Shown: positions 1-64,000 of the stretch, piece after piece | Position numbering within the stretch: position 1 is the first letter of the stretch | Layout of the letters: each line of letters starts with the position of its first letter | Virus record (IMG/VR): IMGVR_UViG_3300042090_001530 | Location: 1 to 64,000 of that record | DNA from: a virus | Lineage: Duplodnaviria > Caudoviricetes | Length of the DNA: 64,000 nt | Direction: 5' to 3' (one strand) | Notes under the pieces: model-generated | Database searches by the model: none | Told to the model about the DNA's origin: nothing | What the model saw: the letters and a program-made list of their open reading frames with translations, nothing else | Translations under genes and position numbers: made by a program

Positions 1-1
1 C

Positions 2-433
2 GCCGCCGGTCACGAGGTGGGCGACCTGTGGATTCAGCGGCACACCGACGCCCGGGACAAGGGCAAGCCGGGCGCCGAGGGCCGTCGGGCGTGCGCCACG
101 CACGTGGCGACGTACACCGCAACGCAGGCCGCCGCGCTCGCACTCGTCCAGGCCGCCACCGGTACACGGATCAGTGCCCGGCGGGCCGCGCTCGGCCTGG
201 CCGTCTCGGCGGCCACACACTACGCGGCCGACCGGCGTACCCCGCTGCGCCGCCTGGCCGAGGCGATGCAGCCCCGGTTCGGCAAGGCCGACTTCTACGC
301 GCTCGGCGCACCGCGCGAGGGCCACGACGACAACCCGACCCTTGGCACCGGCGCCTACGCCCTCGATCAAGCCTGGCACACCGCGACTAGCGTGTTCGCC
401 GCCGCCCTGATCATCGCCGGGGGTGCCCGATGA
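2..433 (+). CDS. DUF3307-like membrane protein of actinomycete plasmids/AICEs (5' partial)
   Basis: Frame is open from the window start (AAGHEVGDLWIQ). H-x-x-GD-x-x-x-Q start, THVATYT, SAATHYAADRR and DQAWH motifs match this family. Confidence 0.7.
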   Translation, partial: AAGHEVGDLWIQRHTDARDKGKPGAEGRRACATHVATYTATQAAALALVQAATGTRISARRAALGLAVSAATHYAADRRTPLRRLAEAMQPRFGKADFYALGAPREGHDDNPTLGTGAYALDQAWHTATSVFAAALIIAGGAR

Positions 434-726
434 ACGCCGACGCCACCGCCCAGCGCCCCATGCCCACCGCTGGCAAGTGGCGGCCCGCCGCGGCCCTCAA
501 GCAGGACTGGCAGATCCTCAAAACCAAGGACTACGAGGAGACCGGCGAGCAGCACTGGCTCACCATCACCCTCGCCATGCAGATCACCCGGCCGCTGCGG
601 GTCGCCTGGCTCACCTTCGACGACGGCACCCGCGCGAGCGTCCCGACCGACCCGGCCGAGGGCTACGAGTTCTTCACCCGCACCCCCGCCGAAGCCGAGC
701 GGGCCGCGAAGAAGACGAGGGCCTGA
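430..726 (+). CDS. hypothetical protein
   Basis: ATGA overlap with the upstream stop; GC3-rich codons. Confidence 0.7.
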   Translation: MNADATAQRPMPTAGKWRPAAALKQDWQILKTKDYEETGEQHWLTITLAMQITRPLRVAWLTFDDGTRASVPTDPAEGYEFFTRTPAEAERAAKKTRA

Positions 727-728
727 CG

Positions 729-884
729 ATGCTGCACATCCTCGCCATCGCGGCCAGCGCCTCGTTCGCCGTAGCCATCGCCATCGCGGCCGTTCACCAC
801 GTCGCACGCCGACACCTCGCCGCCCGCGGACGCGAAATGTACGTGCCGCACGACCGGGCCGACGACGACAGCGAAGGGGTCTGA
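729..884 (+). CDS. small membrane protein
   Basis: MLHILAIAASASFAVAIAIAAV hydrophobic segment; starts 2 nt after the previous stop. Confidence 0.6.
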   Translation: MLHILAIAASASFAVAIAIAAVHHVARRHLAARGREMYVPHDRADDDSEGV

Positions 885-886
885 CC

Positions 887-1114
887 ATGCGCCGACGCCG
901 CACCGCCTGGCAGGCCACCGCGTTCGCCACGGGCGCACTCACGATCACCGTCACGGCCGCCGTCCTCGACGCCCCGGCCCGGCTGCTGTTCATCGCGCTC
1001 GCCGCCATCGCGGTCGGCGGGATCGCCGCCACATGGGCGATCGAATGGCGCATCGCCGTCAACCAGCGGCGCATCCACCGGCAGCGCACCAACCGCACAG
1101 ACGAGGAGAACTGA
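887..1114 (+). CDS. small two-TM membrane protein
   Basis: Two hydrophobic segments and a basic tail; tight operon spacing. Confidence 0.65.
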   Translation: MRRRRTAWQATAFATGALTITVTAAVLDAPARLLFIALAAIAVGGIAATWAIEWRIAVNQRRIHRQRTNRTDEEN

Positions 1115-1115
1115 G

Positions 1116-1613
1116 ATGAGCGTCAGCATCACCCACCGCGAGACGGTGATCTTCTACGGGTACGTCTTCGACGCCGACACGTACTACGACCGCTACCCCG
1201 ACGCCACGGCAGCCATCAAAGCCATCCTCGCCGCAGCCGGCATGCCCGACCCGTACGACGCATTCCCCGAGGGCGCCGACTACGCCGACTGGGCCGACCG
1301 GCACGACACCGAGATCGAGGCGTACCTCGACGCCTGGACCAAGGCCGAAGCCGCGCTCCCCGTCGGCACCGGCACCCACGGCTCCAACGCCGTCCCCACC
1401 CCGTACCTGTACGTCGCCGGAACCCGCAGCGACACCCCGCGCGGCACCCCAAGGGCCAATCCGGCCATGAACCCGATCCACGTCGTCGGCCGCGACGTGG
1501 ACCCCGAGTGGAAGACCGTGCTCGACACGTTCCTCACCTCGCAGTCCATCACCCCGCCGACCGGGCCGAACCAGCCCAGCTGGTGGAGTGCCGCCTTCGA
1601 AGACAGGGACTGA
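1116..1613 (+). CDS. hypothetical protein
   Basis: GAGGAG RBS, tight coupling, typical codon usage. Confidence 0.75.
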   Translation: MSVSITHRETVIFYGYVFDADTYYDRYPDATAAIKAILAAAGMPDPYDAFPEGADYADWADRHDTEIEAYLDAWTKAEAALPVGTGTHGSNAVPTPYLYVAGTRSDTPRGTPRANPAMNPIHVVGRDVDPEWKTVLDTFLTSQSITPPTGPNQPSWWSAAFEDRD

Positions 1614-1616
1614 CAC

Positions 1617-1850
1617 ATGTCCAAGGAACTACTCGCGCAGGCCGCCACAGCCGTCATCAGGGCTCAGGGCGCATCCTCCGGCCTCCTCATGCACGAACTC
1701 GACACCGACTTCGACGTCGCGAGCCGACTCATCGACGAACTGCACCGCCTCGGCATCATCGCAGGCCCCAACGGCTCCCAGCGGCGCGAAGTCCTGTACC
1801 GGCCCGGCCAGCTCGACACGGCCATCAACAAGATCCAGAAGGAGAACTAA
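1617..1850 (+). CDS. stand-alone FtsK gamma (winged-helix) domain protein
   Basis: ASSGLLMHELDTDFDVASRLIDELHRLGIIAGPNGSQRREVL resembles the FtsK-gamma consensus AS.S.LQR.L.IGY.RA.RLID.LE..GIVGP..GS..REVL. Confidence 0.8.
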   Translation: MSKELLAQAATAVIRAQGASSGLLMHELDTDFDVASRLIDELHRLGIIAGPNGSQRREVLYRPGQLDTAINKIQKEN

Positions 1851-1852
1851 CC

Positions 1853-1990
1853 GTGCTCGCCGTCATCGCGCTCGTCGTGCTCTACGCCCTGTTCCACGGC
1901 CACCACTACCGCAAGCGGCGGCGGCACGGACTGTCCATCACCGCCAGCATCGCCGGCCCGTTCGGAACCCGCGTCAGCAAAAGGCTCTAA
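1853..1990 (+). CDS. small membrane protein (AICE-type)
   Basis: GTG after AAGGAG; N-terminal TM followed by basic HYRKRRRHGL...GPFG. Confidence 0.55.
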   Translation: MLAVIALVVLYALFHGHHYRKRRRHGLSITASIAGPFGTRVSKRL

Positions 1991-2041
1991 CCGACCGGCC
2001 GAAGCGAGCCGGCTATCAACCCCAGAAAGGACAGCAGCACC

Positions 2042-2479
2042 ATGACTGAGCAGGTCAGCAGCCCCATGCCCCTGATCCAGTACCGGACCGTCGGCGGCGC
2101 GATCGTGACCGTGACCGACGCGGGCCACCCGAGCGACGACTACCTGTCCACCGACCCGGCCGCAGCGCAGTGCGGCGGGTGCCTGGAGTCGCTCGTCCTG
2201 CACTCCAAGGTCACGGTCCACGACGCCCGCAGCTGGGCGACCGGCCACGCCCAGGAGTGCACCGCGCTGCCGCGGTTCGTGTCCGGCGGCGACGTGGACA
2301 ACGCGACGTGGACCGCGCTCGCCGAGGAGTACGCGGCCCGTGCGGTGCGGCTGCTTGAGGGCAAGCCGTCCACCGAGGACAGGCTCTCCACCGGTACCCG
2401 CGAGTCCCGCGACCCGCTCGGGTCCGCGCAGACCTACGCCGGCATCGCGGACGTGTACGCCCGGCTCGCCAGCCGCTGA
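2042..2479 (+). CDS. hypothetical Zn-binding protein of actinomycete mobile elements
   Basis: GAAAGGA RBS; CGGC...WATGHAQECTALP motif. Confidence 0.7.
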   Translation: MTEQVSSPMPLIQYRTVGGAIVTVTDAGHPSDDYLSTDPAAAQCGGCLESLVLHSKVTVHDARSWATGHAQECTALPRFVSGGDVDNATWTALAEEYAARAVRLLEGKPSTEDRLSTGTRESRDPLGSAQTYAGIADVYARLASR

Positions 2480-2638
2480 TCGAGCCGGGTGGGAACCGTC
2501 TGCTGCTCCGCTTCGAGACGGCGCCCGCCCAGCCCGGCCAACTGGCCGGACGTGCCGCGCCTGCCAACAGCCCCCACCCCGGGGGTGCTGGCGGAAGCGG
2601 TCGACCAACCGATACCAACCAGGAAAAGGAACCCCGCC

Positions 2639-2809
2639 ATGAAGAACCCGATCAGCAGGATCACCGACCGTCGCAGGCCGATGACTTTCGCCGAGCTCAA
2701 GGCCGCGGCCATCAAGCGCGGGGAGAAGGTCGGCCCCGACTGGGGCGCCACCAACGGCGCCACCCCCGCCACCGTCGGCTTCAACGCGCCGCGCGACAAG
2801 CAGCGCTGA
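2639..2809 (+). CDS. small hypothetical protein
   Basis: GGAAAAGGA RBS upstream of the ATG. Confidence 0.55.
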   Translation: MKNPISRITDRRRPMTFAELKAAAIKRGEKVGPDWGATNGATPATVGFNAPRDKQR

Positions 2810-2908
2810 CCGGACGGGCCACGCCCGCCGGCGGCCCCGAGCTCTCCCCGGGACCGCCGGCCCCCGCGGCCAACCGGCCGGAACCAAGCACCAACCACGA
2901 AAGGACAC

Positions 2909-2992
2909 ATGATGACCCGTCCCGAGATCGACAGCCGCCCGAGCAGCGACCAGTCCGCCCTGCGGCCGACCGCGCGCCCGGCCGGCAAGTAG
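2909..2992 (+). CDS. 27-aa peptide MMTRPEIDSRPSSDQSALRPTARPAGK
   Basis: Strong GAAAGGA RBS; below the ORF-track length cutoff. Confidence 0.35.
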   Translation: MMTRPEIDSRPSSDQSALRPTARPAGK

Positions 2993-3068
2993 CAGCAACC
3001 CCGCCGCCGCGGCAGCACGTCGCGGCGGCGGGACCCCAGACCCAAACCGCCGAAGGAGGCGAGCCCCA

Positions 3069-3362
3069 ATGCTTCTAGTCACCATCCTGCTGCTCGCGGC
3101 AGGAGCCCTGCTCGCCGCCCTCGGCACCGCCGGGTTCTACACCGTCGCCACCACCGCACCCGACCCCGACGACCTCGGGTTCACCAAGCACATGGCCACC
3201 ACCGGCCGCCGCCTCATCTACACCGGCCTGCCGATGCTCGCCGCCAGCCACATCGGGATCGCCGGACCCACGGCCAGCGTCCTCGCGGTCGTCGGATTCC
3301 TCGCCGCAGCCAGCTACCTCACCTCCGCGCCACTACGCGCCACGAACGGAGCGGCACGATGA
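3069..3362 (+). CDS. membrane protein (3 TM)
   Basis: AAGGAGG RBS; hydrophobic segments. Confidence 0.7.
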   Translation: MLLVTILLLAAGALLAALGTAGFYTVATTAPDPDDLGFTKHMATTGRRLIYTGLPMLAASHIGIAGPTASVLAVVGFLAAASYLTSAPLRATNGAAR

Positions 3363-4000
3363 ACCCCCGCGAGCAGGCCGAAGCAATCACCGACCTCACC
3401 GGCGTCCAGGACGGCGGCAAGACCACCGAAGCGTTCACCAGGTTCTTCCGCCGCGGATCGCAAGGCGGCTGGAACAGCCTCACCCAAGACGACTTCGCCA
3501 TGATCGAAGACGCGTTCGCCGACGGCACCGGCAAGCCCCGCCGCAAGCGCAAGCACCCCCTCGTCTGGAAGATCGGCTACTGGTGGCATTGGCACATCAC
3601 CTCGCCGATCATCTACCCGATCATCGAAGTGCCCTCCGCGATCAGCCGCAAGATCCACTGGCATGCGTGGAAGAAACGCCACGGCGGCAAGGTGCTCGTC
3701 CCCGAATGGCACGACGACGGCGAGGCCTACCTCGCGTTCCTGCCCTGGACCGAGCTCGACGCCCAGCGTCGCACGCTCACCGCCAACCTCCCGCTCCGCC
3801 ACCGCATCGCCTCCCGGCTCGGCCGACTCCACGCCGGCTGGGGCTGGTGCTGCCCCGAATGCGGCATCGACTTCGCCGAACCCGGCGACCTCGCGCCGTG
3901 CGACGTCAGGGCGTACGCGGAACTCGACGCGCACGTCGAAGAAGCCCACGGCGGGGCGATGCCCGAAGAAGCCGAAGCCATCCAGCTGTTCTGGATCTAG
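3359..4000 (+). CDS. hypothetical protein with C-terminal CPEC...H-x4-H Zn finger
   Basis: ATGA overlap; WCCPECG...LDAHVEEAH. Confidence 0.7.
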   Translation: MNPREQAEAITDLTGVQDGGKTTEAFTRFFRRGSQGGWNSLTQDDFAMIEDAFADGTGKPRRKRKHPLVWKIGYWWHWHITSPIIYPIIEVPSAISRKIHWHAWKKRHGGKVLVPEWHDDGEAYLAFLPWTELDAQRRTLTANLPLRHRIASRLGRLHAGWGWCCPECGIDFAEPGDLAPCDVRAYAELDAHVEEAHGGAMPEEAEAIQLFWI

Positions 4001-4062
4001 CAAGGCGAGACCGCAGCTGCACGGCCAACTGACTGCCACCCGAACCGAAGGAGAACCCGACC

Positions 4063-4212
4063 ATGGCGAGAGACGTCACCTGGACCTGCCCGAAGTGCGG
4101 GGTGACCAAGGGCGGATACAGCTTCCAGTGGACTGCTCGCGACGACGCTCAGCACCACCTGTGGAAGAAGCACGGCGTGGACGTGACCAGGAACAAGCGC
4201 TACTCGCGCTGA
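4063..4212 (+). CDS. 49-aa C2H2-type zinc-finger protein
   Basis: AAGGAG RBS; MARDVTWTCPKCGVTKGGYSFQWTARDDAQHHLWKKHGVDVTRNKRYSR. Confidence 0.65.
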   Translation: MARDVTWTCPKCGVTKGGYSFQWTARDDAQHHLWKKHGVDVTRNKRYSR

Positions 4213-4250
4213 GCGCGGCCGCCCCAGCCCGAATGAAGGAGACCAAGACC

Positions 4251-4448
4251 ATGGCATGGAAGACGAAGTCCGGACAGACCAGCAACCCAGGCCAGGACGC
4301 CGAGCGGCGCGGCACCGAACCGCGCACGGGAATCCTCAAGCCCGGCGACAACACCAAACCCGAAGTGCGCGCCGCTATGGACCGCGTCCGCGACACCGCG
4401 CAGTTCCTACGCGACGGCGACTGGCACTCGGCCTGGTACCGCGACTGA
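4251..4448 (+). CDS. hypothetical protein
   Basis: AAGGAG RBS; 65 aa. Confidence 0.6.
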   Translation: MAWKTKSGQTSNPGQDAERRGTEPRTGILKPGDNTKPEVRAAMDRVRDTAQFLRDGDWHSAWYRD

Positions 4449-4460
4449 CCCCACGAGCCC

Positions 4461-4493
4461 CGCCCGCCGGGATGAGGCAGGGCCCGGCGGGCG
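4461..4493. terminator. GC-rich hairpin, possible terminator
   Basis: CGCCCGCCGGG / CCCGGCGGGCG 11-bp stem just after the stop at 4448; no U-tract. Confidence 0.4.
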
Positions 4494-4738
4494 GCACGGA
4501 GACAGATCCAGCTGACTCCGACCCGGCCCGGACAGTGATTCCAGCACTGCCCGGGCCGGACCAACAACAAAACTGAAGCACCATCAAACGCACAAAGAAC
4601 ACTGACACAGCAACAAAACCCAATACCCACAACCCGGGGTAGTGTGTGTGAAAACAGAAAAGCGGCCCCAGCAAGGCGATTCCAGCGCCAAGCCAGGGCC
4701 TGACCACACACCGCTATCTCCTTGGCAGGGAGCGACAA

Positions 4739-5821
4739 GTGGCTACGACGAAGGATAACCGCGCCCCGAAGAAGGGGCGAGCACGAGACGACAACGAGCA
4801 GCCAGTCAGCGCGCCCGCAGACGTCCACGCCGTCCTACGGCACGGCGGCACCGCGGCCCTCGTCTGCGCCGCCGCGAGCTCGGCCGTGTCCCTGTTCTGG
4901 CTCGCCATCCTTGTCGGATGGCCTCCCGCACTCGCATGGCTGCTGCCCGCGTCCCTCGATGTGTACGCCGGCACGAGCCTCTACGTCGGCTACCGGCTCC
5001 CCGGCGCGCATCCCGCCGCGAACACCGCGCGCCGTAACGCCCGCTTCGCCCTCTCCCTCTCGGTCGCCTGCAACGGGATCTACCACGCGCTCGTGCTCTT
5101 CGGCGCCGAATGGCCCTACTGGGTGCACGACTCGCTCCTCGTCGCGGTCTCCGCACTGCCGCCGGTCGTCGTCGAGCGGCTCCTCCACCTCCGCTCGAAG
5201 ATCGGCAACGGGCACGCGGCGGCATCCGACACCGTTGCCGCCCCGGCGCCAAAGGCTGCCGCCGGGACCGACAACACCCCGGCCGTCGTCAAGGAGACCG
5301 GCAAGCCTCCGCTTGACCGGCAATCGTCCACCGAGGCGGACATCGACAACCCGGCAACCGGCAACCCCGAGGATCCGACAACCCGGATCGGCAACCCGGC
5401 GACCCAGACCGGCAAGCCTCCCGTCAACGACAACCCGTCCGACCGTCAGGCCCAGACCGGCAACCCGTCCGATCGTCAAAAGCCGGCCGTCAAGCAGCCC
5501 GCTGCCGGTCAGCCGTCAACCGACACCTGGGTCGAGATCGGCAAGCCGCTCTACGACCGGCTGCGCATCGAACTCGGCAAGCGGCCCGGGGAAACCAAGT
5601 TCCACGCCTACCTCTCCGAGTGCGTCGCCGAACTGATCGAAGACGGCGTTCCCGTCGGCGCGAACAAGGACGAGAGCCCCGAGGTGTACGCGAACCCGTC
5701 CCTGTCCACGGCCAAGCGCATCCGCAAGGAGATCGAGGACCGATTTCCCGGAATCGTCTTCGGCCACGCCCAAGACGCCGCCGAGGGGCAGCTCGACCTG
5801 ACCGAGGAGGCGGCCTCGTGA
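4739..5821 (+). CDS. DUF2637 / SpdA-like membrane protein of conjugative actinomycete elements
   Basis: LFWLAILVGWPPALAWLLPASLDVYA motif, 4 TM segments, low-complexity linker; overlaps the traB start. Confidence 0.7.
   Translation: MATTKDNRAPKKGRARDDNEQPVSAPADVHAVLRHGGTAALVCAAASSAVSLFWLAILVGWPPALAWLLPASLDVYAGTSLYVGYRLPGAHPAANTARRNARFALSLSVACNGIYHALVLFGAEWPYWVHDSLLVAVSALPPVVVERLLHLRSKIGNGHAAASDTVAAPAPKAAAGTDNTPAVVKETGKPPLDRQSSTEADIDNPATGNPEDPTTRIGNPATQTGKPPVNDNPSDRQAQTGNPSDRQKPAVKQPAAGQPSTDTWVEIGKPLYDRLRIELGKRPGETKFHAYLSECVAELIEDGVPVGANKDESPEVYANPSLSTAKRIRKEIEDRFPGIVFGHAQDAAEGQLDLTEEAAS
5286..5580 (+). repeat. cluster of about 17 direct repeats YCGNCAA (ACCGGCAA x5), candidate clt/TRS locus
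   Basis: Copies at 5286, 5298, 5317, 5343, 5351, 5358, 5375, 5388, 5409, 5421, 5457, 5473, 5487, 5513, 5538 and 5574, plus a CCGTCAG variant at 5443. They fall in all three reading frames. Confidence 0.6.
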
Positions 5822-7983
5822 CCATCGTCCAGGGACATGTGATCCAACCCGGCGGAAACGAAGATCCCTCCGCCCCGGGGCAGATCATGCCTTCCCGCAG
5901 CTACGTTGCAAGTGAGCACTTGCAGGTCATCCACGGGCTGCTCCCGGCCCCCGCCTCGCCGCTCCAGGAGTGGCCAGGCCGCGCCCGCCTGGCCGAACGC
6001 GCCGTCGTGGGCATGATCCACGGCGTCCTGGCGTACAAGGCCGTCGCGCTCGTGCCGCTCGCCGTGGCCGCGACCGAGATCATGGCCTCGGTGATCCACA
6101 TGGCGCCGCATCACATGTTGGCCGGCGGCCTCATGTGCACCGTCGGGGTCGGCGCGTCCGCCCTTGCCGGGATCATGTCGCTCGCGCACGTCTCGAACAC
6201 CCCGGCTCCGCACCACGCCGCGACGCACCACGCCGGACACTCCGGGAAGATCATCGGGACGGCGTTCGGGATCGCCCTGGCCCTGTTCGAAGTCGGCACC
6301 ACCATCTGGCTCGGCCCCCTCTCGGCCCTGTCGTGGGGCGCCGGGATGCTCGCCACCATCGGCGGCAGCATCGGCCTCGGCGTCGCCATCCACCACCACC
6401 GCGGCCACACCCAGATCCGCGACACCGACCGGATCCGGGCCGTCGCCGAATTCGCGGCGTCAACCGCCATCGAACCGGCAAGCCACATGCCCCCGACGGC
6501 AACCCAGTACGACCAGCACCCGCTGTCGACGGAAGTGATCTACGCGTTGTCGGTTGTCGGCTGGCCCGGCGCGACCATCGACGCCATGCCGGTCGTCGTC
6601 AACCCCAACCGGTGGACGGTCACCGCCAACCTCCCCGAAGGCGTCGCGTTCAAGACCGTCAAGGCGAAGGAGGTCGAGCTCGCCGCGACCATGCGGATCG
6701 TCGCCGGAGGCTTGACGCTCACCCAGGGCCGCGGCAGCCACCAGGTCGTGTTCTCCGTCAACAACCTCGCGATCGCGGAACTCGCGAAGCCCGGCCCCCA
6801 CCCGGCCGTCGAAGCTCCGGGCCGGTCCGTCTCCATCTGGGACCCGGTCGACTTCGGGCTCGACGACGACGATGACGACGTCGGCATCGTGCTCGCCGGC
6901 ACCCCTGGCATCCTGATCGCAGGCGACCCGGGCAGCGGCAAGTCGAACGCCGTCGCGCACGCCCTGTGCCACGTCGTGCAGGCGGTCGACTGCAGGCTCA
7001 TCACCATTGACGGCTCCGGCCGCGAACTGGTGATCTTCAACGAGGTGGCCGACCAGCACACCACCACCGACATGGACGCCGCCATCGCGATCCTCGACTG
7101 GCTGCAAACCGAGATCACCCGCCGCGGCGCACTCCTCGCCGAACAGCGCGCCACGGAACTCACCCGCGAACTCGCCGAAGACCTCGAACTCGACTGCATC
7201 TGCTACGCCATCGGCGAACTCGCCTACTTCACCAACTACGACGACAGCAAGAAGAAGACCACGTTCAATCTGAAACTGCGCGACATCACCTCACGGGGCC
7301 GCGCCGCCGGAATCTTCGGCGTATTCGACACTCAGAAACCGGAAGACCGAACAGTGCCCTCGGCGATTCGCGACATGGTGCCGTTCAAGCTGGCATTGCG
7401 CTGCGAGACGGCCGACGCGGTCAACACGATCCTCGGCAAGGGTATGGCGAAGCAATACCCGGCGCACGAGCTGGACGCGGGAGCCAAGGGAGTCGGGTAC
7501 CTCAAGGGCGTCCCGGGACGCAAGCCGTTCCGGCTGCGCACGCGCCGGATCGAGCCGGCGGAACGCTACGCGATCGTCGACTCGGCCAAGGTCGGCTTCG
7601 TCGCGCCGCCGCCGATCGTGCCCGGCCCCGGCGGGGGACAGGCGGACTACGACGACGGGCCCGCGCCGGGCACCGGGGCCCCGGCGCTGCGCCTGGTGAA
7701 GGGCGGACTCTACCCCGACGGCACCAAGTTCGAGAACGAGACGTTCTCCGCCGTCTGGAGCCTGCTCGATCGGCTCCCGGAGGGTTTCACCTACCGGGAT
7801 GTCGGCGTGCTCGCCCCGTCGGTCGGCCTGTTCGGCGGGCGCAGCACCGTGCAGACGCAGCTCGACGCCTGGCGCGATCAGGGCCGGATCGTGGCGATCG
7901 GCGAGCGACGCGGCCCGGCCGGGCCGCCCACCGCCGTCTATCAGCGCTCCGACCGGGCCGGGCGCGGCGAGGTGACCGCCTGA
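5818..7983 (+). CDS. traB: TraB-like FtsK/SpoIIIE DNA translocase
   Basis: GTG overlaps the upstream stop. N-terminal TMs, Walker A GDPGSGKS, ELAYF, RGRAAGI...TQKP, and a C-terminal wHTH-like tail. Confidence 0.85.
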   Translation: MTIVQGHVIQPGGNEDPSAPGQIMPSRSYVASEHLQVIHGLLPAPASPLQEWPGRARLAERAVVGMIHGVLAYKAVALVPLAVAATEIMASVIHMAPHHMLAGGLMCTVGVGASALAGIMSLAHVSNTPAPHHAATHHAGHSGKIIGTAFGIALALFEVGTTIWLGPLSALSWGAGMLATIGGSIGLGVAIHHHRGHTQIRDTDRIRAVAEFAASTAIEPASHMPPTATQYDQHPLSTEVIYALSVVGWPGATIDAMPVVVNPNRWTVTANLPEGVAFKTVKAKEVELAATMRIVAGGLTLTQGRGSHQVVFSVNNLAIAELAKPGPHPAVEAPGRSVSIWDPVDFGLDDDDDDVGIVLAGTPGILIAGDPGSGKSNAVAHALCHVVQAVDCRLITIDGSGRELVIFNEVADQHTTTDMDAAIAILDWLQTEITRRGALLAEQRATELTRELAEDLELDCICYAIGELAYFTNYDDSKKKTTFNLKLRDITSRGRAAGIFGVFDTQKPEDRTVPSAIRDMVPFKLALRCETADAVNTILGKGMAKQYPAHELDAGAKGVGYLKGVPGRKPFRLRTRRIEPAERYAIVDSAKVGFVAPPPIVPGPGGGQADYDDGPAPGTGAPALRLVKGGLYPDGTKFENETFSAVWSLLDRLPEGFTYRDVGVLAPSVGLFGGRSTVQTQLDAWRDQGRIVAIGERRGPAGPPTAVYQRSDRAGRGEVTA

Positions 7984-8423
7984 TGGCGCGCAGGAAGCGC
8001 GGCTACCTGGCCTCGGAAGCGCGGAAGGCTGCCCGCGCGATGAGGCCAGACCGCGTTTTTCTTCGCTTCTGGACCGGGGGCAAGTATCAGACGTTCGGGG
8101 GCCTCGTGCGCGGGGCGCTCGGCGCAAGCCGGCAGCAGGTTCCGATGCGTGCAGTGCCACCCGGCTCGCCGGTTCCGAAGACAGCGGGGGCAGCGAAGCG
8201 CGCGCGTGCCGTTGCGGCGAAGACGGCGTCCGCGAGCAAGCAGACCACCAAGCAGCCGGTCATCAAGAAGACCGCGCGCGGCAAGCAGGTCGCCAAGCGC
8301 AAGGGCAAAGGCCAGTTCGACGGGTCCGTCGTGCTGCCGGGCGCCGACCTGACGCTGTACCGGCGCGCGGTGGACGGCAACGCGATCGTCCAGCCGGGCG
8401 AACCCGGGCGGAGGCGGATTTGA
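7983..8423 (+). CDS. basic Lys/Ala/Arg-rich protein
   Basis: Coupled to the traB stop; highly basic composition. Confidence 0.6.
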   Translation: MARRKRGYLASEARKAARAMRPDRVFLRFWTGGKYQTFGGLVRGALGASRQQVPMRAVPPGSPVPKTAGAAKRARAVAAKTASASKQTTKQPVIKKTARGKQVAKRKGKGQFDGSVVLPGADLTLYRRAVDGNAIVQPGEPGRRRI

Positions 8424-8857
8424 TTACCGGTGGACGCAGCGACGGGCTTGCGCTCGGCACGCTCATCCCAACCAGTTCGGGACTGACGCCCTTGGGGCAG
8501 CTCCGCGTCGGCGACAGCGTCTTCGACGAAAACGGGCAACCCTGCACGGTCGTTGGAGCGGGTCGCTCGACCGGAGACCGTGCGTGCTACGAGATCGAGT
8601 TCAGCGGCGGCTCGACTTTCATCGTCGGCGCCGATCAGCCGTGGATCGTCGATACTCGCAAGTCGCGCATGTATCGACTTGAACAGACGCGTCGTGCGGC
8701 GACCGTGGGCCCACTGGGCAAGCGTCGGTACGGCGCCGCACTGCCGCCGGCGCGGCTCGCGCCCGAGCGACGTGCGGCACTCGCCGAACTCGGTATGACG
8801 TGGCCGCCGTCGGTGACCGACCTGGAGTTCACGGCGCCTGTCGCCCCGGCCGACTAG
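8420..8857 (+). CDS. orphan intein-like Hint N-terminal fragment, apparently inactive
   Basis: GLALGTLIPTSSGLTPLGQLRVGDSVFDENGQPCTV...CYEIEFSGGSTFIVGADQPW resembles blocks A/B of DnaB-type inteins. Confidence 0.65.
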   Translation: MITGGRSDGLALGTLIPTSSGLTPLGQLRVGDSVFDENGQPCTVVGAGRSTGDRACYEIEFSGGSTFIVGADQPWIVDTRKSRMYRLEQTRRAATVGPLGKRRYGAALPPARLAPERRAALAELGMTWPPSVTDLEFTAPVAPAD

Positions 8858-9028
8858 TCCGCGTGGTGCGCAGCCCGGGGGGCGCATTCGTCAACGACTT
8901 GCGCGCCGGGGTCCGTAGCCCCAAACTCGGGCTAGAAGATCACGCCCGCCCCGATCACCAGTCGAGGCGGGCTACACGGATCGAATCGGCTCCCCCCAAT
9001 GCTAGAACGCACCAACGGGAGCTGACGC

Positions 9029-10270
9029 ATGCCGCGAGATCACCGGAACGCACGGCCCTACTGGCCGCACTCCCAGCCCGAGCCCATCCACGAAGCCGAC
9101 ATCCCCGATGCGCCCGTCTGTCCCGGGAAATGCAACGCGGCCTGGCGCGCCGCCGAAGAACGCGTCCGGCTCCACGGCGGCGAACACGACCTCGAGCCCG
9201 AACCCGGCGCGCCCGTCTGGTGCCCGCCGTGCCAAACCGAGATCCGCGGCGCCCTCGACGACTGGCCCGACCTCGCCGTGCGCCTCGCCGAAGAGATCGG
9301 ATCCGGCGTCAGGACCCGCATCGGCGAATACGTGTCCGGGTCCAAAACGCGGCCCATCCACGAGCACGAAGCGCCCAGCCTCCTGCTCGACGAGATGGCC
9401 GAATGGCTGCCGGAATGGGGCGCGACCATCGCCAGAGAGCGCGGGCTGCCGGAGCGCCCCGGCCGGCGCCCGGGCGCGGACCCCATCGCGCAGATCACCG
9501 ACGCCTGCCGGTTCCTGACCATCCACCTCACTTGGCACCTGGGCGAACGTCCCGCCGACGAGCACGAACGCGCCGAAGACTTCGGCCGCGAACTGCTCGC
9601 CGCCACCCGCCGCGCCCGCACCATCACCGGCACCCAGGAGTCCGAGCCCATCCGCGTCATCGGCGTCGCCTGCCCGCACTGCGACCGCAAGGCGCTCGAA
9701 TACGAGATCGAAGACAGCCCCACCCGTAAAGCCGCCGTCAAGCGGTATCGGTACGACGGCGACGACGTGGCCAACGAACCGCAAACCATCGGCCCCGACG
9801 AGGCACGACGCCTGCGCCTGCCCCGACACTTCGAGACCGCGCTACGCCAGCGCATGCAACTCGGCCCCGACCCGGCCGGCTGGAAACTCCTCGCCGACTG
9901 CGACACCCACGACCTACGAGCCCTCGACGGCCACCCCGGCATCGACAGTCGGCTCACCGACCGCCTCGACGAGTATCAGGCCGAGCGCGTCCGCGACCTG
10001 CCCGCCGCGGTCCTCGACGACCTGTTCGCCGGGCCGTACGGCATCCCCGGCAAGGCGGTCGAGACCATCACCGTGAACGTGCAAGGCTCCGTCGTCGGCT
10101 ACGTCCGCTGCCGCCGCTGCAGGCCCCTGTTCCGCATGAACCTCGACGAATACCACAAGTGGACGCGCATGCTCGCCGCCGGCGACGAAGTACGCGCCAA
10201 GGCCACCGCCGAGAAACTGCGCGAAGTGTTCGGCAACTCCGTCCCCGTGCAGTACCGAGTCAAGAAGTGA
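9029..10270 (+). CDS. phage protein with several CxxC Zn-binding motifs (possible late regulator)
   Basis: CPGKC, WCPPC, CPHCDRKAL and CRRC motifs; GGGAG RBS. Confidence 0.7.
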   Translation: MPRDHRNARPYWPHSQPEPIHEADIPDAPVCPGKCNAAWRAAEERVRLHGGEHDLEPEPGAPVWCPPCQTEIRGALDDWPDLAVRLAEEIGSGVRTRIGEYVSGSKTRPIHEHEAPSLLLDEMAEWLPEWGATIARERGLPERPGRRPGADPIAQITDACRFLTIHLTWHLGERPADEHERAEDFGRELLAATRRARTITGTQESEPIRVIGVACPHCDRKALEYEIEDSPTRKAAVKRYRYDGDDVANEPQTIGPDEARRLRLPRHFETALRQRMQLGPDPAGWKLLADCDTHDLRALDGHPGIDSRLTDRLDEYQAERVRDLPAAVLDDLFAGPYGIPGKAVETITVNVQGSVVGYVRCRRCRPLFRMNLDEYHKWTRMLAAGDEVRAKATAEKLREVFGNSVPVQYRVKK

Positions 10271-10545
10271 GCGCGCAGATCGATCCGACGGACCCGCTGT
10301 TCAAGCCGCTCACGCTGAACGAAGTCCTCGAGATCACCGAGCGGTCCCAGCGCACGATCAACCGGTGGATCCAGACCGGCCGGCTGACCGCCTACGAGGA
10401 GAAGCATCGGCGTCAGATTCTGTTCAACGAGGACGAAGTCGTCGAGCTCGAGTACGAGAAGAACCGGGCGCGCAGACAGGGTCGCCCGCGACCCAAGGGA
10501 AGCCGCGAGGGTCCTGGGGCTGAGGGAATTGACGCAGGTGGCTAG
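10267..10545 (+). CDS. helix-turn-helix DNA-binding protein (excisionase/MerR-like HTH)
   Basis: TLNEVLEITERSQRTINRWIQTGRL; GTGA overlap. Confidence 0.75.
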   Translation: MSAQIDPTDPLFKPLTLNEVLEITERSQRTINRWIQTGRLTAYEEKHRRQILFNEDEVVELEYEKNRARRQGRPRPKGSREGPGAEGIDAGG

Positions 10546-10558
10546 GCTGACCCACAAT
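10529..10558 (+). promoter_or_regulatory. putative sigma70/HrdB promoter
   Basis: TTGACG-N18-CACAAT upstream of the tRNA and late genes. Confidence 0.45.
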
Positions 10559-10672
10559 GGCCGGGGATAAGTGCGCCCGCAGGCGCCGTCCGGATGAGAA
10601 TTGCCGAACCCCGTGGGGATCGGAAGTAGGCTCGCCTCGGTTCCGGCCGGACCTGGCTGAGCTTGCGGCTTT

Positions 10673-10699
10673 GAGAACCCCGCCCACCGCGGGGTTCTC
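10673..10699. terminator. hairpin upstream of the tRNA
   Basis: GAGAACCCCGC-CCACC-GCGGGGTTCTC perfect 11-bp stem. Confidence 0.45.
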
Positions 10700-10710
10700 G
10701 GCTTTCTGGT

Positions 10711-10782
10711 GCCGTGTTAACTCAGCGGTAGAGTGCCGCCTTCGTAAGGCGGAAGTCCAGGGTCCGATCCCCTGACGCGGCT
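10711..10782 (+). tRNA. tRNA-Thr(CGT) with variant T-loop and no encoded CCA
   Basis: Cloverleaf: acceptor GCCGTGT/ACGCGGC, D-arm ACTC/GAGT, anticodon arm CCGCC-TTCGTAA-GGCGG, T-arm CAGGG-TCCGATC-CCCTG. Confidence 0.8.
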
Positions 10783-10872
10783 CGAAGCACTGACGTACCC
10801 TGGGCGTGTCGGCGGAGACGAGGGTAGCGAACTGTTCCGTGGATCATCAGTAAACATCAGCTTCCATAGGCA

Positions 10873-10878
10873 TATACT
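10873..10878 (+). promoter_or_regulatory. putative -10 box for leaderless tnpA
   Basis: TATACT 6 nt before the GTG start; no RBS. Confidence 0.45.
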
Positions 10879-10884
10879 GACCCT

Positions 10885-11454
10885 GTGAAGCTTTCGGAGT
10901 GGGCGCGGCGGGAGGGTGTGCACTACCAGACCGCGTGGGAGTGGGCCCGGGACGGGAAAATGCCTGTGCCGACCTACCGCACCCCGTCTGGGACCTGGAT
11001 GGTACGCGCCGAACCCGAACGGCCTACGGGCCGAGTTGTCGCCTACTGCCGGGTCTCCTCGCAGGATCAGAAGCCCGACCTCGAACGCCAGGCCGGGCGC
11101 GTGGTCGCGGGCGCAACATCCCAGGGTTTCGCAGTGGCGGAGGTCGTCACCGAGATCGGATCCGGCCTCAACGGCAAGCGCCGGAAACTACATCGGCTGC
11201 TCGCCGACCCGGACGCTACGGTGATCGTGGTCGAGCATCGCGACCGGCTCGCCCGGTTCGGCGTCGAGCACCTCGAGGCCGCGCTCGCCGCGACCGGCCG
11301 CAGGCTCGTGATCCTCGACCCGGAGGAGACCGCCGACGATCTCGTGCGGGACATGACCGAGATCCTCACCTCGATGTGCGCGCGCCTCTACGGGCGCCGC
11401 TCCGCGAAGAACCGCGCGGCACGCGGCATGGCCGCGATGGCAGCCGACCAGTGA
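10885..11454 (+). CDS. tnpA: IS607 transposase (MerR-HTH + serine recombinase)
   Basis: MKLSEWARREGVHYQTAWEW HTH; YCRVSSQDQ catalytic motif; EIGSGLNGKR; VEHRDRLARFG. Confidence 0.93.
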   Translation: MKLSEWARREGVHYQTAWEWARDGKMPVPTYRTPSGTWMVRAEPERPTGRVVAYCRVSSQDQKPDLERQAGRVVAGATSQGFAVAEVVTEIGSGLNGKRRKLHRLLADPDATVIVVEHRDRLARFGVEHLEAALAATGRRLVILDPEETADDLVRDMTEILTSMCARLYGRRSAKNRAARGMAAMAADQ

Positions 11455-12836
11455 CCGTACAGGCGTTCAAGTTCGCCCTGGACCCGACGCCGTCTCAGGC
11501 CCGGGATCTGCTGCGGCACGCCGGCGCCGCGCGGGTCGCGTTCAACTGGGGTCTCGCGCAGGTCAAGGCGAACCTCTCGCAGCGCGAGGCCGAACGCTCC
11601 TACGGCATCGACGGCGACGACCTGACGCCGTCCCTGAGCTGGTCGATGTATTCGCTGCGCAAGGCCTGGAACCAGGCCAAGGATGATGTTGCGCCGTGGT
11701 GGGCCGAATGCTCGAAAGAGGCGTACGCGGCCGGGCTGAACCACCTGGCCGCGGCACTGAAGAACTGGTCGGACTCAAAGAAGGGCAAGCGCGCCGGGCG
11801 CCCGATGGGCTTCCCCAGGTTCAAGTCCCGGCGCCGCGCGACACCGTCGGTGAAGTTCACCACCGGCGCGATCCGCGTCGAGCCCGATCGCAAGCACGTC
11901 ACACTGCCCGTCCTGGGCACGATCAAGACGCACGAGTCGACGCGGAAACTGTCGCGGAAGATCGAGGCGGGTGCGGCGCGGATCCTGTCCGCGACGGTCC
12001 GGTTCGAGCGGGGCCGCTGGTTCGTCGCGTTCACCGTCGAGGCCGTGCGCAAGGAAGTCGCACCACGCCGACCCGGCGCCGTGGTCGGCGTGGACCTGGG
12101 CATCAAGACGCTCGCGGTCCTGTCCGAGGGCGAGCCGGTCCCGAACCCGCGGCACTTCGACGCCGCGCGCCGGAAACTCGCGCGCACTTCGCGCACCGTG
12201 TCCCGCCGTCAAGGCCCGGACCGGCGTACCGGGCGGCAGCCGTCGAACCGGTGGAAGCGTGCGAACGCGGCCCGCAACAAGGTGCACCACCAGGTGGCGG
12301 CGCAGCGCCGTGACGGCCTGCACAAGCTGACGACGCGCCTGGCGAAGCATTACGGCACGATCGTGATCGAAGACCTCAACGTCGCCGGGATGGTGCGGAA
12401 CAAGAAGCTCGCCCGGCTGATCTCGGATGCCGGGTTCGGCGAGTTCCGGCGGCAGCTCGCCTACAAGACCGAGTGGTACGGCGCCCGGCTGGTGGTTGCC
12501 GACCGCTGGTACCCCAGCAGCAAGACGTGTTCGGGCTGTAAGACAGTGAAACCCAAGCTGTCCCTAGCCGAGCGCGTGTTTACCTGTGAGGCGTGCGGCC
12601 TGGTCATCGACCGGGACCTGAACGCTGCTCTGAATCTGCGCGACCTTGTCGCGCACGTCGCCGGGAGTGGCCCGGAGACGTTAAACGGACGCCGAGCCGA
12701 CCGTGAGACCAGGCCTCGCCTGGCAGGTGGCGCAACCCCGCGACAGCGGACAGAAACGTCAATCTTGCGCCCGGCAGCAGTCGGGGTCAGACAGGAACCT
12801 TCGCCCCTCACGGGGCGGATCCTTGAGATTCACTGA
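11451..12836 (+). CDS. tnpB: TnpB RNA-guided nuclease
   Basis: AFKFALDPTPSQ HTH; RuvC motifs GVDLG, IEDL and DRDLNAA; CSGC/CEAC Zn finger. Confidence 0.92.
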   Translation: MTVQAFKFALDPTPSQARDLLRHAGAARVAFNWGLAQVKANLSQREAERSYGIDGDDLTPSLSWSMYSLRKAWNQAKDDVAPWWAECSKEAYAAGLNHLAAALKNWSDSKKGKRAGRPMGFPRFKSRRRATPSVKFTTGAIRVEPDRKHVTLPVLGTIKTHESTRKLSRKIEAGAARILSATVRFERGRWFVAFTVEAVRKEVAPRRPGAVVGVDLGIKTLAVLSEGEPVPNPRHFDAARRKLARTSRTVSRRQGPDRRTGRQPSNRWKRANAARNKVHHQVAAQRRDGLHKLTTRLAKHYGTIVIEDLNVAGMVRNKKLARLISDAGFGEFRRQLAYKTEWYGARLVVADRWYPSSKTCSGCKTVKPKLSLAERVFTCEACGLVIDRDLNAALNLRDLVAHVAGSGPETLNGRRADRETRPRLAGGATPRQRTETSILRPAAVGVRQEPSPLTGRILEIH

Positions 12837-12941
12837 AACTCAGGGAACGGCGCCCCTGTCGTACACGCTGTGGACCACGGACACGACGTCGGCCCCGCGC
12901 GGCGAGGAGCCGCCGGACACCGCGGTTCCGGCACGGGTCTG

Positions 12942-13130
12942 ATGCGCGGCCGACTGCTCGGCTGGGCCGACGCGCTCGCCCACGCCCTGTACTGCCCGAC
13001 GATGCTGGGGCGCCGCATCGTGCGCGCCCGCTGGCACCACCGGATCCACCTGATCCCGGGCCAACTGCTCGTCGTGGCGTGTGACCGGTACGAGCGCTCG
13101 GTCACCGATGGGGACCCGGACGCCGCATAG
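12942..13130 (+). CDS. hypothetical protein
   Basis: 62 aa; start of the late small-gene cluster. Confidence 0.5.
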   Translation: MRGRLLGWADALAHALYCPTMLGRRIVRARWHHRIHLIPGQLLVVACDRYERSVTDGDPDAA

Positions 13131-13152
13131 GCCCGCGGCCGGGGGCGAGCCG

Positions 13153-13704
13153 ATGCGCAACTCCGAGCCGGGCCACAGCGAGCACGTCCCGCTCCGGGAC
13201 TACCTCGACAGTAAGGTCGACCACCTCGAGTCGTTGATCCACGCGAACGCCGAACTCGCACACCAACGCTTCGAAGACCAGGACAAGGCGGTTCTTGCCG
13301 CGCTCGCCGCGCAGGAGAAGGCCGTCGCGGCAACTCTGGCCGCACAGGAGAAGTCGAGTGCTGCGGCACTGGCCTCCGCCGATCGTGCGGTGACCAAGGC
13401 CGAACTCGCAGCAGGCGAGAGATTCGCCGCGGTTAACGAGTTCAGGGCCCAGCTCAGCGACCAGGCCTCGACGTTCATGTCCCGGGCCGAAGCGCTGCTC
13501 CAGATCCAAGCGAACACCGAGAAAATCGACGGCTTGTCTGCCCGCATGGACCGGAACGAGGGCGGCCGCGCCGGATCCCTGGAGACCCGCAGCGAGCTCC
13601 GCGAATCGCACAACACTGGCGTGAGTCACACGGTGTTGGCCTTCATGGGCACCTCGATCTTGATTTCTGTCGGCGCGCTGGTCGCGTCGATCCTGCTGCG
13701 CTGA
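13153..13704 (+). CDS. coiled-coil phage membrane protein with C-terminal TM
   Basis: AVTKAELAAGERFAAVNEFRAQLSDQ motif recalled from actinophage proteins; C-terminal hydrophobic anchor. Confidence 0.7.
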   Translation: MRNSEPGHSEHVPLRDYLDSKVDHLESLIHANAELAHQRFEDQDKAVLAALAAQEKAVAATLAAQEKSSAAALASADRAVTKAELAAGERFAAVNEFRAQLSDQASTFMSRAEALLQIQANTEKIDGLSARMDRNEGGRAGSLETRSELRESHNTGVSHTVLAFMGTSILISVGALVASILLR

Positions 13705-13807
13705 CGGCGCGTTGCCAAGAGTCCGCGCGCGGGGACCTCGCCCCTACCTTCTTCGATGTGGCACCTCAAAGAAGGTATACATTCCTCGATGCGCACAGGG
13801 GGCAGTC

Positions 13808-14101
13808 TTGACCGTCCCCGACCACCTGCCCGGCGATGACGACTGGACGCCGCTCGATCCGGACAACGCGATCCGGTACTACTACCGTACCGACGTGGTC
13901 GGCCCGATCGGATTGGTCTGGTCGCACCACCTCGACGATGGCCGGTGGTGCGCAGCGAACATCCCTTTTCGCGGGTACGGCGACGGACGGCCCGAATGGA
14001 CGGTCGTGCTCGACGACCCGCTCACGATCACCCCGGCACTCCGATGTAAGGCCTGCGCCACGAAGGCCTGGCTCGATGGGGGAGCAGTGAGACCGGCATG
14101 A
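13808..14101 (+). CDS. DUF6527-like small Zn-binding protein
   Basis: WTVVLDDPLTITPALRCKACATKAWLDGG. Confidence 0.55.
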   Translation: MTVPDHLPGDDDWTPLDPDNAIRYYYRTDVVGPIGLVWSHHLDDGRWCAANIPFRGYGDGRPEWTVVLDDPLTITPALRCKACATKAWLDGGAVRPA

Positions 14102-14334
14102 CTGGGCCGCTGCCTCGAGTTGAGCGCGACCCAGAAGACGATCACCCGCTGTTCTTCCACGCCTGCACTGGCGTGCACGCCGGCTGGGAGAACTTCGGCG
14201 CGAAACTGCCGCTCGGCCCGGACGGCTGGCAGTGGCAGGCCGACGGGTCGCTCACGCCGTCGATCCAGTGCCTCGAGGGCTGCGGCACGCACGGTTTCTG
14301 GGACGGCCCAGAGCGCGGATGGCGGCCAGCATGA
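14098..14334 (+). CDS. DUF6527-like small Zn-binding protein (paralogue)
   Basis: WQWQADGSLTPSIQCLEGCGTHGFWDG...WRPA. Confidence 0.6.
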   Translation: MTGPLPRVERDPEDDHPLFFHACTGVHAGWENFGAKLPLGPDGWQWQADGSLTPSIQCLEGCGTHGFWDGPERGWRPA

Positions 14335-14416
14335 CCGCCCGCTCGTTCCGTGTCCGCATTGTCGCCGATTTCGATGAATGGCGCGCATGGCTGCGCGACG
14401 GAATGCTCGAACTCGC

Positions 14417-14728
14417 ATGACCGGCCTCGACCCCGAGCCCGCGGATCGCGCGGTCGCCCGGATCCTCGCGGGCGGCCAACCTGACATCACTGAGCCGGCA
14501 ACTCTCGCCAGGAGCGAACTCGCGGACTGCGCCTGTCTCGCATGCGCGGACACCGGACACGCCTGCGAAGATCACCCGGACTTCCCATGGGAAGGCATCC
14601 ACGGCCCGACCGCGCTCCACCCCGAGCACGGTGGTCTAGGAATTCCCTGCCCGGCCTGTTGCGACCCGATCCCAGCCGACGGCCAGCACTCCATCAGCGA
14701 CGCCTTCACCCCGAGGCACCTGCGCTAA
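14417..14728 (+). CDS. Cys/His-rich hypothetical protein
   Basis: CLACADTGHACEDHPDFPW...GIPCPAC. Confidence 0.65.
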   Translation: MTGLDPEPADRAVARILAGGQPDITEPATLARSELADCACLACADTGHACEDHPDFPWEGIHGPTALHPEHGGLGIPCPACCDPIPADGQHSISDAFTPRHLR

Positions 14729-14823
14729 GCACGACCCAAACCAATCCGGAGAACAGCGCCATCAGCACCACCGCACTCCTAGACCGACCCGCGCCACCTG
14801 CCCGAGCAGTCGGGGACCGTCCG

Positions 14824-15024
14824 ATGAACTTCCGGCCTCCCCGCATCGGCGACCTGATGGCCGTGCGCACCACCGACCCGTACCTGGACGAGGTCCACGT
14901 CGTCGTAGACCGCGTCGCCGACCACGGATCCTTCCTGCTCATTTCCGGCGCCTGGGGCGAGCACGACCTTGAGGTCGTGGTCCGCAGGGTCGGCGAGCAC
15001 CAACACCAACCAATGGAGCACTGA
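14824..15024 (+). CDS. hypothetical protein
   Basis: GGGGA RBS; 66 aa. Confidence 0.5.
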   Translation: MNFRPPRIGDLMAVRTTDPYLDEVHVVVDRVADHGSFLLISGAWGEHDLEVVVRRVGEHQHQPMEH

Positions 15025-15025
15025 C

Positions 15026-15271
15026 ATGTCCCGTGCAGGCGAGTACTTCGACGAGCGACTCAAGGCCCTCGAAGCCCTGGCGCACAAGCTGATCAGCCAC
15101 GAAGACCCGGAGGTCAAGGCCGCCGGTGAGGACGTCTCCAAGGCCGTCGCCGAACTCCGCAGCGACGCCCCCGCGCTCGAGGCCGAAGTGAAGGCCGACG
15201 CCGAGAAGGTCGCCAAGACCGCCGAGAAGGACGCGGGCGAGATCGCGGCCGATGTCGCGAAGGACGCCTGA
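15026..15271 (+). CDS. acidic alpha-helical hypothetical protein
   Basis: GGAG RBS; A/E/K-rich. Confidence 0.65.
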   Translation: MSRAGEYFDERLKALEALAHKLISHEDPEVKAAGEDVSKAVAELRSDAPALEAEVKADAEKVAKTAEKDAGEIAADVAKDA

Positions 15272-15273
15272 GC

Positions 15274-15552
15274 GTGCCAGCCGCAATCGGCGCGAGGATC
15301 GCCAGCATCACGTGCGAGCAGTGTCGGACCGCTGAAGCCGAAGCCGCCACGCTCTCCGGCAGCATCCTGTGCCGCGCATGCGCGCAGGTCGGCAATCACC
15401 AGGCCCTCCCGAACGACGCGTGCGCCAAGTGCCGCAGCCGCGAACCGGCTTTCACCCGCCTGCCGTCCGGCATCCAGATGTGCAGGCCGTGCACGGTCGA
15501 GATCGTCGAAGGCGCGCAGGCCATCGGCGACAGGACCGACATCGAGAACTGA
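15274..15552 (+). CDS. multi-CxxC Zn-ribbon protein
   Basis: CEQC, CRAC, CAKC and CRPC. Confidence 0.65.
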   Translation: MPAAIGARIASITCEQCRTAEAEAATLSGSILCRACAQVGNHQALPNDACAKCRSREPAFTRLPSGIQMCRPCTVEIVEGAQAIGDRTDIEN

Positions 15553-15592
15553 CCGCCAACCCACCACCCACCACAGCGCAGGACGGACAACC

Positions 15593-15913
15593 ATGAGCCA
15601 GACCGAAGACCGGCGCTACCGCGTCACCTGGCGGAGCCTGCCGCCCGCCTCGATCACCCCCATCAACTCGTCCGGGATCGAGGTTCTGGAAGAGCGTGTG
15701 GTGACCGCTGCGTACTACCGGCGCGAAGGTGAACGCGACGAGCGGTACGTGTTCAAGCGCGCCGACGGGATGCCCGCATTCGACGTCGCCGTCTCTCTGG
15801 TCGAGACCGTTGAGGTCCTCGACGATGAGGACGCGAACGAAGCGGCCACTCAGGCCGCGTACGAGCGGGCGAAGACTGCCGGGCGCTCCAAGCTGCGGAT
15901 GGCGAGCGCCTGA
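15593..15913 (+). CDS. hypothetical protein
   Basis: AGGA RBS; VTAAYY...YVFK...AFDV. Confidence 0.7.
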   Translation: MSQTEDRRYRVTWRSLPPASITPINSSGIEVLEERVVTAAYYRREGERDERYVFKRADGMPAFDVAVSLVETVEVLDDEDANEAATQAAYERAKTAGRSKLRMASA

Positions 15914-16257
15914 TGCTCACCGGAAAGGCCGCCAAGCTGCGGCCCGACATCAACGACCTCCACGTCACCCCGCTCGTGCTCGTCTCCGAGGACGACGCGC
16001 CCCAGCCGTACGCGGCCGACGGCGAGCACGCGGACATGCTCCGCGCCTGGGCACGCACCACGAACGTGCGCCGCATGCAGGAATCGCGAGCGCGCAATGC
16101 CCGCGACATCCCGACCTCCGGGCCAGGGCGGCGGCGGGCCAAGCAGCACCGCAACCGCGGCCTGTGCCTCGAACGGGTCGCGGGCGCCAAGCGGTGCAGG
16201 CGCGACGCGGCCGACGAGACCGGGCGCTGCGGGCGGCACGCGAAGGATGACGCATGA
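15913..16257 (+). CDS. hypothetical protein with C-terminal C-C-C-H Zn knuckle
   Basis: CLERVAGAKRCRRDAADETGRCGRH. Confidence 0.6.
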   Translation: MLTGKAAKLRPDINDLHVTPLVLVSEDDAPQPYAADGEHADMLRAWARTTNVRRMQESRARNARDIPTSGPGRRRAKQHRNRGLCLERVAGAKRCRRDAADETGRCGRHAKDDA

Positions 16258-16904
16258 TCACGTCCGAGGTGCCGCTCGACCAGTACGGCCACGGCCGCAT
16301 TCCCGCATCGGACGCCGAAGTCCGAACTGCCATCGACTCCATCGCCGAGATCCACGCGCAAGACCAAAACGAGCCCGACCACACGGTCGGCCGCCTGACC
16401 ATCTCCTGGCCGAACGGCCCAAGGCGCCCGGCGGCGGTAGAAGTCGAATTCCACGATGCCCAGACCGGCGAACCCATCACCGGCTGCGTCGCCTTCAGCC
16501 TCGGCGGCAGGCGCCTCGACGTCCACGGCAGGATCACGGCCGACCTCACGCTCCTCGTAGACGACGACGGCCAGCCGCTGAGCCCCGGCGCGGCCCCCGC
16601 GTTCACCGACGAATACCGCCAGTGGATCGAGCAGGGCCAGCCGATCGACGAAGAGCCGTCGCCCCAGGTGAAGACGGCCGTATTCCGCTACCTCGTCGAG
16701 AAGATGCGGATGCCGGCCCCCAGTCCCGGGCAGTGCGCATGGACCGGCTGCCGCCACACTGCGAGCCAGCACGCGGATGGGACGGGACCTTGCACGTACG
16801 ACGACCCGTACGGGTTTGACTACGGGGTCGCGTGCACGTGCCGCGGGTTCAACTACAACGCCCCGCCAGCCGGCCGCGACGACTCCATGGGGGTCGACGC
16901 GTGA
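16254..16904 (+). CDS. hypothetical protein (shared domain B + Zn module)
   Basis: Paralogous to 16901..17599 and 18971..19339; C-terminal CAWTGCRH...H...C...CTC..F. Confidence 0.75.
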   Translation: MITSEVPLDQYGHGRIPASDAEVRTAIDSIAEIHAQDQNEPDHTVGRLTISWPNGPRRPAAVEVEFHDAQTGEPITGCVAFSLGGRRLDVHGRITADLTLLVDDDGQPLSPGAAPAFTDEYRQWIEQGQPIDEEPSPQVKTAVFRYLVEKMRMPAPSPGQCAWTGCRHTASQHADGTGPCTYDDPYGFDYGVACTCRGFNYNAPPAGRDDSMGVDA

Positions 16905-17599
16905 CGGAAAGCCGCATAGTCGAACTGTCCGAACTGGCCACGTTCCAGATCACAGATGCCGAGAAGCTGATCGTCCAGCTGCACTCGGACGTCACGCCGT
17001 CCCAGGCGGCGGAGATGGCCGACCACATCGAGGCGATCGGCTTCCCGCGCGGGCAGATGGTCATCGCGCCGCCCTGGTCCGACGTCCTCATCGAAGTCGA
17101 CAGCCAGCCCGAACCCGAATACGACGGCGGCCGCGTCAACATCACCTGGCCCGCCGCGGACAGCGGCGGCGCACTGCCCATCCAGGGTGTCACCGTTGAG
17201 GACGCGGACACCGGCAAGCAGATCCTCGCCGGATTCAAGCTCGTCCTCGGCACCGACGCCGGCTACGAGGGCGACGCGATCTACGCCGACATCACCGTCT
17301 TGGTCGACGAAGACGGCGCCATCATCACCGGCGCGCCCGTCCCGACCGACGCCTATCGGGAGCACTGCGAGCACGTCCGCGCCCAGCGCCCCGACGGGCC
17401 GCTCACCGAAGAGGGCGCCGAATACCTCGACGCACTCGACCGCGGCTTCATCGGCCGCCAGTGGCGGACCGCGGTACGGCGCTACCTGGTAGCCGAGATG
17501 CGGATCGCGGAAGACGGGTCCGCAGACAGCGTCGCCGGGAGCGTCGAGGCCGAGTACGACCTCGACACCGGCGAACGCCGCGTCGAACCGCAGGAGTAG
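16901..17599 (+). CDS. hypothetical protein (domain A + domain B)
   Basis: GTGA overlap; N-terminus resembles 19683..20057. Confidence 0.75.
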   Translation: MTESRIVELSELATFQITDAEKLIVQLHSDVTPSQAAEMADHIEAIGFPRGQMVIAPPWSDVLIEVDSQPEPEYDGGRVNITWPAADSGGALPIQGVTVEDADTGKQILAGFKLVLGTDAGYEGDAIYADITVLVDEDGAIITGAPVPTDAYREHCEHVRAQRPDGPLTEEGAEYLDALDRGFIGRQWRTAVRRYLVAEMRIAEDGSADSVAGSVEAEYDLDTGERRVEPQE

Positions 17600-17607
17600 G
17601 GGGCGTC

Positions 17608-17976
17608 ATGCGCGCGCTCATCGAGGACCCAGCGCGGCATCCGCGTGAACCCGCCGTGCAGCGTGTCGCCACCACTGCGGCCCTAACGGTGTACGCGTCG
17701 ATCGGGAACAGCGACGACAAGCTCACCCAGGCGCAGTGGTCCGAGTTCCACGACATCTTCGCCGCGCTGATCCGCACGGCGGCGACCCAGATCTTCGGCG
17801 ACTGGCTGTCCGCTTCGAACGCCAGATGGCAGAACGCATGTGTCGCGTTCGAGATCGACGTCGAGGCCGCGGACCGACTCAAGCGCGCACTGGTCAACCT
17901 CGCCGCCGAGTTCAACCAGGAATCCATCGCCTGGGCCGAGACCACCGGCACACAGTTCCTCGGACCCGGCATCTAG
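17608..17976 (+). CDS. conserved actinophage hypothetical protein
   Basis: YASIGNSDDKLTQAQWSEF...WQNAC...NQESIAW motif. Confidence 0.75.
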   Translation: MRALIEDPARHPREPAVQRVATTAALTVYASIGNSDDKLTQAQWSEFHDIFAALIRTAATQIFGDWLSASNARWQNACVAFEIDVEAADRLKRALVNLAAEFNQESIAWAETTGTQFLGPGI

Positions 17977-18033
17977 CCCCCCTCGACGTTCGAGCCGCTG
18001 CGCCCCCGATCGCTATCACCAGCAGGAGGCGCC

Positions 18034-18564
18034 ATGTTCAGCGACCGCGTGCAGCTACGACTGGCCGCAGCCGACCTCGCCGAGCGCTTCGACGCCAACG
18101 AACTCGGACCGCGACGCGTGGGCGTCCTCGAACGCGCCCGCGAGGCCCTCGAAGCCGCAGACGAAATTTTCGCGTGGGTCAACAGGCCCGCACCCGTAGC
18201 GCGCCTCGTCGGCCGCATCGGACCCCTCACTCAGATCCCGGAAGGATCCATCATGGCGAACCCCCAGATCCCCGTCGGCTACAGCTTCGACATCACCATC
18301 GAGCCGGAGGATTCGGAGGGCAACGCGGTCAGCGACACCCTGACCTGGACCTCGTCCGACGAGACCGACGCCCCGGTCACCGCCGACTCGACCACGCTGA
18401 TCGGCACCGTCGAGGTGCTCAACGCGGCCGTCGACAACGTCATCACCGCCACCGACGGCACCAACAGCTACGAGTTCACGTTCGACGGCGTGGTCGACGC
18501 CCCCGTCACCCTCGTCGGCACCGTCGGCGTCCCGACCAAGACCGACGCGGCCCCGGCCGCCTGA
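18034..18564 (+). CDS. protein with C-terminal Ig-like (BIG2-like) domain; internal start at 18253
   Basis: TLTWTSSDET motif; AGGAGG RBS before 18034 and GAAGGA before 18253. Confidence 0.6.
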   Translation: MFSDRVQLRLAAADLAERFDANELGPRRVGVLERAREALEAADEIFAWVNRPAPVARLVGRIGPLTQIPEGSIMANPQIPVGYSFDITIEPEDSEGNAVSDTLTWTSSDETDAPVTADSTTLIGTVEVLNAAVDNVITATDGTNSYEFTFDGVVDAPVTLVGTVGVPTKTDAAPAA

Positions 18565-18569
18565 CGCCC

Positions 18570-18776
18570 GTGCACCCGGCACCGGACTGCGACCCGTGCT
18601 CCTGCGGCCACATGGCCGCCAGGCACGTCAACACCACCGGCCGGTGCCGGGAACGCGACTCCTACCTTCAGCCTTGCGAATGCCCGTCGTTCGAGCACGA
18701 CGTCAACACCGACGAGCACCCCGACGACGACTTTAACGAGTTCGATCCGGACGGCGAAGGACGAGGTCAACCATGA
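18570..18776 (+). CDS. small Cys/His Zn-binding protein
   Basis: CSCGHMAARH...GRC...PCECPSF. Confidence 0.6.
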   Translation: MHPAPDCDPCSCGHMAARHVNTTGRCRERDSYLQPCECPSFEHDVNTDEHPDDDFNEFDPDGEGRGQP

Positions 18777-18964
18777 CAGCATTCTGCGACTGGGTGGCGG
18801 TCGTCGCGTTCGGGATTGCGCTCATCCTGTGTGTTATCCAGCCCAGTCCGACTGCGCCCGCGACGTATCCGGCCCGCTGGACCTGGCCCACCTTCGTGGC
18901 GCTCGGCCTCGTCGCCTGGGCGATCCCGGTCGCCCTGACGGCTTCGCACATCACGCATAGCTGA
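18773..18964 (+). CDS. small 2-TM membrane protein
   Basis: ATGA overlap; hydrophobic. Confidence 0.65.
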   Translation: MTAFCDWVAVVAFGIALILCVIQPSPTAPATYPARWTWPTFVALGLVAWAIPVALTASHITHS

Positions 18965-18970
18965 GCGGGG

Positions 18971-19339
18971 GTGACGGTGACCACCACGGGCATTCCGAGC
19001 GCGACGGCGACATCGGACGAGGTCGTAGAGATCTGGGCCGAAGGCTGGGTGATCGTCGAACTCGGCGGTCCCCGCCGGGATGTCCCCATCTTCGCGACAA
19101 CCACGATCACCGATGTCGAGTCCGGACTGCCGATCACCAGCTGTCTCGACGTCACGCTCAGCACGAGCGGCGAGCGCGCCGAATGGATCTGCGAGGCGAC
19201 GACGATCGCAGACCAGGACGGCAAGCCGCTGATCGGCTACGTGCCCCCGGGCGTGTACGCCGAGCGGTACACCGTGGATGGCGAGCCGCGCACCGCCCGG
19301 TTCCGGTGGATCGTCAAGGAATTCCGGCTCGACTCGTGA
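18971..19339 (+). CDS. hypothetical protein (domain B only)
   Basis: DVESGLPIT...DQDGKPL...TARFRWIVKEFR. Confidence 0.7.
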   Translation: MTVTTTGIPSATATSDEVVEIWAEGWVIVELGGPRRDVPIFATTTITDVESGLPITSCLDVTLSTSGERAEWICEATTIADQDGKPLIGYVPPGVYAERYTVDGEPRTARFRWIVKEFRLDS

Positions 19340-19686
19340 CCGCAGCGATCGAGGGCGCGCACAACCCCAACTCGCCGCAGGCTCTACGCGGCAAGCGCAG
19401 GTTGAAGGCTTTGGGTATCGACGTCGACATCATGGACCACGACCAGATCCGACAGGCGTACGAGACCTTCCGGGCCGCGTACATCGACATGGCCGAAGCC
19501 GGGCGCCATTTCGAGCCGATGCGGGTCGAAGGTGACCCGCTGTCTGGGGCATGTCTCCACTCGCGTTACGGCATGTTGATTGAAAGCCTCAAAGACATGC
19601 TCGGGGCACACCCCGAGGGCTGGTCACCGCCGCGCGTCACCTGGCCGACCCCCGCAGAACGCCGGACAGGGATGCGAGGACGATGA
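19336..19686 (+). CDS. hypothetical protein
   Basis: GTGA overlap upstream and ATGA overlap downstream. Confidence 0.55.
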   Translation: MTAAIEGAHNPNSPQALRGKRRLKALGIDVDIMDHDQIRQAYETFRAAYIDMAEAGRHFEPMRVEGDPLSGACLHSRYGMLIESLKDMLGAHPEGWSPPRVTWPTPAERRTGMRGR

Positions 19687-20057
19687 GTGAGCACGATGAC
19701 GAACCCGCCCGGCTCGTCCCCGATGAGGTCCGTCGCCTACGGCTCGAGCCCGGCGACCGACTCGTCGTGCGCAGCTCGAGGCTCACGTCGATCCAAGTCC
19801 ACGATTACCAGGAATACCTTCAAGCCTGGTTTCCAGACAACGAGGTCCTCGTCCTGGTCGCAGACGAGGTGTTCGTTGAGCGGGCCGCGCCCGCACCGTA
19901 CTGGATCACCACGCGCGGCGGCCACACCGTGATGTCGGACGACGACCTGCGCCGGTTCGCCGAACAGATCGCCAAGCGGATTCTGCAAAACCCGCCCAGT
20001 GTACGCAAGGACGACGACCCCGACGACGGCCTGGCAGGCGTCCCCGCGCGGAGGTGA
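19683..20057 (+). CDS. hypothetical protein (domain A)
   Basis: VRRLRLEPGDRLVV...FPDNEVLVL. Confidence 0.65.
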   Translation: MSEHDDEPARLVPDEVRRLRLEPGDRLVVRSSRLTSIQVHDYQEYLQAWFPDNEVLVLVADEVFVERAAPAPYWITTRGGHTVMSDDDLRRFAEQIAKRILQNPPSVRKDDDPDDGLAGVPARR

Positions 20058-20062
20058 GCGCG

Positions 20063-20665
20063 ATGTCCGCACAGTCCGTCAGCATCACGCCCGACCTCGG
20101 GGACTATTTCGTCACGAGGACCAGCGGACCGCTGCTCGACCGGCTCGCCGCCTGGTTCATACGCTGGTGGACGGCCCGCAAGAACGCGCAGCGCGTGTGG
20201 AAGCCGAGTGACGTAAACCATGCCGGGACGTACGTCGGGCCCACCGAGGAGTACCCGGAGGGCGCGATCGTCGAGGCGGTTCGGCGCGTCCGGTTCAACT
20301 CCGTCAACGCCTACCCGGACGCGATCTGGTCCACCGGCCGGCTCCCCGCGCACCTGACGCCGACCGCCGAGCAGCGCGCCCGGATCGTCGAGTCCGCGAA
20401 GTGGATGGTCGGGGACCGTTACAACACAGTGGACCTGCTCGCGGTCGGGCTCGCGCAGCCCCGTGCGAAGCACGTCGTCAACAGCGACACCTGGTGGGCC
20501 AAGCGCCTAGATCATGACCATCGGGAGATTTGCAGCCAAGCAGTCGACCAGCAGTACCTTGACGCGAACATTCACCTGTTTGACGACGGACGGCTCGCGG
20601 GCTTGGTGGCGCCTGAAGACCTGGCCGATCTGCTCTCTGGCCAAGCGAAAGAGGCGGCGCAGTGA
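20063..20665 (+). CDS. permuted papain-like NlpC/P60 enzyme (YaeF/YiiX family)
   Basis: GDYFVTRT...NHAGTYVG...IVEA (His first), then VGDRYN and ICSQAV (Cys), then VAPEDL. Confidence 0.75.
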   Translation: MSAQSVSITPDLGDYFVTRTSGPLLDRLAAWFIRWWTARKNAQRVWKPSDVNHAGTYVGPTEEYPEGAIVEAVRRVRFNSVNAYPDAIWSTGRLPAHLTPTAEQRARIVESAKWMVGDRYNTVDLLAVGLAQPRAKHVVNSDTWWAKRLDHDHREICSQAVDQQYLDANIHLFDDGRLAGLVAPEDLADLLSGQAKEAAQ

Positions 20666-23520
20666 GTCCATCGACGATCACACCCACCGCCGTGATGGCC
20701 GCGAACTACACGGCGAAGCCGTTCGACTTCGTGCCCTGCGACACCACGGCCGCGCCGCTCGTTGTCGCGCTGCCGGCCGCGCCCCCGGACGGCACCATCG
20801 TCGGCGTCAAAGTCATCGTCTACGGCACCGGCCACAACGTGACCATCGCCGCCAGCGGCACCGACGTCTTCAACAAGGCCCGCGGGTCGGCGACCGCCAC
20901 CCTGTCCCTGCCCGGCCAAACCCAGCTCTACCAGTACAACGCGGCCCTCGGCGTCTGGTACATCACCACCGACGACCTGCCGCTCGCGCAACTCGACACC
21001 CGCTACCTCGCCACCGCCGGCACTGCCGCCAACGCGACCGCCGTCGGCGCCGTCACCGTCACCGGAACGCCGTCCGCCGGCCAGGTCCTCACCGCGACCT
21101 CACCGAGCGCGGCCGACTGGCAGACCGGCGGCGGCAGCAGCGGTGTCACCTCGTTCAACACCCGCACCGGCGCCGTCGTCCCGGCCACCGGCGACTACAC
21201 GTGGGCACAGACCGCCGCGGCCATGGGCCTGAACACCACGGCGGTCAAAACCTCGGCATACACCCTGTCGGCCGGCGACTGGGTGCCGTGCAACGTCTCC
21301 GGCGGAAACTTCACCCTCACCCTGCCGAACGCGCCCGCGAACGGCACCCGGGTCGGGGCGAAACTCGTCGTCAACAACACGGGCGCGACCGGAGTGGTCA
21401 CCCTCGCCTGCCAGGGCTCGGACGTGTTCAACGTGTCCGGCGGCGCGACCAGCGGCACGCTACAGCTGACCAGCCAGGGCCAACTGCTGCAGTACTACTC
21501 GGGGATCTGGTACGTGCAGGCCGACGACCTGCCCCTGAGTCAACTCGACCTGCGCTACCAGCGCCTGGTCGCCGTCGGCCCGCCCACCGGCACGTACGCG
21601 ACCGACGTCGCCACCGTCAGCACGGCGATCACGAACGCGGGCACGTACGGCACCCTGTACTTCCCCTACAGCGCCACCGCATACAACGTGGACGGTCTCG
21701 CGCCGCTCACCGGGCAGACCTGGTACGGCAACGCGACCCTGCAACGGCCCGCATCCTCAAGCGCGAGCATCGTCACCGCGACCGGCATCAACTCGTTCAC
21801 GATGCGCGGACTGACGGTCGACGGCAACTCTTCGTCCACCGCCACATCGAACGCCGCGATCTACCTGATCAACACGACGTTCACGCTGCTCGAGAACCTC
21901 ACCGTGCAGAACTGCCCGTCCACCAACAACGCGATCATCCTGCGCGGTTCGGTCCGCGGCCTGATCGACGCCTGCCAGATCACCAGCTGCGGATACGGGA
22001 TCGCGATCGGCCTGAACCACGCCGACGCGTACTCGTGCTACGGCAACGTCATCCGCAACACGATGATCGATACCACCACGTGGGATGCGATCTTCCTGAC
22101 GGAGAACCTCGGATCGACCGGCTCCGTCAGCGTCGTCGGCAACGTCATCGGCACCGTCGTGACCGGCTGCACCGTACGCAACTTCGGGGACTGCGGCATC
22201 GAGATCGGCTCCGGCACCGTGCACACCGAGGTCTCCGGCTGCGCATTCATCGGCATCTCGAACGCCAACGGCAACAACGGCATCCTGTTCCGCGACGCCC
22301 AGCACGCCAACGTCACCGGCTGCACCGTCAGCAACCTGACGAAAACCGGCAGCAACGGCGTGTACTCCGTGAACCTCAACGGCAACAACGCCCACAACTC
22401 GATCAACGGCGTCGACGTGTACAACTGCGGCTACGGCTACCTCATCGTCGGCGGCACCTCCCCCACCGCGATCGGCACCGCAGCGCAGGACATCGCGATC
22501 AACGGCGGCACCATCGACACCACCGCCGCAGACGGCATCCAACTCGCCAACGTCGCAGGCTTCAACATCACCGGCACGCAGATCCACAACGCCGGAAACC
22601 AGGGAATCTCCATCGGCAAGGTCTCCTCCACCTCCGCCAGCGACGGCACGATCACCGGCGCACGGGTTTTCAACTCCTCACAGCAGACCGCCGGCGACGC
22701 CGGGATCATCCTTTTCCAGACGTCCGCGGACATCACCATCACCGGCTGCCGGATCGGCGACAACCAAGGCGCGTCCAAGACACAGGCGTACGGCATCCGG
22801 GTCTACGACTCGACCGTCACCAACGTCAAAATCACCAGCTGCGATCTGACCAACGGCGGCACCACCGCGAACTTCTCCAACAACTCCAGCGCCGCCAACG
22901 GCGTCGAGGTCTACGCCTGCACCGGCATCTCCCCGGTCGGGCTGCGCACCGCCGTCACCCGACCCGACGCAACCTGGGACGCGACCGACCACGGCCTGAT
23001 CGCCTGGTCCTACGACGCCACACTCGCCCCGGAAGGAAGCTCCGCGCCGGTCAACGGCCTCGTCTACCTCATCGGCATCCAGGTCCGGGCCCCGTTCACC
23101 ACCACCAAGGGCTACTTCTCGTGCAGCAGCGCGACGACGCCCGCCGGAACCGTGGCCGGCGAGAACTTCCTCGGACTGTACAACTCGGCCGGAACGCTCT
23201 GCGCATCCGCCGAGATCGACTCCAACCTGACTTCCTTCACAGCCGGGCTCCAGACAATCACCTGGTCGGCCGGCTACACGGGGCCGGCAGGGCAATACTG
23301 GGTGGCGCTGCTGCTCAACGGGACCACGAACCCGACGCTGTACCGTGCCGCGACCTCCGTGGACAACGCGACACCCAACGCGGGCATCACGACGGCGGCG
23401 AACTACCGGATCTGCAAGAACGGCTCCGGTGCGACGGCGCTGAGCGCGATCACGCCGTCGTCCAACACGATCAGCTCGACCAGCGACTCGCCGCGAAACT
23501 GGTGGGTCGCCATCGGCTGA
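20662..23520 (+). CDS. 952-aa right-handed beta-helix (pectate-lyase-like) fibre/tailspike protein
   Basis: Parallel beta-helix repeats (VTGCTV, ITGCRI); N-terminal duplicated module. Confidence 0.75.
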   Translation: MSPSTITPTAVMAANYTAKPFDFVPCDTTAAPLVVALPAAPPDGTIVGVKVIVYGTGHNVTIAASGTDVFNKARGSATATLSLPGQTQLYQYNAALGVWYITTDDLPLAQLDTRYLATAGTAANATAVGAVTVTGTPSAGQVLTATSPSAADWQTGGGSSGVTSFNTRTGAVVPATGDYTWAQTAAAMGLNTTAVKTSAYTLSAGDWVPCNVSGGNFTLTLPNAPANGTRVGAKLVVNNTGATGVVTLACQGSDVFNVSGGATSGTLQLTSQGQLLQYYSGIWYVQADDLPLSQLDLRYQRLVAVGPPTGTYATDVATVSTAITNAGTYGTLYFPYSATAYNVDGLAPLTGQTWYGNATLQRPASSSASIVTATGINSFTMRGLTVDGNSSSTATSNAAIYLINTTFTLLENLTVQNCPSTNNAIILRGSVRGLIDACQITSCGYGIAIGLNHADAYSCYGNVIRNTMIDTTTWDAIFLTENLGSTGSVSVVGNVIGTVVTGCTVRNFGDCGIEIGSGTVHTEVSGCAFIGISNANGNNGILFRDAQHANVTGCTVSNLTKTGSNGVYSVNLNGNNAHNSINGVDVYNCGYGYLIVGGTSPTAIGTAAQDIAINGGTIDTTAADGIQLANVAGFNITGTQIHNAGNQGISIGKVSSTSASDGTITGARVFNSSQQTAGDAGIILFQTSADITITGCRIGDNQGASKTQAYGIRVYDSTVTNVKITSCDLTNGGTTANFSNNSSAANGVEVYACTGISPVGLRTAVTRPDATWDATDHGLIAWSYDATLAPEGSSAPVNGLVYLIGIQVRAPFTTTKGYFSCSSATTPAGTVAGENFLGLYNSAGTLCASAEIDSNLTSFTAGLQTITWSAGYTGPAGQYWVALLLNGTTNPTLYRAATSVDNATPNAGITTAANYRICKNGSGATALSAITPSSNTISSTSDSPRNWWVAIG

Positions 23521-23576
23521 CCGCAGGCACACCACCGACAACTGTCCAGGCGGTTCGACGTCGGGGGTGAAATCCG

Positions 23577-26500
23577 ATGTCGCTCACCACCATCACCGTG
23601 ACCGGTTCGTACCCGGCCGGAGCCGGCAGTGGCGTCGCCACCGGGTTCGTGACGTTCGTCCCGACCGCCCGGATCGTCAACGCCGCGGGCCACACCATCA
23701 TCCCGCAACTCCCGGTCCAGGTGCAGCTGCAGCTCGGCGCGTTCTCCCTGCCCAACGTCATCACCACGGACAACGCGGGCCTGAGCCCGGCCGGGTGGGC
23801 GTGGGAAGTGACGGAGTACATCTCCGGTGTCGCGGCGGACCCCTACTACGTCTTTATTCCCAGCACCTTCGGCGAGACCGTCGACCTGTCGCAGTTGACC
23901 GAGGCCACGCCCGGCCCGATCGTCACCGCGTACGCGAACCTCGGCGCCAGCAACACGTTCACGCTGGGAAACACGTTCGCTGCGGGCATCACGGTCGAGG
24001 GCGCGTTCGAACTCGACGGAACCGGCATCGCCAGCCCGCCCGGCGGCACCACCGAGTTCCTGCGCGCCGACGGCACCTGGGACGTCCCGGCCGGAGGCGG
24101 AGGCGGGGGAGTCACCCCGCCCGCCGGGGACCTCGGCGGCACCGCCGGAGACCCCACGGTCGTCTCCACGCACCTCGCCTCGCCGCTGCCCACCGCGCAG
24201 GGCGGAACCGGCGCGGCATCGCTCGCCGCGGCGGGCCTCGTGCAGGGCGCGAACAACCTCTCGGATCTCGCGTCCGCGAGCAGCGCCCGCACCAACCTCG
24301 GCTTGGGCACGGCGGCGACCCAGTCCGCGGCCGCGTTCGATGCGGCGGGCGCCGCAGCCACCGCGCAGGCGACCGCCGAGTCCTTCGCGACCAGCGCGGT
24401 CGGCGCCGAAACGACCCGAGCCGAGGCCGCGGAAGCACTGCTGGCCCCGCTGGCCAGCCCCGCACTGACCGGCTCCCCGACAGCGCCCACGAAGACCGCG
24501 CTGACCAACAGCACGGACATCGCCACCACCGCCTACACCGACGCGGCGGTAGCGGTAGAGACGACCCGAGCCGAAGCCGCCGAAGCACTCAAGGCGCCGC
24601 TGGCCTCGCCCGCGCTCACCGGATCCCCGACCGCGCCGACACAGACCACGGGCGACAACAGCACGAAACTCGCCACGGACGCGTTCGTCACGACCGCGGT
24701 CGCCACCGAAACCACGCGCGCCGAGACGGCCGAGGCCGCGCTGCTCCCGCTGACCGGCGGAACGATGACCGGCGCGATCGCGATGGGCGCCCACAAGGTC
24801 ACCGGCCTGACCAACGGCAGCGCCCCCACGGACGCGGCGGCCTACGGGCAGATCCCGACCTCCGCGGGCAGCATCGGCGGCCTGCTCGCCGCGAACAACC
24901 TCTCGGACGTGGCCTCGGCCGGAACCGCCCGCACGAATCTGGGCCTCGGCTCGGCCGCCGTACTCGCGGGTTCCGCAGTCGCGCAGACCGCCAACAACCT
25001 CGCCGACCTGGCCAACGAAGCCACCGCGCGCACCAACCTCGGACTCGGCGGCGCCGCCGTCCTCGCCGCGAGCGCCGTGGCCCAGACGGCGAACAACCTT
25101 TCGGATCTCGCGTCCGCAACTGCGGCCCGGACCAACCTGGGACTCGGTGCGGCGGCGACGGCGTCCCTGCCGCTGCCGCTCGCCTCCGGCGGCACGGGTC
25201 TGAACGCCGCGCCCGGAGCAGTCAGCGAGTCGCTGCTCGCGACCTCGACCAGCGCCGTGGCCTGGTCCACCCAGACCTACAACATCGTCGCGTACGGCGC
25301 CGACCCCACCGGCGCCGCCGACTCCACCACCGCGATCAACAGCGCGATCGCCGCCGCCGTCGCGGCCGGCGGCACCGTCCTGATCCCGCCCGGCACGTTC
25401 TCGACGACCGGCATCGTCATCAGCGGCGCATCCAAGTTCTGCATCCGCGCGGACCGCGGCGCCACCCTGTGGATCGCCGCCCCCACCAACGCCGCACCCA
25501 CGCAGGTCACCCGCAACATCCTCACGCTCGTCGGCTGCACGGACTTCGCGATCGAGAACCTGACGATCGACGGGCGCCGCGACGCCATCGCGCCCCTCAC
25601 GGTGCTCGCCGCCAACGCCGCCTCCGGGCAGGCGTTGGTGCACGTCGCCAACGGCGCGGCCGCCGCCTACAAAGTCGGGCAGGTCCTCAACGTCTGCGGC
25701 GGCTGGACCGTCGCGAGCGGCGCGCAGCAGAACCAGCAAGACCAGAACCTCACCATCGCGTCGATCACGCCCGGCACCAGCGGCGGCAACGACACGATCA
25801 CCTTCACCGCGAACCTCGCCAACGCCTACACGTCGGCCACCGGCACCCAGACCGACGGGTACGGGCCCATCGCCGGCAACGGCGGCTACATCACCCCATG
25901 GCAGACCGGCACCGCCACCATCGCCGGACGCGTCCTGACGCAGGAAGATCAGCAGTGCGGCATCCACCTGATCGCATGCACCAGGTTCCGCGTGTCCGGC
26001 TGCGAGATAACCGGCATGTGGGAATCCGGGATCCGCTGCGGCGACCATCTGCTCAACGGCTCCGCGCAGAACGACGGCGCCACCCTCGGCACCATCACCG
26101 GCAACATCATCACGCACTGCTACGACCAGGGCATCGGCCTGTGGTGCAGCGCGAACATGACCGTCACCGGCAACACGGTCACCGCAGCGGGCTGGGCCGG
26201 GATCTGCATGACCGGTTCCGACCAGTGCACCATCACCGGGAACGTCTCGACCAACAACACGCAGCTGATCCCCAACGGGCCCGGAGGGTACGGCGCCGCG
26301 ATCGAAGGCGGCCTCGGCAACGTCGTCTCAGCGAACCAGTTCAACGGCAACGCGTACTGCCCGATCCTGCTCACCGCACTCGGCACGATCCCCTTCGGCG
26401 GACCCGCCCAGGTCGCCACCACCGTCGCGTCCGGATCGAACACCGTCGCACTGCCCGCCACCGCCGTGAACCTCGCGTCCGCGACGGGGCTCGCCACGGC

Positions 26501-29390
26501 CGGGCAGGTCACGATCCTCAGCTCGGCCGGCGCCCAGCAGATCACCTACACCGGCGTCTCGGGCAACCAGCTCACCGGCTGCACCGGCGGCGTCGGCACC
26601 ATGTACACCGGGCAGCGCGTCACCCAGTACCCGGTCTTCACGAACAACGGCGCGACCCTAGCGGTCGGCTCCACGACCACGATCGTCTCCAACGGCGCCC
26701 TGTTCCAAGTCGGCGGCAAATACAGCATCGTCGACGGGCCGCGCACCGAACGCATCACCGTCACCGCGATCAGCACCAACACCCTGACGCTGCAGTACCC
26801 GACCTCGTTCCAGCACATCGACCAGTGCCAGATCGGCCAAGCGGTCGCCGAGTCCAACCAGATCCTCGGCAACTTCTGCTCCGGCGGCACCGACGCCGGC
26901 ATCAAACTCGCGTCGGCCATCAGGACCACGATCGACGACAACAGCCTGTACCAGATCGGCCTGCGGGGCATCGACGGGATCATCTGGTCCTCCGGCGGCC
27001 TCCAGCCCCCCTACGGCACGATCGTGTCCAACAACACGATCACCGCCCCGGACACGACGGGCAACGGCGCCGCATACTCGTCCATCGCCTTCGCCCAGAT
27101 GTCCGACCTGCAGATCTCCGGCAACAGGTGCGGCGGCGCGCTCAACGCCACCCAGGAATCATACGTAGCCCTGTTCATCCAGGCCGTCACCGACAGCGTC
27201 GTCTCCCGCAACATCGTCGCCGACACGTACGGCGTCGGAATGAGACTCGACGTCGTCAACGAATGGCCATGCAAGCGGGTCCGGGTCGCCGACAACCAGA
27301 TCTTGCGCACCGGCGGCGAAGGACTCGTCCTGTACGGCGGCCAGGAACTCCAGGTCGCCGGGAACGTCATCGAAGGCTGCGCCCCCAACTCCGGCGGCGG
27401 CTACGGCGGCGCCCTGGACGTACGCGGCGTGCAGAGCAGCATCATCGCCAACAACCTCGTCATCGACAACGGGCACGGCGGCATCAGCCTCGACAGCGCC
27501 ACCATCAACGGGGCCACCGTCTACACCAGCGCGAACACGTTCTCAGGCAACATCGCCGGCGACGACGGGCTCAACTACGACTGCTGGACCGGCGCCCACC
27601 AGCAGCAGGGCTCCGGAATCAAAGAGGTCTCGAGCGGCCAAGGCCCCAACGCCTACGACGGCAACATCGTCTTCGGGACCGGCGCCAACTTCTCGCTGAC
27701 CAGCCTCGGCAACACGTTCACCGGCACCTCGCTCGTGCCCGTCGCCGTCAAGACCGCGAACTACACGGCGAACCCCAGCGAGTTCGTGCCCTGCGACACC
27801 ACGACGGCCGCGCTCACCGTCACCCTCCCCACCGCGCCGACCGACCGCACCGTAGCCGGGGTCAAAGCCGTCACCCTCGGCGCAGGCCACAACGTCACCG
27901 TCGCCTGCGGCGGCACCGACGTGTTCAACAAGACCGGCGGCGGCACCACGGCCACGATCTCACTGCCCGGCCAAGCCCAGTTCTACCAGTACAGCGCCAG
28001 CCTCGGCGTCTGGTACATCGTCGGCGACGACCTGCCACTGACCCAACTCGACACCCGGTACGTCCTCGACTCGACGATGACCACGCTCGGCGACACCCTC
28101 TACGGCGGCGCGGCAGGCACCGCCACGCGCGTACCCGGCAACACCACGGCGACGAAGAACTTCTACACCCAGACCGGCACCGGCAGCGCATCCGCCGCGC
28201 CCGCCTGGGGCGCCATCGCCGCCGCCGACATACCCACCCTCAACCAGAACACCACTGGCACGGCAGGCGGCCTGAGCACCACCCTCGCGATCGGCTCCGG
28301 CGGCACGGGCCAGACAACCCAACAGGCAGCGATCAACGCGCTCACCGGCACCCAGAACGCCAGCACATACCTGCGCAGCAACGGCACCAACGCGAGCCTC
28401 TCCGCCATCCAAGCCAGCGACATCCCGACTCTCAACCAATCCACGACCGGGACGGCCGCAGGCCTCAGCACCACCCTGGCCGTCGGCAGCGGCGGCACCG
28501 GGCAGACCACACAGCAAGCGGCCATCAACGCCCTGACCGGGACGCAGTCCGCAGGCACCTACCTGCGCTCCAACGGCACCAACGCGGCCCTGGCGGCGAT
28601 CCAAGCCGCCGACGTCCCCACGTTGAATCAGTCCACCACCGGCAACGCCGCATCCGTCGGCGGCATCACCGTCACCGGAACACCCGCCACCGGCCAAGCC
28701 CTCGTCGCCACCTCCGCCACGGCCGCCGACTGGCAGGCCGCAGGCGCCGTCACCGCACTGACCCAATTCGGGACCGCCAGCGCCAACGGGTCCACCGGCC
28801 AATACTCCGACGCCGGGCACGTCCACGGCGCCCCCGACTCCTACACCTGGGACTCCCCGAAACAGCACGGCTTCAAAGAATGGCTCTTCCCGCTCCTCAC
28901 CAGCTACCTCAACCAGTCCTTCACCTCCGGCACCATCTACGGCGCCACCTTCATCGCGCAAACCAACTCCACCATCTCCAAAGTCGCCGTCGACGTCACC
29001 TCGGCCGCCGCCACCCCCACCGCCGGTGAAAACCTCATCGGGTTCTACACCGTCTCCGGCACCACCTGGACCCAGGCCACCGTCACCGGAGACCTCAGCA
29101 CCTGGGGCTCGACCGGCCTCAACGAATACACCTTCGGCGCCAGCCAAACCCTCGTGCCCGGCACCACCTACATGCTGCTGATGCTCTCCGTCGCCACCAC
29201 CGCCGTGCACCTCGGCGGATTCACCGGAAACAACAATTTCACCAACCTCGGCTGTTCCGCGACCGCCGCCCCGTGGATGAGGTTCTTCACCTACGGCACC
29301 AGCCAAACCGCGCTGCCCGCCTCGTTCACCGCGTCCACCAGCACCCTGAGCATCACGTCCGCGATCTTCCCGTGGGCCGGACTGCTCTAG
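23577..29390 (+). CDS. 1937-aa multidomain beta-helix tail-fibre/adhesin
   Basis: Actinophage minor-tail N-terminal domain; NNLSDLA..ARTNLGLG repeats; TAPT..DNST.LAT repeats; NIVAYGADPTG pectate_lyase_3 start; beta-helix repeats. Confidence 0.78.
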   Translation: MSLTTITVTGSYPAGAGSGVATGFVTFVPTARIVNAAGHTIIPQLPVQVQLQLGAFSLPNVITTDNAGLSPAGWAWEVTEYISGVAADPYYVFIPSTFGETVDLSQLTEATPGPIVTAYANLGASNTFTLGNTFAAGITVEGAFELDGTGIASPPGGTTEFLRADGTWDVPAGGGGGGVTPPAGDLGGTAGDPTVVSTHLASPLPTAQGGTGAASLAAAGLVQGANNLSDLASASSARTNLGLGTAATQSAAAFDAAGAAATAQATAESFATSAVGAETTRAEAAEALLAPLASPALTGSPTAPTKTALTNSTDIATTAYTDAAVAVETTRAEAAEALKAPLASPALTGSPTAPTQTTGDNSTKLATDAFVTTAVATETTRAETAEAALLPLTGGTMTGAIAMGAHKVTGLTNGSAPTDAAAYGQIPTSAGSIGGLLAANNLSDVASAGTARTNLGLGSAAVLAGSAVAQTANNLADLANEATARTNLGLGGAAVLAASAVAQTANNLSDLASATAARTNLGLGAAATASLPLPLASGGTGLNAAPGAVSESLLATSTSAVAWSTQTYNIVAYGADPTGAADSTTAINSAIAAAVAAGGTVLIPPGTFSTTGIVISGASKFCIRADRGATLWIAAPTNAAPTQVTRNILTLVGCTDFAIENLTIDGRRDAIAPLTVLAANAASGQALVHVANGAAAAYKVGQVLNVCGGWTVASGAQQNQQDQNLTIASITPGTSGGNDTITFTANLANAYTSATGTQTDGYGPIAGNGGYITPWQTGTATIAGRVLTQEDQQCGIHLIACTRFRVSGCEITGMWESGIRCGDHLLNGSAQNDGATLGTITGNIITHCYDQGIGLWCSANMTVTGNTVTAAGWAGICMTGSDQCTITGNVSTNNTQLIPNGPGGYGAAIEGGLGNVVSANQFNGNAYCPILLTALGTIPFGGPAQVATTVASGSNTVALPATAVNLASATGLATAGQVTILSSAGAQQITYTGVSGNQLTGCTGGVGTMYTGQRVTQYPVFTNNGATLAVGSTTTIVSNGALFQVGGKYSIVDGPRTERITVTAISTNTLTLQYPTSFQHIDQCQIGQAVAESNQILGNFCSGGTDAGIKLASAIRTTIDDNSLYQIGLRGIDGIIWSSGGLQPPYGTIVSNNTITAPDTTGNGAAYSSIAFAQMSDLQISGNRCGGALNATQESYVALFIQAVTDSVVSRNIVADTYGVGMRLDVVNEWPCKRVRVADNQILRTGGEGLVLYGGQELQVAGNVIEGCAPNSGGGYGGALDVRGVQSSIIANNLVIDNGHGGISLDSATINGATVYTSANTFSGNIAGDDGLNYDCWTGAHQQQGSGIKEVSSGQGPNAYDGNIVFGTGANFSLTSLGNTFTGTSLVPVAVKTANYTANPSEFVPCDTTTAALTVTLPTAPTDRTVAGVKAVTLGAGHNVTVACGGTDVFNKTGGGTTATISLPGQAQFYQYSASLGVWYIVGDDLPLTQLDTRYVLDSTMTTLGDTLYGGAAGTATRVPGNTTATKNFYTQTGTGSASAAPAWGAIAAADIPTLNQNTTGTAGGLSTTLAIGSGGTGQTTQQAAINALTGTQNASTYLRSNGTNASLSAIQASDIPTLNQSTTGTAAGLSTTLAVGSGGTGQTTQQAAINALTGTQSAGTYLRSNGTNAALAAIQAADVPTLNQSTTGNAASVGGITVTGTPATGQALVATSATAADWQAAGAVTALTQFGTASANGSTGQYSDAGHVHGAPDSYTWDSPKQHGFKEWLFPLLTSYLNQSFTSGTIYGATFIAQTNSTISKVAVDVTSAAATPTAGENLIGFYTVSGTTWTQATVTGDLSTWGSTGLNEYTFGASQTLVPGTTYMLLMLSVATTAVHLGGFTGNNNFTNLGCSATAAPWMRFFTYGTSQTALPASFTASTSTLSITSAIFPWAGLL

Positions 29391-29408
29391 AAACCGAAGG
29401 AGCCCGAG

Positions 29409-29678
29409 ATGGCCAGCATCGGCGACCAGGTCCTCTACAACGAGGGCGACGCCAACGTCAGCGCCTGGGCGTGGGGCGTGATCGTCATGACGGACACCGA
29501 CCCCACCAGCGAGGAGATCGCCGCCGCCGTCGCCGAGTTCAGCAACTACCCCACCGCACCGCCGGCCGGGTCCGTCCTGATCTGCTATCAGGGCCTGGTC
29601 GGCAACACGTACCCCGTCGCCAGTTACGAGTACGCGAGCGAAGGCACCGGCCCCGGCCAGTACCAGGCGCTCGCCTAG
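29409..29678 (+). CDS. hypothetical protein
   Basis: AAGGAG RBS; 89 aa. Confidence 0.7.
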   Translation: MASIGDQVLYNEGDANVSAWAWGVIVMTDTDPTSEEIAAAVAEFSNYPTAPPAGSVLICYQGLVGNTYPVASYEYASEGTGPGQYQALA

Positions 29679-29709
29679 GAACCGCGCCGACGCCTAGGAA
29701 CCGCGCCGA
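29672..29709 (+). repeat. perfect 19-bp tandem duplication CGCCTAGGAACCGCGCCGA
   Basis: Copies at 29672-29690 and 29691-29709, directly before the terS ATG. Confidence 0.9.
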
Positions 29710-30500
29710 TGCTCAGACGGGCTCACCCCGGCGAAACCGCCTGCACGGGCATATGGCCGATCACGAGCAACCCGTGCAGGAACGCGCCGCGCGACGGGCA
29801 TGACACCTGCGAGGCGCACGACCCCTCAGGCGACAAGCGCCGACCACCGCCACCGGACGAGCAGCGCTGCACCGGCACCAACCGGGAATCCGGCGAACGC
29901 TGCCGCAACGGGCATGGGCCCGGCCGGAAGGCCTGCGGCATGCACGGGGGCAACGCCAAACAGGTCGTCGGAAAAGCCGAGGAACGCGTTGCGGAAGGGA
30001 AGGCGCGGCGGCTCATGGCAACCTATGGCCGCAAGGTGGAAACCACCGCCACCCAAGCCCTGATCGATGAGGTCCAATGGACCGCCGGGCATGTCGAATG
30101 GCTGCGCGAACGCGTTCAGGAGATCGAGGGAGTACGAGCCGCCGTCCTCGAACCCGGCGAGGGCGGGATCCCCGCCGACAGTGACCGGCACCCGCTGGTC
30201 TGGGGTATCACCAAGATTAAGGAGGGCGGCGAGGACGCAGGGACGACGTACGAGGCAGCGGCGTCGATTTGGCTAGCCTTATATTGGAAAGAACGTGAAC
30301 ATCTTGTCAGGGTGTGCGCAGCCACCGTCAAGGCCGGAGTCGACGAACGCCTCGTCAAACTCGCCGAGGATCAGGGGCGCCTGGTGGCAGACGTCTTGAG
30401 AGCCATCCTCGGCGACCTCGACCTCACCCCCGAACAGCACACCCGCGCCTATGAAGTCGCCCCACGGCACCTGCGAGCCCTCACCGCCCGAACCGCCTAA
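29709..30500 (+). CDS. terS: terminase small subunit (HGG-type Zn knuckles)
   Basis: Two C-C-C-H modules (second ends CGMHGG); ALIDEVQWTAGHVEWL; directly upstream of terL. Confidence 0.7.
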   Translation: MLRRAHPGETACTGIWPITSNPCRNAPRDGHDTCEAHDPSGDKRRPPPPDEQRCTGTNRESGERCRNGHGPGRKACGMHGGNAKQVVGKAEERVAEGKARRLMATYGRKVETTATQALIDEVQWTAGHVEWLRERVQEIEGVRAAVLEPGEGGIPADSDRHPLVWGITKIKEGGEDAGTTYEAAASIWLALYWKEREHLVRVCAATVKAGVDERLVKLAEDQGRLVADVLRAILGDLDLTPEQHTRAYEVAPRHLRALTARTA

Positions 30501-30512
30501 CCAGGGGGCGGG

Positions 30513-32165
30513 ATGACCGCCGTCCTCGACTGGGCTGAACACGCGGCCCGCGAATTCGAAGACGACGCACCCAAGCCCCGGCACCGCTTCTACGACGACC
30601 CGGTCGGATTCGCCGACACCTGCATCCGCTGGCCCCCCGATGCGGGACTGACCGCCTACCAGCGCGACGTGCTCGCCGCACTGCCCACCAAACGCAAAGT
30701 ATCCGTGCGCGGACCGCACGGCCTGGGCAAGACCACCACTGCGGCCGTGGCCGTCCTGTGGTTCGCCCTGACCCGCGAACTCTCCGGACGCGACTGGAAG
30801 ATCCCCACGACTGCCGGGGCATGGCGCCAGCTCGAATTTTATCTCTGGCCGGAGATAAAGAAGTGGGCGCGGCAGTTGGACTGGAACGCCCTCGGCTGCG
30901 AACCGCTCTCGGAGCGCACCGAACTGCTCACCCTGAACATCAAACTCGCGCACGGGCACGCGTTCGCCGCCGCGTCCGACAACCCGTCCCTGATCGAAGG
31001 CGCGCACGGCGACAGCATCCTATACGTCTTCGACGAATCCAAGGCGATCATCCCGGCGACGTTCGACGCCGCCGAAGGTGCGTTCTCCGGCGCGGACGCC
31101 ACCGGCAACCTCGAGGCATACGCCCTTGCGATGTCCACCCCAGGCGAACCCAACGGCCGCTTCTACGAGATCCACTCGCGCAAACCGGGCCTAGAAGACT
31201 GGTGGGCACGGCACGTCACCGTCGACGAGGCGATCGCCGCCGGTCGCATCAGCAAGTCCTGGGTGGAACAGAGGCGCCTACAGTGGGGCGCCGACAGCGC
31301 GCTCTTCGCCAACCGCGTCCTCGGCGAATTCCACTCCAGCGACGAAGACGGCGTCATCCCGCTCGCCTGGGTAGAGGCCGCCAACGAACGCTGGCGCGCC
31401 TGGGACGACGACGGCCGTCCCGAAATGCCGGGGCCCCGCACTGTCGGAGTCGACGTCGCAAGGTCTGGATCCGACAAGACCGTGATGGCGCTCCTCGACG
31501 GCGCCGTGCTCACCGAACTGCGCCACAGCTCCCTTGAAGACACGATGCAGACCACCGGCCGCGTCATCGGAATCGTCACCGCCCACCCGGACCGGCGCCC
31601 GATCGTGGACGTCATCGGCATCGGCGCCGGCGTCGTCGACCGGCTGCGCGAGCAAGGCGTCAGCGTCGAGGCGTTCAACGCCAGCGAAGGCACCGACCGC
31701 AAGGACCGATCGGGCGAGTTGGGCTTCACCAACACGCGCAGCGCCGCGCACTGGAACCTCAGGGAACTGCTCGATCCGGCCTACGGCGCCGAGTTGGCGC
31801 TCCCGCCCGACGACCGGCTCACCGGAGACCTGACCGCCCCGCACTGGCGGGTGATGTCCGGAGGCCGGATCCAGGTGGAATCCAAGGACGAGATCCGAAA
31901 GAGGCTCGGCCGGTCCACCGACGACGGCGACGCCGTAGTCCAAGCCACATGGGACGGCGACGGCACCGACGCGCAAGCCTGGATCGACCACTTCCGGCGC
32001 AAAGCCGAAGCCGTCGGCATGACACCACGTGCGGCCATCGGCGCGGCATCCGCAGAACCCGAACCGACCCCCGAACCCGAACCCCCCACCAGCGACATAG
32101 ACCTCCGGCGGGCAGCACGCACAGCGGCACTACGCGGCGGCCGGTTCACGACGTCCTCACGCTGA
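30513..32165 (+). CDS. terL: terminase large subunit
   Basis: Walker A GPHGLGKTT, Walker B VFDE, MSTP coupling motif, nuclease GVDVAR and DDGDA. Confidence 0.9.
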   Translation: MTAVLDWAEHAAREFEDDAPKPRHRFYDDPVGFADTCIRWPPDAGLTAYQRDVLAALPTKRKVSVRGPHGLGKTTTAAVAVLWFALTRELSGRDWKIPTTAGAWRQLEFYLWPEIKKWARQLDWNALGCEPLSERTELLTLNIKLAHGHAFAAASDNPSLIEGAHGDSILYVFDESKAIIPATFDAAEGAFSGADATGNLEAYALAMSTPGEPNGRFYEIHSRKPGLEDWWARHVTVDEAIAAGRISKSWVEQRRLQWGADSALFANRVLGEFHSSDEDGVIPLAWVEAANERWRAWDDDGRPEMPGPRTVGVDVARSGSDKTVMALLDGAVLTELRHSSLEDTMQTTGRVIGIVTAHPDRRPIVDVIGIGAGVVDRLREQGVSVEAFNASEGTDRKDRSGELGFTNTRSAAHWNLRELLDPAYGAELALPPDDRLTGDLTAPHWRVMSGGRIQVESKDEIRKRLGRSTDDGDAVVQATWDGDGTDAQAWIDHFRRKAEAVGMTPRAAIGAASAEPEPTPEPEPPTSDIDLRRAARTAALRGGRFTTSSR

Positions 32166-32177
32166 GGGGGCGCCCCG

Positions 32178-35100
32178 GTGGTATCGCGCGAACTCGCCCT
32201 CCCCGAACCCGCGGCCGTAACCCGGCAGCGAGCCAGGGCGGTACGCGCACAAGCCGCCGCCTCACCGCGCGCCCGAGTCGCCAAAGTCTGGGGCACCGCA
32301 GTACCCACTGCGGTCCAGGCCGGTGAAGCCGCGTCGCAGATGACCCCGGCGAGCCCGTTCGCACCGGGCGAGCCGGTCAGCCCCTATGACGGATTCAGCC
32401 GTACCCCGCGCACATTCGACTACATCCCGCAGTACAACGTCGCCACCCGGCCGCGCACCCACGAGCGCGTAGCGTTCAGCACCCTGCGCGGGCTGATCGA
32501 GTCCTATGACATCGCCCAAGTCGCGATCTGGCACCGGATCGACTCGATCCGCTCCCTCGAATGGTCGCTGGTCGCAGACGACGGCTACCAGGGCGATGTA
32601 ACGGGTGCGGTCGCGCTCGGCATGGCCGCCCTGAAGAAGCCGGACAGGAAAAACCCTTTCGACGCGTGGCTCGCCGAGTTCCTCTTCGACGTGCTCGCAT
32701 TCGACGCTGGCGCCCTGTACCGGATGCGCAACCGCGCCGGACAGGTCATCGGCCTCAAGCCGGTAGACGGCACGATCCTGGCGCCGCTCCTTGACTACTG
32801 GGGCGACCCGCCGGAGCCGCCCGCCCCGGCCTACGTGCAGTACGCCAACGGGCTGCCGTGGAACTGGCTGACGGCCGACGACCTGATCTACCAGCCCTTC
32901 CGGAAGATCACCAACTCGCCGTACGGCCGCGCGCCCCTCGAGTCGATCCTGCTCAACGCGAACACCGACTTGAGGTTCCAGGCCTACTTCCTGCAGCGGT
33001 ACACCGAAGGCAACCTGCCCGCCGCGTTCGCGTCCGCACCGGAGACCTGGACCCCGCAGCAGATCGAATCGTTCCAGGAGTACTGGGACGGGTTCATCCT
33101 CGGCGACCAGTCGTTCAAGAACCAGATCCGGTGGATCCCGCCCGGAAGCAAGATCGAATGGTCGAACGAGAAAGACTTCACCGACGCGTTCTCGCTGTTC
33201 ATGATGCGAAAGACCCTAGCGGCCTACCACGTGGTGCCCGCAGACCTGGGCTTCACGGAAAGCGTCAACAAGTCGGCAGGGGAGACGCAGACCGACGTTC
33301 AGCATCGCATCGGCGACGCGCCCCTCGCTAAGCACGTCTCCAGCATCCTCACCGGATTCCTGCAAGACGACCTACGCCTTCCCCTCAAGCACCAGTTCGA
33401 CTTCGGCGAGGAGCAGGACGACCGTCTCGCCACTGCGCAGGCCGACCAGGTGTACATCCAGAACGCCGTCGTCTCCCCGTCCGAGATCCGCGAACTGCGG
33501 TTCGGCCTCGGCGAGCCCGACGGGCGCCCCGTGCCGCGTTACATCTTCTCCTCGCGTGGCGGCGCAGTGCCGCTGGCCCCGCTGTTCGCGGTCGCCGGCC
33601 CCATCGACCCCGCATCCGGCGCGCCTCTCCCTGGCGCGCCGCTACCGAAGAAGCCCTTCAGTCCCATCGAGGGGGTTGAACCGAACCCGGCCCCGCCGAC
33701 GAAGCCGCTCGCGGTGCAAATCTACGGGGACCTGAATCCGCCCACGCCCAATCCGGTGGTCGGTGTCGCCCCGGCGCCGCACGCTGTGATGCCTGGCGCA
33801 GCCGCGCCTCAGGCCGCCGCAACGCCCGTCGCCAAGGACGGCGCGGCAGCCCCGGCGGCTGGGTCCGGCTCGACCGCCGGGATCACCGCCGCGACCGGCA
33901 TCTACTCGTATGACCTAGGCACCGAGCCCGTCATCATGCCCGACGCCGACGACATCGACTACGAAGTCGCCAAGTCGGAACTCGCCACCTACCGGCGGTA
34001 CGTCAAGGCACGCAAGCGCAGCGGACGCTGGAAAGACTTCGAGTTCGCGGCCATCGACCGCGTCACCGCGCACCGGCTCAACGACGCCGGACGCTTGGAG
34101 ATCCGGAAGGCTGGCGGCGTCATCGCGTGCGCCGGCCTCGCAGTCCTCGCCGAGGACACCGGCCGCGTCCTCATGCTCCAGCGCGGGCTCGACCCGAACG
34201 ACCCCGCCTCCGGGACCTTTGAATTTCCTGGCGGGCACGTCGAGGACGGAGAAACCCCGCTCGCGGCTGCCGAGCGCGAATTCCAAGAGGAAACAGGGCT
34301 CCTCCTCTCGGCCGACGCACTGACCAACGCCAACCCCGACGCAACCTGGACCAGCGCCGACCGCGTCTACCGCGGGTTCGTCGTCACCATCCCCGTCGAA
34401 GCGGCGCTGCCGATCGCGGAACGCGGCCAGGTCGCCAATCCCGACGACCCGGACGCTGACGCAGTCGAAATGATCGCCTGGTGGGATCCGAGATTGTTGC
34501 CGGCCAACCCGGCGGTGCGCCCGGAACTGCTCGCGTCCATGGACGACGTACAGCGGGCGATCGCGATCGCGCAACCGTGCGACACGGTCCCTGCAGAGGT
34601 CGCGGCTCCCGTAGAGAAGGCCGCGCCGATGCTCGGGGAAGTGCCGGGGCTCACCAAGCGCTCCGGCATGATCTCGCTGGACCTCCCGGCAGGTCTCATC
34701 CCCGTCGTGCCCGGAGGCTTGAACGATCACCATGTGACCGTGGTCTATCTCGGGAAAGACCTCGACGATGAGGACTTTGCCGCAGCCTGCGACCGTGCCG
34801 AAACCGCCGCGACGGCCATGGCCGGACCGCTCACCGGCAGCATCAGCGGCCGAGGAGTGTTCCCGCCCTCAGCGTCCAGCGACGGGAAGATCCCCGTGTT
34901 CGCCGAGGTCGAACTGCCCGGCATCAGCGCGCTCCACGCGGAACTCGAAGACCTGTCCGCGTCCGAGCACGCCAGCTATCACGCGCACGTCACCCGCACG
35001 TACGCCGAGCCCGGCGACCAACTGCCGGACCCGCTCCCGTATACGCCGGTGACTTTCACGCACCTCACGGTCCATCGCGGCGACGAGCAGATGAGCTTCC

Positions 35101-35996
35101 CGTTCGGGCAGCGCGGACTCGGCGTGATGAAGGCCAGCGGCGGTGAACCCGACGGCCCAAAAGCTGACGCCTCCGCCAAGGAGGCGTCCAAGGCGTGGCC
35201 CGGCTGGGAACACGACCTCCAAGCCGCCCGGCACTGGGCCGACAGACTCAACAACGGATACACCAACGCATTAAGCCGGACGCACGCCGAACGCATCGCA
35301 GCCTCGTTCATCGCCGCACACCCGCAACCGAAAACCGAGAAGAAGCCGACCAAAGCCGAGACCGCGGCGGTAGCGGCAGCACTCCTCGCCGCCGCGCTCG
35401 CACACCTCGAAAACCAAGGCCTCGACCTCACCAGCCATGCCACCGAGAACCTGCGCGGTATCTACGCCGACGGCTACTTGATCGGCGCCGCATCCGGCAA
35501 CGCGGTCATCGACGGCGGCGCGCCCGCGCTCGGTAACTGGGCGCCCGGCAAAACCGCCGACGCGCACCACCTCATCGAAACCCTCGCGCTCGGCGCCGGG
35601 CTCTCCGCGCTCCTGCTACGAGCACCCGAAGTAGCAGCGGAGATGTCGAACACGCGCATGACCGCCATGGCCACAGCGCTCGCCGCCGGCGCGGCATCCG
35701 GATCGGGGCCGGCCGTCATCGCCGGAACCCTAGTCGCGGTCCTCGCCGCGGGCTGGCGATCCCTCAGATCCGCGATCACCGGAATCACCACCGGATCCAG
35801 CGCCGGAGCGAGCGACACCTACCAGAAGCGCGGCGTCGAACTCGGCCAATGGCTGCTGGACCCCAGCAGCAAGAGCTGTCCGAACTGCATCGCCAACGCC
35901 AACGCCAAGCCGCGCCCACTCGGGCAGCCGTGGCCCAGCGGCAGCGCATATCCGCCAGAGCATGATCACTGTCGGTGCGAAATCGGCCCTGCGTAA
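32178..35996 (+). CDS. portal protein fused to NUDIX hydrolase, 2H phosphoesterase and MuF-like minor head domain
   Basis: N-terminal portal follows terL. Nudix box GHVEDGETPLAAAEREFQEETG at 34233-34298; HVT motifs at 34731 and 34986; C-terminal CPNC...HDHCRC. Confidence 0.85.
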   Translation: MVSRELALPEPAAVTRQRARAVRAQAAASPRARVAKVWGTAVPTAVQAGEAASQMTPASPFAPGEPVSPYDGFSRTPRTFDYIPQYNVATRPRTHERVAFSTLRGLIESYDIAQVAIWHRIDSIRSLEWSLVADDGYQGDVTGAVALGMAALKKPDRKNPFDAWLAEFLFDVLAFDAGALYRMRNRAGQVIGLKPVDGTILAPLLDYWGDPPEPPAPAYVQYANGLPWNWLTADDLIYQPFRKITNSPYGRAPLESILLNANTDLRFQAYFLQRYTEGNLPAAFASAPETWTPQQIESFQEYWDGFILGDQSFKNQIRWIPPGSKIEWSNEKDFTDAFSLFMMRKTLAAYHVVPADLGFTESVNKSAGETQTDVQHRIGDAPLAKHVSSILTGFLQDDLRLPLKHQFDFGEEQDDRLATAQADQVYIQNAVVSPSEIRELRFGLGEPDGRPVPRYIFSSRGGAVPLAPLFAVAGPIDPASGAPLPGAPLPKKPFSPIEGVEPNPAPPTKPLAVQIYGDLNPPTPNPVVGVAPAPHAVMPGAAAPQAAATPVAKDGAAAPAAGSGSTAGITAATGIYSYDLGTEPVIMPDADDIDYEVAKSELATYRRYVKARKRSGRWKDFEFAAIDRVTAHRLNDAGRLEIRKAGGVIACAGLAVLAEDTGRVLMLQRGLDPNDPASGTFEFPGGHVEDGETPLAAAEREFQEETGLLLSADALTNANPDATWTSADRVYRGFVVTIPVEAALPIAERGQVANPDDPDADAVEMIAWWDPRLLPANPAVRPELLASMDDVQRAIAIAQPCDTVPAEVAAPVEKAAPMLGEVPGLTKRSGMISLDLPAGLIPVVPGGLNDHHVTVVYLGKDLDDEDFAAACDRAETAATAMAGPLTGSISGRGVFPPSASSDGKIPVFAEVELPGISALHAELEDLSASEHASYHAHVTRTYAEPGDQLPDPLPYTPVTFTHLTVHRGDEQMSFPFGQRGLGVMKASGGEPDGPKADASAKEASKAWPGWEHDLQAARHWADRLNNGYTNALSRTHAERIAASFIAAHPQPKTEKKPTKAETAAVAAALLAAALAHLENQGLDLTSHATENLRGIYADGYLIGAASGNAVIDGGAPALGNWAPGKTADAHHLIETLALGAGLSALLLRAPEVAAEMSNTRMTAMATALAAGAASGSGPAVIAGTLVAVLAAGWRSLRSAITGITTGSSAGASDTYQKRGVELGQWLLDPSSKSCPNCIANANAKPRPLGQPWPSGSAYPPEHDHCRCEIGPA

Positions 35997-36022
35997 CGAC
36001 CCGAGCCGATACGGAGGTGCCC

Positions 36023-36643
36023 GTGGATCGCTACGACACCCCCGGATGGGAAGGCTCGGTCGGCCCATTCCCCGACGACTACACCAAGCCCCACGTATAC
36101 GCACGCGACATCTGCTCCGGCGCCGGCAACTGCGTCTGCGGCATAGGGCTACCCGACGAGATCCACGTCCAAGCAGCGCCCGGCATCGACATCCCCGGGA
36201 GAGCAATCGTCGTCCCGTCCCGCTACCTGGGCAAGTCCGCCGAGGAACAGCGCTACGTGCTCGGCGTTGGGTATCAACCGGGCCCCGACCCGCGAATCGC
36301 CCGCGGCGCCGACGGGTACCGCGACTACTTCACTGCCGAGGAACTCGAGAAGGCCGCATGGTCCTTCCTCAAGAGCGGCGGCCAGATAGGGCTGTTCCAT
36401 GAGGACGGCACCCTCGGACATGCGACGCCCGTCGAAAGCTACGTGCATCGTGCCCCCGACTGGGATCAGGGCAACGGCATTGTCATCAAGACCGGCACCT
36501 GGCTCATCGGCGCCATCTGTGACGACATCGCGTGGCAGCTAGTCAAATCCGGACGTGTCACCGGCTTCTCGCCGCAGGGGTTCGCGAAGCGCCGTCGCCC
36601 CTCCATCCCACCGAACTCCACGAGGGAGCTGTGCCGTGTCTGA
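36023..36643 (+). CDS. XkdF-like putative prohead serine protease
   Basis: EEQRYVLGVGYQP...ELEKAAW...GLFH...PVESY...GTWL...VKSGRVTGFSPQG; GGAGG RBS. Confidence 0.8.
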   Translation: MDRYDTPGWEGSVGPFPDDYTKPHVYARDICSGAGNCVCGIGLPDEIHVQAAPGIDIPGRAIVVPSRYLGKSAEEQRYVLGVGYQPGPDPRIARGADGYRDYFTAEELEKAAWSFLKSGGQIGLFHEDGTLGHATPVESYVHRAPDWDQGNGIVIKTGTWLIGAICDDIAWQLVKSGRVTGFSPQGFAKRRRPSIPPNSTRELCRV

Positions 36644-38933
36644 CGCGCAACCGGAGGAGTGGACGGAACTCTACGACCCTGAGGTGCCAGAGATGCACAT
36701 GGTCGGCAAAGGGGCTAACGGCTTCCCCGAATTCCTGATCATCAAGCAGGACGCCGAGGGCGGCCTGTTCGAAGCCGACTACGTACGCGAACTCATTGCC
36801 AAGGCCGACGCGGAGCACCCCCCGGCCACTGACCCGCGGGAGACGGTGACCATGAGCGGCAGCCCCGCAGCGATCGCAGCACTCATCCACGGCGCCGCAG
36901 TGCGCAAGGCCACGCCGGAGCCTGCGCCCGTCGAAGACGACGTGGCCAAAGCGGAGGAATCCACCGCGACCCAGAACGACTTGCCCGACTCTGCCTTCGC
37001 GTACATCGAAAGCGGTGGCACGAAGGACGAGCACGGCCGCACCGTCCCGCGGTCCCTGCGGCACTTCAACATCCACGACGCCGCGCACGTCCGCAACGCC
37101 CTGAGTCGAGCACCGCAGTCCCCGTTCGGCGACAAGGCCATGCCCAAGATCCGCGCCGCCGCGAAGCGCTTCGGGGTCGACGTATCCAAGGCCGAACAGG
37201 CCGCCCCCGAAACCAACGAGGTGAGCAAAGACATGGACGGTTCCGCGGGCATGCCGCTGGACGAAGGCATGGACGGGATGGACCCGACGGTCATCCTCGC
37301 GATGCCCGAAGAGGAAGCCCCGGGCGACCCGAACGACCCCGGCTCCCCGGCATGGGAGTCGATCGACGCCGCGACGGCCCTCAAGTGGACCGCGATCGCC
37401 GCCCGGCTGCGCTCCGCCCTCGGCATCATGTCCGACCGGGAGATGCTCGAAGCCGCCACCGCCGACCCGTCCGACGCCGACAACGCGATGGATCTCGACG
37501 ACGCCGCGTGCGCCGTGGACTTCGTGATCTCGACGCTCGCCCCGTTCGCGGTCGACGAGCAGGCGGAAGCCGACGAGGGCACCATGGCGATGGAGATGGT
37601 CGGCAAGGCGATGAGCACCCTCGACCCGGCCCACCTCGACACCGTCGAGACCCTCGGCACCGTCCGCAAGGCCGGGCGCGCCCTGAGCTCCGCGAACGAG
37701 AGCGCACTGCGCGCCGCGGTCAAGGCGCTCCAGCAGATCCTCGCGTCGCTGCCCCGCGCGGCCGACGCGCCCGCCCCGGCATCCGAGGGCGCCATGACGA
37801 AGGAGAGCGGCCTGCCGGTCGCCAAGACCGCGAACGAGGAGCCCGACATGCCGCAGACCACGACCGCCGAAGACACCACCACCGCATCTGGGCAGGCGCC
37901 CGCCATGGGCAGTGCATCCCCGGACCCGCAGCCCGTCGCCGGGACCGCCGTCACCGACGTGACGAAGACCGCCGACGCGCCGGTCGACCAGGCGGCGTTC
38001 GCCGAGATCGTCAAGCAGCTCGCGGCCGTGCTCAACTCGCAGGCCCCGGTCGCCAAGACCGATGGTGCCGCGAATGCAGAGCAGACCCCGGCCGCGCCGA
38101 TCGCCAAGGCTGAGGAGACTACGGCCGTCGAGACTGCGGCGGACGAGCCCGTCATCAAGGCCGAGCAGCCCGCGACCCCCGACGCCGCGCCCGTCGCGGA
38201 GCCGGCCAACGTGCAGAAGGCTGAGAAGCCGCCGCAGGTGGCGATCTACGACGCCAACGGCAACCTCGTCGGCACCGTCGACCCCGGCGAGATCACCATG
38301 CTCGCCCCCGCCAGGGCCCCCGAGCCCGCAGCCAAGGCCGACGACGCGGCACCGGACGAGCCCGCGGCCCCCGCCGCCGAGGCCCCGGCCACCCCGCCCA
38401 CAGATCTCGCCCCGCAGCCTCCGGCCGCGGCAGGCGTACCCGCCGACGCCGTCCCCGCCGACGACGCCATGACCAAGCAGGCCGCCAACGGCCAGCCCGA
38501 CAGCAACACCGCGACGCTCGAAAGCAGCGCCCCCGCCGACATCCTCAAGCAGGCCCTCGCCGACTACAGCGCCACACAGGGGCAGGCACTCGCCGCCCAG
38601 ATGGCGGACGTCCGCAAGGGACTGGAGGACCGCAACGCGGCGCTGGAAGAGGTCGTCAAGAACCTCCAGGCACAGATCGAAGAGCGCATCACTCGCATCG
38701 AGAACGCCCCCCCCGTCTACGCCATCGCCTCCAACGGCGCCATGCCCGACCCGCGCCACCTGCGCGGCCAGAACCAGGGCGCCCTCGCGGTCGACCCGGC
38801 CATCGGCCCCATGCTCAAGGCCCGCCTCGCCAACAGCGACGACGCCACCGAGCAGAAGCAGATCGCCGACGAGATGACCGAACGGGCCAACACCCTGTTC
38901 CAGCAGCTCCAGGCAGGCGCCCGGCAGCGGTAA
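36636..38933 (+). CDS. scaffold / head-assembly protein with DUF6582-like domain
   Basis: NDLPDSAFAYIESGG..DE.GRTVPRSLRHF.IHDAAHVRNALSR; long P/A-rich region and C-terminal coiled coil; lies between protease and capsid. Confidence 0.7.
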   Translation: MSDAQPEEWTELYDPEVPEMHMVGKGANGFPEFLIIKQDAEGGLFEADYVRELIAKADAEHPPATDPRETVTMSGSPAAIAALIHGAAVRKATPEPAPVEDDVAKAEESTATQNDLPDSAFAYIESGGTKDEHGRTVPRSLRHFNIHDAAHVRNALSRAPQSPFGDKAMPKIRAAAKRFGVDVSKAEQAAPETNEVSKDMDGSAGMPLDEGMDGMDPTVILAMPEEEAPGDPNDPGSPAWESIDAATALKWTAIAARLRSALGIMSDREMLEAATADPSDADNAMDLDDAACAVDFVISTLAPFAVDEQAEADEGTMAMEMVGKAMSTLDPAHLDTVETLGTVRKAGRALSSANESALRAAVKALQQILASLPRAADAPAPASEGAMTKESGLPVAKTANEEPDMPQTTTAEDTTTASGQAPAMGSASPDPQPVAGTAVTDVTKTADAPVDQAAFAEIVKQLAAVLNSQAPVAKTDGAANAEQTPAAPIAKAEETTAVETAADEPVIKAEQPATPDAAPVAEPANVQKAEKPPQVAIYDANGNLVGTVDPGEITMLAPARAPEPAAKADDAAPDEPAAPAAEAPATPPTDLAPQPPAAAGVPADAVPADDAMTKQAANGQPDSNTATLESSAPADILKQALADYSATQGQALAAQMADVRKGLEDRNAALEEVVKNLQAQIEERITRIENAPPVYAIASNGAMPDPRHLRGQNQGALAVDPAIGPMLKARLANSDDATEQKQIADEMTERANTLFQQLQAGARQR

Positions 38934-38960
38934 CGCGCCGAGCACGACCTTCCTTCCTTC

Positions 38961-38990
38961 AAGCCCCCGAGCGCCAGGCGCCGGGGGCTT
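38961..38990 (+). terminator. hairpin between scaffold and capsid genes
   Basis: AAGCCCCCG...CGGGGGCTT stem followed by T. Confidence 0.45.
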
Positions 38991-39014
38991 TGCCATGCCC
39001 AGAAAGAGGCATCC

Positions 39015-40517
39015 ATGAGCGCCCTCATGCAGGACGTGACCGAGGAGACCATCGCCGCGATCAGCAAGGCTCAGACCGCGGGCATCCTTGAGAACACGGG
39101 TATTTACAGCTATGACCTGTCCGAGCTCGTCACCCTGATCCCCGTGGTGACGCCCTTCCGGGACCACGTGTCGCGGAAGCAGTCCCCTGATGGTAACCCG
39201 TTTGCCGTATGGCGAGCGATCATGAACCTGACGGACAGCCAGCCCGACCCGTCCATGGGCTTCGACTACGCAGCCAACGAAGCCCTGTTCGACGAGCAGG
39301 ACTTCCAGGCCCGATACAAGCCCACCGGCCTCGCCGGCCTCGTCACCCAGGACGCGTTCGACCTCGCCAAGGGATACGCCGACCCGTATGCGGTCGCCAC
39401 CTTCAACGTCCTGAACCAGGTCCTGATCGGCGACGACCGCAAGCTCCTCGGCGGCCAGTCCTTCGCCCTCGCCGCCTCCACCGCGCCCACCATCACCCAG
39501 CACGCCACCGGCGGCACCATCGGCGCCGTCACCCCCTACGTCGGCGTCGCAGCGCGAACCGGCTCCGGCTACTACTACGGCTCCGGCAACAGCCAAGGCG
39601 CATCCAACAGCACCACCTTCGGCTCCGGCAGCACCAACTCGCTCACCGCCAGCACCACCGCGCAGCGCGGCGCCGTCGCCTACGACTGGTTCCAGTCGCC
39701 CACCGGGCTCGCCGGCTCGTGGCTCTACTACACCACCACCACCGTCAACACCGTGACGATGACCTCCATCATCACCTCCCCCAACGCCCTACCCGCCACC
39801 CTGCCCGACCTCCAGACCAACTTCTGGAAGGGCTCCAACACCAGCGCCACCCCCACCTACAACGCCGCCGCCGACAACGGCAGCGCCAACGCCCCCGACT
39901 ACGACGGATTCCTCGCGAGCCTCTCTGGCGACTTCAGCGGCACCGGCCAGTGGGTCCAGCCCGGCACCGGCACCGCCAACCCCAGCGTCGTCAACACCCT
40001 CAACGGCGCCGCCCTCACCCTCACCGGCGGCAGCATCACCGAGATCGAGCAGCTGCTGTTCCTGCCGCTGTGGAACCAGGTCAAGACGTCGCCCACCGCG
40101 CTCATGGTCAACGCCGCGCAGGCTCAGGAGATCGCCAACCTCGTCCTCGGCTCCAACAGTGCGACCACCTTCCTCAACACCGACGCATCCGGCCGTATCT
40201 CCGTCACCGCTGGTGGCCGGGTCGGCGAGATCGTCAACGCCCCGGCAGGCGGCGTCACCGTGCCCATTGAGGTGCACGTTTCCCTGCCGCCTGGCACCAT
40301 CATCGCCCGCAGCGACCGGGTCCCGTTCCCGCAGGCGAACATCGCATCAGTGCTCGAATACAGGGCGCTGCGCGATACGGCGCAGTACGACTACGGGATC
40401 TCCCGCATCGCGGGAACCCCCGGCGGAGGCCCTCGCCGTGAATTCGAGATCAGGAGCGTGGGTGCCTTCCTGAATCGTGCGCCCGTAGCGAACGCGGTAC
40501 TCAACTGCATTTCGTAG
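39015..40517 (+). CDS. major capsid protein with inserted beta-rich domain
   Basis: Position after the scaffold, AAAGAGG RBS, HK97-like N and C parts, T/S/G-rich insertion. Confidence 0.75.
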   Translation: MSALMQDVTEETIAAISKAQTAGILENTGIYSYDLSELVTLIPVVTPFRDHVSRKQSPDGNPFAVWRAIMNLTDSQPDPSMGFDYAANEALFDEQDFQARYKPTGLAGLVTQDAFDLAKGYADPYAVATFNVLNQVLIGDDRKLLGGQSFALAASTAPTITQHATGGTIGAVTPYVGVAARTGSGYYYGSGNSQGASNSTTFGSGSTNSLTASTTAQRGAVAYDWFQSPTGLAGSWLYYTTTTVNTVTMTSIITSPNALPATLPDLQTNFWKGSNTSATPTYNAAADNGSANAPDYDGFLASLSGDFSGTGQWVQPGTGTANPSVVNTLNGAALTLTGGSITEIEQLLFLPLWNQVKTSPTALMVNAAQAQEIANLVLGSNSATTFLNTDASGRISVTAGGRVGEIVNAPAGGVTVPIEVHVSLPPGTIIARSDRVPFPQANIASVLEYRALRDTAQYDYGISRIAGTPGGGPRREFEIRSVGAFLNRAPVANAVLNCIS

Positions 40518-40564
40518 GCCCCACCTGCGGTGATGTGACCCGTCCGTCAGTGCACTGACGGAAA

Positions 40565-40783
40565 ATGTGGTATCCTGGCAGTAGCGAAAACCACTACTGC
40601 CAGGGGCCAATAATGAAGATCAAGCGTGGGGATCCCTGCATATTCCTGGCGAACGGACCGATCGCTGATGGTCTCGATGTTCATCACAAGTGCCTGAGAC
40701 GAAGTTGCGTGCGCGAATCCCACTTGGACGCGATTTCGCGTTCCGAGAATCTGCGCTTGCGCGCGAACCGAAGAGACGAATAG
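40565..40783 (+). pseudogene. HNH endonuclease remnant
   Basis: IADGLDVHHKCLRRSCVRESHLDAISRSENL is an HNH_3-like core without the N-terminal part; lower GC. Confidence 0.6.
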
Positions 40784-40808
40784 CAGCAGCCTGCGGGCTG
40801 CGTTCCCG

Positions 40809-40838
40809 AGGCCGGAAGCATCCGCTTCCGGCCTTTTT
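40809..40838 (+). terminator. Rho-independent terminator
   Basis: AGGCCGGAAGC-ATCC-GCTTCCGGCCT followed by TTTT. Confidence 0.8.
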
Positions 40839-40879
40839 GCATGCCCGCGCGGCCCGCCGCGCCATCTCAAGGAGGCTCT

Positions 40880-41566
40880 ATGCCCACGCAGCTTGTGACT
40901 GGCGGCCCGAACGGCCCGCTGGCGGCCGAGACGACCGGCGACACGATGAACGGCCCGCTGACGTTGTCCAACCAGAGCGCGGGGCCGGGCGCGACTGCCG
41001 GGGCCGCATCGTTGTATGCGGTCGGCGGCCAGGCGACGTCGGTGAACCCGCAGGGTCTGGTGTCGACGCTGGTCGGTTCGCAGGGTGGCCTGCTTACTGC
41101 GGGTCTGGTGACGGTCGCGAACACGGCGACTGAGTCTCTGGTGTACGGCGTGTCGATTCCGGCGGGGGACCCGGTGGCGGGGTCGGTGTACCGGCTGGAG
41201 GCGTGGGGTGTGTTCAGCGCCACGAGCACGCCGACGATCGCGTTCACGTCGCGTCTGGGCGGCACGTCGGGTACGTCGCTGGCGGCGCTTCCGGCGTTCA
41301 CGCTGGCGGCGCTGACATCGGCGCCGTGGAAGATCAGGGCGGTTCTGAACTTCCTGTCGGCGACGACCGCGCAGTGTCTGCTGGAGGTCGATCTGGATTC
41401 TTCGACGTCGAGCGACGTGGCGGGGCGTTTCATCTCGACCCCGACCGCTGCGGTGACTGTGGCGACCGCCACTGCGAAGGTGTGGCAGATCGACGTGACG
41501 TGGGGTACTGCGGCGGCGGGCAACACCCTCAGCCTGCTGGGCGGCTACAGCGAGCGGGTCGCGTAG
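40880..41566 (+). CDS. virion structural / decoration protein
   Basis: AAGGAGG RBS; T/A/G-rich and beta-rich. Confidence 0.65.
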   Translation: MPTQLVTGGPNGPLAAETTGDTMNGPLTLSNQSAGPGATAGAASLYAVGGQATSVNPQGLVSTLVGSQGGLLTAGLVTVANTATESLVYGVSIPAGDPVAGSVYRLEAWGVFSATSTPTIAFTSRLGGTSGTSLAALPAFTLAALTSAPWKIRAVLNFLSATTAQCLLEVDLDSSTSSDVAGRFISTPTAAVTVATATAKVWQIDVTWGTAAAGNTLSLLGGYSERVA

Positions 41567-41713
41567 ATCATCAGTGGCTTGTCGCCGCGCCTGGCGGTGC
41601 GGCGCGTGCTGGCCATGCAGCTTCAGCGCTGCGTTCTATCGCGATGGGCCGGAAGCCTCCCCGCTTCCGACCCTTTCGCGTGTCCCGGATCCAACTATCA
41701 AGGGAGCGCTCGA

Positions 41714-42319
41714 ATGCGCCTTTACACGACTACGGGCGCGACTCGAGTCGACGACCCGGTTCATGGAACGTTCGTCGTCGGCGACAACGACGCGTTCGAT
41801 TTCCCGAACGAGCTGTCTGACCGCCTGCACGGCGTGCACGTGAGGGGGAAGGCGGTTTGGGAGACCGACGATGAGCGGGTGACTCGCGTCAACGAGGAGC
41901 AGCTCAAGTCCGTCAGGGATCCGGCGGCGCTGTATTCGGCGGTGCGGGAGATGTCGGAGACGCAGAAGGGCTTGTCGGTCGGGCAGAACGTGCTGCTGGC
42001 TGCGGTGGTGAAGGCGCTGGGCATCGACATCCCGGGCGTGACCGCGGCGCCCGTGGCCGTCCCGGCGATCGTTCCGGCTGTCCCGCCGACTCCGGTTGCC
42101 GAGGAGGATCCGGCCGGCGAGGTCGAGGAGCCCGTGGCCGTCAAGGAGCCTGCCAAGAAGCCGGAGCCTGCCTCGCCCGCGAAGAAGGCTGAGGCCGAGC
42201 CCGCCGCGAAGGCGGCTCCGGTGTCGGTTCCGGATGTGCCGGTGGCTGCCGAGGCCGCGTCGAAGCCTGCGCGTGGCGGTCGCAAGAGTGCGGCGTCTTC
42301 GTCCGCCCCGTCGGCGTAG
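41714..42319 (+). CDS. hypothetical head-associated protein with P/A/E/K-rich tail
   Basis: GGGAG RBS; position within the head-completion region. Confidence 0.65.
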   Translation: MRLYTTTGATRVDDPVHGTFVVGDNDAFDFPNELSDRLHGVHVRGKAVWETDDERVTRVNEEQLKSVRDPAALYSAVREMSETQKGLSVGQNVLLAAVVKALGIDIPGVTAAPVAVPAIVPAVPPTPVAEEDPAGEVEEPVAVKEPAKKPEPASPAKKAEAEPAAKAAPVSVPDVPVAAEAASKPARGGRKSAASSSAPSA

Positions 42320-42375
42320 TTCGTTGGACGTCTCCGCACTCTAGGCGCTGGTCCGGCGGACGCGAGGGGGCGACT

Positions 42376-43356
42376 GTGGCAACGCCCTACATTAGTCCAT
42401 CCATGATCAAAAACGCGTCCGTCGGCGTCCCGTGGGACCAACTTCCGTACCTTGGGGCCTCCGAGGAGGCTCAGTTACAAGAGCTATACGCGATCGTGTG
42501 GCGATCCACTTCCATCGTCGACTCGTACTGCAATGGCGTCCTGCGCTCCACGATCGACAACGAGACGCTGACCGGCCCCGGCACCGCGCGCTTCGGGTTC
42601 CAGCAGGGCAGCGGCCTGGGCTTTCTCTACATGCGCCGCTGGCCGGTGACTGCAGTGCTCGGGATCCAGATGTCGTGGAACCGGTCGTTCCCGCGCGAAT
42701 GGTCAACGATCCCTGCCGGCCAGTACGACATCAACCATCCGCTGATCAACATGTACGCGGATACCGCGTCGGCGACTGCCCCTGACGGCGGGTCGTCGAT
42801 CCTGGTCAACCCGTGCGCGCTCTACCCGGCGGCAGTGGGCGGCTCGATCTACGCCCCTGCGCGGGCCCGTCAGCCGGTGCGCAACTCTCTGCGGCTGATC
42901 GTGTCGTACACGAACGGCTGGCCGCACACCAGCTTGACCACGGCGGCCGATGCGGGCGCGTCCGCGATCGAGGTGGACGACGTGACGGGCTGGACGGGCG
43001 CGGCCGGGTTCATGTACGACGGCGCCTCGACCGAGCCGATCTCGGTGACGGCGGTGTCCGCGATCAGTCCGGTGGAGTTGCCGAACGGCATCGGCACCGC
43101 GCAGGCGGGCCCGGGGACGTTGACGCTCGCGTCGCCGCTGGCGTTTTCGCACGACGTGGGCGTGTTGACGACGGCGCTGCCGGCGAACGTGCTGGACGCG
43201 GCGATTCTGGCGTCGGCGGCGCAGGTGATCGGCCAGGGGATTCAGGCGATCGCGGTGCAGACGCTGTCGGGTTCGACGTCGCTGGGCGGCAAGGGCGTGG
43301 CGGACATCGAGGGCATGTACAAGAAGCTGCTTGATCCGTATGTCCGGGTGATCTGA
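42376..43356 (+). CDS. head-tail adaptor
   Basis: YISPS...ASVGVPW...STSIVDSYC...; ends LLDPYVRV; gene order. Confidence 0.65.
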   Translation: MATPYISPSMIKNASVGVPWDQLPYLGASEEAQLQELYAIVWRSTSIVDSYCNGVLRSTIDNETLTGPGTARFGFQQGSGLGFLYMRRWPVTAVLGIQMSWNRSFPREWSTIPAGQYDINHPLINMYADTASATAPDGGSSILVNPCALYPAAVGGSIYAPARARQPVRNSLRLIVSYTNGWPHTSLTTAADAGASAIEVDDVTGWTGAAGFMYDGASTEPISVTAVSAISPVELPNGIGTAQAGPGTLTLASPLAFSHDVGVLTTALPANVLDAAILASAAQVIGQGIQAIAVQTLSGSTSLGGKGVADIEGMYKKLLDPYVRVI

Positions 43357-43836
43357 ATGCCCATGCTGAGCGTGCTGACGAAGGTCCAGGAGATCCTCAA
43401 CGATCTCCCGATCCCCGGTGGCACGCAGACTTTGCAGGCGTTCATCGTGCCGCCGCTGGCGCACAAGCCGATCCGCCCTACCGCGGTGGTGTGGGCGAGC
43501 CGGGCGCCGGTGGACCGGCGGTCGATGCCGCGTGGCGAGGGCTTCAAGCAGATCGTGTGGACCGTGGACGTGTGGCTGATGTACCTGATGAGCCCTCAGG
43601 TCCCGAACCTCGAGCAGCAGTATCCGCTGGTGGTGGATGCGGTGATGGCCGCGATGTGGGCGACTCCGATGGCGGTGACGTTGACGGATCCGGTGACGGG
43701 TCTGGTGACGCAGATGACGTCGATCGGCGAGGTGTTCACGGTGGAGAACGCGCCGGTGCGGTCGCCGGAGGGGCAGTCGATGTACTACTTCACGGGGAAG
43801 ATCAGTTTCACGGTGAAGGAATGGCCGCAGGCCTGA
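43357..43836 (+). CDS. tail completion/terminator-like protein
   Basis: Gene order and size. Confidence 0.55.
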   Translation: MPMLSVLTKVQEILNDLPIPGGTQTLQAFIVPPLAHKPIRPTAVVWASRAPVDRRSMPRGEGFKQIVWTVDVWLMYLMSPQVPNLEQQYPLVVDAVMAAMWATPMAVTLTDPVTGLVTQMTSIGEVFTVENAPVRSPEGQSMYYFTGKISFTVKEWPQA

Positions 43837-43845
43837 GGGGGCGTC

Positions 43846-44301
43846 GTGTCTGATCCTCTGCTGTCGATGGGGTTCGCTGACATCGCAAAGGCGGCGGGTG
43901 AACTTGACGGCCTGGATGTCATCGAGGCGATGCGGGGCTGGGGCGCCGAGTGGGGTCCGAAGATGGTTCAGGCGATCCAGGCCGTGGTGCCCGGTGATAG
44001 CGGCGGCCCGCTGGAGCAGTCGATCACGTTCGCGGGCGTTGAGGCGGCGTCGGGCGGCGTGACGTTGTCGTGGACGACGGATAAGGATTACGCGGTCTAC
44101 CTGATCGAGGGCACGGAGGCGCACGGCCCGGCGCAGGCGAGCGTCATGCACTGGTCGGCGGGCGGCACCGACGTGTTCGCGAAGTGGGTGTCGGGGGTTG
44201 CGCCGAATACTTTCCCGCTGTCGACGGCGGTTGAGGGCTTGATGCCTGCGATGGCTGATTCGCTGGCTGACCTGCTTGCCGATCTGTCCAAGGAGTCCTG
44301 A
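43846..44301 (+). CDS. HK97-gp10-like neck protein
   Basis: LEQSI...YAVYLIEGT...HWS..VFAKWV...APN.F. Confidence 0.6.
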   Translation: MSDPLLSMGFADIAKAAGELDGLDVIEAMRGWGAEWGPKMVQAIQAVVPGDSGGPLEQSITFAGVEAASGGVTLSWTTDKDYAVYLIEGTEAHGPAQASVMHWSAGGTDVFAKWVSGVAPNTFPLSTAVEGLMPAMADSLADLLADLSKES

Positions 44302-44543
44302 TGGCTGCCGCTAACACTAAGAAGACCGCTGCCGCTCCGGAGAGCGCTGAGGCGGCGGACGCCGATGTCGCGGAGCCCGAGGCGCCTGCGTCGCTGGTGT
44401 CGGTGCGGTTCAACTGGCCTGTCGCCCACGCCGTCGCGGGCATGGGCACGTGCGAGCCGGGCGAGGTGCGCGAGGTGTCTGAGGCGGTTGCCGCGGATCT
44501 GTGTCGGGGCGATGTGCCGCTGTTCGTGCGCACGTCCGAGTAG
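44301..44543 (+). CDS. small hypothetical protein
   Basis: AAGGAG RBS; coupled start. Confidence 0.6.
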   Translation: MAAANTKKTAAAPESAEAADADVAEPEAPASLVSVRFNWPVAHAVAGMGTCEPGEVREVSEAVAADLCRGDVPLFVRTSE

Positions 44544-44666
44544 CTAGGACTCTCGGGGGTTTCTTTCTTTTGCGGGCTGGCCTGTTGGCCGGCCCGTTTT
44601 GCGTTCCTCGCCCGGCGTGGCCGTCGGCGATCTCTTGGCGCCTGTGCGCAGGAAGGTGGACGGTCC

Positions 44667-45908
44667 ATGCCTACGGCCCTGAAAGCGTTGTGGGGTTCGA
44701 TGTCGGACACGGGCGCGTGCCGTGAGGCGGTGTTCGGGACTCCGTTGACGCCGTCGTCGTATTTCCCGATGTCCGGGAACTCGATCAACCTGGATCCGGG
44801 CCTGTTCAGCCCGAAGGTCATGTTCGGACACAGGGAGGAAAATTCCTTCCCTCTGTACGGCCAGTACAAGAACTCTGGTTCGATCGGCGGCCCGCTGTTC
44901 CCGACGAACGGGGCGTTGTTCATCCCGGGCGGGATCGGCTTGGACGCGCAGCCCGGATACGGGGTGACGGGCACGTCGCCGACATCCGCGACAACGCTGG
45001 GCAGCCCGATCACCGCCAACTCGACAGCGTTCGCCCTGACGTCGGCGACGGGGTACGCGGTCGGGTCGATCATCCAGGTGGATGTGAATGTGCCGGCGAC
45101 GCCGACGACGTCGGAGTGCCGGAAGATCGCGACGCTGACGGGCACGACGGGCACGGTGGACGTGGCCTGGTCGTACGCGCACGCGTCGGGCGTGGCGGTG
45201 GATGTGGTGACGGCGCCGTTCACGCACAGCGTGCAGGAATCGGTGCAACTGTCCTCGTTCACGGTGGAGAAGAACCTTGGCGGCCCGGCCGTGTATGGCG
45301 GCGAGAGCATGCAGTTCGCGGGCTCCCGGGTGAACAAGCTGTCGGTCGCGGCGACGACGACGGACGCCGAGGCGACGGTGTCGGTGGACATGGTGGCGCA
45401 GTCGTATGCGATCCTGGACACGCCCTCGACGGTGTCGGTCATCAACGAGTCGCCGTACGTGTTCGCCGAAGGCACCGTGTCGCTGTTCGGGCAGACGGTG
45501 GCACAGGCGCAGAGTTTCAGCCTGGACATCGAGAACGGTCTGGTCAGCTCGTACACATTCAATCAGTCGCACAATCTCGAGTTCCTCTCCCCGGTGACGC
45601 TAGCCGTGTCGGGGAAGATCGACGTGATCTGGCAGTCCTTTGACGACACTACGTGGGGCTACCTGACGAAGGAAACCGCAGGCACGGGCGGCGCCTTGTC
45701 GTTCTCGCTGGCGCACCCCGGCTCGCCCACGGCAGGCTCGGTGACGTTCAGCTGCCCGAACGTTTATCTCAAGACCGTGCAGGAGCAGCCGAAGTTCGAG
45801 GACGTCGTGACCTCGACGCTCAACTTCATGGCGTTCCTGAATCTCGGTGCGGCCAACCCCAGCTGCATCTCGGCGACGATCGTGAACGCCACCTACCTGC
45901 CGCTTTGA
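44667..45908 (+). CDS. major tail (tube) protein
   Basis: Two genes upstream of the tape measure; SFTVEK...FAGSRVNKLS, SFSLDIENGL. Confidence 0.75.
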   Translation: MPTALKALWGSMSDTGACREAVFGTPLTPSSYFPMSGNSINLDPGLFSPKVMFGHREENSFPLYGQYKNSGSIGGPLFPTNGALFIPGGIGLDAQPGYGVTGTSPTSATTLGSPITANSTAFALTSATGYAVGSIIQVDVNVPATPTTSECRKIATLTGTTGTVDVAWSYAHASGVAVDVVTAPFTHSVQESVQLSSFTVEKNLGGPAVYGGESMQFAGSRVNKLSVAATTTDAEATVSVDMVAQSYAILDTPSTVSVINESPYVFAEGTVSLFGQTVAQAQSFSLDIENGLVSSYTFNQSHNLEFLSPVTLAVSGKIDVIWQSFDDTTWGYLTKETAGTGGALSFSLAHPGSPTAGSVTFSCPNVYLKTVQEQPKFEDVVTSTLNFMAFLNLGAANPSCISATIVNATYLPL

Positions 45909-45926
45909 TCCGCACCGCCCACTTTG

Positions 45927-45952
45927 GCCGCCCGGTTTCGTCGGGCGGCTTT
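45927..45952 (+). terminator. terminator after the tail tube gene
   Basis: GCCGCCCG-GTTTCGT-CGGGCGGC-TTT. Confidence 0.65.
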
Positions 45953-45981
45953 CCTGTTTGCCCATCACACCAAGGACCCTC

Positions 45982-46557
45982 ATGCCCTTCCTTTCCCGTT
46001 ACGCGGGCACGATCAAGCTGGACCTTTCGGATCTCGCCGATGACGGCGAGTACTGGGTGACGATCAAGAAGACGTTGACGGCGGACGAGACGGACCGGGC
46101 GGAGGACGCGCGCCTGTCGGCGACGAACGTGTCGAAGTCGGCGGGCCGCGCGGCGCGGGGCGCGGCGGCGCGGCGCCGGGCGGGCCGGTCGACCCCGGAG
46201 GACGACGAGACGGTCAAGACCCTGCTGAGCTTCAACACGGGCGCGTACAAGCAGAAGCTGCTCGAGGCCGCGGTCGTGGACTGGAATCTGACGGATGAGC
46301 ACGGCGTGATCCTGCCGTTGCGCCCGGCGCAGGCGAAGACGCGTTCGATCGCGAAGCTCCCGACGATCGCCCGCGACCGGATCTTCGAGGCGGTCGACGA
46401 GACGATGGCGCAGGAGGAGCCGGACGACGAGGACGGTGACGCCGACTTTCGAGATGACGTGCCGGCAGGCGGCGGCGAGCCGAACGACGGAGAACCCGCT
46501 GATTCAGGATCTGTGGGTGAGGGAGGTTTGGAAGGATCGCACTGGCCTGACGCTTGA
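45982..46557 (+). CDS. tail assembly chaperone (G)
   Basis: Between tail tube and tape measure; LLEAAVVDWNLTDEHG motif; AAGGA RBS. Confidence 0.75.
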   Translation: MPFLSRYAGTIKLDLSDLADDGEYWVTIKKTLTADETDRAEDARLSATNVSKSAGRAARGAAARRRAGRSTPEDDETVKTLLSFNTGAYKQKLLEAAVVDWNLTDEHGVILPLRPAQAKTRSIAKLPTIARDRIFEAVDETMAQEEPDDEDGDADFRDDVPAGGGEPNDGEPADSGSVGEGGLEGSHWPDA

Positions 46558-46744
46558 GCAGGTCACGGCGACGTACAGCACGATGCAGATCGCGCAGGCG
46601 TTGACGTATTGGCGCATCGAGGCCGAGGTGCGTGCGGCGGAGCGCGGGGAGTCGTCGGGTTCGGCGGAGGCGACGCAGGCGGGGTATGAGCGGGCGCGGG
46701 CGGCGAAGCTGCGGGCGCAGGGCGAGCCGGCCGGGGTGGCGTAG
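46448..46744 (+). CDS. tail assembly chaperone T part, probably reached by frameshift
   Basis: Overlapping +1 frame ORF ending just before the tape measure; candidate slip site GAC TTT CGA at 46444-46452. Confidence 0.55.
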   Translation, partial: FEMTCRQAAASRTTENPLIQDLWVREVWKDRTGLTLEQVTATYSTMQIAQALTYWRIEAEVRAAERGESSGSAEATQAGYERARAAKLRAQGEPAGVA

Positions 46745-46792
46745 GGCTGGGGTTCGGCGGGGCTGTGTCTGAGCGCGGACGGGCGGTGTCCC

Positions 46793-49700
46793 GTGGCGTC
46801 TTCAAGCTCCGAGATAACCGTGTTGCTGATGCTCGAGGCGATCGATAAGGCCTCCGGGATCCTCGAGGCCATCGGCGGCAAAATGGAGGCCCTCGGGGAC
46901 GCGGCGCAGGAGGCCGCGGACAAGGCGTCGCTGTCCGGCGACGAGCTCGAGTCGATGCAGGTGCGCGCGGAGGCGGCGGCGAACGCTGCGGCGGCCGCGC
47001 AGGACGCGCAGGCTGCGGCGCTGGATCGGCTCGCGGTTTCGACGCAGGCGGTAAAGGACGCGCAGTCGGCGCAGGTTGCCGCTGCCGCAGAGGCTGCGGA
47101 GGCGTCCGGGGGCTACGCGGACGAGGTCATCGCACAGTACGCCGCGATGTCTGAAGCCGCCGCTGCAGACGCTGCGGCCGCAGAAGCGTCTGGCGCGAAG
47201 ATCGAGGAACTGCAGGAGACGCTCACCAGGGTGAGCGGGGCTGCGGCCGAGTCAGTAGAGGCCGCACTGGATCGCGAGGCGGCCTCGTTCGTCGAACTGT
47301 CCGAGGTGGCGCGGGTCAGCGCGGACACGCTGGCAGAGGCGTTCTCGGACACGGACGCGAAAGCACTGGCGTCGGCGACGGCGCAGGCGACTGCTGCGCA
47401 GGAGGCGGCTGACGCGACGAAGGCCGCAGTGGCCGAGCAGGTCGCGGCGCTTGACGCGCTCAAGGACGCCGAGACGGACCTCGCAGCGCGCACGGCGCAG
47501 TCGGATGCGGCGCAGGACGCGGCGAACACGAGCCTCGACCTGTCGGGCGCTGCGATGAAGGGCGTTACGACAACCGCCCTGGTGACGGCGGCTGCGGTGG
47601 CCGGCATCGGCTACGAGTCGGTGAAGGCTGCGGCGAGTTTCCAGTCGGCGACGAGTGTGCTGGTCACCTCTGGCGGCGAGACGACGCAGAACATCGCGAT
47701 GGTGCGTCAGGGGATTCTGAACCTGGCCTCGTCTACGGGTACTGCGACATCGGAACTGACGTCCGGCATGTACATGATCGGCAGCGCCGGCTATACGGGC
47801 GCGGTCGGCTTGAACGTCCTGAAGTCGGCCGCCGAGGGCGCGAAGGCCGAGAACGCCGATCTCGGGACTGTCAGCAACGCCCTGACGACGGTCCTGACGG
47901 ACTACTACGGCAAGAGTCTCACGGCCGCGCAGGCGACGAAGGACTCGACCGCCGCGATGAACCAGATGATCGCGGTGGTGCAGAACGGCAAGACGACGAC
48001 GGAGGCCCTGTCGGGCGCGCTGTCGACCGTGCTGCCGATCGCGGCGCAGACGGGCCTGAGTTTCACCCAGGTCGGCGGCGCGATCGCGACGATGACTGGT
48101 GAGGGCATCAGCGCGCAGCAGGCTACCCAGGATCTTGCGAGCACCATCACGCACCTGCAGAACCCGTCGAACGTGATGGTCAACGAGATGGCCGCGATGG
48201 GCCTGAACGCGTCCAGCGTGTCGAAGAACCTGGGCAAGGAGGGCTTGACCGGCACGGTTGCGGAACTCACCGGCGCGATCACCTCGCACATGGGGCCGGC
48301 CGGAACCGTCCTGCAGTCCGCGTTCAACCAGTCTTCGGCTGCCGCGCAGGACGCTCAGGTCGAGTTCACCCACCTGGGCACGGCGGCGCAGGCCCTGGCC
48401 AAGCAGTACGAGAACGGTTCGATCGGGGAGAAGGCCTACCGCACGGACGCACAGGCGCTCGGCGGCACGCAGGGCGCGCTGGCCCTGCAGTTCGAGACCG
48501 CCTACAACAAGTCAAAGGGCTTCAACGACACACTGACCTCGGGTTCGCCTGCCGCGCAGACGTACATCCAGGCCCTGTCGAAAATGACCGGCACGTCCGA
48601 GGGCTTGAGCACGGTGCTCGCCCTGAGCGGCTCGCATTCGGCGGAGTTCGCCCAGAACGTGAAGGCCGTCGGGGCCGCGGCGACCACGGCCGGTTCGAAC
48701 GTCAACGGCTGGTCGACGATCCAGGGCAACATGAATCAGCGGCTTGATGAATTGAAGGAGACTGTCGAGGCCGCGTCGATCCAGCTCGGTACGGCTCTGC
48801 TGCCGATCGTGACCAAGATCCTTGATGTGGTCATGCACATCCTGACCCCGATCGCGACGTGGATCGAGCACAACAAGACCCTTGCGGCGATCATCCTGCT
48901 GGTGGTCGGCGGCCTGGCGATCCTGATCACGACGATGGTCGCGGTCGCCAAAATCGTCAAGGCCGTCGGTGAGGCGTGGACGACCCTCGGCCGTGCGCTC
49001 GGGCTCATCGGCGAGGAGACGACGACCGCAGCAGCCGAGACCGAAGCCGCCGGGGACACGATCGCGGCGGCGGGCGAGACCGCGGACGTGGCGTGGGGCC
49101 CGTGGCTGATCGCGATCGCGGCGATCGGGATTGCGGCGTACGAGATCGTCGAGCACTGGTCCACCGTCAAGCGCTGGCTCGCGGACTTCTGGGGCTGGGT
49201 CAAGCAGATCTTCGATGACGTGGTCGGGTTCGTGAAGGGCCACGTCAACGAGGTCGCCGGGGCCATGGCGGCACTACTGGGGCCCCTGGGGATCCTGCTC
49301 GCGGTCGCGCTGGAGATCGTGACGCACTGGAAGGCCGTCGAGAAGCTCCTCGCGGACGTGTGGGACTGGATCAAGGGCGCCGCGTCGGACGTCGCCGGGG
49401 CCGTGTCGAAGGCGTGGGGCGACGCGATCAAGCTGGTCGACGCCCTGTGGCGGCTGCAGATCGACGAACTCAAGGCGATCTGGGACGGCATCGAGACGGC
49501 GTGGGACGACACCGGCGGCAAGGCCATCACCGCGATCAAGCGTGCGTGGGACGAGGTCTCGGCGGCGTTCGATAAGGAATGGACCAAGATCTCCGGCGAC
49601 CTGTCGTCGATCTGGGGGTCGCTGGTCGAGATCTGGAACGCGACGGGTGGCGCCCTGATCTCGGCGATCATGGACGGGACGCGCGACGTCATCGATTTCG

Positions 49701-50941
49701 TGAGCGCGAACTGGTCGACGATCGTCGATATCGTCGAGGACGCGCTGCGGCCGCTGGTGGCGGCCGCGAAGGCGCTCTGGGACGCCACGGTCGAGGTTTT
49801 CACGGTCGCGTTCGGCGTGATCCGCGGGATCGCGCGGGCGCAGTGGGAGATCGTGTCGGCGATCTTCACGGCCACGTTCGACGTGATCAGGGGGGTCACG
49901 GAGGCCGCCTGGGATGCCATCTCCGGGGCCTTCAAGGCGGCGTGGGATGTGATCCGCGGCATCGTGCAGGTCGGCTGGGCTGTCGTCTCCGGGATGTTTA
50001 CCGCGTCATGGGACGTGATCGTCGGGTCCGTCAATGCCGGCTGGGACGTCGTGTCCGGAATCTTCAAGGCTTCGTGGGACGTGATCGTCGGGTTGGTGAG
50101 GGCGGCGTGGGACCTGATCACCACGGCCTTCAACGTGTCCCTCGATCTGCTGAAGGGGATCGTCGCCGGGTTCGCGGATCTGCTGACCGGCCAGTGGGGC
50201 AAGCTGTGGAACGACGTCAAGTCGACGTTCGACAGCGTGTGGAACGACATTTCGGGGTTTTTCAAGGAGATCCTCGGCGATATCGAGTCGACCGTGTCCG
50301 GCGCGGTCTCGCACATCTGGTCCGGGTTCATCGGCGCGATCCACAGCGCCCTGTCCGGCATCGAGGCCGCCCTCAAGGCCGTGTGGAACACGATCGTCAC
50401 CGCTTTCGACGATGCGAGTACCTGGCTGCTGGACGCGGGCGAGGCTATCATCGACGGCCTCGTCAAGGGCGTGGAGAACATGGCTGGGGCCGCGGTCGCG
50501 GCCGTGAAGAACGTGGGCTCGGACATCATCAAGGGCGCGAAAGACGTCTTGTCGATCTTCTCTCCGTCGCAGGAGTTCGCGGACATCGGCGGCATGACGA
50601 TCGCGGGTTTCGTGCAGGGCATCGAGGATGCGGCCCCGACGCTGCACGCGGCGATGGCGAAAGCGGCCTCGTCGATCACGGGGCCGTCGATCACGGCGAA
50701 CCTGACGGCGGACGCCAGGTCGAGCGGCTCAGCGATCGTGTCCGCCGCGGCGGCCGGGATCGGCGCCGCGGCGGGCGGCGGCGGGGGAGCCGGGTCGGGC
50801 GGCGTGACGGTGATCGTGCAGGGCGGGAACACGCTGATGACCGACTCGGACATCAACAAGTTCGCGCAGAAGATCGGCGGCGTGATCGCGAAGACGACGC
50901 TGAACCAGGGCGGAGTCAAGATCCAGCTGGCTGGCCGGTAG
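46793..50941 (+). CDS. tape measure protein (TP901-like core)
   Basis: 1382 aa, Ala-rich; VKAAASFQS...; C-terminal W-periodic amphipathic repeats; SIFSPS.EF. Confidence 0.9.
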   Translation: MASSSSEITVLLMLEAIDKASGILEAIGGKMEALGDAAQEAADKASLSGDELESMQVRAEAAANAAAAAQDAQAAALDRLAVSTQAVKDAQSAQVAAAAEAAEASGGYADEVIAQYAAMSEAAAADAAAAEASGAKIEELQETLTRVSGAAAESVEAALDREAASFVELSEVARVSADTLAEAFSDTDAKALASATAQATAAQEAADATKAAVAEQVAALDALKDAETDLAARTAQSDAAQDAANTSLDLSGAAMKGVTTTALVTAAAVAGIGYESVKAAASFQSATSVLVTSGGETTQNIAMVRQGILNLASSTGTATSELTSGMYMIGSAGYTGAVGLNVLKSAAEGAKAENADLGTVSNALTTVLTDYYGKSLTAAQATKDSTAAMNQMIAVVQNGKTTTEALSGALSTVLPIAAQTGLSFTQVGGAIATMTGEGISAQQATQDLASTITHLQNPSNVMVNEMAAMGLNASSVSKNLGKEGLTGTVAELTGAITSHMGPAGTVLQSAFNQSSAAAQDAQVEFTHLGTAAQALAKQYENGSIGEKAYRTDAQALGGTQGALALQFETAYNKSKGFNDTLTSGSPAAQTYIQALSKMTGTSEGLSTVLALSGSHSAEFAQNVKAVGAAATTAGSNVNGWSTIQGNMNQRLDELKETVEAASIQLGTALLPIVTKILDVVMHILTPIATWIEHNKTLAAIILLVVGGLAILITTMVAVAKIVKAVGEAWTTLGRALGLIGEETTTAAAETEAAGDTIAAAGETADVAWGPWLIAIAAIGIAAYEIVEHWSTVKRWLADFWGWVKQIFDDVVGFVKGHVNEVAGAMAALLGPLGILLAVALEIVTHWKAVEKLLADVWDWIKGAASDVAGAVSKAWGDAIKLVDALWRLQIDELKAIWDGIETAWDDTGGKAITAIKRAWDEVSAAFDKEWTKISGDLSSIWGSLVEIWNATGGALISAIMDGTRDVIDFVSANWSTIVDIVEDALRPLVAAAKALWDATVEVFTVAFGVIRGIARAQWEIVSAIFTATFDVIRGVTEAAWDAISGAFKAAWDVIRGIVQVGWAVVSGMFTASWDVIVGSVNAGWDVVSGIFKASWDVIVGLVRAAWDLITTAFNVSLDLLKGIVAGFADLLTGQWGKLWNDVKSTFDSVWNDISGFFKEILGDIESTVSGAVSHIWSGFIGAIHSALSGIEAALKAVWNTIVTAFDDASTWLLDAGEAIIDGLVKGVENMAGAAVAAVKNVGSDIIKGAKDVLSIFSPSQEFADIGGMTIAGFVQGIEDAAPTLHAAMAKAASSITGPSITANLTADARSSGSAIVSAAAAGIGAAAGGGGGAGSGGVTVIVQGGNTLMTDSDINKFAQKIGGVIAKTTLNQGGVKIQLAGR

Positions 50942-50965
50942 TTCCCTAAAGGAGGCGACCGAGCC

Positions 50966-52354
50966 TTGCCGATCACCCCGCACCTGTCTCTGATCGTCAC
51001 TCCGCCCGGCGGCGCCCCCACCGACTACACGTCGTACCTCGGGTACTCCGAGACCGTGCAGCAGATGACCGTGACTCAAAACTTCGGGCGCCAGGGCGAC
51101 ACGGCCGTGTTCCCGTTGGTCGAGGACTGGGGCGCGACCGGCACCCGGCACGTCGCGATCCTCGGGCAGTCCCAGGTGAGCCTCGTGGACGAGCATTCGG
51201 GGCAGAACCTGTTCGCGGGCGTCGTGAACGCCCCGACGCAGGTTGTGCGCTCCCCGACGTTCAACGAGTGGGACCTCGGGGCGACGGACTACACGGTCTA
51301 CGCGGACAACGCGATCGTGCAGGGGATTTTCTTCGGCTGGACCGTGGACCAGATCGTGATCTCCCTGGTGGCCCAGGCGAACTGCGGGATCACCGCGGCC
51401 TCCTCGGCCGACGGCGGGTATGTGCAGCCGGGGCCGCAGCTTGCCTCGTATGTTCTGAACTACAACCCCTTGTCGACGGCGTGGCGGCAGCTTGCCACAC
51501 TGGCCAGCAGCGTCACGCCCTACGGGTGGTTCGTCGACCAGAATCTCGAGCTCCACTTTTTCGACGCGTCCAGCGCCCAATCCTCCGGCGTCACGTTCAC
51601 GACGGTGCCGAGCACGTACGGGTCGCTCACCGAAGGCCATATCGCCCTGGACACGCAGAACGCGTACGAGCAGGACGGCACTGCTTTATCCAACAGGATC
51701 TTGGTGCAGGGCGCGAACCTGACGGTCAACGGCGGCTCCCCGGACACGACGCCCGCGACCGACACGTGGATGGCGGACGGCGCCCAGTCCGCATGGCCGC
51801 TGCGCTACACGGTCTCGGGCACCCCGACGCTATATGTGGGCGGCGTTGAGAAGACGGTCGTGGTCGCGCCGTCGGGTGCGACCGTGTCGGGCCCGTGGGT
51901 CGTAGAGCAGAACTCGGTGGGCGCATACTTCCTGGTGGCGCAGGTCGCACCCGCGTACGGCACGTCGATCCAGGCCTGGTATTCGTACCTGAAACCGGTG
52001 GTGGCGCAGCAGTCCGACTACACCTCGCAGGCCGAGTACGTAGGCCCGAACGGCGGCGTGTACTCCCAGTTCATTAGCGACTCGAGCCTGACGACGGTGC
52101 CGATGGCGCTGGCGCGCGCACAGCAGACGAGGGTCGAGTACGCGTTCGTGGTCGGCCGGGCTACGTGGGATACGACGGAGGACTGGCTGGGCTGGGTGCG
52201 GGCCGGTTGGACGTGCCAGGTTTTCAACCAGTTCGTGTTCGACAACCAGTCGCAAACGTGGGGCTTGAACGACCAGTTCATCGTCATCGCGAACACTGTG
52301 ACCTGGCAGGAAACCGGATTCAGAACGATGCAGATAACCGCCGTCCGAATCTAG
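50966..52354 (+). CDS. minor tail / baseplate hub protein
   Basis: Immediately after the tape measure; AAAGGAGG RBS. Confidence 0.7.
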   Translation: MPITPHLSLIVTPPGGAPTDYTSYLGYSETVQQMTVTQNFGRQGDTAVFPLVEDWGATGTRHVAILGQSQVSLVDEHSGQNLFAGVVNAPTQVVRSPTFNEWDLGATDYTVYADNAIVQGIFFGWTVDQIVISLVAQANCGITAASSADGGYVQPGPQLASYVLNYNPLSTAWRQLATLASSVTPYGWFVDQNLELHFFDASSAQSSGVTFTTVPSTYGSLTEGHIALDTQNAYEQDGTALSNRILVQGANLTVNGGSPDTTPATDTWMADGAQSAWPLRYTVSGTPTLYVGGVEKTVVVAPSGATVSGPWVVEQNSVGAYFLVAQVAPAYGTSIQAWYSYLKPVVAQQSDYTSQAEYVGPNGGVYSQFISDSSLTTVPMALARAQQTRVEYAFVVGRATWDTTEDWLGWVRAGWTCQVFNQFVFDNQSQTWGLNDQFIVIANTVTWQETGFRTMQITAVRI

Positions 52355-52357
52355 GGG

Positions 52358-52576
52358 GTGGTCGTGCCCGGGGTTTATAGGCCGTACACGTGGGTGGACA
52401 TCCTCGGGTCATTGAACGGCCAGAACTCGAACGCCGCCGACACTTCCACGTCCGGGGTCGGGGCGGTCGCGGAGGCGGACGAAACCCTCGTCGTGGTGGA
52501 CGCGGTCACCGCGATCGTCGCGGCCCCGGCCGGCTGGGATCAGCAGGCGTGGGGATCGCTCTCGGTCTGGAACTAA
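52358..52576 (+). CDS. small minor tail protein
   Basis: Tight spacing within the tail operon. Confidence 0.55.
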   Translation: MVVPGVYRPYTWVDILGSLNGQNSNAADTSTSGVGAVAEADETLVVVDAVTAIVAAPAGWDQQAWGSLSVWN

Positions 52577-52599
52577 AGCCACAGAGGGGGACTTCCTTC

Positions 52600-53229
52600 A
52601 TGGTTGCCGTCGCTTCAGCCCGTGAGTCGATCGCGCTGCGCGGACATCTCGCGTTGACCGTGGTCCAGGACGGCGACCTGAAGCCGGGAGACCTGCAGCG
52701 CTACGCGGACCTCACCGTCCGGGACGGCCTGACTCCGACACAGGCGCTCGAGCAGATCCTCGGGGTGCCGGATCCGGTGCGCGAGCACCGCGAGGGCGAC
52801 AACATCATGTGCACGGCAGGCTGGACAGTTCTGGCTGCGGCGATGGTGTGGTCGGGCGTACAGGACCAGGCGGCTAATCTCGGCCTGACGTCGGGCACGT
52901 TCCTCACGCCGCTGTACGGCGCGGTGGGCGACGGGTCGGGCACTCCGGTGAAGTCCGATGGGCAGCTTTTCGCGGAGCTCTCGCGGCAGACGGTGGGTGC
53001 GGGCGCGTCGAGCCCGGCGACCAGCAGCATTGCGGCCGAGTGCACGTGGCTTTTCTACTTTCCTTCGCCGCTGGTGAACTGGACGATCACGGAGGCCGGG
53101 CTGTTTGCGCTGGCGTCCTCGACGGTGAACTCGGGTTCGATGGTGGATCACTGGGCTTTTTCGCCGACCGTGGCCGTGTCGACCACGAACAGTCTGATCC
53201 TCGAGATCTCCCTGGCTCTCGGGCCCTGA
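52600..53229 (+). CDS. minor tail protein
   Basis: AVGDGSGTP..SD.QLFAELSR...TITEAGLF motif typical of tail-fibre base proteins. Confidence 0.7.
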   Translation: MVAVASARESIALRGHLALTVVQDGDLKPGDLQRYADLTVRDGLTPTQALEQILGVPDPVREHREGDNIMCTAGWTVLAAAMVWSGVQDQAANLGLTSGTFLTPLYGAVGDGSGTPVKSDGQLFAELSRQTVGAGASSPATSSIAAECTWLFYFPSPLVNWTITEAGLFALASSTVNSGSMVDHWAFSPTVAVSTTNSLILEISLALGP

Positions 53230-53230
53230 G

Positions 53231-53983
53231 GTGGCGACAGCACCGTGGCTCGCCGCGTCGGCCGGCTACAAGCCGCAGCCCGGCCAGATCAACCAGCTCT
53301 TGGCTGCTCACACCTCGTCCTGGATCTACACGGGCAACAGCGTGCAGGCGTCGGAGGAGATCGGCTCCGGCGTGTACGTCTCGACCGCGTCGCAGTACCT
53401 GGCGCAGAGTTTCGTCACCGGTGCGGCGCAGACCACGATCGGCGTCGTGTACCTGCAGATCTCGGCGGTGGGCGGCTCCGCCGTGAGCGCGACGATCAGC
53501 CCGCTGACGGTGGCGCTGTACGCGTCGATTGCGGGCCTGCCGACGGGTGCGCCGCTGGCGACGGGGACGCTCGCGGAGGTCTCGGTGTATCTGGGCGCGT
53601 TCTGGCTGCCGGTGCCGCTCGCGGCGAGCGGCCTGACGCCGTCGACCGTGTACCAGCTGGTGGTTTCGCCGGCCGGGTCGTCGGCCTCGTATTTCGCGTG
53701 GCAGCAGTCGAATCAGACCTCCGGCGCGTCCACGTCCCAGTCCGGGACGACGTGGACGGGGCAGGCGTACGGGTTCATGTACCAGATACATGACCTGACG
53801 GGCACGACGTGGCCGCCGGCGTTCCTGGTGGACGACGGCGGCGCGCGCACGACGGCGTTCACGTACAACGCGGCCGGGCAGCTGGCGACGATCACCGAGC
53901 AGGTCGTGTCGCAGTCCGGCGCGGTCCAGTACTCGCAGCGCGCGCTCACCTATTCCAACGGGCTTCTGGCGGGGGTGGCGTAG
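53231..53983 (+). CDS. minor tail protein (paralogue 1)
   Basis: QINQLL..H; YLAQSF; KQSNQTSGASTS-like motif; ends ALTYSNGLLAGVA. Confidence 0.7.
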   Translation: MATAPWLAASAGYKPQPGQINQLLAAHTSSWIYTGNSVQASEEIGSGVYVSTASQYLAQSFVTGAAQTTIGVVYLQISAVGGSAVSATISPLTVALYASIAGLPTGAPLATGTLAEVSVYLGAFWLPVPLAASGLTPSTVYQLVVSPAGSSASYFAWQQSNQTSGASTSQSGTTWTGQAYGFMYQIHDLTGTTWPPAFLVDDGGARTTAFTYNAAGQLATITEQVVSQSGAVQYSQRALTYSNGLLAGVA

Positions 53984-53985
53984 CG

Positions 53986-55899
53986 GTGCCTAACCTCGTG
54001 GGATGGGTGACTCCGTACGATTTCGGTGCGGCGGGCAACGGGACGACGAACGACACGGCCGCAGTCCAGGCGGCGATCACGTATGTGGAGGGCCAGGGTG
54101 GCGGGGTCGTCTACTTCCCGGAGGGCGACTTCCTGTGCACGCCGTCGGGAGGCAACCCGGCGCTGACGATCACTAGCAACGACGTGACGCTGATCGGGGC
54201 GAACTCGAATGTGTGCACCCTGACGAAGGGCGGCAATGGGATCCTGCTCGCGATGAGCGGGACGACGAACCCGGTGTCGGGCGCGACGCACGTGAAGTAC
54301 GGCAGTGTCCAGCACCTGGGGTTCGCCGGGGGCGGCTACACGGGCGCGCTGCTGCAGCTGTACTACAACGACAACACGTTGCTGCTCGACCTGTTCATGA
54401 ACAATAACGCCGACATCATGATCGACTGCGTTGAGTTCTGGGACTCCCGTTTCTACTACGTCGTGATGAACAACGGCGGCGGCGGCGCGGGCACGACCAC
54501 CCCGAACGTGTTCCTGCGCAACGCCTCGGCCGTCTCCGGCACCGGGGCGTCCACCGGGAACTGCAACAACATCTACTTCAACGGCTGCCGCTGGGAGTTC
54601 TTCTCCAACGGGGCGCTGTGGGTCGAGCAGGGCACGTACGGCACCGGCAACCCGCAGGAGATCTTCGTCACCGACTGCAAGATGGAGACGAGCAACCTCG
54701 CGGTCGGACCGCACCTGTACACCGACAGTTTCTGCCGCGGTATCTACGTCAACCATCTGTACTGTTTCTCGGGCGGGTTCGCGTCCGGCAGTTCCACCGC
54801 CTACGACGTGATCGACTGGAACGGGCAGGCTTCCACCCTTGAGAACGTTCTGATCATTAACGGCTCGGCGACGTCCGTTGCCAACGGCGTAACCGTGACG
54901 AGCCCCGTGGCCACCGAGAACGCGGTGCTGCGCAACGTCACGGGCATCTACAGCGCCGCCCCGAACGCGCACGTGAACTTCGGCACCGCGATCGGCGGCT
55001 TCGTGATCGACAACTGCAACAGCAACTCGGGGACGCAGTTCACCGGCACGACGCCGAACGGCTCGGTCGCCAACACGGTGCAGACGTTCACCTCGTCGGG
55101 GACGTGGACGAAGCCTCCGGGCGCCATCCTAGTGTCGGTCATCGCGATCGGCGGCGGCGGCGGCGGCGGGTCCGGCGCGGTGCAGGCGTCGGGCACTCTG
55201 GCGACGGGCGGCGCGGGCGGCGCGGGCGGCGGCTACTCGATGGCGACGTTCCCGGCGAGCATCCTCGGCTCGACGGAGACCGTGACCGTGGGCGCCGGCG
55301 GGTTGGGCGGTGCAGCGGTGGGCACGGCTGCGGCCGTCGGCAACGCCGGTGGCACCGGGCACAACAGCAGTTTCCGTTCGTCGGCGCTGCTGGTCGCATC
55401 GGGCGGGACGCAGGGCGCGGGCGGTACGGCGTCGGGCGCCGCGTCGGGCGGTTCGGCCGGGTCGGGGAGTTTCGCGGGCGGCGGCGGCGCGTCGTCGTCC
55501 TCGACCGGCGCTGTCGGCTCGACTGCCGCCACGGTCAGCCAGGGCGCGGCGGGCGGCGGCGGCGGCGGGGGCGTGGCGACGACGGCAGCCTCGGTCGCGG
55601 GCGGCGCGGGCGGCGCCGTGAACTCGTCCGGCGGCAACACGGCCGGCGCTGCGGGTGCGACGGCGGGCGGGACGGGCGGCGCGGGCTCCGGCACTACGGC
55701 GAACTATCCGGTGTCGGGCGCGGGCGGCGGCGGAGGCGGCTCCTCGATCACTGCGGTCGCGGGCGGGACGGGCGGCGCGGGCGGCATCTACGGCGGCGGC
55801 GGCGGGGGCGGCGGCGCGTCGCTGACCGGGCAGTCGTCCGGCGCGGGCGGCGCGGGCGCGGGCGGCATCGTCGTGGTCGTCACGACGGTCGCCACCTGA
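53986..55899 (+). CDS. pectate-lyase-3/beta-helix protein with glycine-rich C-terminus
   Basis: VTPYDFGAAGNGTTNDTAAVQAAI; QTFTSSGTWTKP followed by long Gly-rich repeats. Confidence 0.75.
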   Translation: MPNLVGWVTPYDFGAAGNGTTNDTAAVQAAITYVEGQGGGVVYFPEGDFLCTPSGGNPALTITSNDVTLIGANSNVCTLTKGGNGILLAMSGTTNPVSGATHVKYGSVQHLGFAGGGYTGALLQLYYNDNTLLLDLFMNNNADIMIDCVEFWDSRFYYVVMNNGGGGAGTTTPNVFLRNASAVSGTGASTGNCNNIYFNGCRWEFFSNGALWVEQGTYGTGNPQEIFVTDCKMETSNLAVGPHLYTDSFCRGIYVNHLYCFSGGFASGSSTAYDVIDWNGQASTLENVLIINGSATSVANGVTVTSPVATENAVLRNVTGIYSAAPNAHVNFGTAIGGFVIDNCNSNSGTQFTGTTPNGSVANTVQTFTSSGTWTKPPGAILVSVIAIGGGGGGGSGAVQASGTLATGGAGGAGGGYSMATFPASILGSTETVTVGAGGLGGAAVGTAAAVGNAGGTGHNSSFRSSALLVASGGTQGAGGTASGAASGGSAGSGSFAGGGGASSSSTGAVGSTAATVSQGAAGGGGGGGVATTAASVAGGAGGAVNSSGGNTAGAAGATAGGTGGAGSGTTANYPVSGAGGGGGGSSITAVAGGTGGAGGIYGGGGGGGGASLTGQSSGAGGAGAGGIVVVVTTVAT

Positions 55900-56621
55900 T
55901 GGCGACACCCGCGTGGATCGGCGCGACCCCGAGCTCGCCGCCGCTCGCCGCTCAGGTCAACCAGTTCCTGACCACGCATGCGATCACCTACCTGTACAGC
56001 GGGGCGTACGGCGGCGGCCAGACCACGTTGGGGTCCGGCGGCGTCAACTCGAACGGGCTGTACATCGCGCAGTCCTTCACGGCCGCCGCCACGTATTCGC
56101 TGGGCCGCGTCGTACTCGGGTTCAACACCGTGACGGGCACGCCGACGGCCCCGACCACGATCTCGATCCAGACCTCGACCGGGGGCGCGCCATCCGGGAC
56201 CGCCTTGATCAGCACGACGGTGCCGCCGCAGTTCCTCGCCAGCAACGTCTCCATACCGGTCCCGTGCGCACTGGCCTCGGGAACCGTGTATTGGATCGTG
56301 CTCGCGGCCGTGGGTGACGCTTCGAACTTCGCGACATGGCTCAAATCGAATCAGACGTCGGGCGCGAGCACCAGCACGAACGGCACGTCGTGGACGGCGC
56401 AGGCGTACGGGCTGTACTACGCCCTGTGGGATCAGTCGGCGTTTCTCCCGCTCGCGCACACATGGGAGGACGGCGGGGCGCGCTGGACGTCCGAGTTGTA
56501 TACGGGCGTGAACGAACTGTCGTCCCTCCAGGAATGCACGGTCGCACAGGGCAGCGGCCAGTACGTCTCAAGCTCGAGGGCGTTGACCTATTCCGGTTCG
56601 AATCTGATCTCGGTGGCTTGA
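55899..56621 (+). CDS. minor tail protein (paralogue 2)
   Basis: QVNQFLTTH, YIAQSF, KSNQTSGASTS; ends ALTYSGSNLISVA. Confidence 0.7.
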   Translation: MATPAWIGATPSSPPLAAQVNQFLTTHAITYLYSGAYGGGQTTLGSGGVNSNGLYIAQSFTAAATYSLGRVVLGFNTVTGTPTAPTTISIQTSTGGAPSGTALISTTVPPQFLASNVSIPVPCALASGTVYWIVLAAVGDASNFATWLKSNQTSGASTSTNGTSWTAQAYGLYYALWDQSAFLPLAHTWEDGGARWTSELYTGVNELSSLQECTVAQGSGQYVSSSRALTYSGSNLISVA

Positions 56622-56637
56622 CGACGGAGGTGCGCGG

Positions 56638-58962
56638 ATGCCGGTGACCTCGAGCTCCGTCTGGAACGCGGCGCAGGCCGGGCTGATCGGCAACGCGGCA
56701 GCCACGGCAGCCTCAGCCCAGGTGAACCAACTGCTCACCACGCACCCGGCCACGGCGATCTACCAAGGCAACCGTGTTCTTCAGCCGGAGATCATCTACT
56801 CGACGACGCAGAACCCTTGGAACGTCCCGCTCGGCACCCTCGATGTCGACCAGCCCTTCACGATGTCCGGCACCGTCATCGGCCGGATCCAACTGCCGGT
56901 CCTCGCCGTGGGGAACGGCGCCGACCTGCTCGTGTCACTGTGCGCGGACAACGGGTCCGGCCAGCCCGGCACCATGGTCACGCAAACGCGCATCCCAGGT
57001 TCGTGGATCAGCGCCCTAGGTGCGGTGAACGCCCCCACGGGACCGGCGACACAGTTCCCAGTGGTCCAGTATTCGAACTCCCCGCTGGCAGTGGCACAGT
57101 TCAACATCTGGTCTGAGGCACTGCAGGTCGTCCAAGCGTACAACTACCCCGCCATCACGTTCATGGGCATCTCGGCGACCCCGTCGACCGCGTACTACCA
57201 GGGGTACATCATCGCTGTCGGCGGGGTGAGCAACGACGTCGCCCTGTCCACCGTGTACACGATCCCGTACAGTTCGGAAGGGGTGCTCTCGCCGACAGTG
57301 CCGCAGCCCGCGTTCCCGAACCCGAACGACGGCTCCTCGGCGACGATCGTGGCCGTCGACTCGTCCACGGGCGCCCCGGTGGTCGTGAACTGCGGCGGCG
57401 GCACCTCCTACGAAGGCGCGCCGGTCACGAACGCGTTCACGTCGTCGCTGACCACCTCGACCGGGCAACTCTCGGCGTGGGCGGCGCAGGCGGCACTGCC
57501 GGCGGCGATCCAGAACCACGGCATGGCCACCTGGGGCGGGTACGTGTATGTGGTCGGCGGCCGCACCTCTTCCGGGCTCGTCAACACCGTGTATTACGCG
57601 CAGGTGCAGAACGGCCAGATCGCGGCGTGGAACACGGGGACGCCGCTGCCACTGGCGGAGCAACTGCCGTTCGTCGTGGCGTGCAACGGGCTGCTGGTGG
57701 TGTTCGGCGGCGCCAACGCCTCGTTCGCCGGGAATCAGACGGCGTACTACGCGGTGATCAACGAGGGCGGGTCGCTCGGCCCGTGGCTGACACTGCCACC
57801 GCTGTACGCGGCCACCTATAACCTAAACGCGAACCCGTACGCGAATCAGTTCGGGATCATCAGCGCCACGAACTTCAATACCCTGACATTCTCCGAGCAG
57901 GGCGGCCCCTCGACCGAGTGGGGCACGATCACGTCGGGCGCGGGTGGCGTCCTGCTCGGCTACAACGATTCCGGCAACGGCCAGGTGCTGGTCTATGCGC
58001 TCTCCCCGAGCGAGAACCAGTTCGGCACCGTGTACATGAACCTGGTGCCGTACATTTCGGTGCCGCTCCCAGCGACGGGCCTGACCAGCGGGAACACGTA
58101 CCACATCTTGATCCAACAAAAGGGCGGAGATGCCGTCGACTACCTGTCGACGATGATCGGGTTCCGGACGTACACGGCATCATCCGGCCCGACCGCGCAG
58201 ACGAGCCCGCCCGGCGCGTACACGTGGACGACGGTAGCCACTAGTGACGCCGTGCCGATCCAGGTCTTCGATCAGACGCCGCCGGCCGCCCCGGGGATCC
58301 TGCCGTGGCACACCTGGTCGGATCAGGGCGCGCGCATTACCACGATCGTATGCGCGACGACCCCGGACCAGCGGCTGCTCGGCATATGCGAGGCGACCCG
58401 CATGGGGCTCGCGCTGAACCAGAACCAAGGGTTCGAGGCCGGCCTCTCCCCCTGGACGTGGTCCGGCGGCACGGCCGTCCAGTCCACCGCCCAGTCGTAC
58501 TCGGGGCTGCACTGCGCGCAGATCACCCCGAACGGCACCTCCGCATCCTGCTCCTTCGCCTCGGAGATTCTGCCGTGCCTGCCCGGGCAGGCGGTCACTG
58601 CGGCGGGCTGGTTCTACTTCACCAACACGGTAACCTCGAACTTTTCGCTCTCCGTAACGTGGTACACGGCCGTGACCGGCGGCACTGCGATCTCCACGAC
58701 CGCGAACCTCGTCAGCGTCAGCCCGGCCACCTGGACTGAGGTCGTCAACAACCTGACAGCGGTCGGCGGGGCGTACGGGTTCCAGATGGTGGCCACGCTC
58801 AGCGGAACCCCCGCGTCGTCGCAACTCTGGTACGTCGACAACGCCATCGGCACATACACCTACACCGGGCCGCAGCAATCCTCAGTCACGCAACTCGAAT
58901 ACGGGGGCAACTGGCCCTCGTATCAGACGTGGCCGCCCCTCGGCTCGACCGTGCTCGCGTAG
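56638..58962 (+). CDS. minor tail protein (paralogue 3) with Kelch-like repeats and CBM4/9-like domain
   Basis: QVNQLLTTH; YVYVVGG and LVVFGG Kelch-like repeats; NQGFEAGLSPW...SGLHCAQITP. Confidence 0.7.
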   Translation: MPVTSSSVWNAAQAGLIGNAAATAASAQVNQLLTTHPATAIYQGNRVLQPEIIYSTTQNPWNVPLGTLDVDQPFTMSGTVIGRIQLPVLAVGNGADLLVSLCADNGSGQPGTMVTQTRIPGSWISALGAVNAPTGPATQFPVVQYSNSPLAVAQFNIWSEALQVVQAYNYPAITFMGISATPSTAYYQGYIIAVGGVSNDVALSTVYTIPYSSEGVLSPTVPQPAFPNPNDGSSATIVAVDSSTGAPVVVNCGGGTSYEGAPVTNAFTSSLTTSTGQLSAWAAQAALPAAIQNHGMATWGGYVYVVGGRTSSGLVNTVYYAQVQNGQIAAWNTGTPLPLAEQLPFVVACNGLLVVFGGANASFAGNQTAYYAVINEGGSLGPWLTLPPLYAATYNLNANPYANQFGIISATNFNTLTFSEQGGPSTEWGTITSGAGGVLLGYNDSGNGQVLVYALSPSENQFGTVYMNLVPYISVPLPATGLTSGNTYHILIQQKGGDAVDYLSTMIGFRTYTASSGPTAQTSPPGAYTWTTVATSDAVPIQVFDQTPPAAPGILPWHTWSDQGARITTIVCATTPDQRLLGICEATRMGLALNQNQGFEAGLSPWTWSGGTAVQSTAQSYSGLHCAQITPNGTSASCSFASEILPCLPGQAVTAAGWFYFTNTVTSNFSLSVTWYTAVTGGTAISTTANLVSVSPATWTEVVNNLTAVGGAYGFQMVATLSGTPASSQLWYVDNAIGTYTYTGPQQSSVTQLEYGGNWPSYQTWPPLGSTVLA

Positions 58963-59035
58963 CTGCGCCGCTCTCCCGCATCCTCTGTCCCGCCCCATCC
59001 GGGCGCCGTGAACCCACATTCGGCAGAGAGGGTGC

Positions 59036-59530
59036 ATGGTGGCCGACACCTTCGAACTCATCGCCCTCGCCGCGGTCGCACAGCTGCAGCCGCTCGTCAA
59101 CGCCACACCCGCCTCCACCACCACCAACGGCACGCCCACCTCCGGCACTACCGAGACCGAAGACGCAGTCCTCGGCACCTACCAGTGCAACCTGATCTCC
59201 GGGCGCCGATACATGGCCGTCATGAACGGCCTCGTCGGCAACGGCTCCGTCGTGTCCGACGTGTTCCTCCTCAACATCCGCAACTCCGGCTCCTCATCTG
59301 CGCCGACGAGCTCGAGCACGCTCGTGGCCCAGCAAGAGTGGACGCCGCAGACCGCAGGCACCTCCGGGCGGTCGCCGATCCCGCTCGCCGGCTCTTTCAT
59401 CGCCCCCGCCACCGGGCTCAACACGTTCGCTTTCTTCGCGCAGCGCACGGCCGGCACCGGGGTGTTCACCCCCATCTCGCCACTCGCCATCGCGCGCGAG
59501 CTCTTCGTGATGTACCTAGGAGCCGTCTGA
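59036..59530 (+). CDS. hypothetical virion-associated protein
   Basis: GAGAGGG RBS; normal codon usage. Confidence 0.65.
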   Translation: MVADTFELIALAAVAQLQPLVNATPASTTTNGTPTSGTTETEDAVLGTYQCNLISGRRYMAVMNGLVGNGSVVSDVFLLNIRNSGSSSAPTSSSTLVAQQEWTPQTAGTSGRSPIPLAGSFIAPATGLNTFAFFAQRTAGTGVFTPISPLAIARELFVMYLGAV

Positions 59531-59757
59531 TGACCGTCGCACCCGAGCCCATGCGCCAGGAGGCGCCGTACCCCGAGATCCTCGCCGGACTGGTCGACCG
59601 GCTCCGGTACCGCGCGGGCTGGCTGTTCGCGTTGCGCGACATCGACCGCGGGCAAGGCAGCTCCTCCGGAGCCCTGAAGCGCCGGGGTTCCTCGCCAGAC
59701 ACTGCTGAACGACTAGCGGTGAGGGAGAGTGAACCGCGGTGTCACTGCCTGACTTGA
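59530..59757 (+). pseudogene. 3'-truncated conserved actinophage gene
   Basis: APYPEIL..LV.RLRYRAGW...DIDRGQGS matches the N-terminus of a longer family as I recall it; the sequence becomes non-coding-like after about 59660. Confidence 0.55.
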
Positions 59758-59836
59758 GCGCACTCGACAAGCACAAGACCGGCGGATTCGCCCCCGGCTA
59801 TCCGGCGAACGCGAGGACTTTCTACAGTCCTGTCGC

Positions 59837-60634
59837 CTAGACTCCCTCTGCGCCGCTTTCTTGCGCGGCTTCCCGCCGCCGACGCACGGCAGCCCTTCCG
59901 CACTCCTTGCAGACCCTAGCGCCGCGATACCACCGCGTGTTCTCTTCGGAGAACGCATGGCCGTGTTTGCAGTGCGTCTTAACGGCATTGGCGGCCGAGA
60001 CGGTACGTGCCCGCAATGTGTTGATCCGTGAGGTTGTCGGCTGCAGGTGAGCGGGGTTAACGCACCTGCGATGGCTACACGTGTCGCCGCCCGTGCATCG
60101 CGAGAAGTCGGTATGGCACATATGGTCCAGCTGAAGTCCATCCGGAATCTCGCCGACCAACTGCTCGTAGGCCCATCGGTGAACGAGGACGAAGCGGCCC
60201 GACTTGCCCCCCATCCGCACTTGGCAGTAGCCGTGCTTGCCGGGTTTGCCCTGCCAAACCCAGCACGGGCCCAGTTCGGGCTTGTGCCCCGGAACGGGCC
60301 CGTCCTTGTCAACTTTCGACCAGAACCTACGGTCATCGTCGCCATGGATCCGCTTTTGCACAAGCGGATCTCCGTAGCGATGCCAACGCTGATAGTGGAC
60401 GTTGCACCACCCTTTCACCTTCGCGCCCTCAGGGCAGTCGGCGATGGCGCACTTCACGAAAGCCTTTGGCTGCGGCTCGGCTCGCTGCAAGCGCTTCTCG
60501 GCGGCCTTCTTCTGCGCCCAAGCCTTTCCTCGCGCGCGAGCGCAGAGCCGACACTCCCTGGCGCGGCCGGGTCGATCGATCGTGCTTTCCGCGGTCCAGG
60601 GGTGGCCCTGGGCGCAACCCATCGATGATTTCAC
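59837..60634 (-). CDS. HNH homing endonuclease with Zn-binding modules
   Basis: RFWSKVDK...CWVWQG...GY...VHRWAY...LDHMC...RRCVNPAHL; C..GH..CR.C modules at both ends; the only supported minus-strand gene. Confidence 0.88.
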   Translation of the reverse strand: MKSSMGCAQGHPWTAESTIDRPGRARECRLCARARGKAWAQKKAAEKRLQRAEPQPKAFVKCAIADCPEGAKVKGWCNVHYQRWHRYGDPLVQKRIHGDDDRRFWSKVDKDGPVPGHKPELGPCWVWQGKPGKHGYCQVRMGGKSGRFVLVHRWAYEQLVGEIPDGLQLDHMCHTDFSRCTGGDTCSHRRCVNPAHLQPTTSRINTLRARTVSAANAVKTHCKHGHAFSEENTRWYRGARVCKECGRAAVRRRREAAQESGAEGV

Positions 60635-60672
60635 TTTTCAGTTGTAGCAGCAACGCGAGTCTGAGGTGGCGA

Positions 60673-61119
60673 ATGTTTGACGCTGTAGAAGAAGTCGCTG
60701 CCCATACTCAGACCGAGACGCATCACTATTCGGTGCGCTTTCCGGCCCACCCCGCGCGCACCGACGATCCGCACTACAGGGACTTCGATCACCTGCACCG
60801 CGAGTGGAAGAAGGATCCCGAACGATGGCAGTGCGCCGTTGGCAAGCATCGCGGCGACTTCTCCGAATGCGACCTCGCCAAGCCGCTCGAACTGCACCAC
60901 GCGCACGTCGAGTTCAGCTTGCAAAACGGCGTCGACCTGTCATGGCTTGAGGCGGACTATCCGGGAATCTCGAACCCCGACGAGGTCGGAGCCTGGGTCG
61001 AGAGCCCGGACAACCTCTTAGTCCTGTGCGTAGCCCATCATCGCGGCCCGGGCGGCGTGCACGTCGCGTCCGCCTCGGACTTCGAGGCAGAGAAGTACGT
61101 GAGAGGACTCATCTCTTGA
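60673..61119 (+). CDS. HNH-like His-rich protein
   Basis: GAGGTGG RBS; C...ELHH.HVE...NLLVLCVAHHRG.GGVH. Confidence 0.7.
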   Translation: MFDAVEEVAAHTQTETHHYSVRFPAHPARTDDPHYRDFDHLHREWKKDPERWQCAVGKHRGDFSECDLAKPLELHHAHVEFSLQNGVDLSWLEADYPGISNPDEVGAWVESPDNLLVLCVAHHRGPGGVHVASASDFEAEKYVRGLIS

Positions 61120-61204
61120 GCCGCCCGCTGATCCTCGTCGCGGCCGAAGCGCGTGCCCGAGTAGACATGATTCACCACGCGATGTTGACGAAGGCCGCGA
61201 AGAA

Positions 61205-61758
61205 GTGACCGCTGTCGCCGACGGGCCACCAGGACGCTCGGATGCTGCGCGGGTGCTGATCGGCGCAGGTTTCACGGCGTCCGACATCGAACGCGTACTC
61301 GCAGGGGCGCCTGAGACATCCAAGCGCGCCTGGGTGCGCCCGGCGGTGTTCGGCGCGTCCGACGGCCTCATGTCGATCTTGGGTGTGGTGTTCTATCTGG
61401 GCAACCATGCCGGGCTCATCGTCCCGGCCGCCGCGATCGGCGGCCTCGGCGCCTCGCTGTCCATGGCGGCAGGGGAGTGGCTTTCGGAGAGCAGCAAGGG
61501 ATTCAGGGCGTCGTTGGTGATGGGCGCGGCACCGGCGTCGGCTCCATCGTCCCCGCGTTCCCGTACGCATTCCTTCACGGCGGCGCGGCGTTCGCGCTCT
61601 CGACAGTGCTGTGCATGGCCCTGACCGTCGCCGTCGGACTGCTGCGCACCACGCCGCCGCAGCGTGCCAGGCGGGTCGCGGTCACCATCGGCGTGCTCGC
61701 CGTCGTCTACGGCGTCACCCTCGCGTGTGCACTGGCGACCCGGGGAGGTGCGGCTTGA
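61205..61758 (+). pseudogene. VIT1/CCC1-family transporter-like gene with a 1-nt frameshift
   Basis: VFGASDGLMS and GASLSMAAGEWLS motifs. The hydrophobic product continues in another frame (TGVGSIVPAFPY...) after about 61530. Confidence 0.7.
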
Positions 61759-62282
61759 GTCTGTATCGGCACGTCCCGCACCCTCGCATCGCCGCCCGCA
61801 ACGATGATGGCCCGGCCAAGGTGGCGGACCAGCATTCGCGCGGGAGCGCAGTCCAGCGGTTCAATACGCGCCTCGCCCTGGCGACCACGAAGACGGTCGG
61901 CTCGATGTGGTGCGCCTACGCCTTCGCCCTGTTCGACTGCCTCGCGCTGCCGCAGGCGATCCAGGGCGGCCTTTTCGGCATCGTGCAGTGGGTCGCGTCG
62001 TTTTTCCTCCAACTGGTATTGTTGTCAATTATTTTAGTTGGACAGAACGTGCAGGCCGACGCGTCCGACAAGCGGTCCGAATCCACCTACCTCGACGCGG
62101 AAGCCATCCTTGACTCCGCGCGGCAGATCGCCGAGCACCTCGGCGCCCAGGACCAGCACCTGCTCACCCAGGACGACCGGCTCGCCGCGCTGGCGGACCG
62201 GTCCGACGCGCTCGCCGGCCAGCTGACCGCCCTGGTCATGCGCCTGACGCCTCCCGGCACGGAATCGGGCACGGAGCGTTGA
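61755..62282 (+). CDS. DUF1003-like membrane protein
   Basis: RFNTRLA...VGSMWCAY.F...QWVASFFLQLVLLSIILVGQN. Confidence 0.7.
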   Translation: MSLYRHVPHPRIAARNDDGPAKVADQHSRGSAVQRFNTRLALATTKTVGSMWCAYAFALFDCLALPQAIQGGLFGIVQWVASFFLQLVLLSIILVGQNVQADASDKRSESTYLDAEAILDSARQIAEHLGAQDQHLLTQDDRLAALADRSDALAGQLTALVMRLTPPGTESGTER

Positions 62283-62494
62283 CATCAGCCGAGACGGTGA
62301 TCGCCGCAGCGCTCATCAGCTCCCTGCCCGGCTGGGCCGCCGTCTACGTGACCATCGCCAATCGGCGTGCGCTAAGGAGGCAGACCGCCGTGCTCCGGGA
62401 GGACACCGTCACGCAGACCGCGCAGATCAAGGCTCATATCGACACCTCGGGCGCCCCCGTGTTCACGGAAGGACAGGGCGAAGCAGGCAAATAA
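62279..62494 (+). CDS. small membrane protein (holin-region)
   Basis: TTGA overlap; single N-terminal TM. Confidence 0.55.
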   Translation: MTSAETVIAAALISSLPGWAAVYVTIANRRALRRQTAVLREDTVTQTAQIKAHIDTSGAPVFTEGQGEAGK

Positions 62495-62593
62495 GCCCGC
62501 AGACCGCGCGGCCTTAAACCCGGAACCGGTCGCCCCAACAGCCAGCCTCGCACACCGCCAGCCCCAGACCTCGGCTGACAAGAGAGGCCACCC

Positions 62594-63013
62594 GTGGCCG
62601 ACGACATGAGTCCAGGCGAAATCCGCCGAACGATCGAGCGCATCGAGCAGGCCCAGAGAGACTCGAACCGGGCGACCGACGACCGGATCAGTGAACTCGC
62701 ACGCAAAGCAGTGCCCGCCGAACTGTGGGCCAACGAACAAAGAAACATCACCGAACGCATCGAGCACGCGGAGCACGACCATGCCGAAGCGCTGCTCCGG
62801 ATGGAGAACCGCTCCCTGGAACGGTTCACCACGGTTCAGAACGAGTTGGCGGCGATCCGGGGCGACCTGCGCGACCACGAGCAGTCGCACAAAGAGTCGA
62901 CCGCGTGGAGCCGCAACCGGGTGTTGACTGCGATCGGGATCACGGTGGGGGCGTTCGCGACGCTCGCCGGTGCGTGGATCGCCGCCGTCATCGCCGCCAG
63001 GGGAGTGCATTAG
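62594..63013 (+). CDS. coiled-coil protein with C-terminal TM (lysis region)
   Basis: AGAGAGG RBS; C-terminal LTAIGITVGAFATLAGAWIAAV. Confidence 0.7.
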   Translation: MADDMSPGEIRRTIERIEQAQRDSNRATDDRISELARKAVPAELWANEQRNITERIEHAEHDHAEALLRMENRSLERFTTVQNELAAIRGDLRDHEQSHKESTAWSRNRVLTAIGITVGAFATLAGAWIAAVIAARGVH

Positions 63014-63015
63014 GG

Positions 63016-64000
63016 ATGCCGTTGGTGGAGCGCAGGCGCAGAACCTTGATCGCTGGCAGTGTCGCTTTCGCGATCGCCCTGTTCGGCCTGGTCGTTTTCC
63101 TGATCGTCGTGGTGTCGCACGCGTCCACGCAGATCGCGGACCTGAACGCGGGTCGGGCGACACAGGACGCGCAGATCAACGGTCTCGCCGGGGCGGTGGA
63201 GTCGGCGAGGGCGCAGATCAAAGGGCTGGGTGCGACGCCGGTGGTGCCCGCGCCCTCGGAGATCTTGAAGACGATCACCGTGTCTGGTCCTGCCGGCCCG
63301 GCGGGTTCGCCGGGCGCGGCGGGCGTCGGGGCGACCGGGCCGGCTGGTGCGGTCGGTTTGCCGGGCGAACCCGGCGCCACTGGAGTCGGCGCGACAGGCC
63401 CGGCCGGCGCCAGCGGCGCGGCGGGCAGCCCGGGGGCTGCGGGCAGTCCCGGTGCGGCCGGCAGCCCTGGAGCCCAAGGCGTCCAGGGTGAACAGGGAGT
63501 CGCCGGAAACGCCGGCATGGAAGGCCCGGCGGGTCCCGCAGGGCCAGCGGGACCAAGCGGCGCCCAAGGAGCCCAGGGTTCGCCCGGCAGCGACCCGGCC
63601 GGCTGGTCGTGGACCGACCCGTCGGGCAACGTCTACACCTGCGCCGCGGATGGCCAGACGCCGTCGCCGAACTACGCATGCACGCTCGAGTCGTCCGCAT
63701 CAGCTTCGGCGACGGCGTCCGACAGCGCGAGCCCCAGTCCCGACCCGAGCTCCAGTTCAACGCCCAGCCCGAGCATGAGCCCCAATGCGAGCACGGCCCC
63801 GAGCGCGAGCATGAGCCCCGCACCGACAGCGACCGCATCTGACACCGCGCCCGACGCCCAGGCCGTCGCAGTGGACGCGTCCAGACCCACCGCGACGGCC
63901 GCCACCCCGGCGCCGACCGGCCCGCCCAGCCCGAGCCCCCGTGCCCTACTCCTACTCGCCATCCCGCTACTGCGGCGGGATGACCTTTACGCCATCGGAG
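63016..64000 (+). CDS. collagen-like membrane protein (3' partial)
   Basis: MPLVERRRRTLIAGSVAFAIALFGLVVFLIVVV TM, coiled coil, G-X-Y repeats, two Cys, S/P/T-rich stalk. No stop before the window end, so it is absent from the ORF track. Confidence 0.75.
   Translation, partial: MPLVERRRRTLIAGSVAFAIALFGLVVFLIVVVSHASTQIADLNAGRATQDAQINGLAGAVESARAQIKGLGATPVVPAPSEILKTITVSGPAGPAGSPGAAGVGATGPAGAVGLPGEPGATGVGATGPAGASGAAGSPGAAGSPGAAGSPGAQGVQGEQGVAGNAGMEGPAGPAGPAGPSGAQGAQGSPGSDPAGWSWTDPSGNVYTCAADGQTPSPNYACTLESSASASATASDSASPSPDPSSSSTPSPSMSPNASTAPSASMSPAPTATASDTAPDAQAVAVDASRPTATAATPAPTGPPSPSPRALLLLAIPLLRRDDLYAIG

What the first reader, a model, noticed from the sequence alone, without database searches (positions are those of the whole stretch)
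2..8423. AICE/plasmid-type TraB conjugation module within a complete tailed-phage genome
Seen: DUF3307-like, FtsK-gamma, DUF2637/Spd-like and TraB genes run co-directionally into a phage late region and full morphogenesis operon, with no visible att site or element boundary. Known: Streptomyces TraB alone mediates dsDNA transfer of plasmids and AICEs. Inference: this may be a phage-conjugative hybrid that spreads both as virions and hypha-to-hypha by TraB.
Basis: partly seen in the sequence, partly recalled or inferred. Interest (0 to 1): 0.8.

Follow-up and report, generated by a model that had tools for sequence, protein, structure and literature searches.

The report
Plasmid-type DNA pump cassette in actinophage
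A 202-kb temperate tailed phage of a high-GC soil or wetland actinomycete carries, as part of its own genome, the kind of membrane DNA pump and partner protein that Streptomyces plasmids use to push double-stranded DNA between hyphae. It may therefore also spread without virus particles, an untested idea that has a published precedent (plasmid-phage pZL12).

Summary
Window 1-8.4 kb encodes a free-standing FtsK-gamma protein, a DUF2637-class membrane protein and a 721-aa TraB-like translocase. All run co-directionally into the terminase, portal and tail genes.

There is no element boundary:
- An independent assembly joins the contig's two ends seamlessly, giving a circular map of 202,488 bp with no host flanks.
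- The record has one integrase, about 60 kb away.
- No att-type repeats flank the region.
- Related phage contigs keep the same gene order from a DnaB/GntR control region, through the cassette, into the pre-terminase genes.
- An unrelated, complete 57.6-kb phage carries the same gene pair between its terminase and portal genes.

This is therefore not an AICE lying beside a prophage. It is a phage-borne cassette laid out as in pSVH1 and pFP11 (GntR ... DUF2637/SpdB2-position protein, then TraB). The pump has four N-terminal hydrophobic helices, an FtsK-fold motor (31% identical to pSVH1 TraB) and a C-terminal winged helix. A clt-like array of short direct repeats lies just upstream.

Virion-free DNA spread is plausible (about 0.4) but untested. 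FtsK-like genes in actinophages and the conjugative plasmid-phage pZL12 are already published. This scan has at least 21 earlier findings of this kind, in at least 21 genomes. Verdict: new member of a known kind.

The parts
2..433 (+). 3' part of a 181-aa membrane-protein gene that begins about 110 bp before the contig's end and runs across the end/start junction
   Evidence: phrog_2470 membrane protein, E 4e-12. The full-length gene is seen in bridging contig L023 at 8773-9318. DUF3307 is sub-threshold only (E 0.22).
1617..1850 (+). Free-standing FtsK-gamma winged-helix protein (77 aa)
   Evidence: Pfam FtsK_gamma, E 2.7e-11, above cut-off. No homologue turned up in relatives L001, L004, L005 or L011. 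No detectable similarity to the pump's own C-terminal domain.
3359..4000 (+). 213-aa protein of unknown function, conserved upstream of the cassette
   Evidence: 46% identical over 243 aa to an L001 ORF in the syntenic position. No family hit.
4739..5821 (+). DUF2637-class (SpdB2-position) membrane protein, 360 aa. It has an N-terminal hydrophobic domain, a disordered repeat-rich linker and a conserved C-terminal domain.
   Evidence: Orthologues hit PF10935 (72 and 28.7 bits); the window's own copy scores 15.2 bits. Alignment A2. It overlaps the start of the pump gene by 4 nt. It occupies the same position as the DUF2637/SpdB2 gene in pSVH1, pFP11 and NZ_CP130726.
5286..5580 (+). clt-like array of short direct repeats (YCGNCAA; core ACCGGCAA) inside the linker-coding part of the upstream gene
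   Evidence: 16 copies in 295 bp against 0.32 expected. This is the densest cluster in the 202-kb record, the next having 4 copies. The copies fall in all three reading frames. Orthologues carry arrays at the same place with other motifs, above synonymous-codon resampling in 4 of 7 loci. The same scan recovers the repeat cluster next to pSVH1 traB.
5818..7983 (+). TraB-like FtsK/SpoIIIE dsDNA translocase, 721 aa. About four hydrophobic helices (61-192), motor (about 235-600), winged helix (641-710).
   Evidence: BLASTP against pSVH1 TraB: 31% over 372 aa, E 6e-32. AF2 model and Foldseek: FtsK motor 2IUT/6T8B, E 1e-18. The C-terminal domain model's top matches are all winged-helix DNA binders. 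Hydropathy and motifs.
7983..8423 (+). 146-aa protein, translationally coupled to the pump gene and conserved in most relatives
   Evidence: Homologues directly downstream of the pump gene in L001 (154 aa), L003 (158 aa) and L005 (145 aa). No family or Atlas lead.
9029..10270 (+). 413-aa protein linking the cassette to the pre-late genes
   Evidence: Collinear homologues in L001 and L005 downstream of the cassette. No family hit.
10671..10701 (+). Terminator-like hairpin with a 13-bp stem that closes the rightward unit
10711..12836 (+). tRNA-Thr(CGT) plus TnpB: an insertion private to this genome, not an element border
   Evidence: ARAGORN. Pfam OrfB_IS605, Cas12f1-like_TNB and HTH_OrfB_IS605. 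Absent between the flanking homologues in L001 and L005. No duplicated tRNA fragment.
30513..35996 (+). Large terminase and portal fusion: start of the morphogenesis block that the cassette runs into
   Evidence: terL is 58% identical to that of Streptomyces phage TurkishDelight. Phage_portal plus NUDIX. Tail tube and tape measure further on.

Best explanation
The region is part of the early (right-arm) gene set of a complete, temperate, 202.5-kb siphovirus-type actinophage.

It holds a three-gene cassette: a DUF2637/SpdB2-class membrane protein, a membrane-anchored TraB-like FtsK-fold DNA pump with a C-terminal winged helix, and a coupled protein of about 150 aa. A lineage-specific array of short direct repeats lies just upstream of the pump gene. 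The cassette lies downstream of a DnaB | GntR - HTH_17 control region, and the overall order matches Streptomyces plasmid transfer loci (GntR ... DUF2637/SpdB2, TraB).

Shown here:
- The cassette is integral to the phage genome.
- It is conserved in related phages and recurs in an unrelated one.
- It has the three-part TraB architecture.

Inferred: pump hexamers dock on the repeat array through the winged helix and translocate unprocessed double-stranded phage DNA (episomal or replicating) across septal cross-walls or into neighbouring hyphae, with the DUF2637 protein forming the envelope pore. This would give the phage a virion-independent route of spread.

My odds: integral phage cassette of plasmid type, about 0.9; its function is cell-to-cell or compartment-to-compartment DNA transfer, about 0.4.
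For: The genome is closed and has no flanks:
- The ENA contig behind L023 (195,798 bp) matches G000 193,604-202,490 and 1-2,799 at 100% with a 2-bp overlap.
- A 23-kb contig from the source sample also runs past position 1.
- CheckV completeness is 98%. There is one integrase and one FtsK-family gene.

Synteny:
- L001 (111.7-kb contig) is collinear from the GntR gene, across the junction, through the cassette to window 20.6 kb. L005 is collinear to about 15.0 kb.
- L011 (63-kb IMG/VR record with a portal) keeps the GntR-to-pump order.
- L001 and L005 skip the tRNA/TnpB insertion.
- In G002 (57.6 kb, CheckV 100%) the gene pair sits between terL and portal.

Likeness to plasmid systems:
- pSVH1 TraB: 31% over 372 aa, E 6e-32. 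Bit scores to pSVH1-type TraBs (105-121) exceed those to phage FtsK-likes (65-69) and to true FtsK (59-62).
- pSVH1, pFP11 and NZ_CP130726 have a GntR gene, small ORFs, a DUF2637/SpdB2 protein and TraB in that order.
- The SpdB2-position proteins reach PF10935: pFP11 35.2 bits, NZ_CP130726 23.6 bits. The latter is 55% identical to pSVH1 SpdB2.

Architecture: four hydrophobic helices, an FtsK motor fold and a winged helix.

Repeat arrays: with pSVH1 as positive control.

Published function of such parts: only the traB deletion strongly reduces pSVH1 transfer; SpdB2 forms pores and is needed for spreading; TraB C-termini recognise clt, which consists of 8-bp direct repeats (PMC4447253).

Precedent: the pZL12 record has the same layout, and its transfer needs a major tra gene and adjacent genes (PMC3583192).
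Against: - There is no experimental evidence of transfer, and the host is unknown.
- The protein is far below the NCBIfam plasmid_TraB equivalog cut-off (52 bits against 800). In the tree it forms its own clade, not nested in pSVH1-type TraB.
- The Walker B aspartate is glycine in this protein and in 15 of 18 family members, so ATPase competence is not assured.
- The upstream protein shows no direct similarity to SpdB2 by BLASTP or hhalign.
- The window's own exact 7- and 8-mer repeats only modestly exceed synonymous resampling (31-64 of 1000). Repeats in a low-complexity coding linker can arise without any DNA-level function.
- I saw no clear co-variation between the winged-helix residues and the repeat motif.
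- The GntR gene is co-directional and about 15 kb upstream, not divergent and adjacent as in the plasmids.
- The four genomes holding phage contigs with related terL genes show no copy of the cassette, so it is accessory.
Confidence: 0.5

Rival explanations
1. The cassette serves the phage inside the infected or lysogenic cell rather than moving DNA to other cells. For example, it could segregate phage or prophage DNA into spore or hyphal compartments, aid replication or resolution, or interfere with host FtsK-dependent division and sporulation. The free-standing FtsK-gamma protein could compete at host recognition sites.
For: FtsK-like genes are common in Streptomyces phages. Authors relate them to replication or to host development (PMC11536984; PMC13587820; bioRxiv 10.1101/2024.02.16.580700). 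PHROGs files the family under 'moron, auxiliary metabolic gene and host takeover'. A separate FtsK_gamma protein lies nearby. The cassette sits among early genes next to the replication helicases.
Against: The pairing with a DUF2637/SpdB2-class membrane protein, the plasmid-like gene order and the repeat array are features of transfer and spread loci, not of chromosome segregation. Sequence scores are higher to plasmid TraB than to true FtsK. The gamma protein is absent from relatives that keep the cassette.
Confidence: 0.27
2. The cassette is an exclusion or kil-type function. It would act against incoming plasmids, AICEs or phages, or be toxic unless repressed. It would not transport the phage's own DNA.
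For: traB-traR pairs of plasmids form Kil-Kor systems, and unregulated traB is toxic (PMC4447253). There are weak PADLOC hits through the shared ATPase domain (SspH, mad8, about 36 bits). In G002 the cassette behaves like a mobile accessory gene set on the opposite strand.
Against: The PADLOC hits are much weaker than the TraB match, and no partner genes of those defence systems are present. The conserved winged helix and the repeat array on the phage's own DNA argue for recognition of self DNA.
Confidence: 0.1
3. Two separate elements lie side by side: an AICE or plasmid transfer module inserted next to a prophage, with a boundary near the tRNA-Thr at 10.7 kb.
For: A tRNA gene, a usual AICE target, and a transposon-type gene lie between the cassette and the late genes. 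GntR, a NUDIX domain and an FtsK-like gene all occur in the record.
Against: The molecule closes on itself without flanks. It has one integrase only, 60 kb away. There are no duplicated tRNA fragments or direct repeats. Relatives L001 and L005 are collinear across this point and simply lack the tRNA/TnpB. L011 carries a portal on the same record as the cassette, and G002 has the pair between terL and portal.
Confidence: 0.03
4. The pump is a decaying or ATPase-dead relic that no longer translocates DNA.
For: Walker B reads hhhhGE instead of hhhhDE.
Against: The glycine is shared by 15 of 18 members that are otherwise 44-79% identical. Walker A Lys/Ser, the catalytic Glu467, the Q-K-P sensor motif (TQKP in most members) and many other residues are invariant or nearly so. 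The reading frame is intact. The gene is retained in several phage lineages.
Confidence: 0.05

Closest known systems
TraR-SpdB2-TraB transfer and spread locus of Streptomyces plasmid pSVH1 (also pFP11 and related small plasmids)
   Same: The motor is homologous (31% over 372 aa, E 6e-32). The pump has the same three parts: membrane N-terminus, FtsK-type motor and C-terminal winged helix. A DUF2637-class membrane protein lies directly upstream. A GntR/UTRA regulator heads the unit. A cluster of short direct repeats lies beside the pump gene.
   Different: The phage protein forms a separate clade and fails the TraB equivalog cut-off. Walker B has Gly for Asp. The upstream protein shows no direct similarity to SpdB2. 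The repeats lie upstream, inside a coding linker, rather than just downstream of traB. The GntR gene is co-directional and about 15 kb away. The carrier is a 202-kb phage with an integrase, not a small plasmid.
Streptomyces plasmid-phage pZL12 / phiZL12 (GQ919031; Zhong et al. 2010, J Bacteriol 192:3747, known here through PMC3583192 and PMC4487206)
   Same: One replicon carries virion genes, a GntR regulator, small ORFs, a membrane protein and an FtsK-like tra gene that run co-directionally into phage structural genes. Conjugal transfer depending on the tra gene and its neighbours is reported.
   Different: pZL12.71c is only distantly related (28% over 171 aa). pZL12.73c does not hit DUF2637. 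pZL12 has ParA/ParB partitioning genes (PMC4487206), whereas this phage has no ParA or ParB but an integrase and a closed circular map. Sizes are 90 kb and 202 kb.
'FtsK-like DNA translocase' genes of isolated actinophages (phrog_1358; Streptomyces phage Gilgamesh gp10; cluster J mycobacteriophages such as LittleE gp198)
   Same: A phage-borne FtsK/SpoIIIE-family ATPase among early genes. The best profile hit of this protein is phrog_1358 (E 1.7e-37). Function is unknown in all of them.
   Different: Sequence likeness is low (28-30% over the motor only). LittleE gp198 is a 442-aa protein next to the RDF and repressor genes. No DUF2637 gene is annotated beside either gene. In 1.84 billion representative proteins, only three 50%-identity clusters cover all or nearly all of the length.
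AICEs (pSAM2, SLP1, pMEA300; PMC2440964)
   Same: An FtsK-like transfer gene, a GntR regulator and Spd-type membrane proteins. The carrier also integrates through a tyrosine integrase.
   Different: There is no compact unit of roughly 10-20 kb with its own int/xis, rep and att borders. The integrase and attP serve the whole 202-kb phage.
Chromosomal FtsK/SpoIIIE
   Same: Motor fold (Foldseek 2IUT, 2IUS, 6T8B at E 1e-17 to 1e-18), a membrane anchor of about four helices, and a DNA-reading winged helix at the C-terminus.
   Different: There are no FtsK_alpha or FtsK_gamma Pfam hits in the pump itself. Scores to true FtsK are lower (59-62 bits). The gene is phage-borne and paired with a DUF2637 protein.

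Membership tests
Streptomyces plasmid transfer protein TraB (NCBIfam NF041214; pSVH1 type) | Scores above the curated equivalog cut-off | tested here: not met
   52.4 bits against a cut-off of 800. It forms its own clade in the motor tree.
Streptomyces plasmid transfer protein TraB (NCBIfam NF041214; pSVH1 type) | FtsK/SpoIIIE-type motor homologous to TraB | tested here: met
   31% over 372 aa, E 6e-32, against pSVH1 TraB. Foldseek finds the FtsK motor at E 1e-18. Walker A is intact.
Streptomyces plasmid transfer protein TraB (NCBIfam NF041214; pSVH1 type) | Canonical Walker B (hhhhDE) for ATP hydrolysis | tested here: inconclusive
   It reads hhhhGE here and in 15 of 18 relatives. The catalytic Glu is invariant. 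Activity was not measurable with these tools.
Streptomyces plasmid transfer protein TraB (NCBIfam NF041214; pSVH1 type) | N-terminal membrane association and a C-terminal winged-helix clt-recognition domain | tested here: met
   Four hydrophobic helices at 61-192. The C-terminal domain model has pLDDT 82, and its top 50 Foldseek matches are winged-helix DNA binders, TM 0.5-0.6. These are predictions only.
Streptomyces plasmid transfer protein TraB (NCBIfam NF041214; pSVH1 type) | Cognate clt: a cluster of about 8-bp direct repeats near traB that TraB binds | tested here: inconclusive
   A repeat cluster exists at 5286-5580 and at the same place in orthologues. The control scan recovers the pSVH1 cluster. 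Binding was not tested.
Streptomyces plasmid transfer protein TraB (NCBIfam NF041214; pSVH1 type) | Mediates conjugal dsDNA transfer | not testable with these tools
   Needs mating assays.
SpdB2 / DUF2637 (PF10935) spread proteins | Pfam PF10935 above the gathering score | tested here: inconclusive
   The window's copy scores 15.2 bits, below 22.8. Orthologues pass: L001 72.1 bits, L003 28.7 bits. Plasmid SpdB2-position proteins score 23.6 and 35.2 bits.
SpdB2 / DUF2637 (PF10935) spread proteins | Direct sequence or profile similarity to pSVH1 SpdB2 | tested here: not met
   BLASTP and hhalign give no significant match.
SpdB2 / DUF2637 (PF10935) spread proteins | Gene placed directly upstream of the TraB-type gene | tested here: met
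   There is a 4-nt overlap with the pump gene. The position matches pFP11 and NZ_CP130726.
AICE (actinomycete integrative and conjugative element) | A compact unit with its own integrase/excisionase and att repeats at its borders | tested here: not met
   There is a single integrase, at about 66.6 kb. No repeats or tRNA duplication. The molecule closes without flanks. Relatives are collinear across the supposed border.
AICE (actinomycete integrative and conjugative element) | Its own replication gene beside the transfer genes | tested here: inconclusive
   DnaB-type helicases lie divergent from the GntR gene. However, this arrangement is conserved as part of the phage backbone in relatives.
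Plasmid-phage of the pZL12 kind | Virion genes and an FtsK-like tra locus with a GntR regulator on one replicon | tested here: met
.
Plasmid-phage of the pZL12 kind | Plasmid partitioning genes (ParA/ParB), as pZL12 has | tested here: not met
   There are no ParB_N or AAA_31 matches in the record. An integrase is present instead.
Actinophage FtsK/SpoIIIE-like proteins (phrog_1358) | Significant match to the PHROG profile, encoded in a phage genome | tested here: met
   E 1.7e-37, 129.6 bits. G000 is an IMG/VR virus record with CheckV completeness 98%.

The most novel reading that the evidence does not exclude
A family of temperate actinophages uses a TraB/SpdB2-type pump as a 'movement' system. 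The pump would load on a lineage-specific repeat array hidden in the disordered-linker coding region of the upstream membrane-protein gene. It would then drive unpackaged phage dsDNA across hyphal cross-walls or into neighbouring mycelium. Infection or lysogeny would thus spread without virions, and past receptor-based resistance.
Probability: 0.3. Interest if true: 0.7.

Novelty: new member of a known kind. Interest (0 to 1): 0.42.

Why it matters
If the cassette works as its plasmid relatives do, this phage has two routes of spread, virions and direct DNA pumping between hyphal compartments or cells. That would blur the line between phage and conjugative element in mycelial bacteria. It would also allow spread into hosts that lack the phage receptor.

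What this case adds:
- A closed 202-kb genome.
- Proof from synteny that the module belongs to the phage.
- A second, unrelated phage carrying the same gene pair.
- A candidate loading site.

Together these make the idea directly testable. The concept itself is not new (pZL12), and FtsK-like genes in actinophages are well known, so the value lies in a well-defined test case rather than a new kind of system.

Tried and rejected
- AICE border: I searched for duplicated tRNA-Thr pieces and for direct repeats of 15 bp or more between 7.9-13.3 kb and the whole record. Only chance-level matches appeared.
- Terminal repeats: the contig has no direct or inverted terminal repeats. Closure was shown through another assembly instead.
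- Close relatives in 185,579 species genomes: none found with the family patterns.
- The four genomes holding terL relatives (MAGs labelled Frankiales, Catenulispora and Actinomycetota, plus Streptomyces fuscigenes) show no copy of the cassette. They give only a weak hint of a filamentous actinomycete host.
- A 245-kb Streptomyces linear plasmid with a 57%-identical terL holds only a lone terL remnant among IS elements.
- Direct SpdB2 similarity: none by BLASTP or hhalign.
- Likeness between the free gamma protein and the pump's winged helix: none.
- The 146-aa partner: no Pfam, PHROG, NCBIfam, PADLOC or Atlas lead.
- Defence-system membership: only weak hits through the ATPase domain.
- ParA/ParB: none.
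- RNA evidence: no RNA holder is listed for the stretch. The runs laid were contigs only, so nothing can be said about expression or virion content.
- The pZL12 primary paper and Vogelmann et al. 2011 are not held. What I say about them rests on citing papers. The pSVH1 repeat motif GACCCGGA rests on my own knowledge plus my scan.
- No complex prediction was run.

Full report
WHAT THE RECORD IS

The window is the first 64 kb of a single 202,490-bp contig with 68.6% G+C. The tools identify it as an IMG/VR virus record, CheckV completeness 98%, classed 'linear' because it has no end repeats. I found no direct or inverted terminal repeats.

A 195,798-bp contig from an independent ENA assembly bridges the two ends. 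Locus L023 matches G000 193,604-202,490 and then 1-2,799, both at 100% identity, with a 2-bp overlap. A 23-kb contig from the source sample also runs 20 kb past window position 1. The map is therefore a closed circle of 202,488 bp with no host flanks. The first ORF of the window is the 3' part of a 181-aa gene that spans the junction.

The record has:
- one tyrosine integrase, at about 66.6 kb, on the minus strand;
- one FtsK-family gene;
- no ParA or ParB;
- a single tRNA.

Within the window, terL (30513-32165) is 58% identical to that of Streptomyces phage TurkishDelight and 57% to that of Actinoplanes phage phiAsp2. A portal fused to NUDIX, a tail tube, a tape measure and beta-helix fibre proteins follow. 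'Complete tailed-phage genome' is correct, although the genome is 202 kb, not 64 kb.

THE GENES OF THE FINDING

I called genes by third-position G+C bias and then ran Pfam, PHROGs and NCBIfam.

- 2-433: membrane protein (phrog_2470).
- 1617-1850: a 77-aa protein that is nothing but an FtsK_gamma domain (E 2.7e-11).
- 4739-5821: a 360-aa protein. Its N-terminal hydrophobic domain scores 15.2 bits on DUF2637, below the cut-off of 22.8. Its orthologues score 72.1 bits (L001) and 28.7 bits (L003).
- 5818-7983: a 721-aa FtsK/SpoIIIE protein, P0001. It overlaps the upstream gene by 4 nt.
- 7983-8423: a coupled 146-aa protein with no family.
- Further on: an ORF with a Hint-domain fragment, a 413-aa protein, a strong hairpin terminator at 10671-10701, tRNA-Thr, and a TnpB gene.

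IS THERE A BOUNDARY?

Neither there nor anywhere between 7.9 and 13.3 kb is there a direct repeat beyond chance (19 bp or less in a 202-kb, 69% G+C sequence). No piece of the tRNA is duplicated.

Stronger evidence comes from relatives. The pump protein has 18 homologues of 44-79% identity, all from metagenomes. I fetched their contigs and compared them with the record.

- L001, from a 111.7-kb contig, is collinear with G000 from 190.7 kb, through the GntR gene at 196.1 kb, across the contig junction, through the cassette, and on to the papain-like and beta-helix genes at 20.6 kb. L005 follows the same order as far as about 15.0 kb.
- Both pass from window 10.5 kb to about 13.9-14.4 kb without the tRNA or the TnpB. 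These are therefore an insertion private to this genome.
- L011, a 63-kb IMG/VR record whose portal I confirmed, keeps the order from the GntR gene to the pump gene.
- In G002, a 57.6-kb IMG/VR record rated 100% complete, the same gene pair (34% and 55-61% identical) sits on the opposite strand between the terminase and portal genes of a different kind of phage.

The cassette is thus phage property in at least two backbones. The juxtaposed-AICE reading can be set aside.

HOW PLASMID-LIKE IS IT?

Across the junction, the unit is headed by a DnaB-type helicase on the minus strand. Divergent from it are a GntR/UTRA regulator (contig 196105-196854) and an HTH_17 protein. Small ORFs and a mobile RRXRR-HNH gene follow.

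In pSVH1 the order is GntR (TraR), two small ORFs, SpdB2, orf108, TraB. pFP11 and NZ_CP130726 have the same order, with the SpdB2-position protein annotated as DUF2637. I confirmed those labels at 35.2 and 23.6 bits. The NZ_CP130726 protein is 55% identical to pSVH1 SpdB2.

P0001 aligns with pSVH1 TraB at 31% over 372 residues (E 6e-32). On one scale, its bit scores are:
- 105-132 to Streptomyces plasmid proteins;
- 65-69 to Gilgamesh gp10 and LittleE gp198;
- 59-62 to true FtsK.

In the tree it forms its own well-supported clade. It is weakly joined (80/78) to a Gilgamesh/plasmid pair and is separate both from pSVH1-type TraB and from FtsK. It fails the NCBIfam TraB equivalog by a wide margin (52 bits against 800). 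Its best profile hit is the phage family phrog_1358. A profile search of 1.84 billion representatives finds only three 50%-identity clusters that match over all or nearly all of the length, then a steep drop to motor-only matches.

STRUCTURE OF THE PUMP

The AlphaFold model (18-sequence alignment, mean pLDDT 69.5) shows long helices at 58-215, a motor at about 235-600, and a helix-helix-helix-strand-strand unit at 641-710.

- Hydropathy gives four hydrophobic segments between residues 61 and 192.
- Foldseek places the motor on the FtsK motors of P. aeruginosa and E. coli, including the DNA-bound form (E 1e-17 to 1e-18). The conjugation coupling protein TcpA comes next.
- Modelled alone, the C-terminal domain reaches pLDDT 82. 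All its leading matches are winged-helix DNA-binding domains (TM about 0.55-0.6, E about 5e-3).

This is the three-part layout described for TraB (PMC4447253).

One oddity: the Walker B motif reads hhhhGE here and in 15 of 18 relatives, and hhhhDE in the other three. The Walker A Gly-Lys-Ser, Glu467 and the Q-K-P core of the sensor motif are invariant.

A CANDIDATE LOADING SITE

The linker-coding part of the upstream gene (5286-5580) holds 16 copies of YCGNCAA against 0.32 expected. It is by far the densest cluster in the record. The copies fall in all three reading frames.

Every orthologue has its own short repeat at the same place: CCGGCAAC, ACCGTCCA, CGCTCGC, CGGCCACC and others, with 5-9 copies. 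In four of seven loci the copy number exceeds all, or all but one, of 1000 synonymous-codon resamplings. For the window itself the exact-word test is weaker (31-64 of 1000). The same scan on pSVH1 picks out four to five copies of GACCCGGA just downstream of traB. From my own knowledge, that is the clt of this plasmid.

This matches the published rule that clt regions are direct 8-bp repeats recognised by the cognate TraB (PMC4447253). Binding is untested. Repeats in low-complexity coding DNA can have other causes. I saw no clear co-variation with the winged helix.

MOST LIKELY MECHANISM AND RIVALS

Shown: a phage-integral cassette with the parts list and order of a plasmid transfer and spread locus.

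Inferred (about 0.4): the pump loads on the array and moves unpackaged phage dsDNA across septa or into neighbouring hyphae, helped by the DUF2637 protein.

Rivals:
- an intracellular segregation, replication or host-development role, as authors have suggested for phage FtsK-like genes, about 0.27;
- an exclusion or kil-type role, about 0.1; PADLOC gives only weak ATPase-domain hits;
- a dead relic, about 0.05;
- two juxtaposed elements, about 0.03.

The host is unknown. terL relatives lie in MAGs labelled Frankiales, Catenulispora and Actinomycetota, and in Streptomyces fuscigenes. This fits a filamentous actinomycete but is weak evidence. Those genomes show no copy of the cassette.

COMPARISON WITH WHAT IS KNOWN

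FtsK-like genes are repeatedly noted in Streptomyces phages (bioRxiv 10.1101/2024.02.16.580700; PMC11536984; PMC13587820).

The plasmid-phage pZL12 (GQ919031, 'Streptomyces phage ZL12') has a GntR gene, small ORFs, a membrane protein, a 766-aa protein and an FtsK-like gene that run co-directionally into phage structural genes. Its conjugal transfer is reported to need the major tra gene and its neighbours (PMC3583192). pZL12.71c is only distantly related to P0001 (28% over 171 aa). pZL12 has ParA/ParB partitioning genes (PMC4487206), which this phage lacks.

The scan's own notes hold at least 21 earlier findings of such modules in at least 21 genomes. Their follow-ups reached the same reading. 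I treat these notes as leads, not as support.

VERDICT

This is a new member of a known kind. Its useful particulars are a closed 202-kb genome, a rare TraB-like subfamily, a second unrelated carrier phage and a testable loading site.

Noticed in passing
window 8420-8857: A 145-aa ORF coupled to the cassette begins with the N-terminal block of a Hint/intein domain (Pfam Hint_2, E 0.0034, below cut-off). There is no recognisable extein or C-terminal splicing block.
   Followed up: no
window 10671-13704: A strong hairpin terminator, tRNA-Thr(CGT), a 645-aa TnpB and two small ORFs form an insertion of about 3 kb. It is absent from the collinear relatives L001 and L005.
   Followed up: partly
window 5818-7983 (residues 462-468 of P0001): The Walker B motif of this TraB-like family is hhhhGE in 15 of 18 members and hhhhDE in three. 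The rest of the active site is conserved.
   Followed up: partly
L007 (NZ_CP107934.1, 125-kb circular 'plasmid' of Streptomyces zaomyceticus): It carries a tyrosine integrase, many small ORFs and an FtsK-like protein that groups with gp10 of the 129-kb Streptomyces phage Gilgamesh. It may be a Gilgamesh-like phage kept or assembled as a plasmid.
   Followed up: no
L002 / L010 (IMG/VR record G002, 57.6 kb): The DUF2637-like plus FtsK-like pair lies on the opposite strand between the terminase and portal genes of an HK97-type phage, within a stretch of about 8 kb of small ORFs. This is an unusual place for accessory genes.
   Followed up: partly
contig 198273-199955 (L008 15274-16956); L011 6810-7313: Homing-type endonuclease genes interrupt the operon. 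An RRXRR-HNH gene lies between the GntR gene and the cassette in this genome. An HNH-AP2 gene lies between the DUF2637-like and pump genes in L011.
   Followed up: no
window 9248-9598: Contigs of the source sample break here, and two 351-bp variants differing at 35 positions coexist. This is a microdiversity spot inside the 413-aa gene.
   Followed up: no
L022 (NZ_CP107900.1, 245-kb linear Streptomyces plasmid): A lone terL homologue, 57% identical to this phage's, sits among IS elements, FxsT genes and a type I-E CRISPR-Cas locus. No other phage genes are annotated within 20 kb on either side.
   Followed up: no

Follow-up and report, generated by a model that had tools for sequence, protein, structure and literature searches.

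The open reading frame (ORF) at 32178–35996 of the window (the whole stretch of 64,000 nucleotides analyzed, from a virus of the Caudoviricetes) encodes a portal protein to which a Nudix hydrolase, a 2H phosphoesterase, and a MuF module are fused. This protein is a real member of an already described class, the head-packaged polyvalent proteins, and the functional hypothesis for it has also already been published. The available portions of Iyer 2017 (PMC5512222) and Iyer 2022 (PMC9503650) describe 2H-portal/MuF fusions and Nudix-portal/MuF/protease fusions, and propose, without experiments, an injection directed against nucleotide signaling. The same portions do not describe the joint occurrence of Nudix and 2H between portal and MuF, nor the cassette boundaries, linker motifs, and capsid-arm mimic reported below. 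Two effector-type domains are tied here, in a single polypeptide, to the head proteins of a terminase-portal phage, which is the hallmark of polyvalent proteins, and the ORF very likely encodes head-packaged polyvalent cargo. The chance is a little better than even that the protein as a whole is the phage's only portal and a head-internal polyvalent carrier, the enzymes of which, when freed by a protease, hit host immune signals or NAD/ADP-ribose products.

Structure of the portal-fusion gene

The source genome (202 kb) is that of a soil or wetland actinophage, and no second portal, Nudix, 2H, or MuF was found genome-wide. The ORF, on the plus strand, is an uninterrupted reading frame of 1272 codons. 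The GC3 value is 0.80–0.89 in every domain; therefore, the ORF is a single coding frame from end to end. Its true start is probably the GTG at 32178, and the start chosen by the gene caller (M55) is probably too short, because a ribosome-binding site (GAGGGGG) is present and the alignment with gp3 of phage Sonali starts already at aa 33. The domains and the neighboring genes, with the evidence for each, are as follows.

30513..32165, + strand: large terminase, directly upstream of the portal fusion (PHROG 2, E 3.9e-32)
32178..35996, + strand: entire portal-Nudix-2H-MuF ORF, 1272 aa plus stop (GC3; matching independent contig)
32355..33587, + strand: portal domain, aa 60–470 (PF04860, PHROG 2662, Sonali gp3)
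33588..33878, + strand: Pro/Ala-rich flexible tether, aa 471–567 (composition)
33879..34112, + strand: conserved adaptor ("pre"), aa 568–645 (conservation in portal-cargo relatives; similarity to the major capsid protein)
34113..34547, + strand: Nudix hydrolase cassette, aa 646–790 (PF00293, invariant box, model)
34548..34658, + strand: Nudix-2H linker, holding the VEKA motif (34608–34628)
34659..35117, + strand: 2H phosphoesterase cassette, aa 828–980 (HxT motifs, model, structural matches)
35118..35993, + strand: MuF (SPP1 gp7-like) module, aa 981–1272 (homology to the Sonali gp3 MuF region)
35975..36643, + strand: XkdF-type prohead protease, directly downstream of the portal fusion (PF14550, 61.7 bits; PHROG 3017)
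36555..38933, + strand: scaffold-like acidic Ala/Pro-rich protein (position syntenic with Sonali; two VRKA motifs)
39015..40517, + strand: major capsid protein, MCP (39% identity to the Sonali MCP, E 1e-102)

The portal domain matched PF04860 with 41.1 bits (cut-off 39.1; aa 123–440) and PHROG 2662 with E 4e-52, and it is 44% identical to the portal of Sonali gp3. Ala and Pro account for 45% of the linker (aa 470–575). The adaptor, which is kept in all the portal-cargo relatives, contains a basic helix at aa 601–623 and ends with IRKA. The protease matched PHROG 3017 (head maturation protease) with E 5.7e-20.

The MuF region scored 14.2–18.2 bits against PF04233, below the cut-off of 29.6. Its residues 988–1271, however, align to the C-terminus of Sonali gp3 (E 6e-13), which itself passes PF04233 (38.5 bits), and PF04233 was found in many members of the portal-fusion family. 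By this transitive homology via Sonali gp3, the C-terminal module is judged to be homologous to MuF. It begins with VMKASGG, followed by a conserved PKADASAKEAS...WPGW segment, and carries CxxC at aa 1234–1237 (35877–35888) and HDHCRC at aa 1262–1267 (35961–35978).

Nudix and 2H cassettes

The Nudix domain matched PF00293 with 60.9 bits (aa 655–774). The Nudix box, GX5EX7REUXEEXGU, is complete at aa 686–708 (34233–34301): E692, R700, E701, and E705 are invariant among 41 Nudix domains, and E704 is nearly so. The model of this cassette (pLDDT 89) has a Nudix fold. In the 2H cassette, the two HxT motifs lie at H852/T854 (H852 = 34731–34733) and H937/T939 (H937 = 34986–34988), and all four residues are invariant among 42 2H relatives. 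Judged by these residues, both cassettes appear to be catalytically intact.

The 2H region (aa 790–1010) gave no match in the Pfam search and no direct NCBIfam match; it reached E 0.027 against TIGR02258 and 1e-6 against PHROG 2659. Its relatives number 720 at E ≤ 1e-3, and those with 45–65% identity match PF13563. The model (pLDDT 91.6) matched Deinococcus CPDase (drCPDase, 5h7e) with Z 15.4 and LigT with Z of about 14, and the cassette is accordingly described as probably LigT/ThpR-like. Acb1 was rejected as its specific kin: the Z scores of 9.9–10.3 (7t26/7t27) rank under those of LigT, CPDase, Usb1, AKAP18, and viral 2',5'-PDEs, and LigT/ThpR/CPDase exceed Acb1 by about 4–5 Z units. In the Foldseek search with the 2H model, Acb1 appeared at rank 50 (E 9.6e-3), and no relationship between the two was found at the sequence level.

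These results bear out the whole anatomy that the sequence-only reading had proposed, namely, a portal and a P/A linker within one 1272-aa ORF, an intact Nudix box, the two HxT motifs of a 2H domain (aa 852 and 937), a MuF-like CxxC...HxxCRC end, and an adjoining XkdF protease. Domain by domain, the portal and the Nudix were supported by Pfam, the 2H by structure, and the MuF by homology but not by Pfam. The analogy with Acb1 proved weak (Z of about 10, against 14–15.4 for LigT/ThpR/CPDase).

Relatives and modularity

An independent Logan contig (70,208 bp, depth 16.5), produced with a second assembler but possibly from the same sample, spans 32000–36700 with zero differences. The same architecture was found in at least six metagenomic relatives, and the five-part order is retained in relatives from other data sets at 54–72% identity. 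The single fused ORF was thereby upheld, and the assembly artefact that had been considered for it is contradicted.

Among 272 relatives, the order portal-adaptor-Nudix-MuF occurs in 79, portal-adaptor-2H-MuF in 20, and both cassettes together in 7; other orders were found as well. In full-length alignments, the cassettes are inserted between identical flanks. In one relative (65% identical), the Nudix core is precisely deleted; therefore, the Nudix cassette is dispensable. The alignments show Nudix and 2H to be exchangeable cassettes between fixed flanks in a large family of actinophages and prophages. It was also found that 29 of 150 2H representatives contain this Nudix type, and that a cyanophage capsid protease carries a 57%-identical Nudix. 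Separately, 2H-bearing head proteins were seen in cultured Gordonia and Microbacterium phages.

Linker motifs and the capsid-arm look-alike

Two features were found in the segments that join the domains. One is the motif [VILMT]xK[AG], which occurs only three times in the ORF, always at a cassette boundary (IRKA, VEKA, and VMKA). Across 135 relatives it is enriched 10-fold at such boundaries, although it emerged post hoc, from sequences that are related and not independent of one another. Irrespective of the cargo, VMKA is part of the conserved start of the MuF module. Of the five [VI]RKA occurrences in the phage proteome, three are within the portal fusion and the scaffold-like protein, the latter carrying VRKA at aa 120 and aa 374 (stop-to-stop frame 36543–38933); no xKA motif was found in the MCP. 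The other feature is a look-alike of the capsid-protein N-arm at aa 568–580, where the tether meets the adaptor: it resembles aa 15–52 of the MCP (E 2e-6), and this likeness is present in three other phages too. The motifs and the look-alike may be protease or scaffold sites, and predict precise positions of cargo cutting or docking; the xKA motifs could instead be structural.

Possible roles of the cargo

For the reading of the ORF as a packaged carrier, the following course can be envisaged. The portal C-terminus would face the capsid interior, so that a head, once the dodecamer is assembled, would contain as many as 12 copies of each enzyme. As the portal ring remains in the capsid, delivery would need cleavage, to which only the motifs point: the XkdF protease would probably free the cargo at IRKA, VEKA, VMKA, and/or the capsid-arm-like TGIYSYDL segment. 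The freed cargo would exit with the DNA, or act once the DNA enters the next host, where the Nudix would cleave the pyrophosphate bonds of NDP-X compounds, and the 2H small nucleotide molecules, at their cyclic or 2'-5'/3'-5' phosphodiesters. The likeliest targets would be host immune signals or NAD/ADP-ribose-derived products. Against this reading stand the nearness of the 2H to housekeeping-type LigT/ThpR/CPDase enzymes, the predominance of RNA 5'-end enzymes among the Nudix neighbors, the loss of the Nudix core in a close relative, and the lack of an xKA motif in the MCP. Release and activity in the newly infected cell are given somewhat less than an even chance, and it is doubtful that immune signaling nucleotides are the targets. 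What stood of the earlier delivery and anti-signaling proposal is its context, that is, the sole portal, the conserved catalytic residues, the modular cargo, and the adjacent protease; its novelty and its likeness to Acb1 did not. We found no proteomic or injection data on the packaging or delivery of polyvalent proteins in the literature.

In a bolder version, Nudix and 2H would erase host immune nucleotides in two steps, after being cut out by XkdF at the xKA and capsid-arm-like sites and injected together with the DNA or ahead of it, which would disarm signaling immunity before phage gene expression. ADP-ribose-based Thoeris/TIR signals together with cyclic or 2'-5'-linked oligonucleotides would be examples of the targets, and the capsid-arm mimic of the tether would be an unrecognized signal common to the capsid protein and the cargo. 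We regard this version as improbable.

The cargo may alternatively process RNA ends, which we consider unlikely. The Nudix would act, like RppH, NudC, or Dcp2, on 5' ends (triphosphate, NAD caps), and the 2H on 3' ends, either by Usb1-like trimming or as a 2',3'-cyclic phosphodiesterase of the ThpR kind. As infection begins, host transcripts would thus be driven into decay; alternatively, RNAs cut by host RNase toxins would be healed. The top structural neighbors of the Nudix model are indeed BdRppH, RppH, NudC, and Dcp2. However, this ranking does not discriminate, as the matches are tied (E of about 1e-7, TM 0.5–0.63) with MutT-type enzymes interspersed. RNA-decapping/NAD-cap enzymes and enzymes of the ADPR or MutT types neighbor the model to an equal degree, and none of the NCBIfam equivalogs reached its cut-off for this cassette. 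On the 2H side, drCPDase, LigT/ThpR, and Usb1 are nearest (Z 13.5–15.4), and a Usb1-like RNase role is one option that Iyer 2017 (PMC5512222) put forward for the polyvalent 2H. The same paper found this type of 2H not to be associated with ligases, and the ORF includes neither an RNA ligase nor a kinase; healing without sealing would be no repair.

A further alternative, to which we give little credence, is a two-step clean-up of small molecules derived from NAD: the 2H would open cyclic phosphates, for example ADP-ribose 1'',2''-cyclic phosphate or 2',3'-cNMP, and the Nudix would split the ADP-ribose pyrophosphate, neutralizing the products of TIR, sirtuin, or ART-type defense enzymes, or of the phage's own ADP-ribosyltransferases (ARTs). 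The company of the cassettes is in line with this. The Nudix-2H adjacency recurs in both orders, also outside portal proteins; giant proteins combine the same Nudix and 2H types with GNAT and up to four Arr-type ART domains; and the equivalent portal protein of a relative houses an ART (PF03496). No ART, however, is present within the ORF itself. Iyer 2022 (PMC9503650) predicts this synergy for Nudix-cRec fusions, regards 2H as functionally equivalent to cRec, and puts the head-fused Nudix in the clade of T4 NudE (ADPR, Ap3A, FAD), but the NudE link appears generic: the hhalign match (E 2.6e-7) is confined to 66 columns surrounding the box. In addition, ADP-ribose cyclic phosphate is not among the known bacterial immune signals, and if the targets are Thoeris-type signals, this alternative overlaps the packaged-carrier reading.

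Still less probable is that the enzymes act in the producing cell, the fusion merely coupling their timing and amount to the late structural proteins, frequent triggers of abortive-infection systems, while the capsid copies are inert or trimmed and lost. The ORF is a late gene of the head operon, and Iyer 2022 (PMC9503650) considers that such fusions may oppose immune systems directed against the packaging apparatus. A free-standing late gene would serve equally, however; this Nudix is repeatedly fused to portal, MuF, and prohead protease, which argues for capsid targeting; and in SPP1 the MuF partner does its work as infection begins (PMC6316719). Finally, the chance that the ORF is a chimeric assembly, or that its enzyme domains are defunct and a mere spacer, is negligible: the window comes from a metagenome and the 2H domain escapes direct Pfam detection, but the independent contig is identical throughout, the architecture is common to relatives from culture and from metagenomes, every catalytic residue is invariant, and GC3 is uniform.

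Significance

To our knowledge, the phage enzymes so far found to degrade immune signals, namely, Acb1, Apyc1, and the ring nucleases, are all made only once infection is under way. Pre-loaded enzymes, if the packaged-carrier reading is true, would act before the host can signal; this idea has been in print for polyvalent proteins since 2017 (PMC5512222). The family offers a practical test bed, being large, with clean cassette boundaries, natural loss variants, and cultured members. For genome annotation, it means that enzyme cargo is hidden under labels such as "portal protein" or "RNA ligase".

Comparison with known systems

The closest cultured counterparts are gp3 of the Arthrobacter phages Sonali (995 aa) and Mufasa8 (1000 aa), which share the order of portal, linker, Nudix, and MuF and the position of the gene. 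Their portal and Nudix domains are each 44% identical to those found here, and the Sonali gene order (TerL, portal fusion, XkdF protease, scaffold-like protein, MCP) is the same. They differ in lacking the 2H cassette and the capsid-arm-like motif in the tether, and their genomes are about 60 kb, as against 202 kb.

In mode of action, the proposed cargo resembles T4 Alt and the internal proteins, which are packed in the prohead, where its protease cuts them, and are injected along with the DNA. The T4 proteins, however, are targeted by an N-terminal capsid-targeting sequence instead of a portal fusion, and the enzymes and the protease family are unrelated. MuF proteins are carriers of variable enzymatic domains, and the MuF of SPP1 gp7 and Mu gpF is homologous to the C-terminal module of the ORF. 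Classical MuF toxins carry their cargo after MuF. In the ORF, by contrast, the cargo precedes a C-terminal MuF that is covalently linked with the portal in one polypeptide. In SPP1, the portal directs gp7 into the procapsid, and gp7 helps infection to get under way (PMC6316719).

Acb1 of phages T4 and FBB1 is, like the 2H cassette, phage-encoded, with a 2H fold and two catalytic His residues; it is a free early protein, whereas the cassette is part of a structural protein. LigT/ThpR and Deinococcus CPDase (PF13563/PF02834) are the best structural matches (rmsd 2.3–3.4 Å over 138–151 residues) and likewise have two HxT motifs, but their identity to the cassette is only 16–21%, and, unlike the cassette, they are not embedded in a structural protein. 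The polyvalent proteins, as described in PMC5512222, tie several effector domains per polypeptide to portal/MuF, as the ORF does.

Integrity of the fusion gene and its surroundings

The portal gene of this phage is a single open frame of 1272 codons (32178-35996, plus strand), and GC3 lies at 0.80-0.89 for each of its domains, a uniformity that indicates a single coding frame through the whole gene. The source virus record comprises 202,490 bp (about 68% G+C; CheckV completeness 98%), the first 64 kb of which form the window. The closest protein relatives were found in Streptomyces, Kitasatospora and Streptacidiphilus genomes and in soil and wetland metagenomes. The gene caller placed the translation start at M55, upstream of which GTG 32178 is the sole other candidate. 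This GTG is likely to be the start: it is preceded by GAGGGGG, the homology to gp3 of Sonali, a cultured Arthrobacter phage, already begins at residue 33, and M55 would otherwise be the next start codon.

An assembly artefact, the objection that the sequence-only reading raised against its own proposal, is contradicted by three observations. The first is that positions 32000-36700 are contained in one 70,208-base Logan contig of even depth (16.5) with zero differences or gaps; since this run is possibly the window's own source sample, the match checks the assembler and not the sample. The second is that the order portal-adaptor-Nudix-2H-MuF is kept in six further fetched proteins, three of them drawn from other data sets (54-72% identity). 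The third is that in Sonali and another cultured Arthrobacter phage, Mufasa8, the equivalent gene position is taken by a portal-Nudix-MuF protein (995 and 1000 aa, respectively), one of the two being annotated as "portal and MuF-like fusion protein". The portal-Nudix-2H-MuF fusion is real and intact. From the soil and peat runs X2, X6 and X8, only short diverged fragments were recovered, on contigs of 150-220 bases.

The fusion gene is surrounded by genes for a large terminase, an XkdF-type protease, a scaffold-like protein and a capsid protein (39% identity to that of Sonali). Elsewhere in the phage genome there is no further portal, Nudix, 2H or MuF; with no second portal gene, each portal subunit is made together with its cargo. 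A short portal produced by a programmed frameshift was also considered, but the domains are joined plainly in frame. The protease ORF (35975-36643) carries about 80 additional Cys-rich residues at its N-terminus, a region matching PHROG 15751, and with the ORF limits as called it overlaps the scaffold-like ORF (36555-38933) by about 90 bases. Directly upstream of the terminase region, an unusual location for depolymerase- or fibre-like proteins, lie two very large right-handed beta-helix proteins (20617-23520, 967 aa; 23577-29390, 1937 aa), both PF13229/NosD-like.

Domain composition

The composition given by the sequence-only reading, namely one 1272-aa ORF with a portal and a Pro/Ala linker, an intact Nudix box, a 2H domain with both HxT motifs and a MuF-like CxxC...HxxCRC end, was reproduced throughout.

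Domain map of the fusion protein (residues, domain, main evidence)
aa 60-470: portal; PF04860, 41.1 bits (cut-off 39.1), and PHROG 2662, E 4e-52
aa 471-567: Pro/Ala-rich tether; composition
aa 568-645: conserved adaptor; alignment and census of relatives
aa 646-790: Nudix, with the complete box at aa 686-708; PF00293, 60.9 bits
aa 828-980: 2H phosphoesterase; invariant HxT residues, model and structural matches
aa 981-1272: MuF-type module with the C-terminus CxxC...HDHCRC; homology to Sonali gp3

All four pieces scored below threshold in NCBIfam, and a Pfam search of aa 790-1010 alone returned no family, the 2H domain not being detected directly. The 2H domain matched PHROG 2659 (E 1e-6) and had 720 relatives at E<=1e-3 in a phmmer search of 1.8 billion representatives; H852, T854, H937 and T939 do not vary across 42 aligned relatives. 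Its AlphaFold model (pLDDT 91.6) matched the Deinococcus CPDase with Z 15.4, and Thermus TT0787 and E. coli LigT with Z of about 14-15. The Nudix domain is modelled with the fold expected for it (pLDDT 89), and E692, R700, E701 and E705 are invariant among 41 relatives. Purifying selection acts on the catalytic residues across the family. The MuF module's own PF04233 score (14-18 bits) is under the Pfam cut-off; the module is homologous to the C-terminus of Sonali gp3 (E 6e-13), which itself passes PF04233.

Cassette organization among the relatives

We typed 272 fetched relatives by profiles seeded from the fusion protein. Three architectures were counted as follows.

Architectures among the 272 typed relatives
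portal-adaptor-Nudix-MuF: 79
portal-adaptor-2H-MuF: 20
portal-adaptor-Nudix-2H-MuF: 7

Further orders also occurred, with 2H ahead of Nudix or with cargo downstream of MuF, and one relative carries an ADP-ribosyltransferase. In several relatives (P0067, P0079, P0083, P0092, P0122 and P0038), the portal domain is split by intein/LAGLIDADG elements (PF14528, PF14890).

The full-length alignment places Nudix and 2H as cassettes between constant flanks: upstream, the adaptor, ending in ...RLxVRKAAG, and downstream, the opening segment of the MuF module, xAKAxGG...PKADASAKEAS...WPGWxHD. In the metagenomic protein P0008 (1129 aa, 65% identity), the Nudix core is precisely deleted, while the adaptor, the first Nudix strand, the Nudix-2H linker and both flanks are kept; this protein is a natural cassette-loss variant. 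Nudix and 2H are also neighbours outside portal proteins, in either order, and 29 of 150 2H representatives carry the same Nudix type. In four giant metagenomic proteins of 1.9-2.9 kaa (P0182, P0130, P0202 and P0127), these Nudix and 2H types are joined by GNAT domains and by as many as four domains of the Arr type (rifampin ADP-ribosyltransferase-like). It was also found that the capsid maturation protease of the cyanophage Pam4 of Pseudanabaena (ON014756.1) contains a Nudix segment 57% identical to ours, so that the head-cargo Nudix cassette apparently spans phages of very different hosts. Such a modular pattern is the hallmark of "polyvalent" head-associated effector proteins.

Linker motifs and a capsid-like segment

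In the whole 1272-aa protein, the motif [VILMT]-x-K-[AG] is matched at exactly three places, all of them cassette boundaries.

Occurrences of the motif in the fusion protein
aa 642-645 (window 34098-34118): IRKA, directly before Nudix
aa 812-815 (window 34608-34628): VEKA, between Nudix and 2H
aa 983-986 (window 35121-35144): VMKA, directly after 2H

In the boundary windows of 135 portal-clade relatives, the motif reaches a density of 26 per 1000 aa versus 2.6 elsewhere, a 10-fold enrichment that concerns related sequences and a pattern spotted post hoc, the third site belonging to the conserved start of the MuF module. The narrower form [VI]RKA is present five times in the phage proteome of about 53,000 aa, and three of the five are in the fusion protein and the scaffold-like protein, the latter having VRKA twice. 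The four giant proteins, which belong to a different clade, have a QREA-type motif after each 2H module. These linker motifs look like prohead protease processing sites, and the cargo may be released from the portal. The xKA motif is found in neither the capsid protein nor the terminase and hence cannot be linked to capsid-protein processing.

Another feature is a resemblance between the first residues past the tether (aa 560-593; window 33855-33956) and the N-arm of the major capsid protein of the same phage (aa 15-52; window 39057-39170). The two segments have TxGI..xTGIYSYDL in common and are 45% identical over 38 residues (pairwise E 2e-6). Among the phages and prophages for which both the portal fusion and the capsid gene were fetched, three others (loci L009, L010 and L011) showed this likeness, with 60-65% identity over 15-17 residues, whereas the portal fusions of Sonali and Mufasa8 have none. 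The segment could be a protease site or a scaffold-docking site shared by the two proteins.

Enzyme specificity

The 2H model ranks closest to LigT/ThpR/CPDase (Z 13.5-15.4) and Usb1 (13.5), followed by the plant Appr>p CPDase and AKAP18 (about 11.5), viral 2',5'-phosphodiesterases (about 11), Acb1 (about 10) and the poxvirus cGAMP phosphodiesterase (9.7). Membership in the family of Acb1, the T4 enzyme against CBASS, was rejected on these scores; the domain has the 2H fold in common with Acb1 but not the family. For the Nudix model, Foldseek against PDB and Swiss-Prot gave almost equal scores for BdRppH, RppH, NudC, Dcp2 and MutT2, which do not separate the substrate classes, and no NCBIfam equivalog was reached. 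The hhalign alignment with T4 NudE covers generic homology around the box region only, which neither confirms nor rejects the published NudE-like placement.

Immune-signal degradation, clean-up of NAD/ADP-ribose products and RNA-end processing are partly overlapping candidate roles. The recurrent Nudix-2H adjacency and the relatives rich in ADP-ribosyltransferases incline us towards nucleotide/ADP-ribose chemistry. We consider immune signalling nucleotides rather unlikely as the targets.

Relation to known systems

In SPP1, the portal brings gp7, the MuF prototype, into the procapsid, and of the virions without gp7 only about 25% are infectious (PMC6316719). Packaging of the present cargo in the head is highly probable; its release and action in the newly infected cell are held tentatively, at slightly below an even chance. 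Iyer et al. 2017 (PMC5512222) describe 2H fused to MuF or portal and offer two possible functions, that of a Usb1-like RNase or the breakdown of defence nucleotides. Iyer et al. 2022 (PMC9503650) report fusions of T4 NudE-type phage Nudix domains to MuF, portal and capsid peptidase, regard MuF/portal-fused 2H as probably packaged and injected against SMODS/CBASS, cyclic-mononucleotide and CRISPR signalling, and predict that Nudix acts in synergy with domains that open cyclic phosphates when the substrate is ADP-ribose cyclic phosphate. The injected anti-signalling role put forward in the sequence-only reading is therefore reasonable, but it is a published hypothesis and not a new one. Our literature search found no experimental work on portal/MuF-linked Nudix or 2H cargo enzymes. 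The value of the finding lies not in the concept but in details that can be tested: the cassette boundaries, the linker motifs, the capsid-arm mimic, the natural loss variants and the cultured relatives. The fusion protein fits best into the already known class of polyvalent cargo proteins linked to portal/MuF; its distinguishing feature, in an actinophage of 202 kb, is that Nudix and 2H cassettes lie together between the portal and MuF parts.
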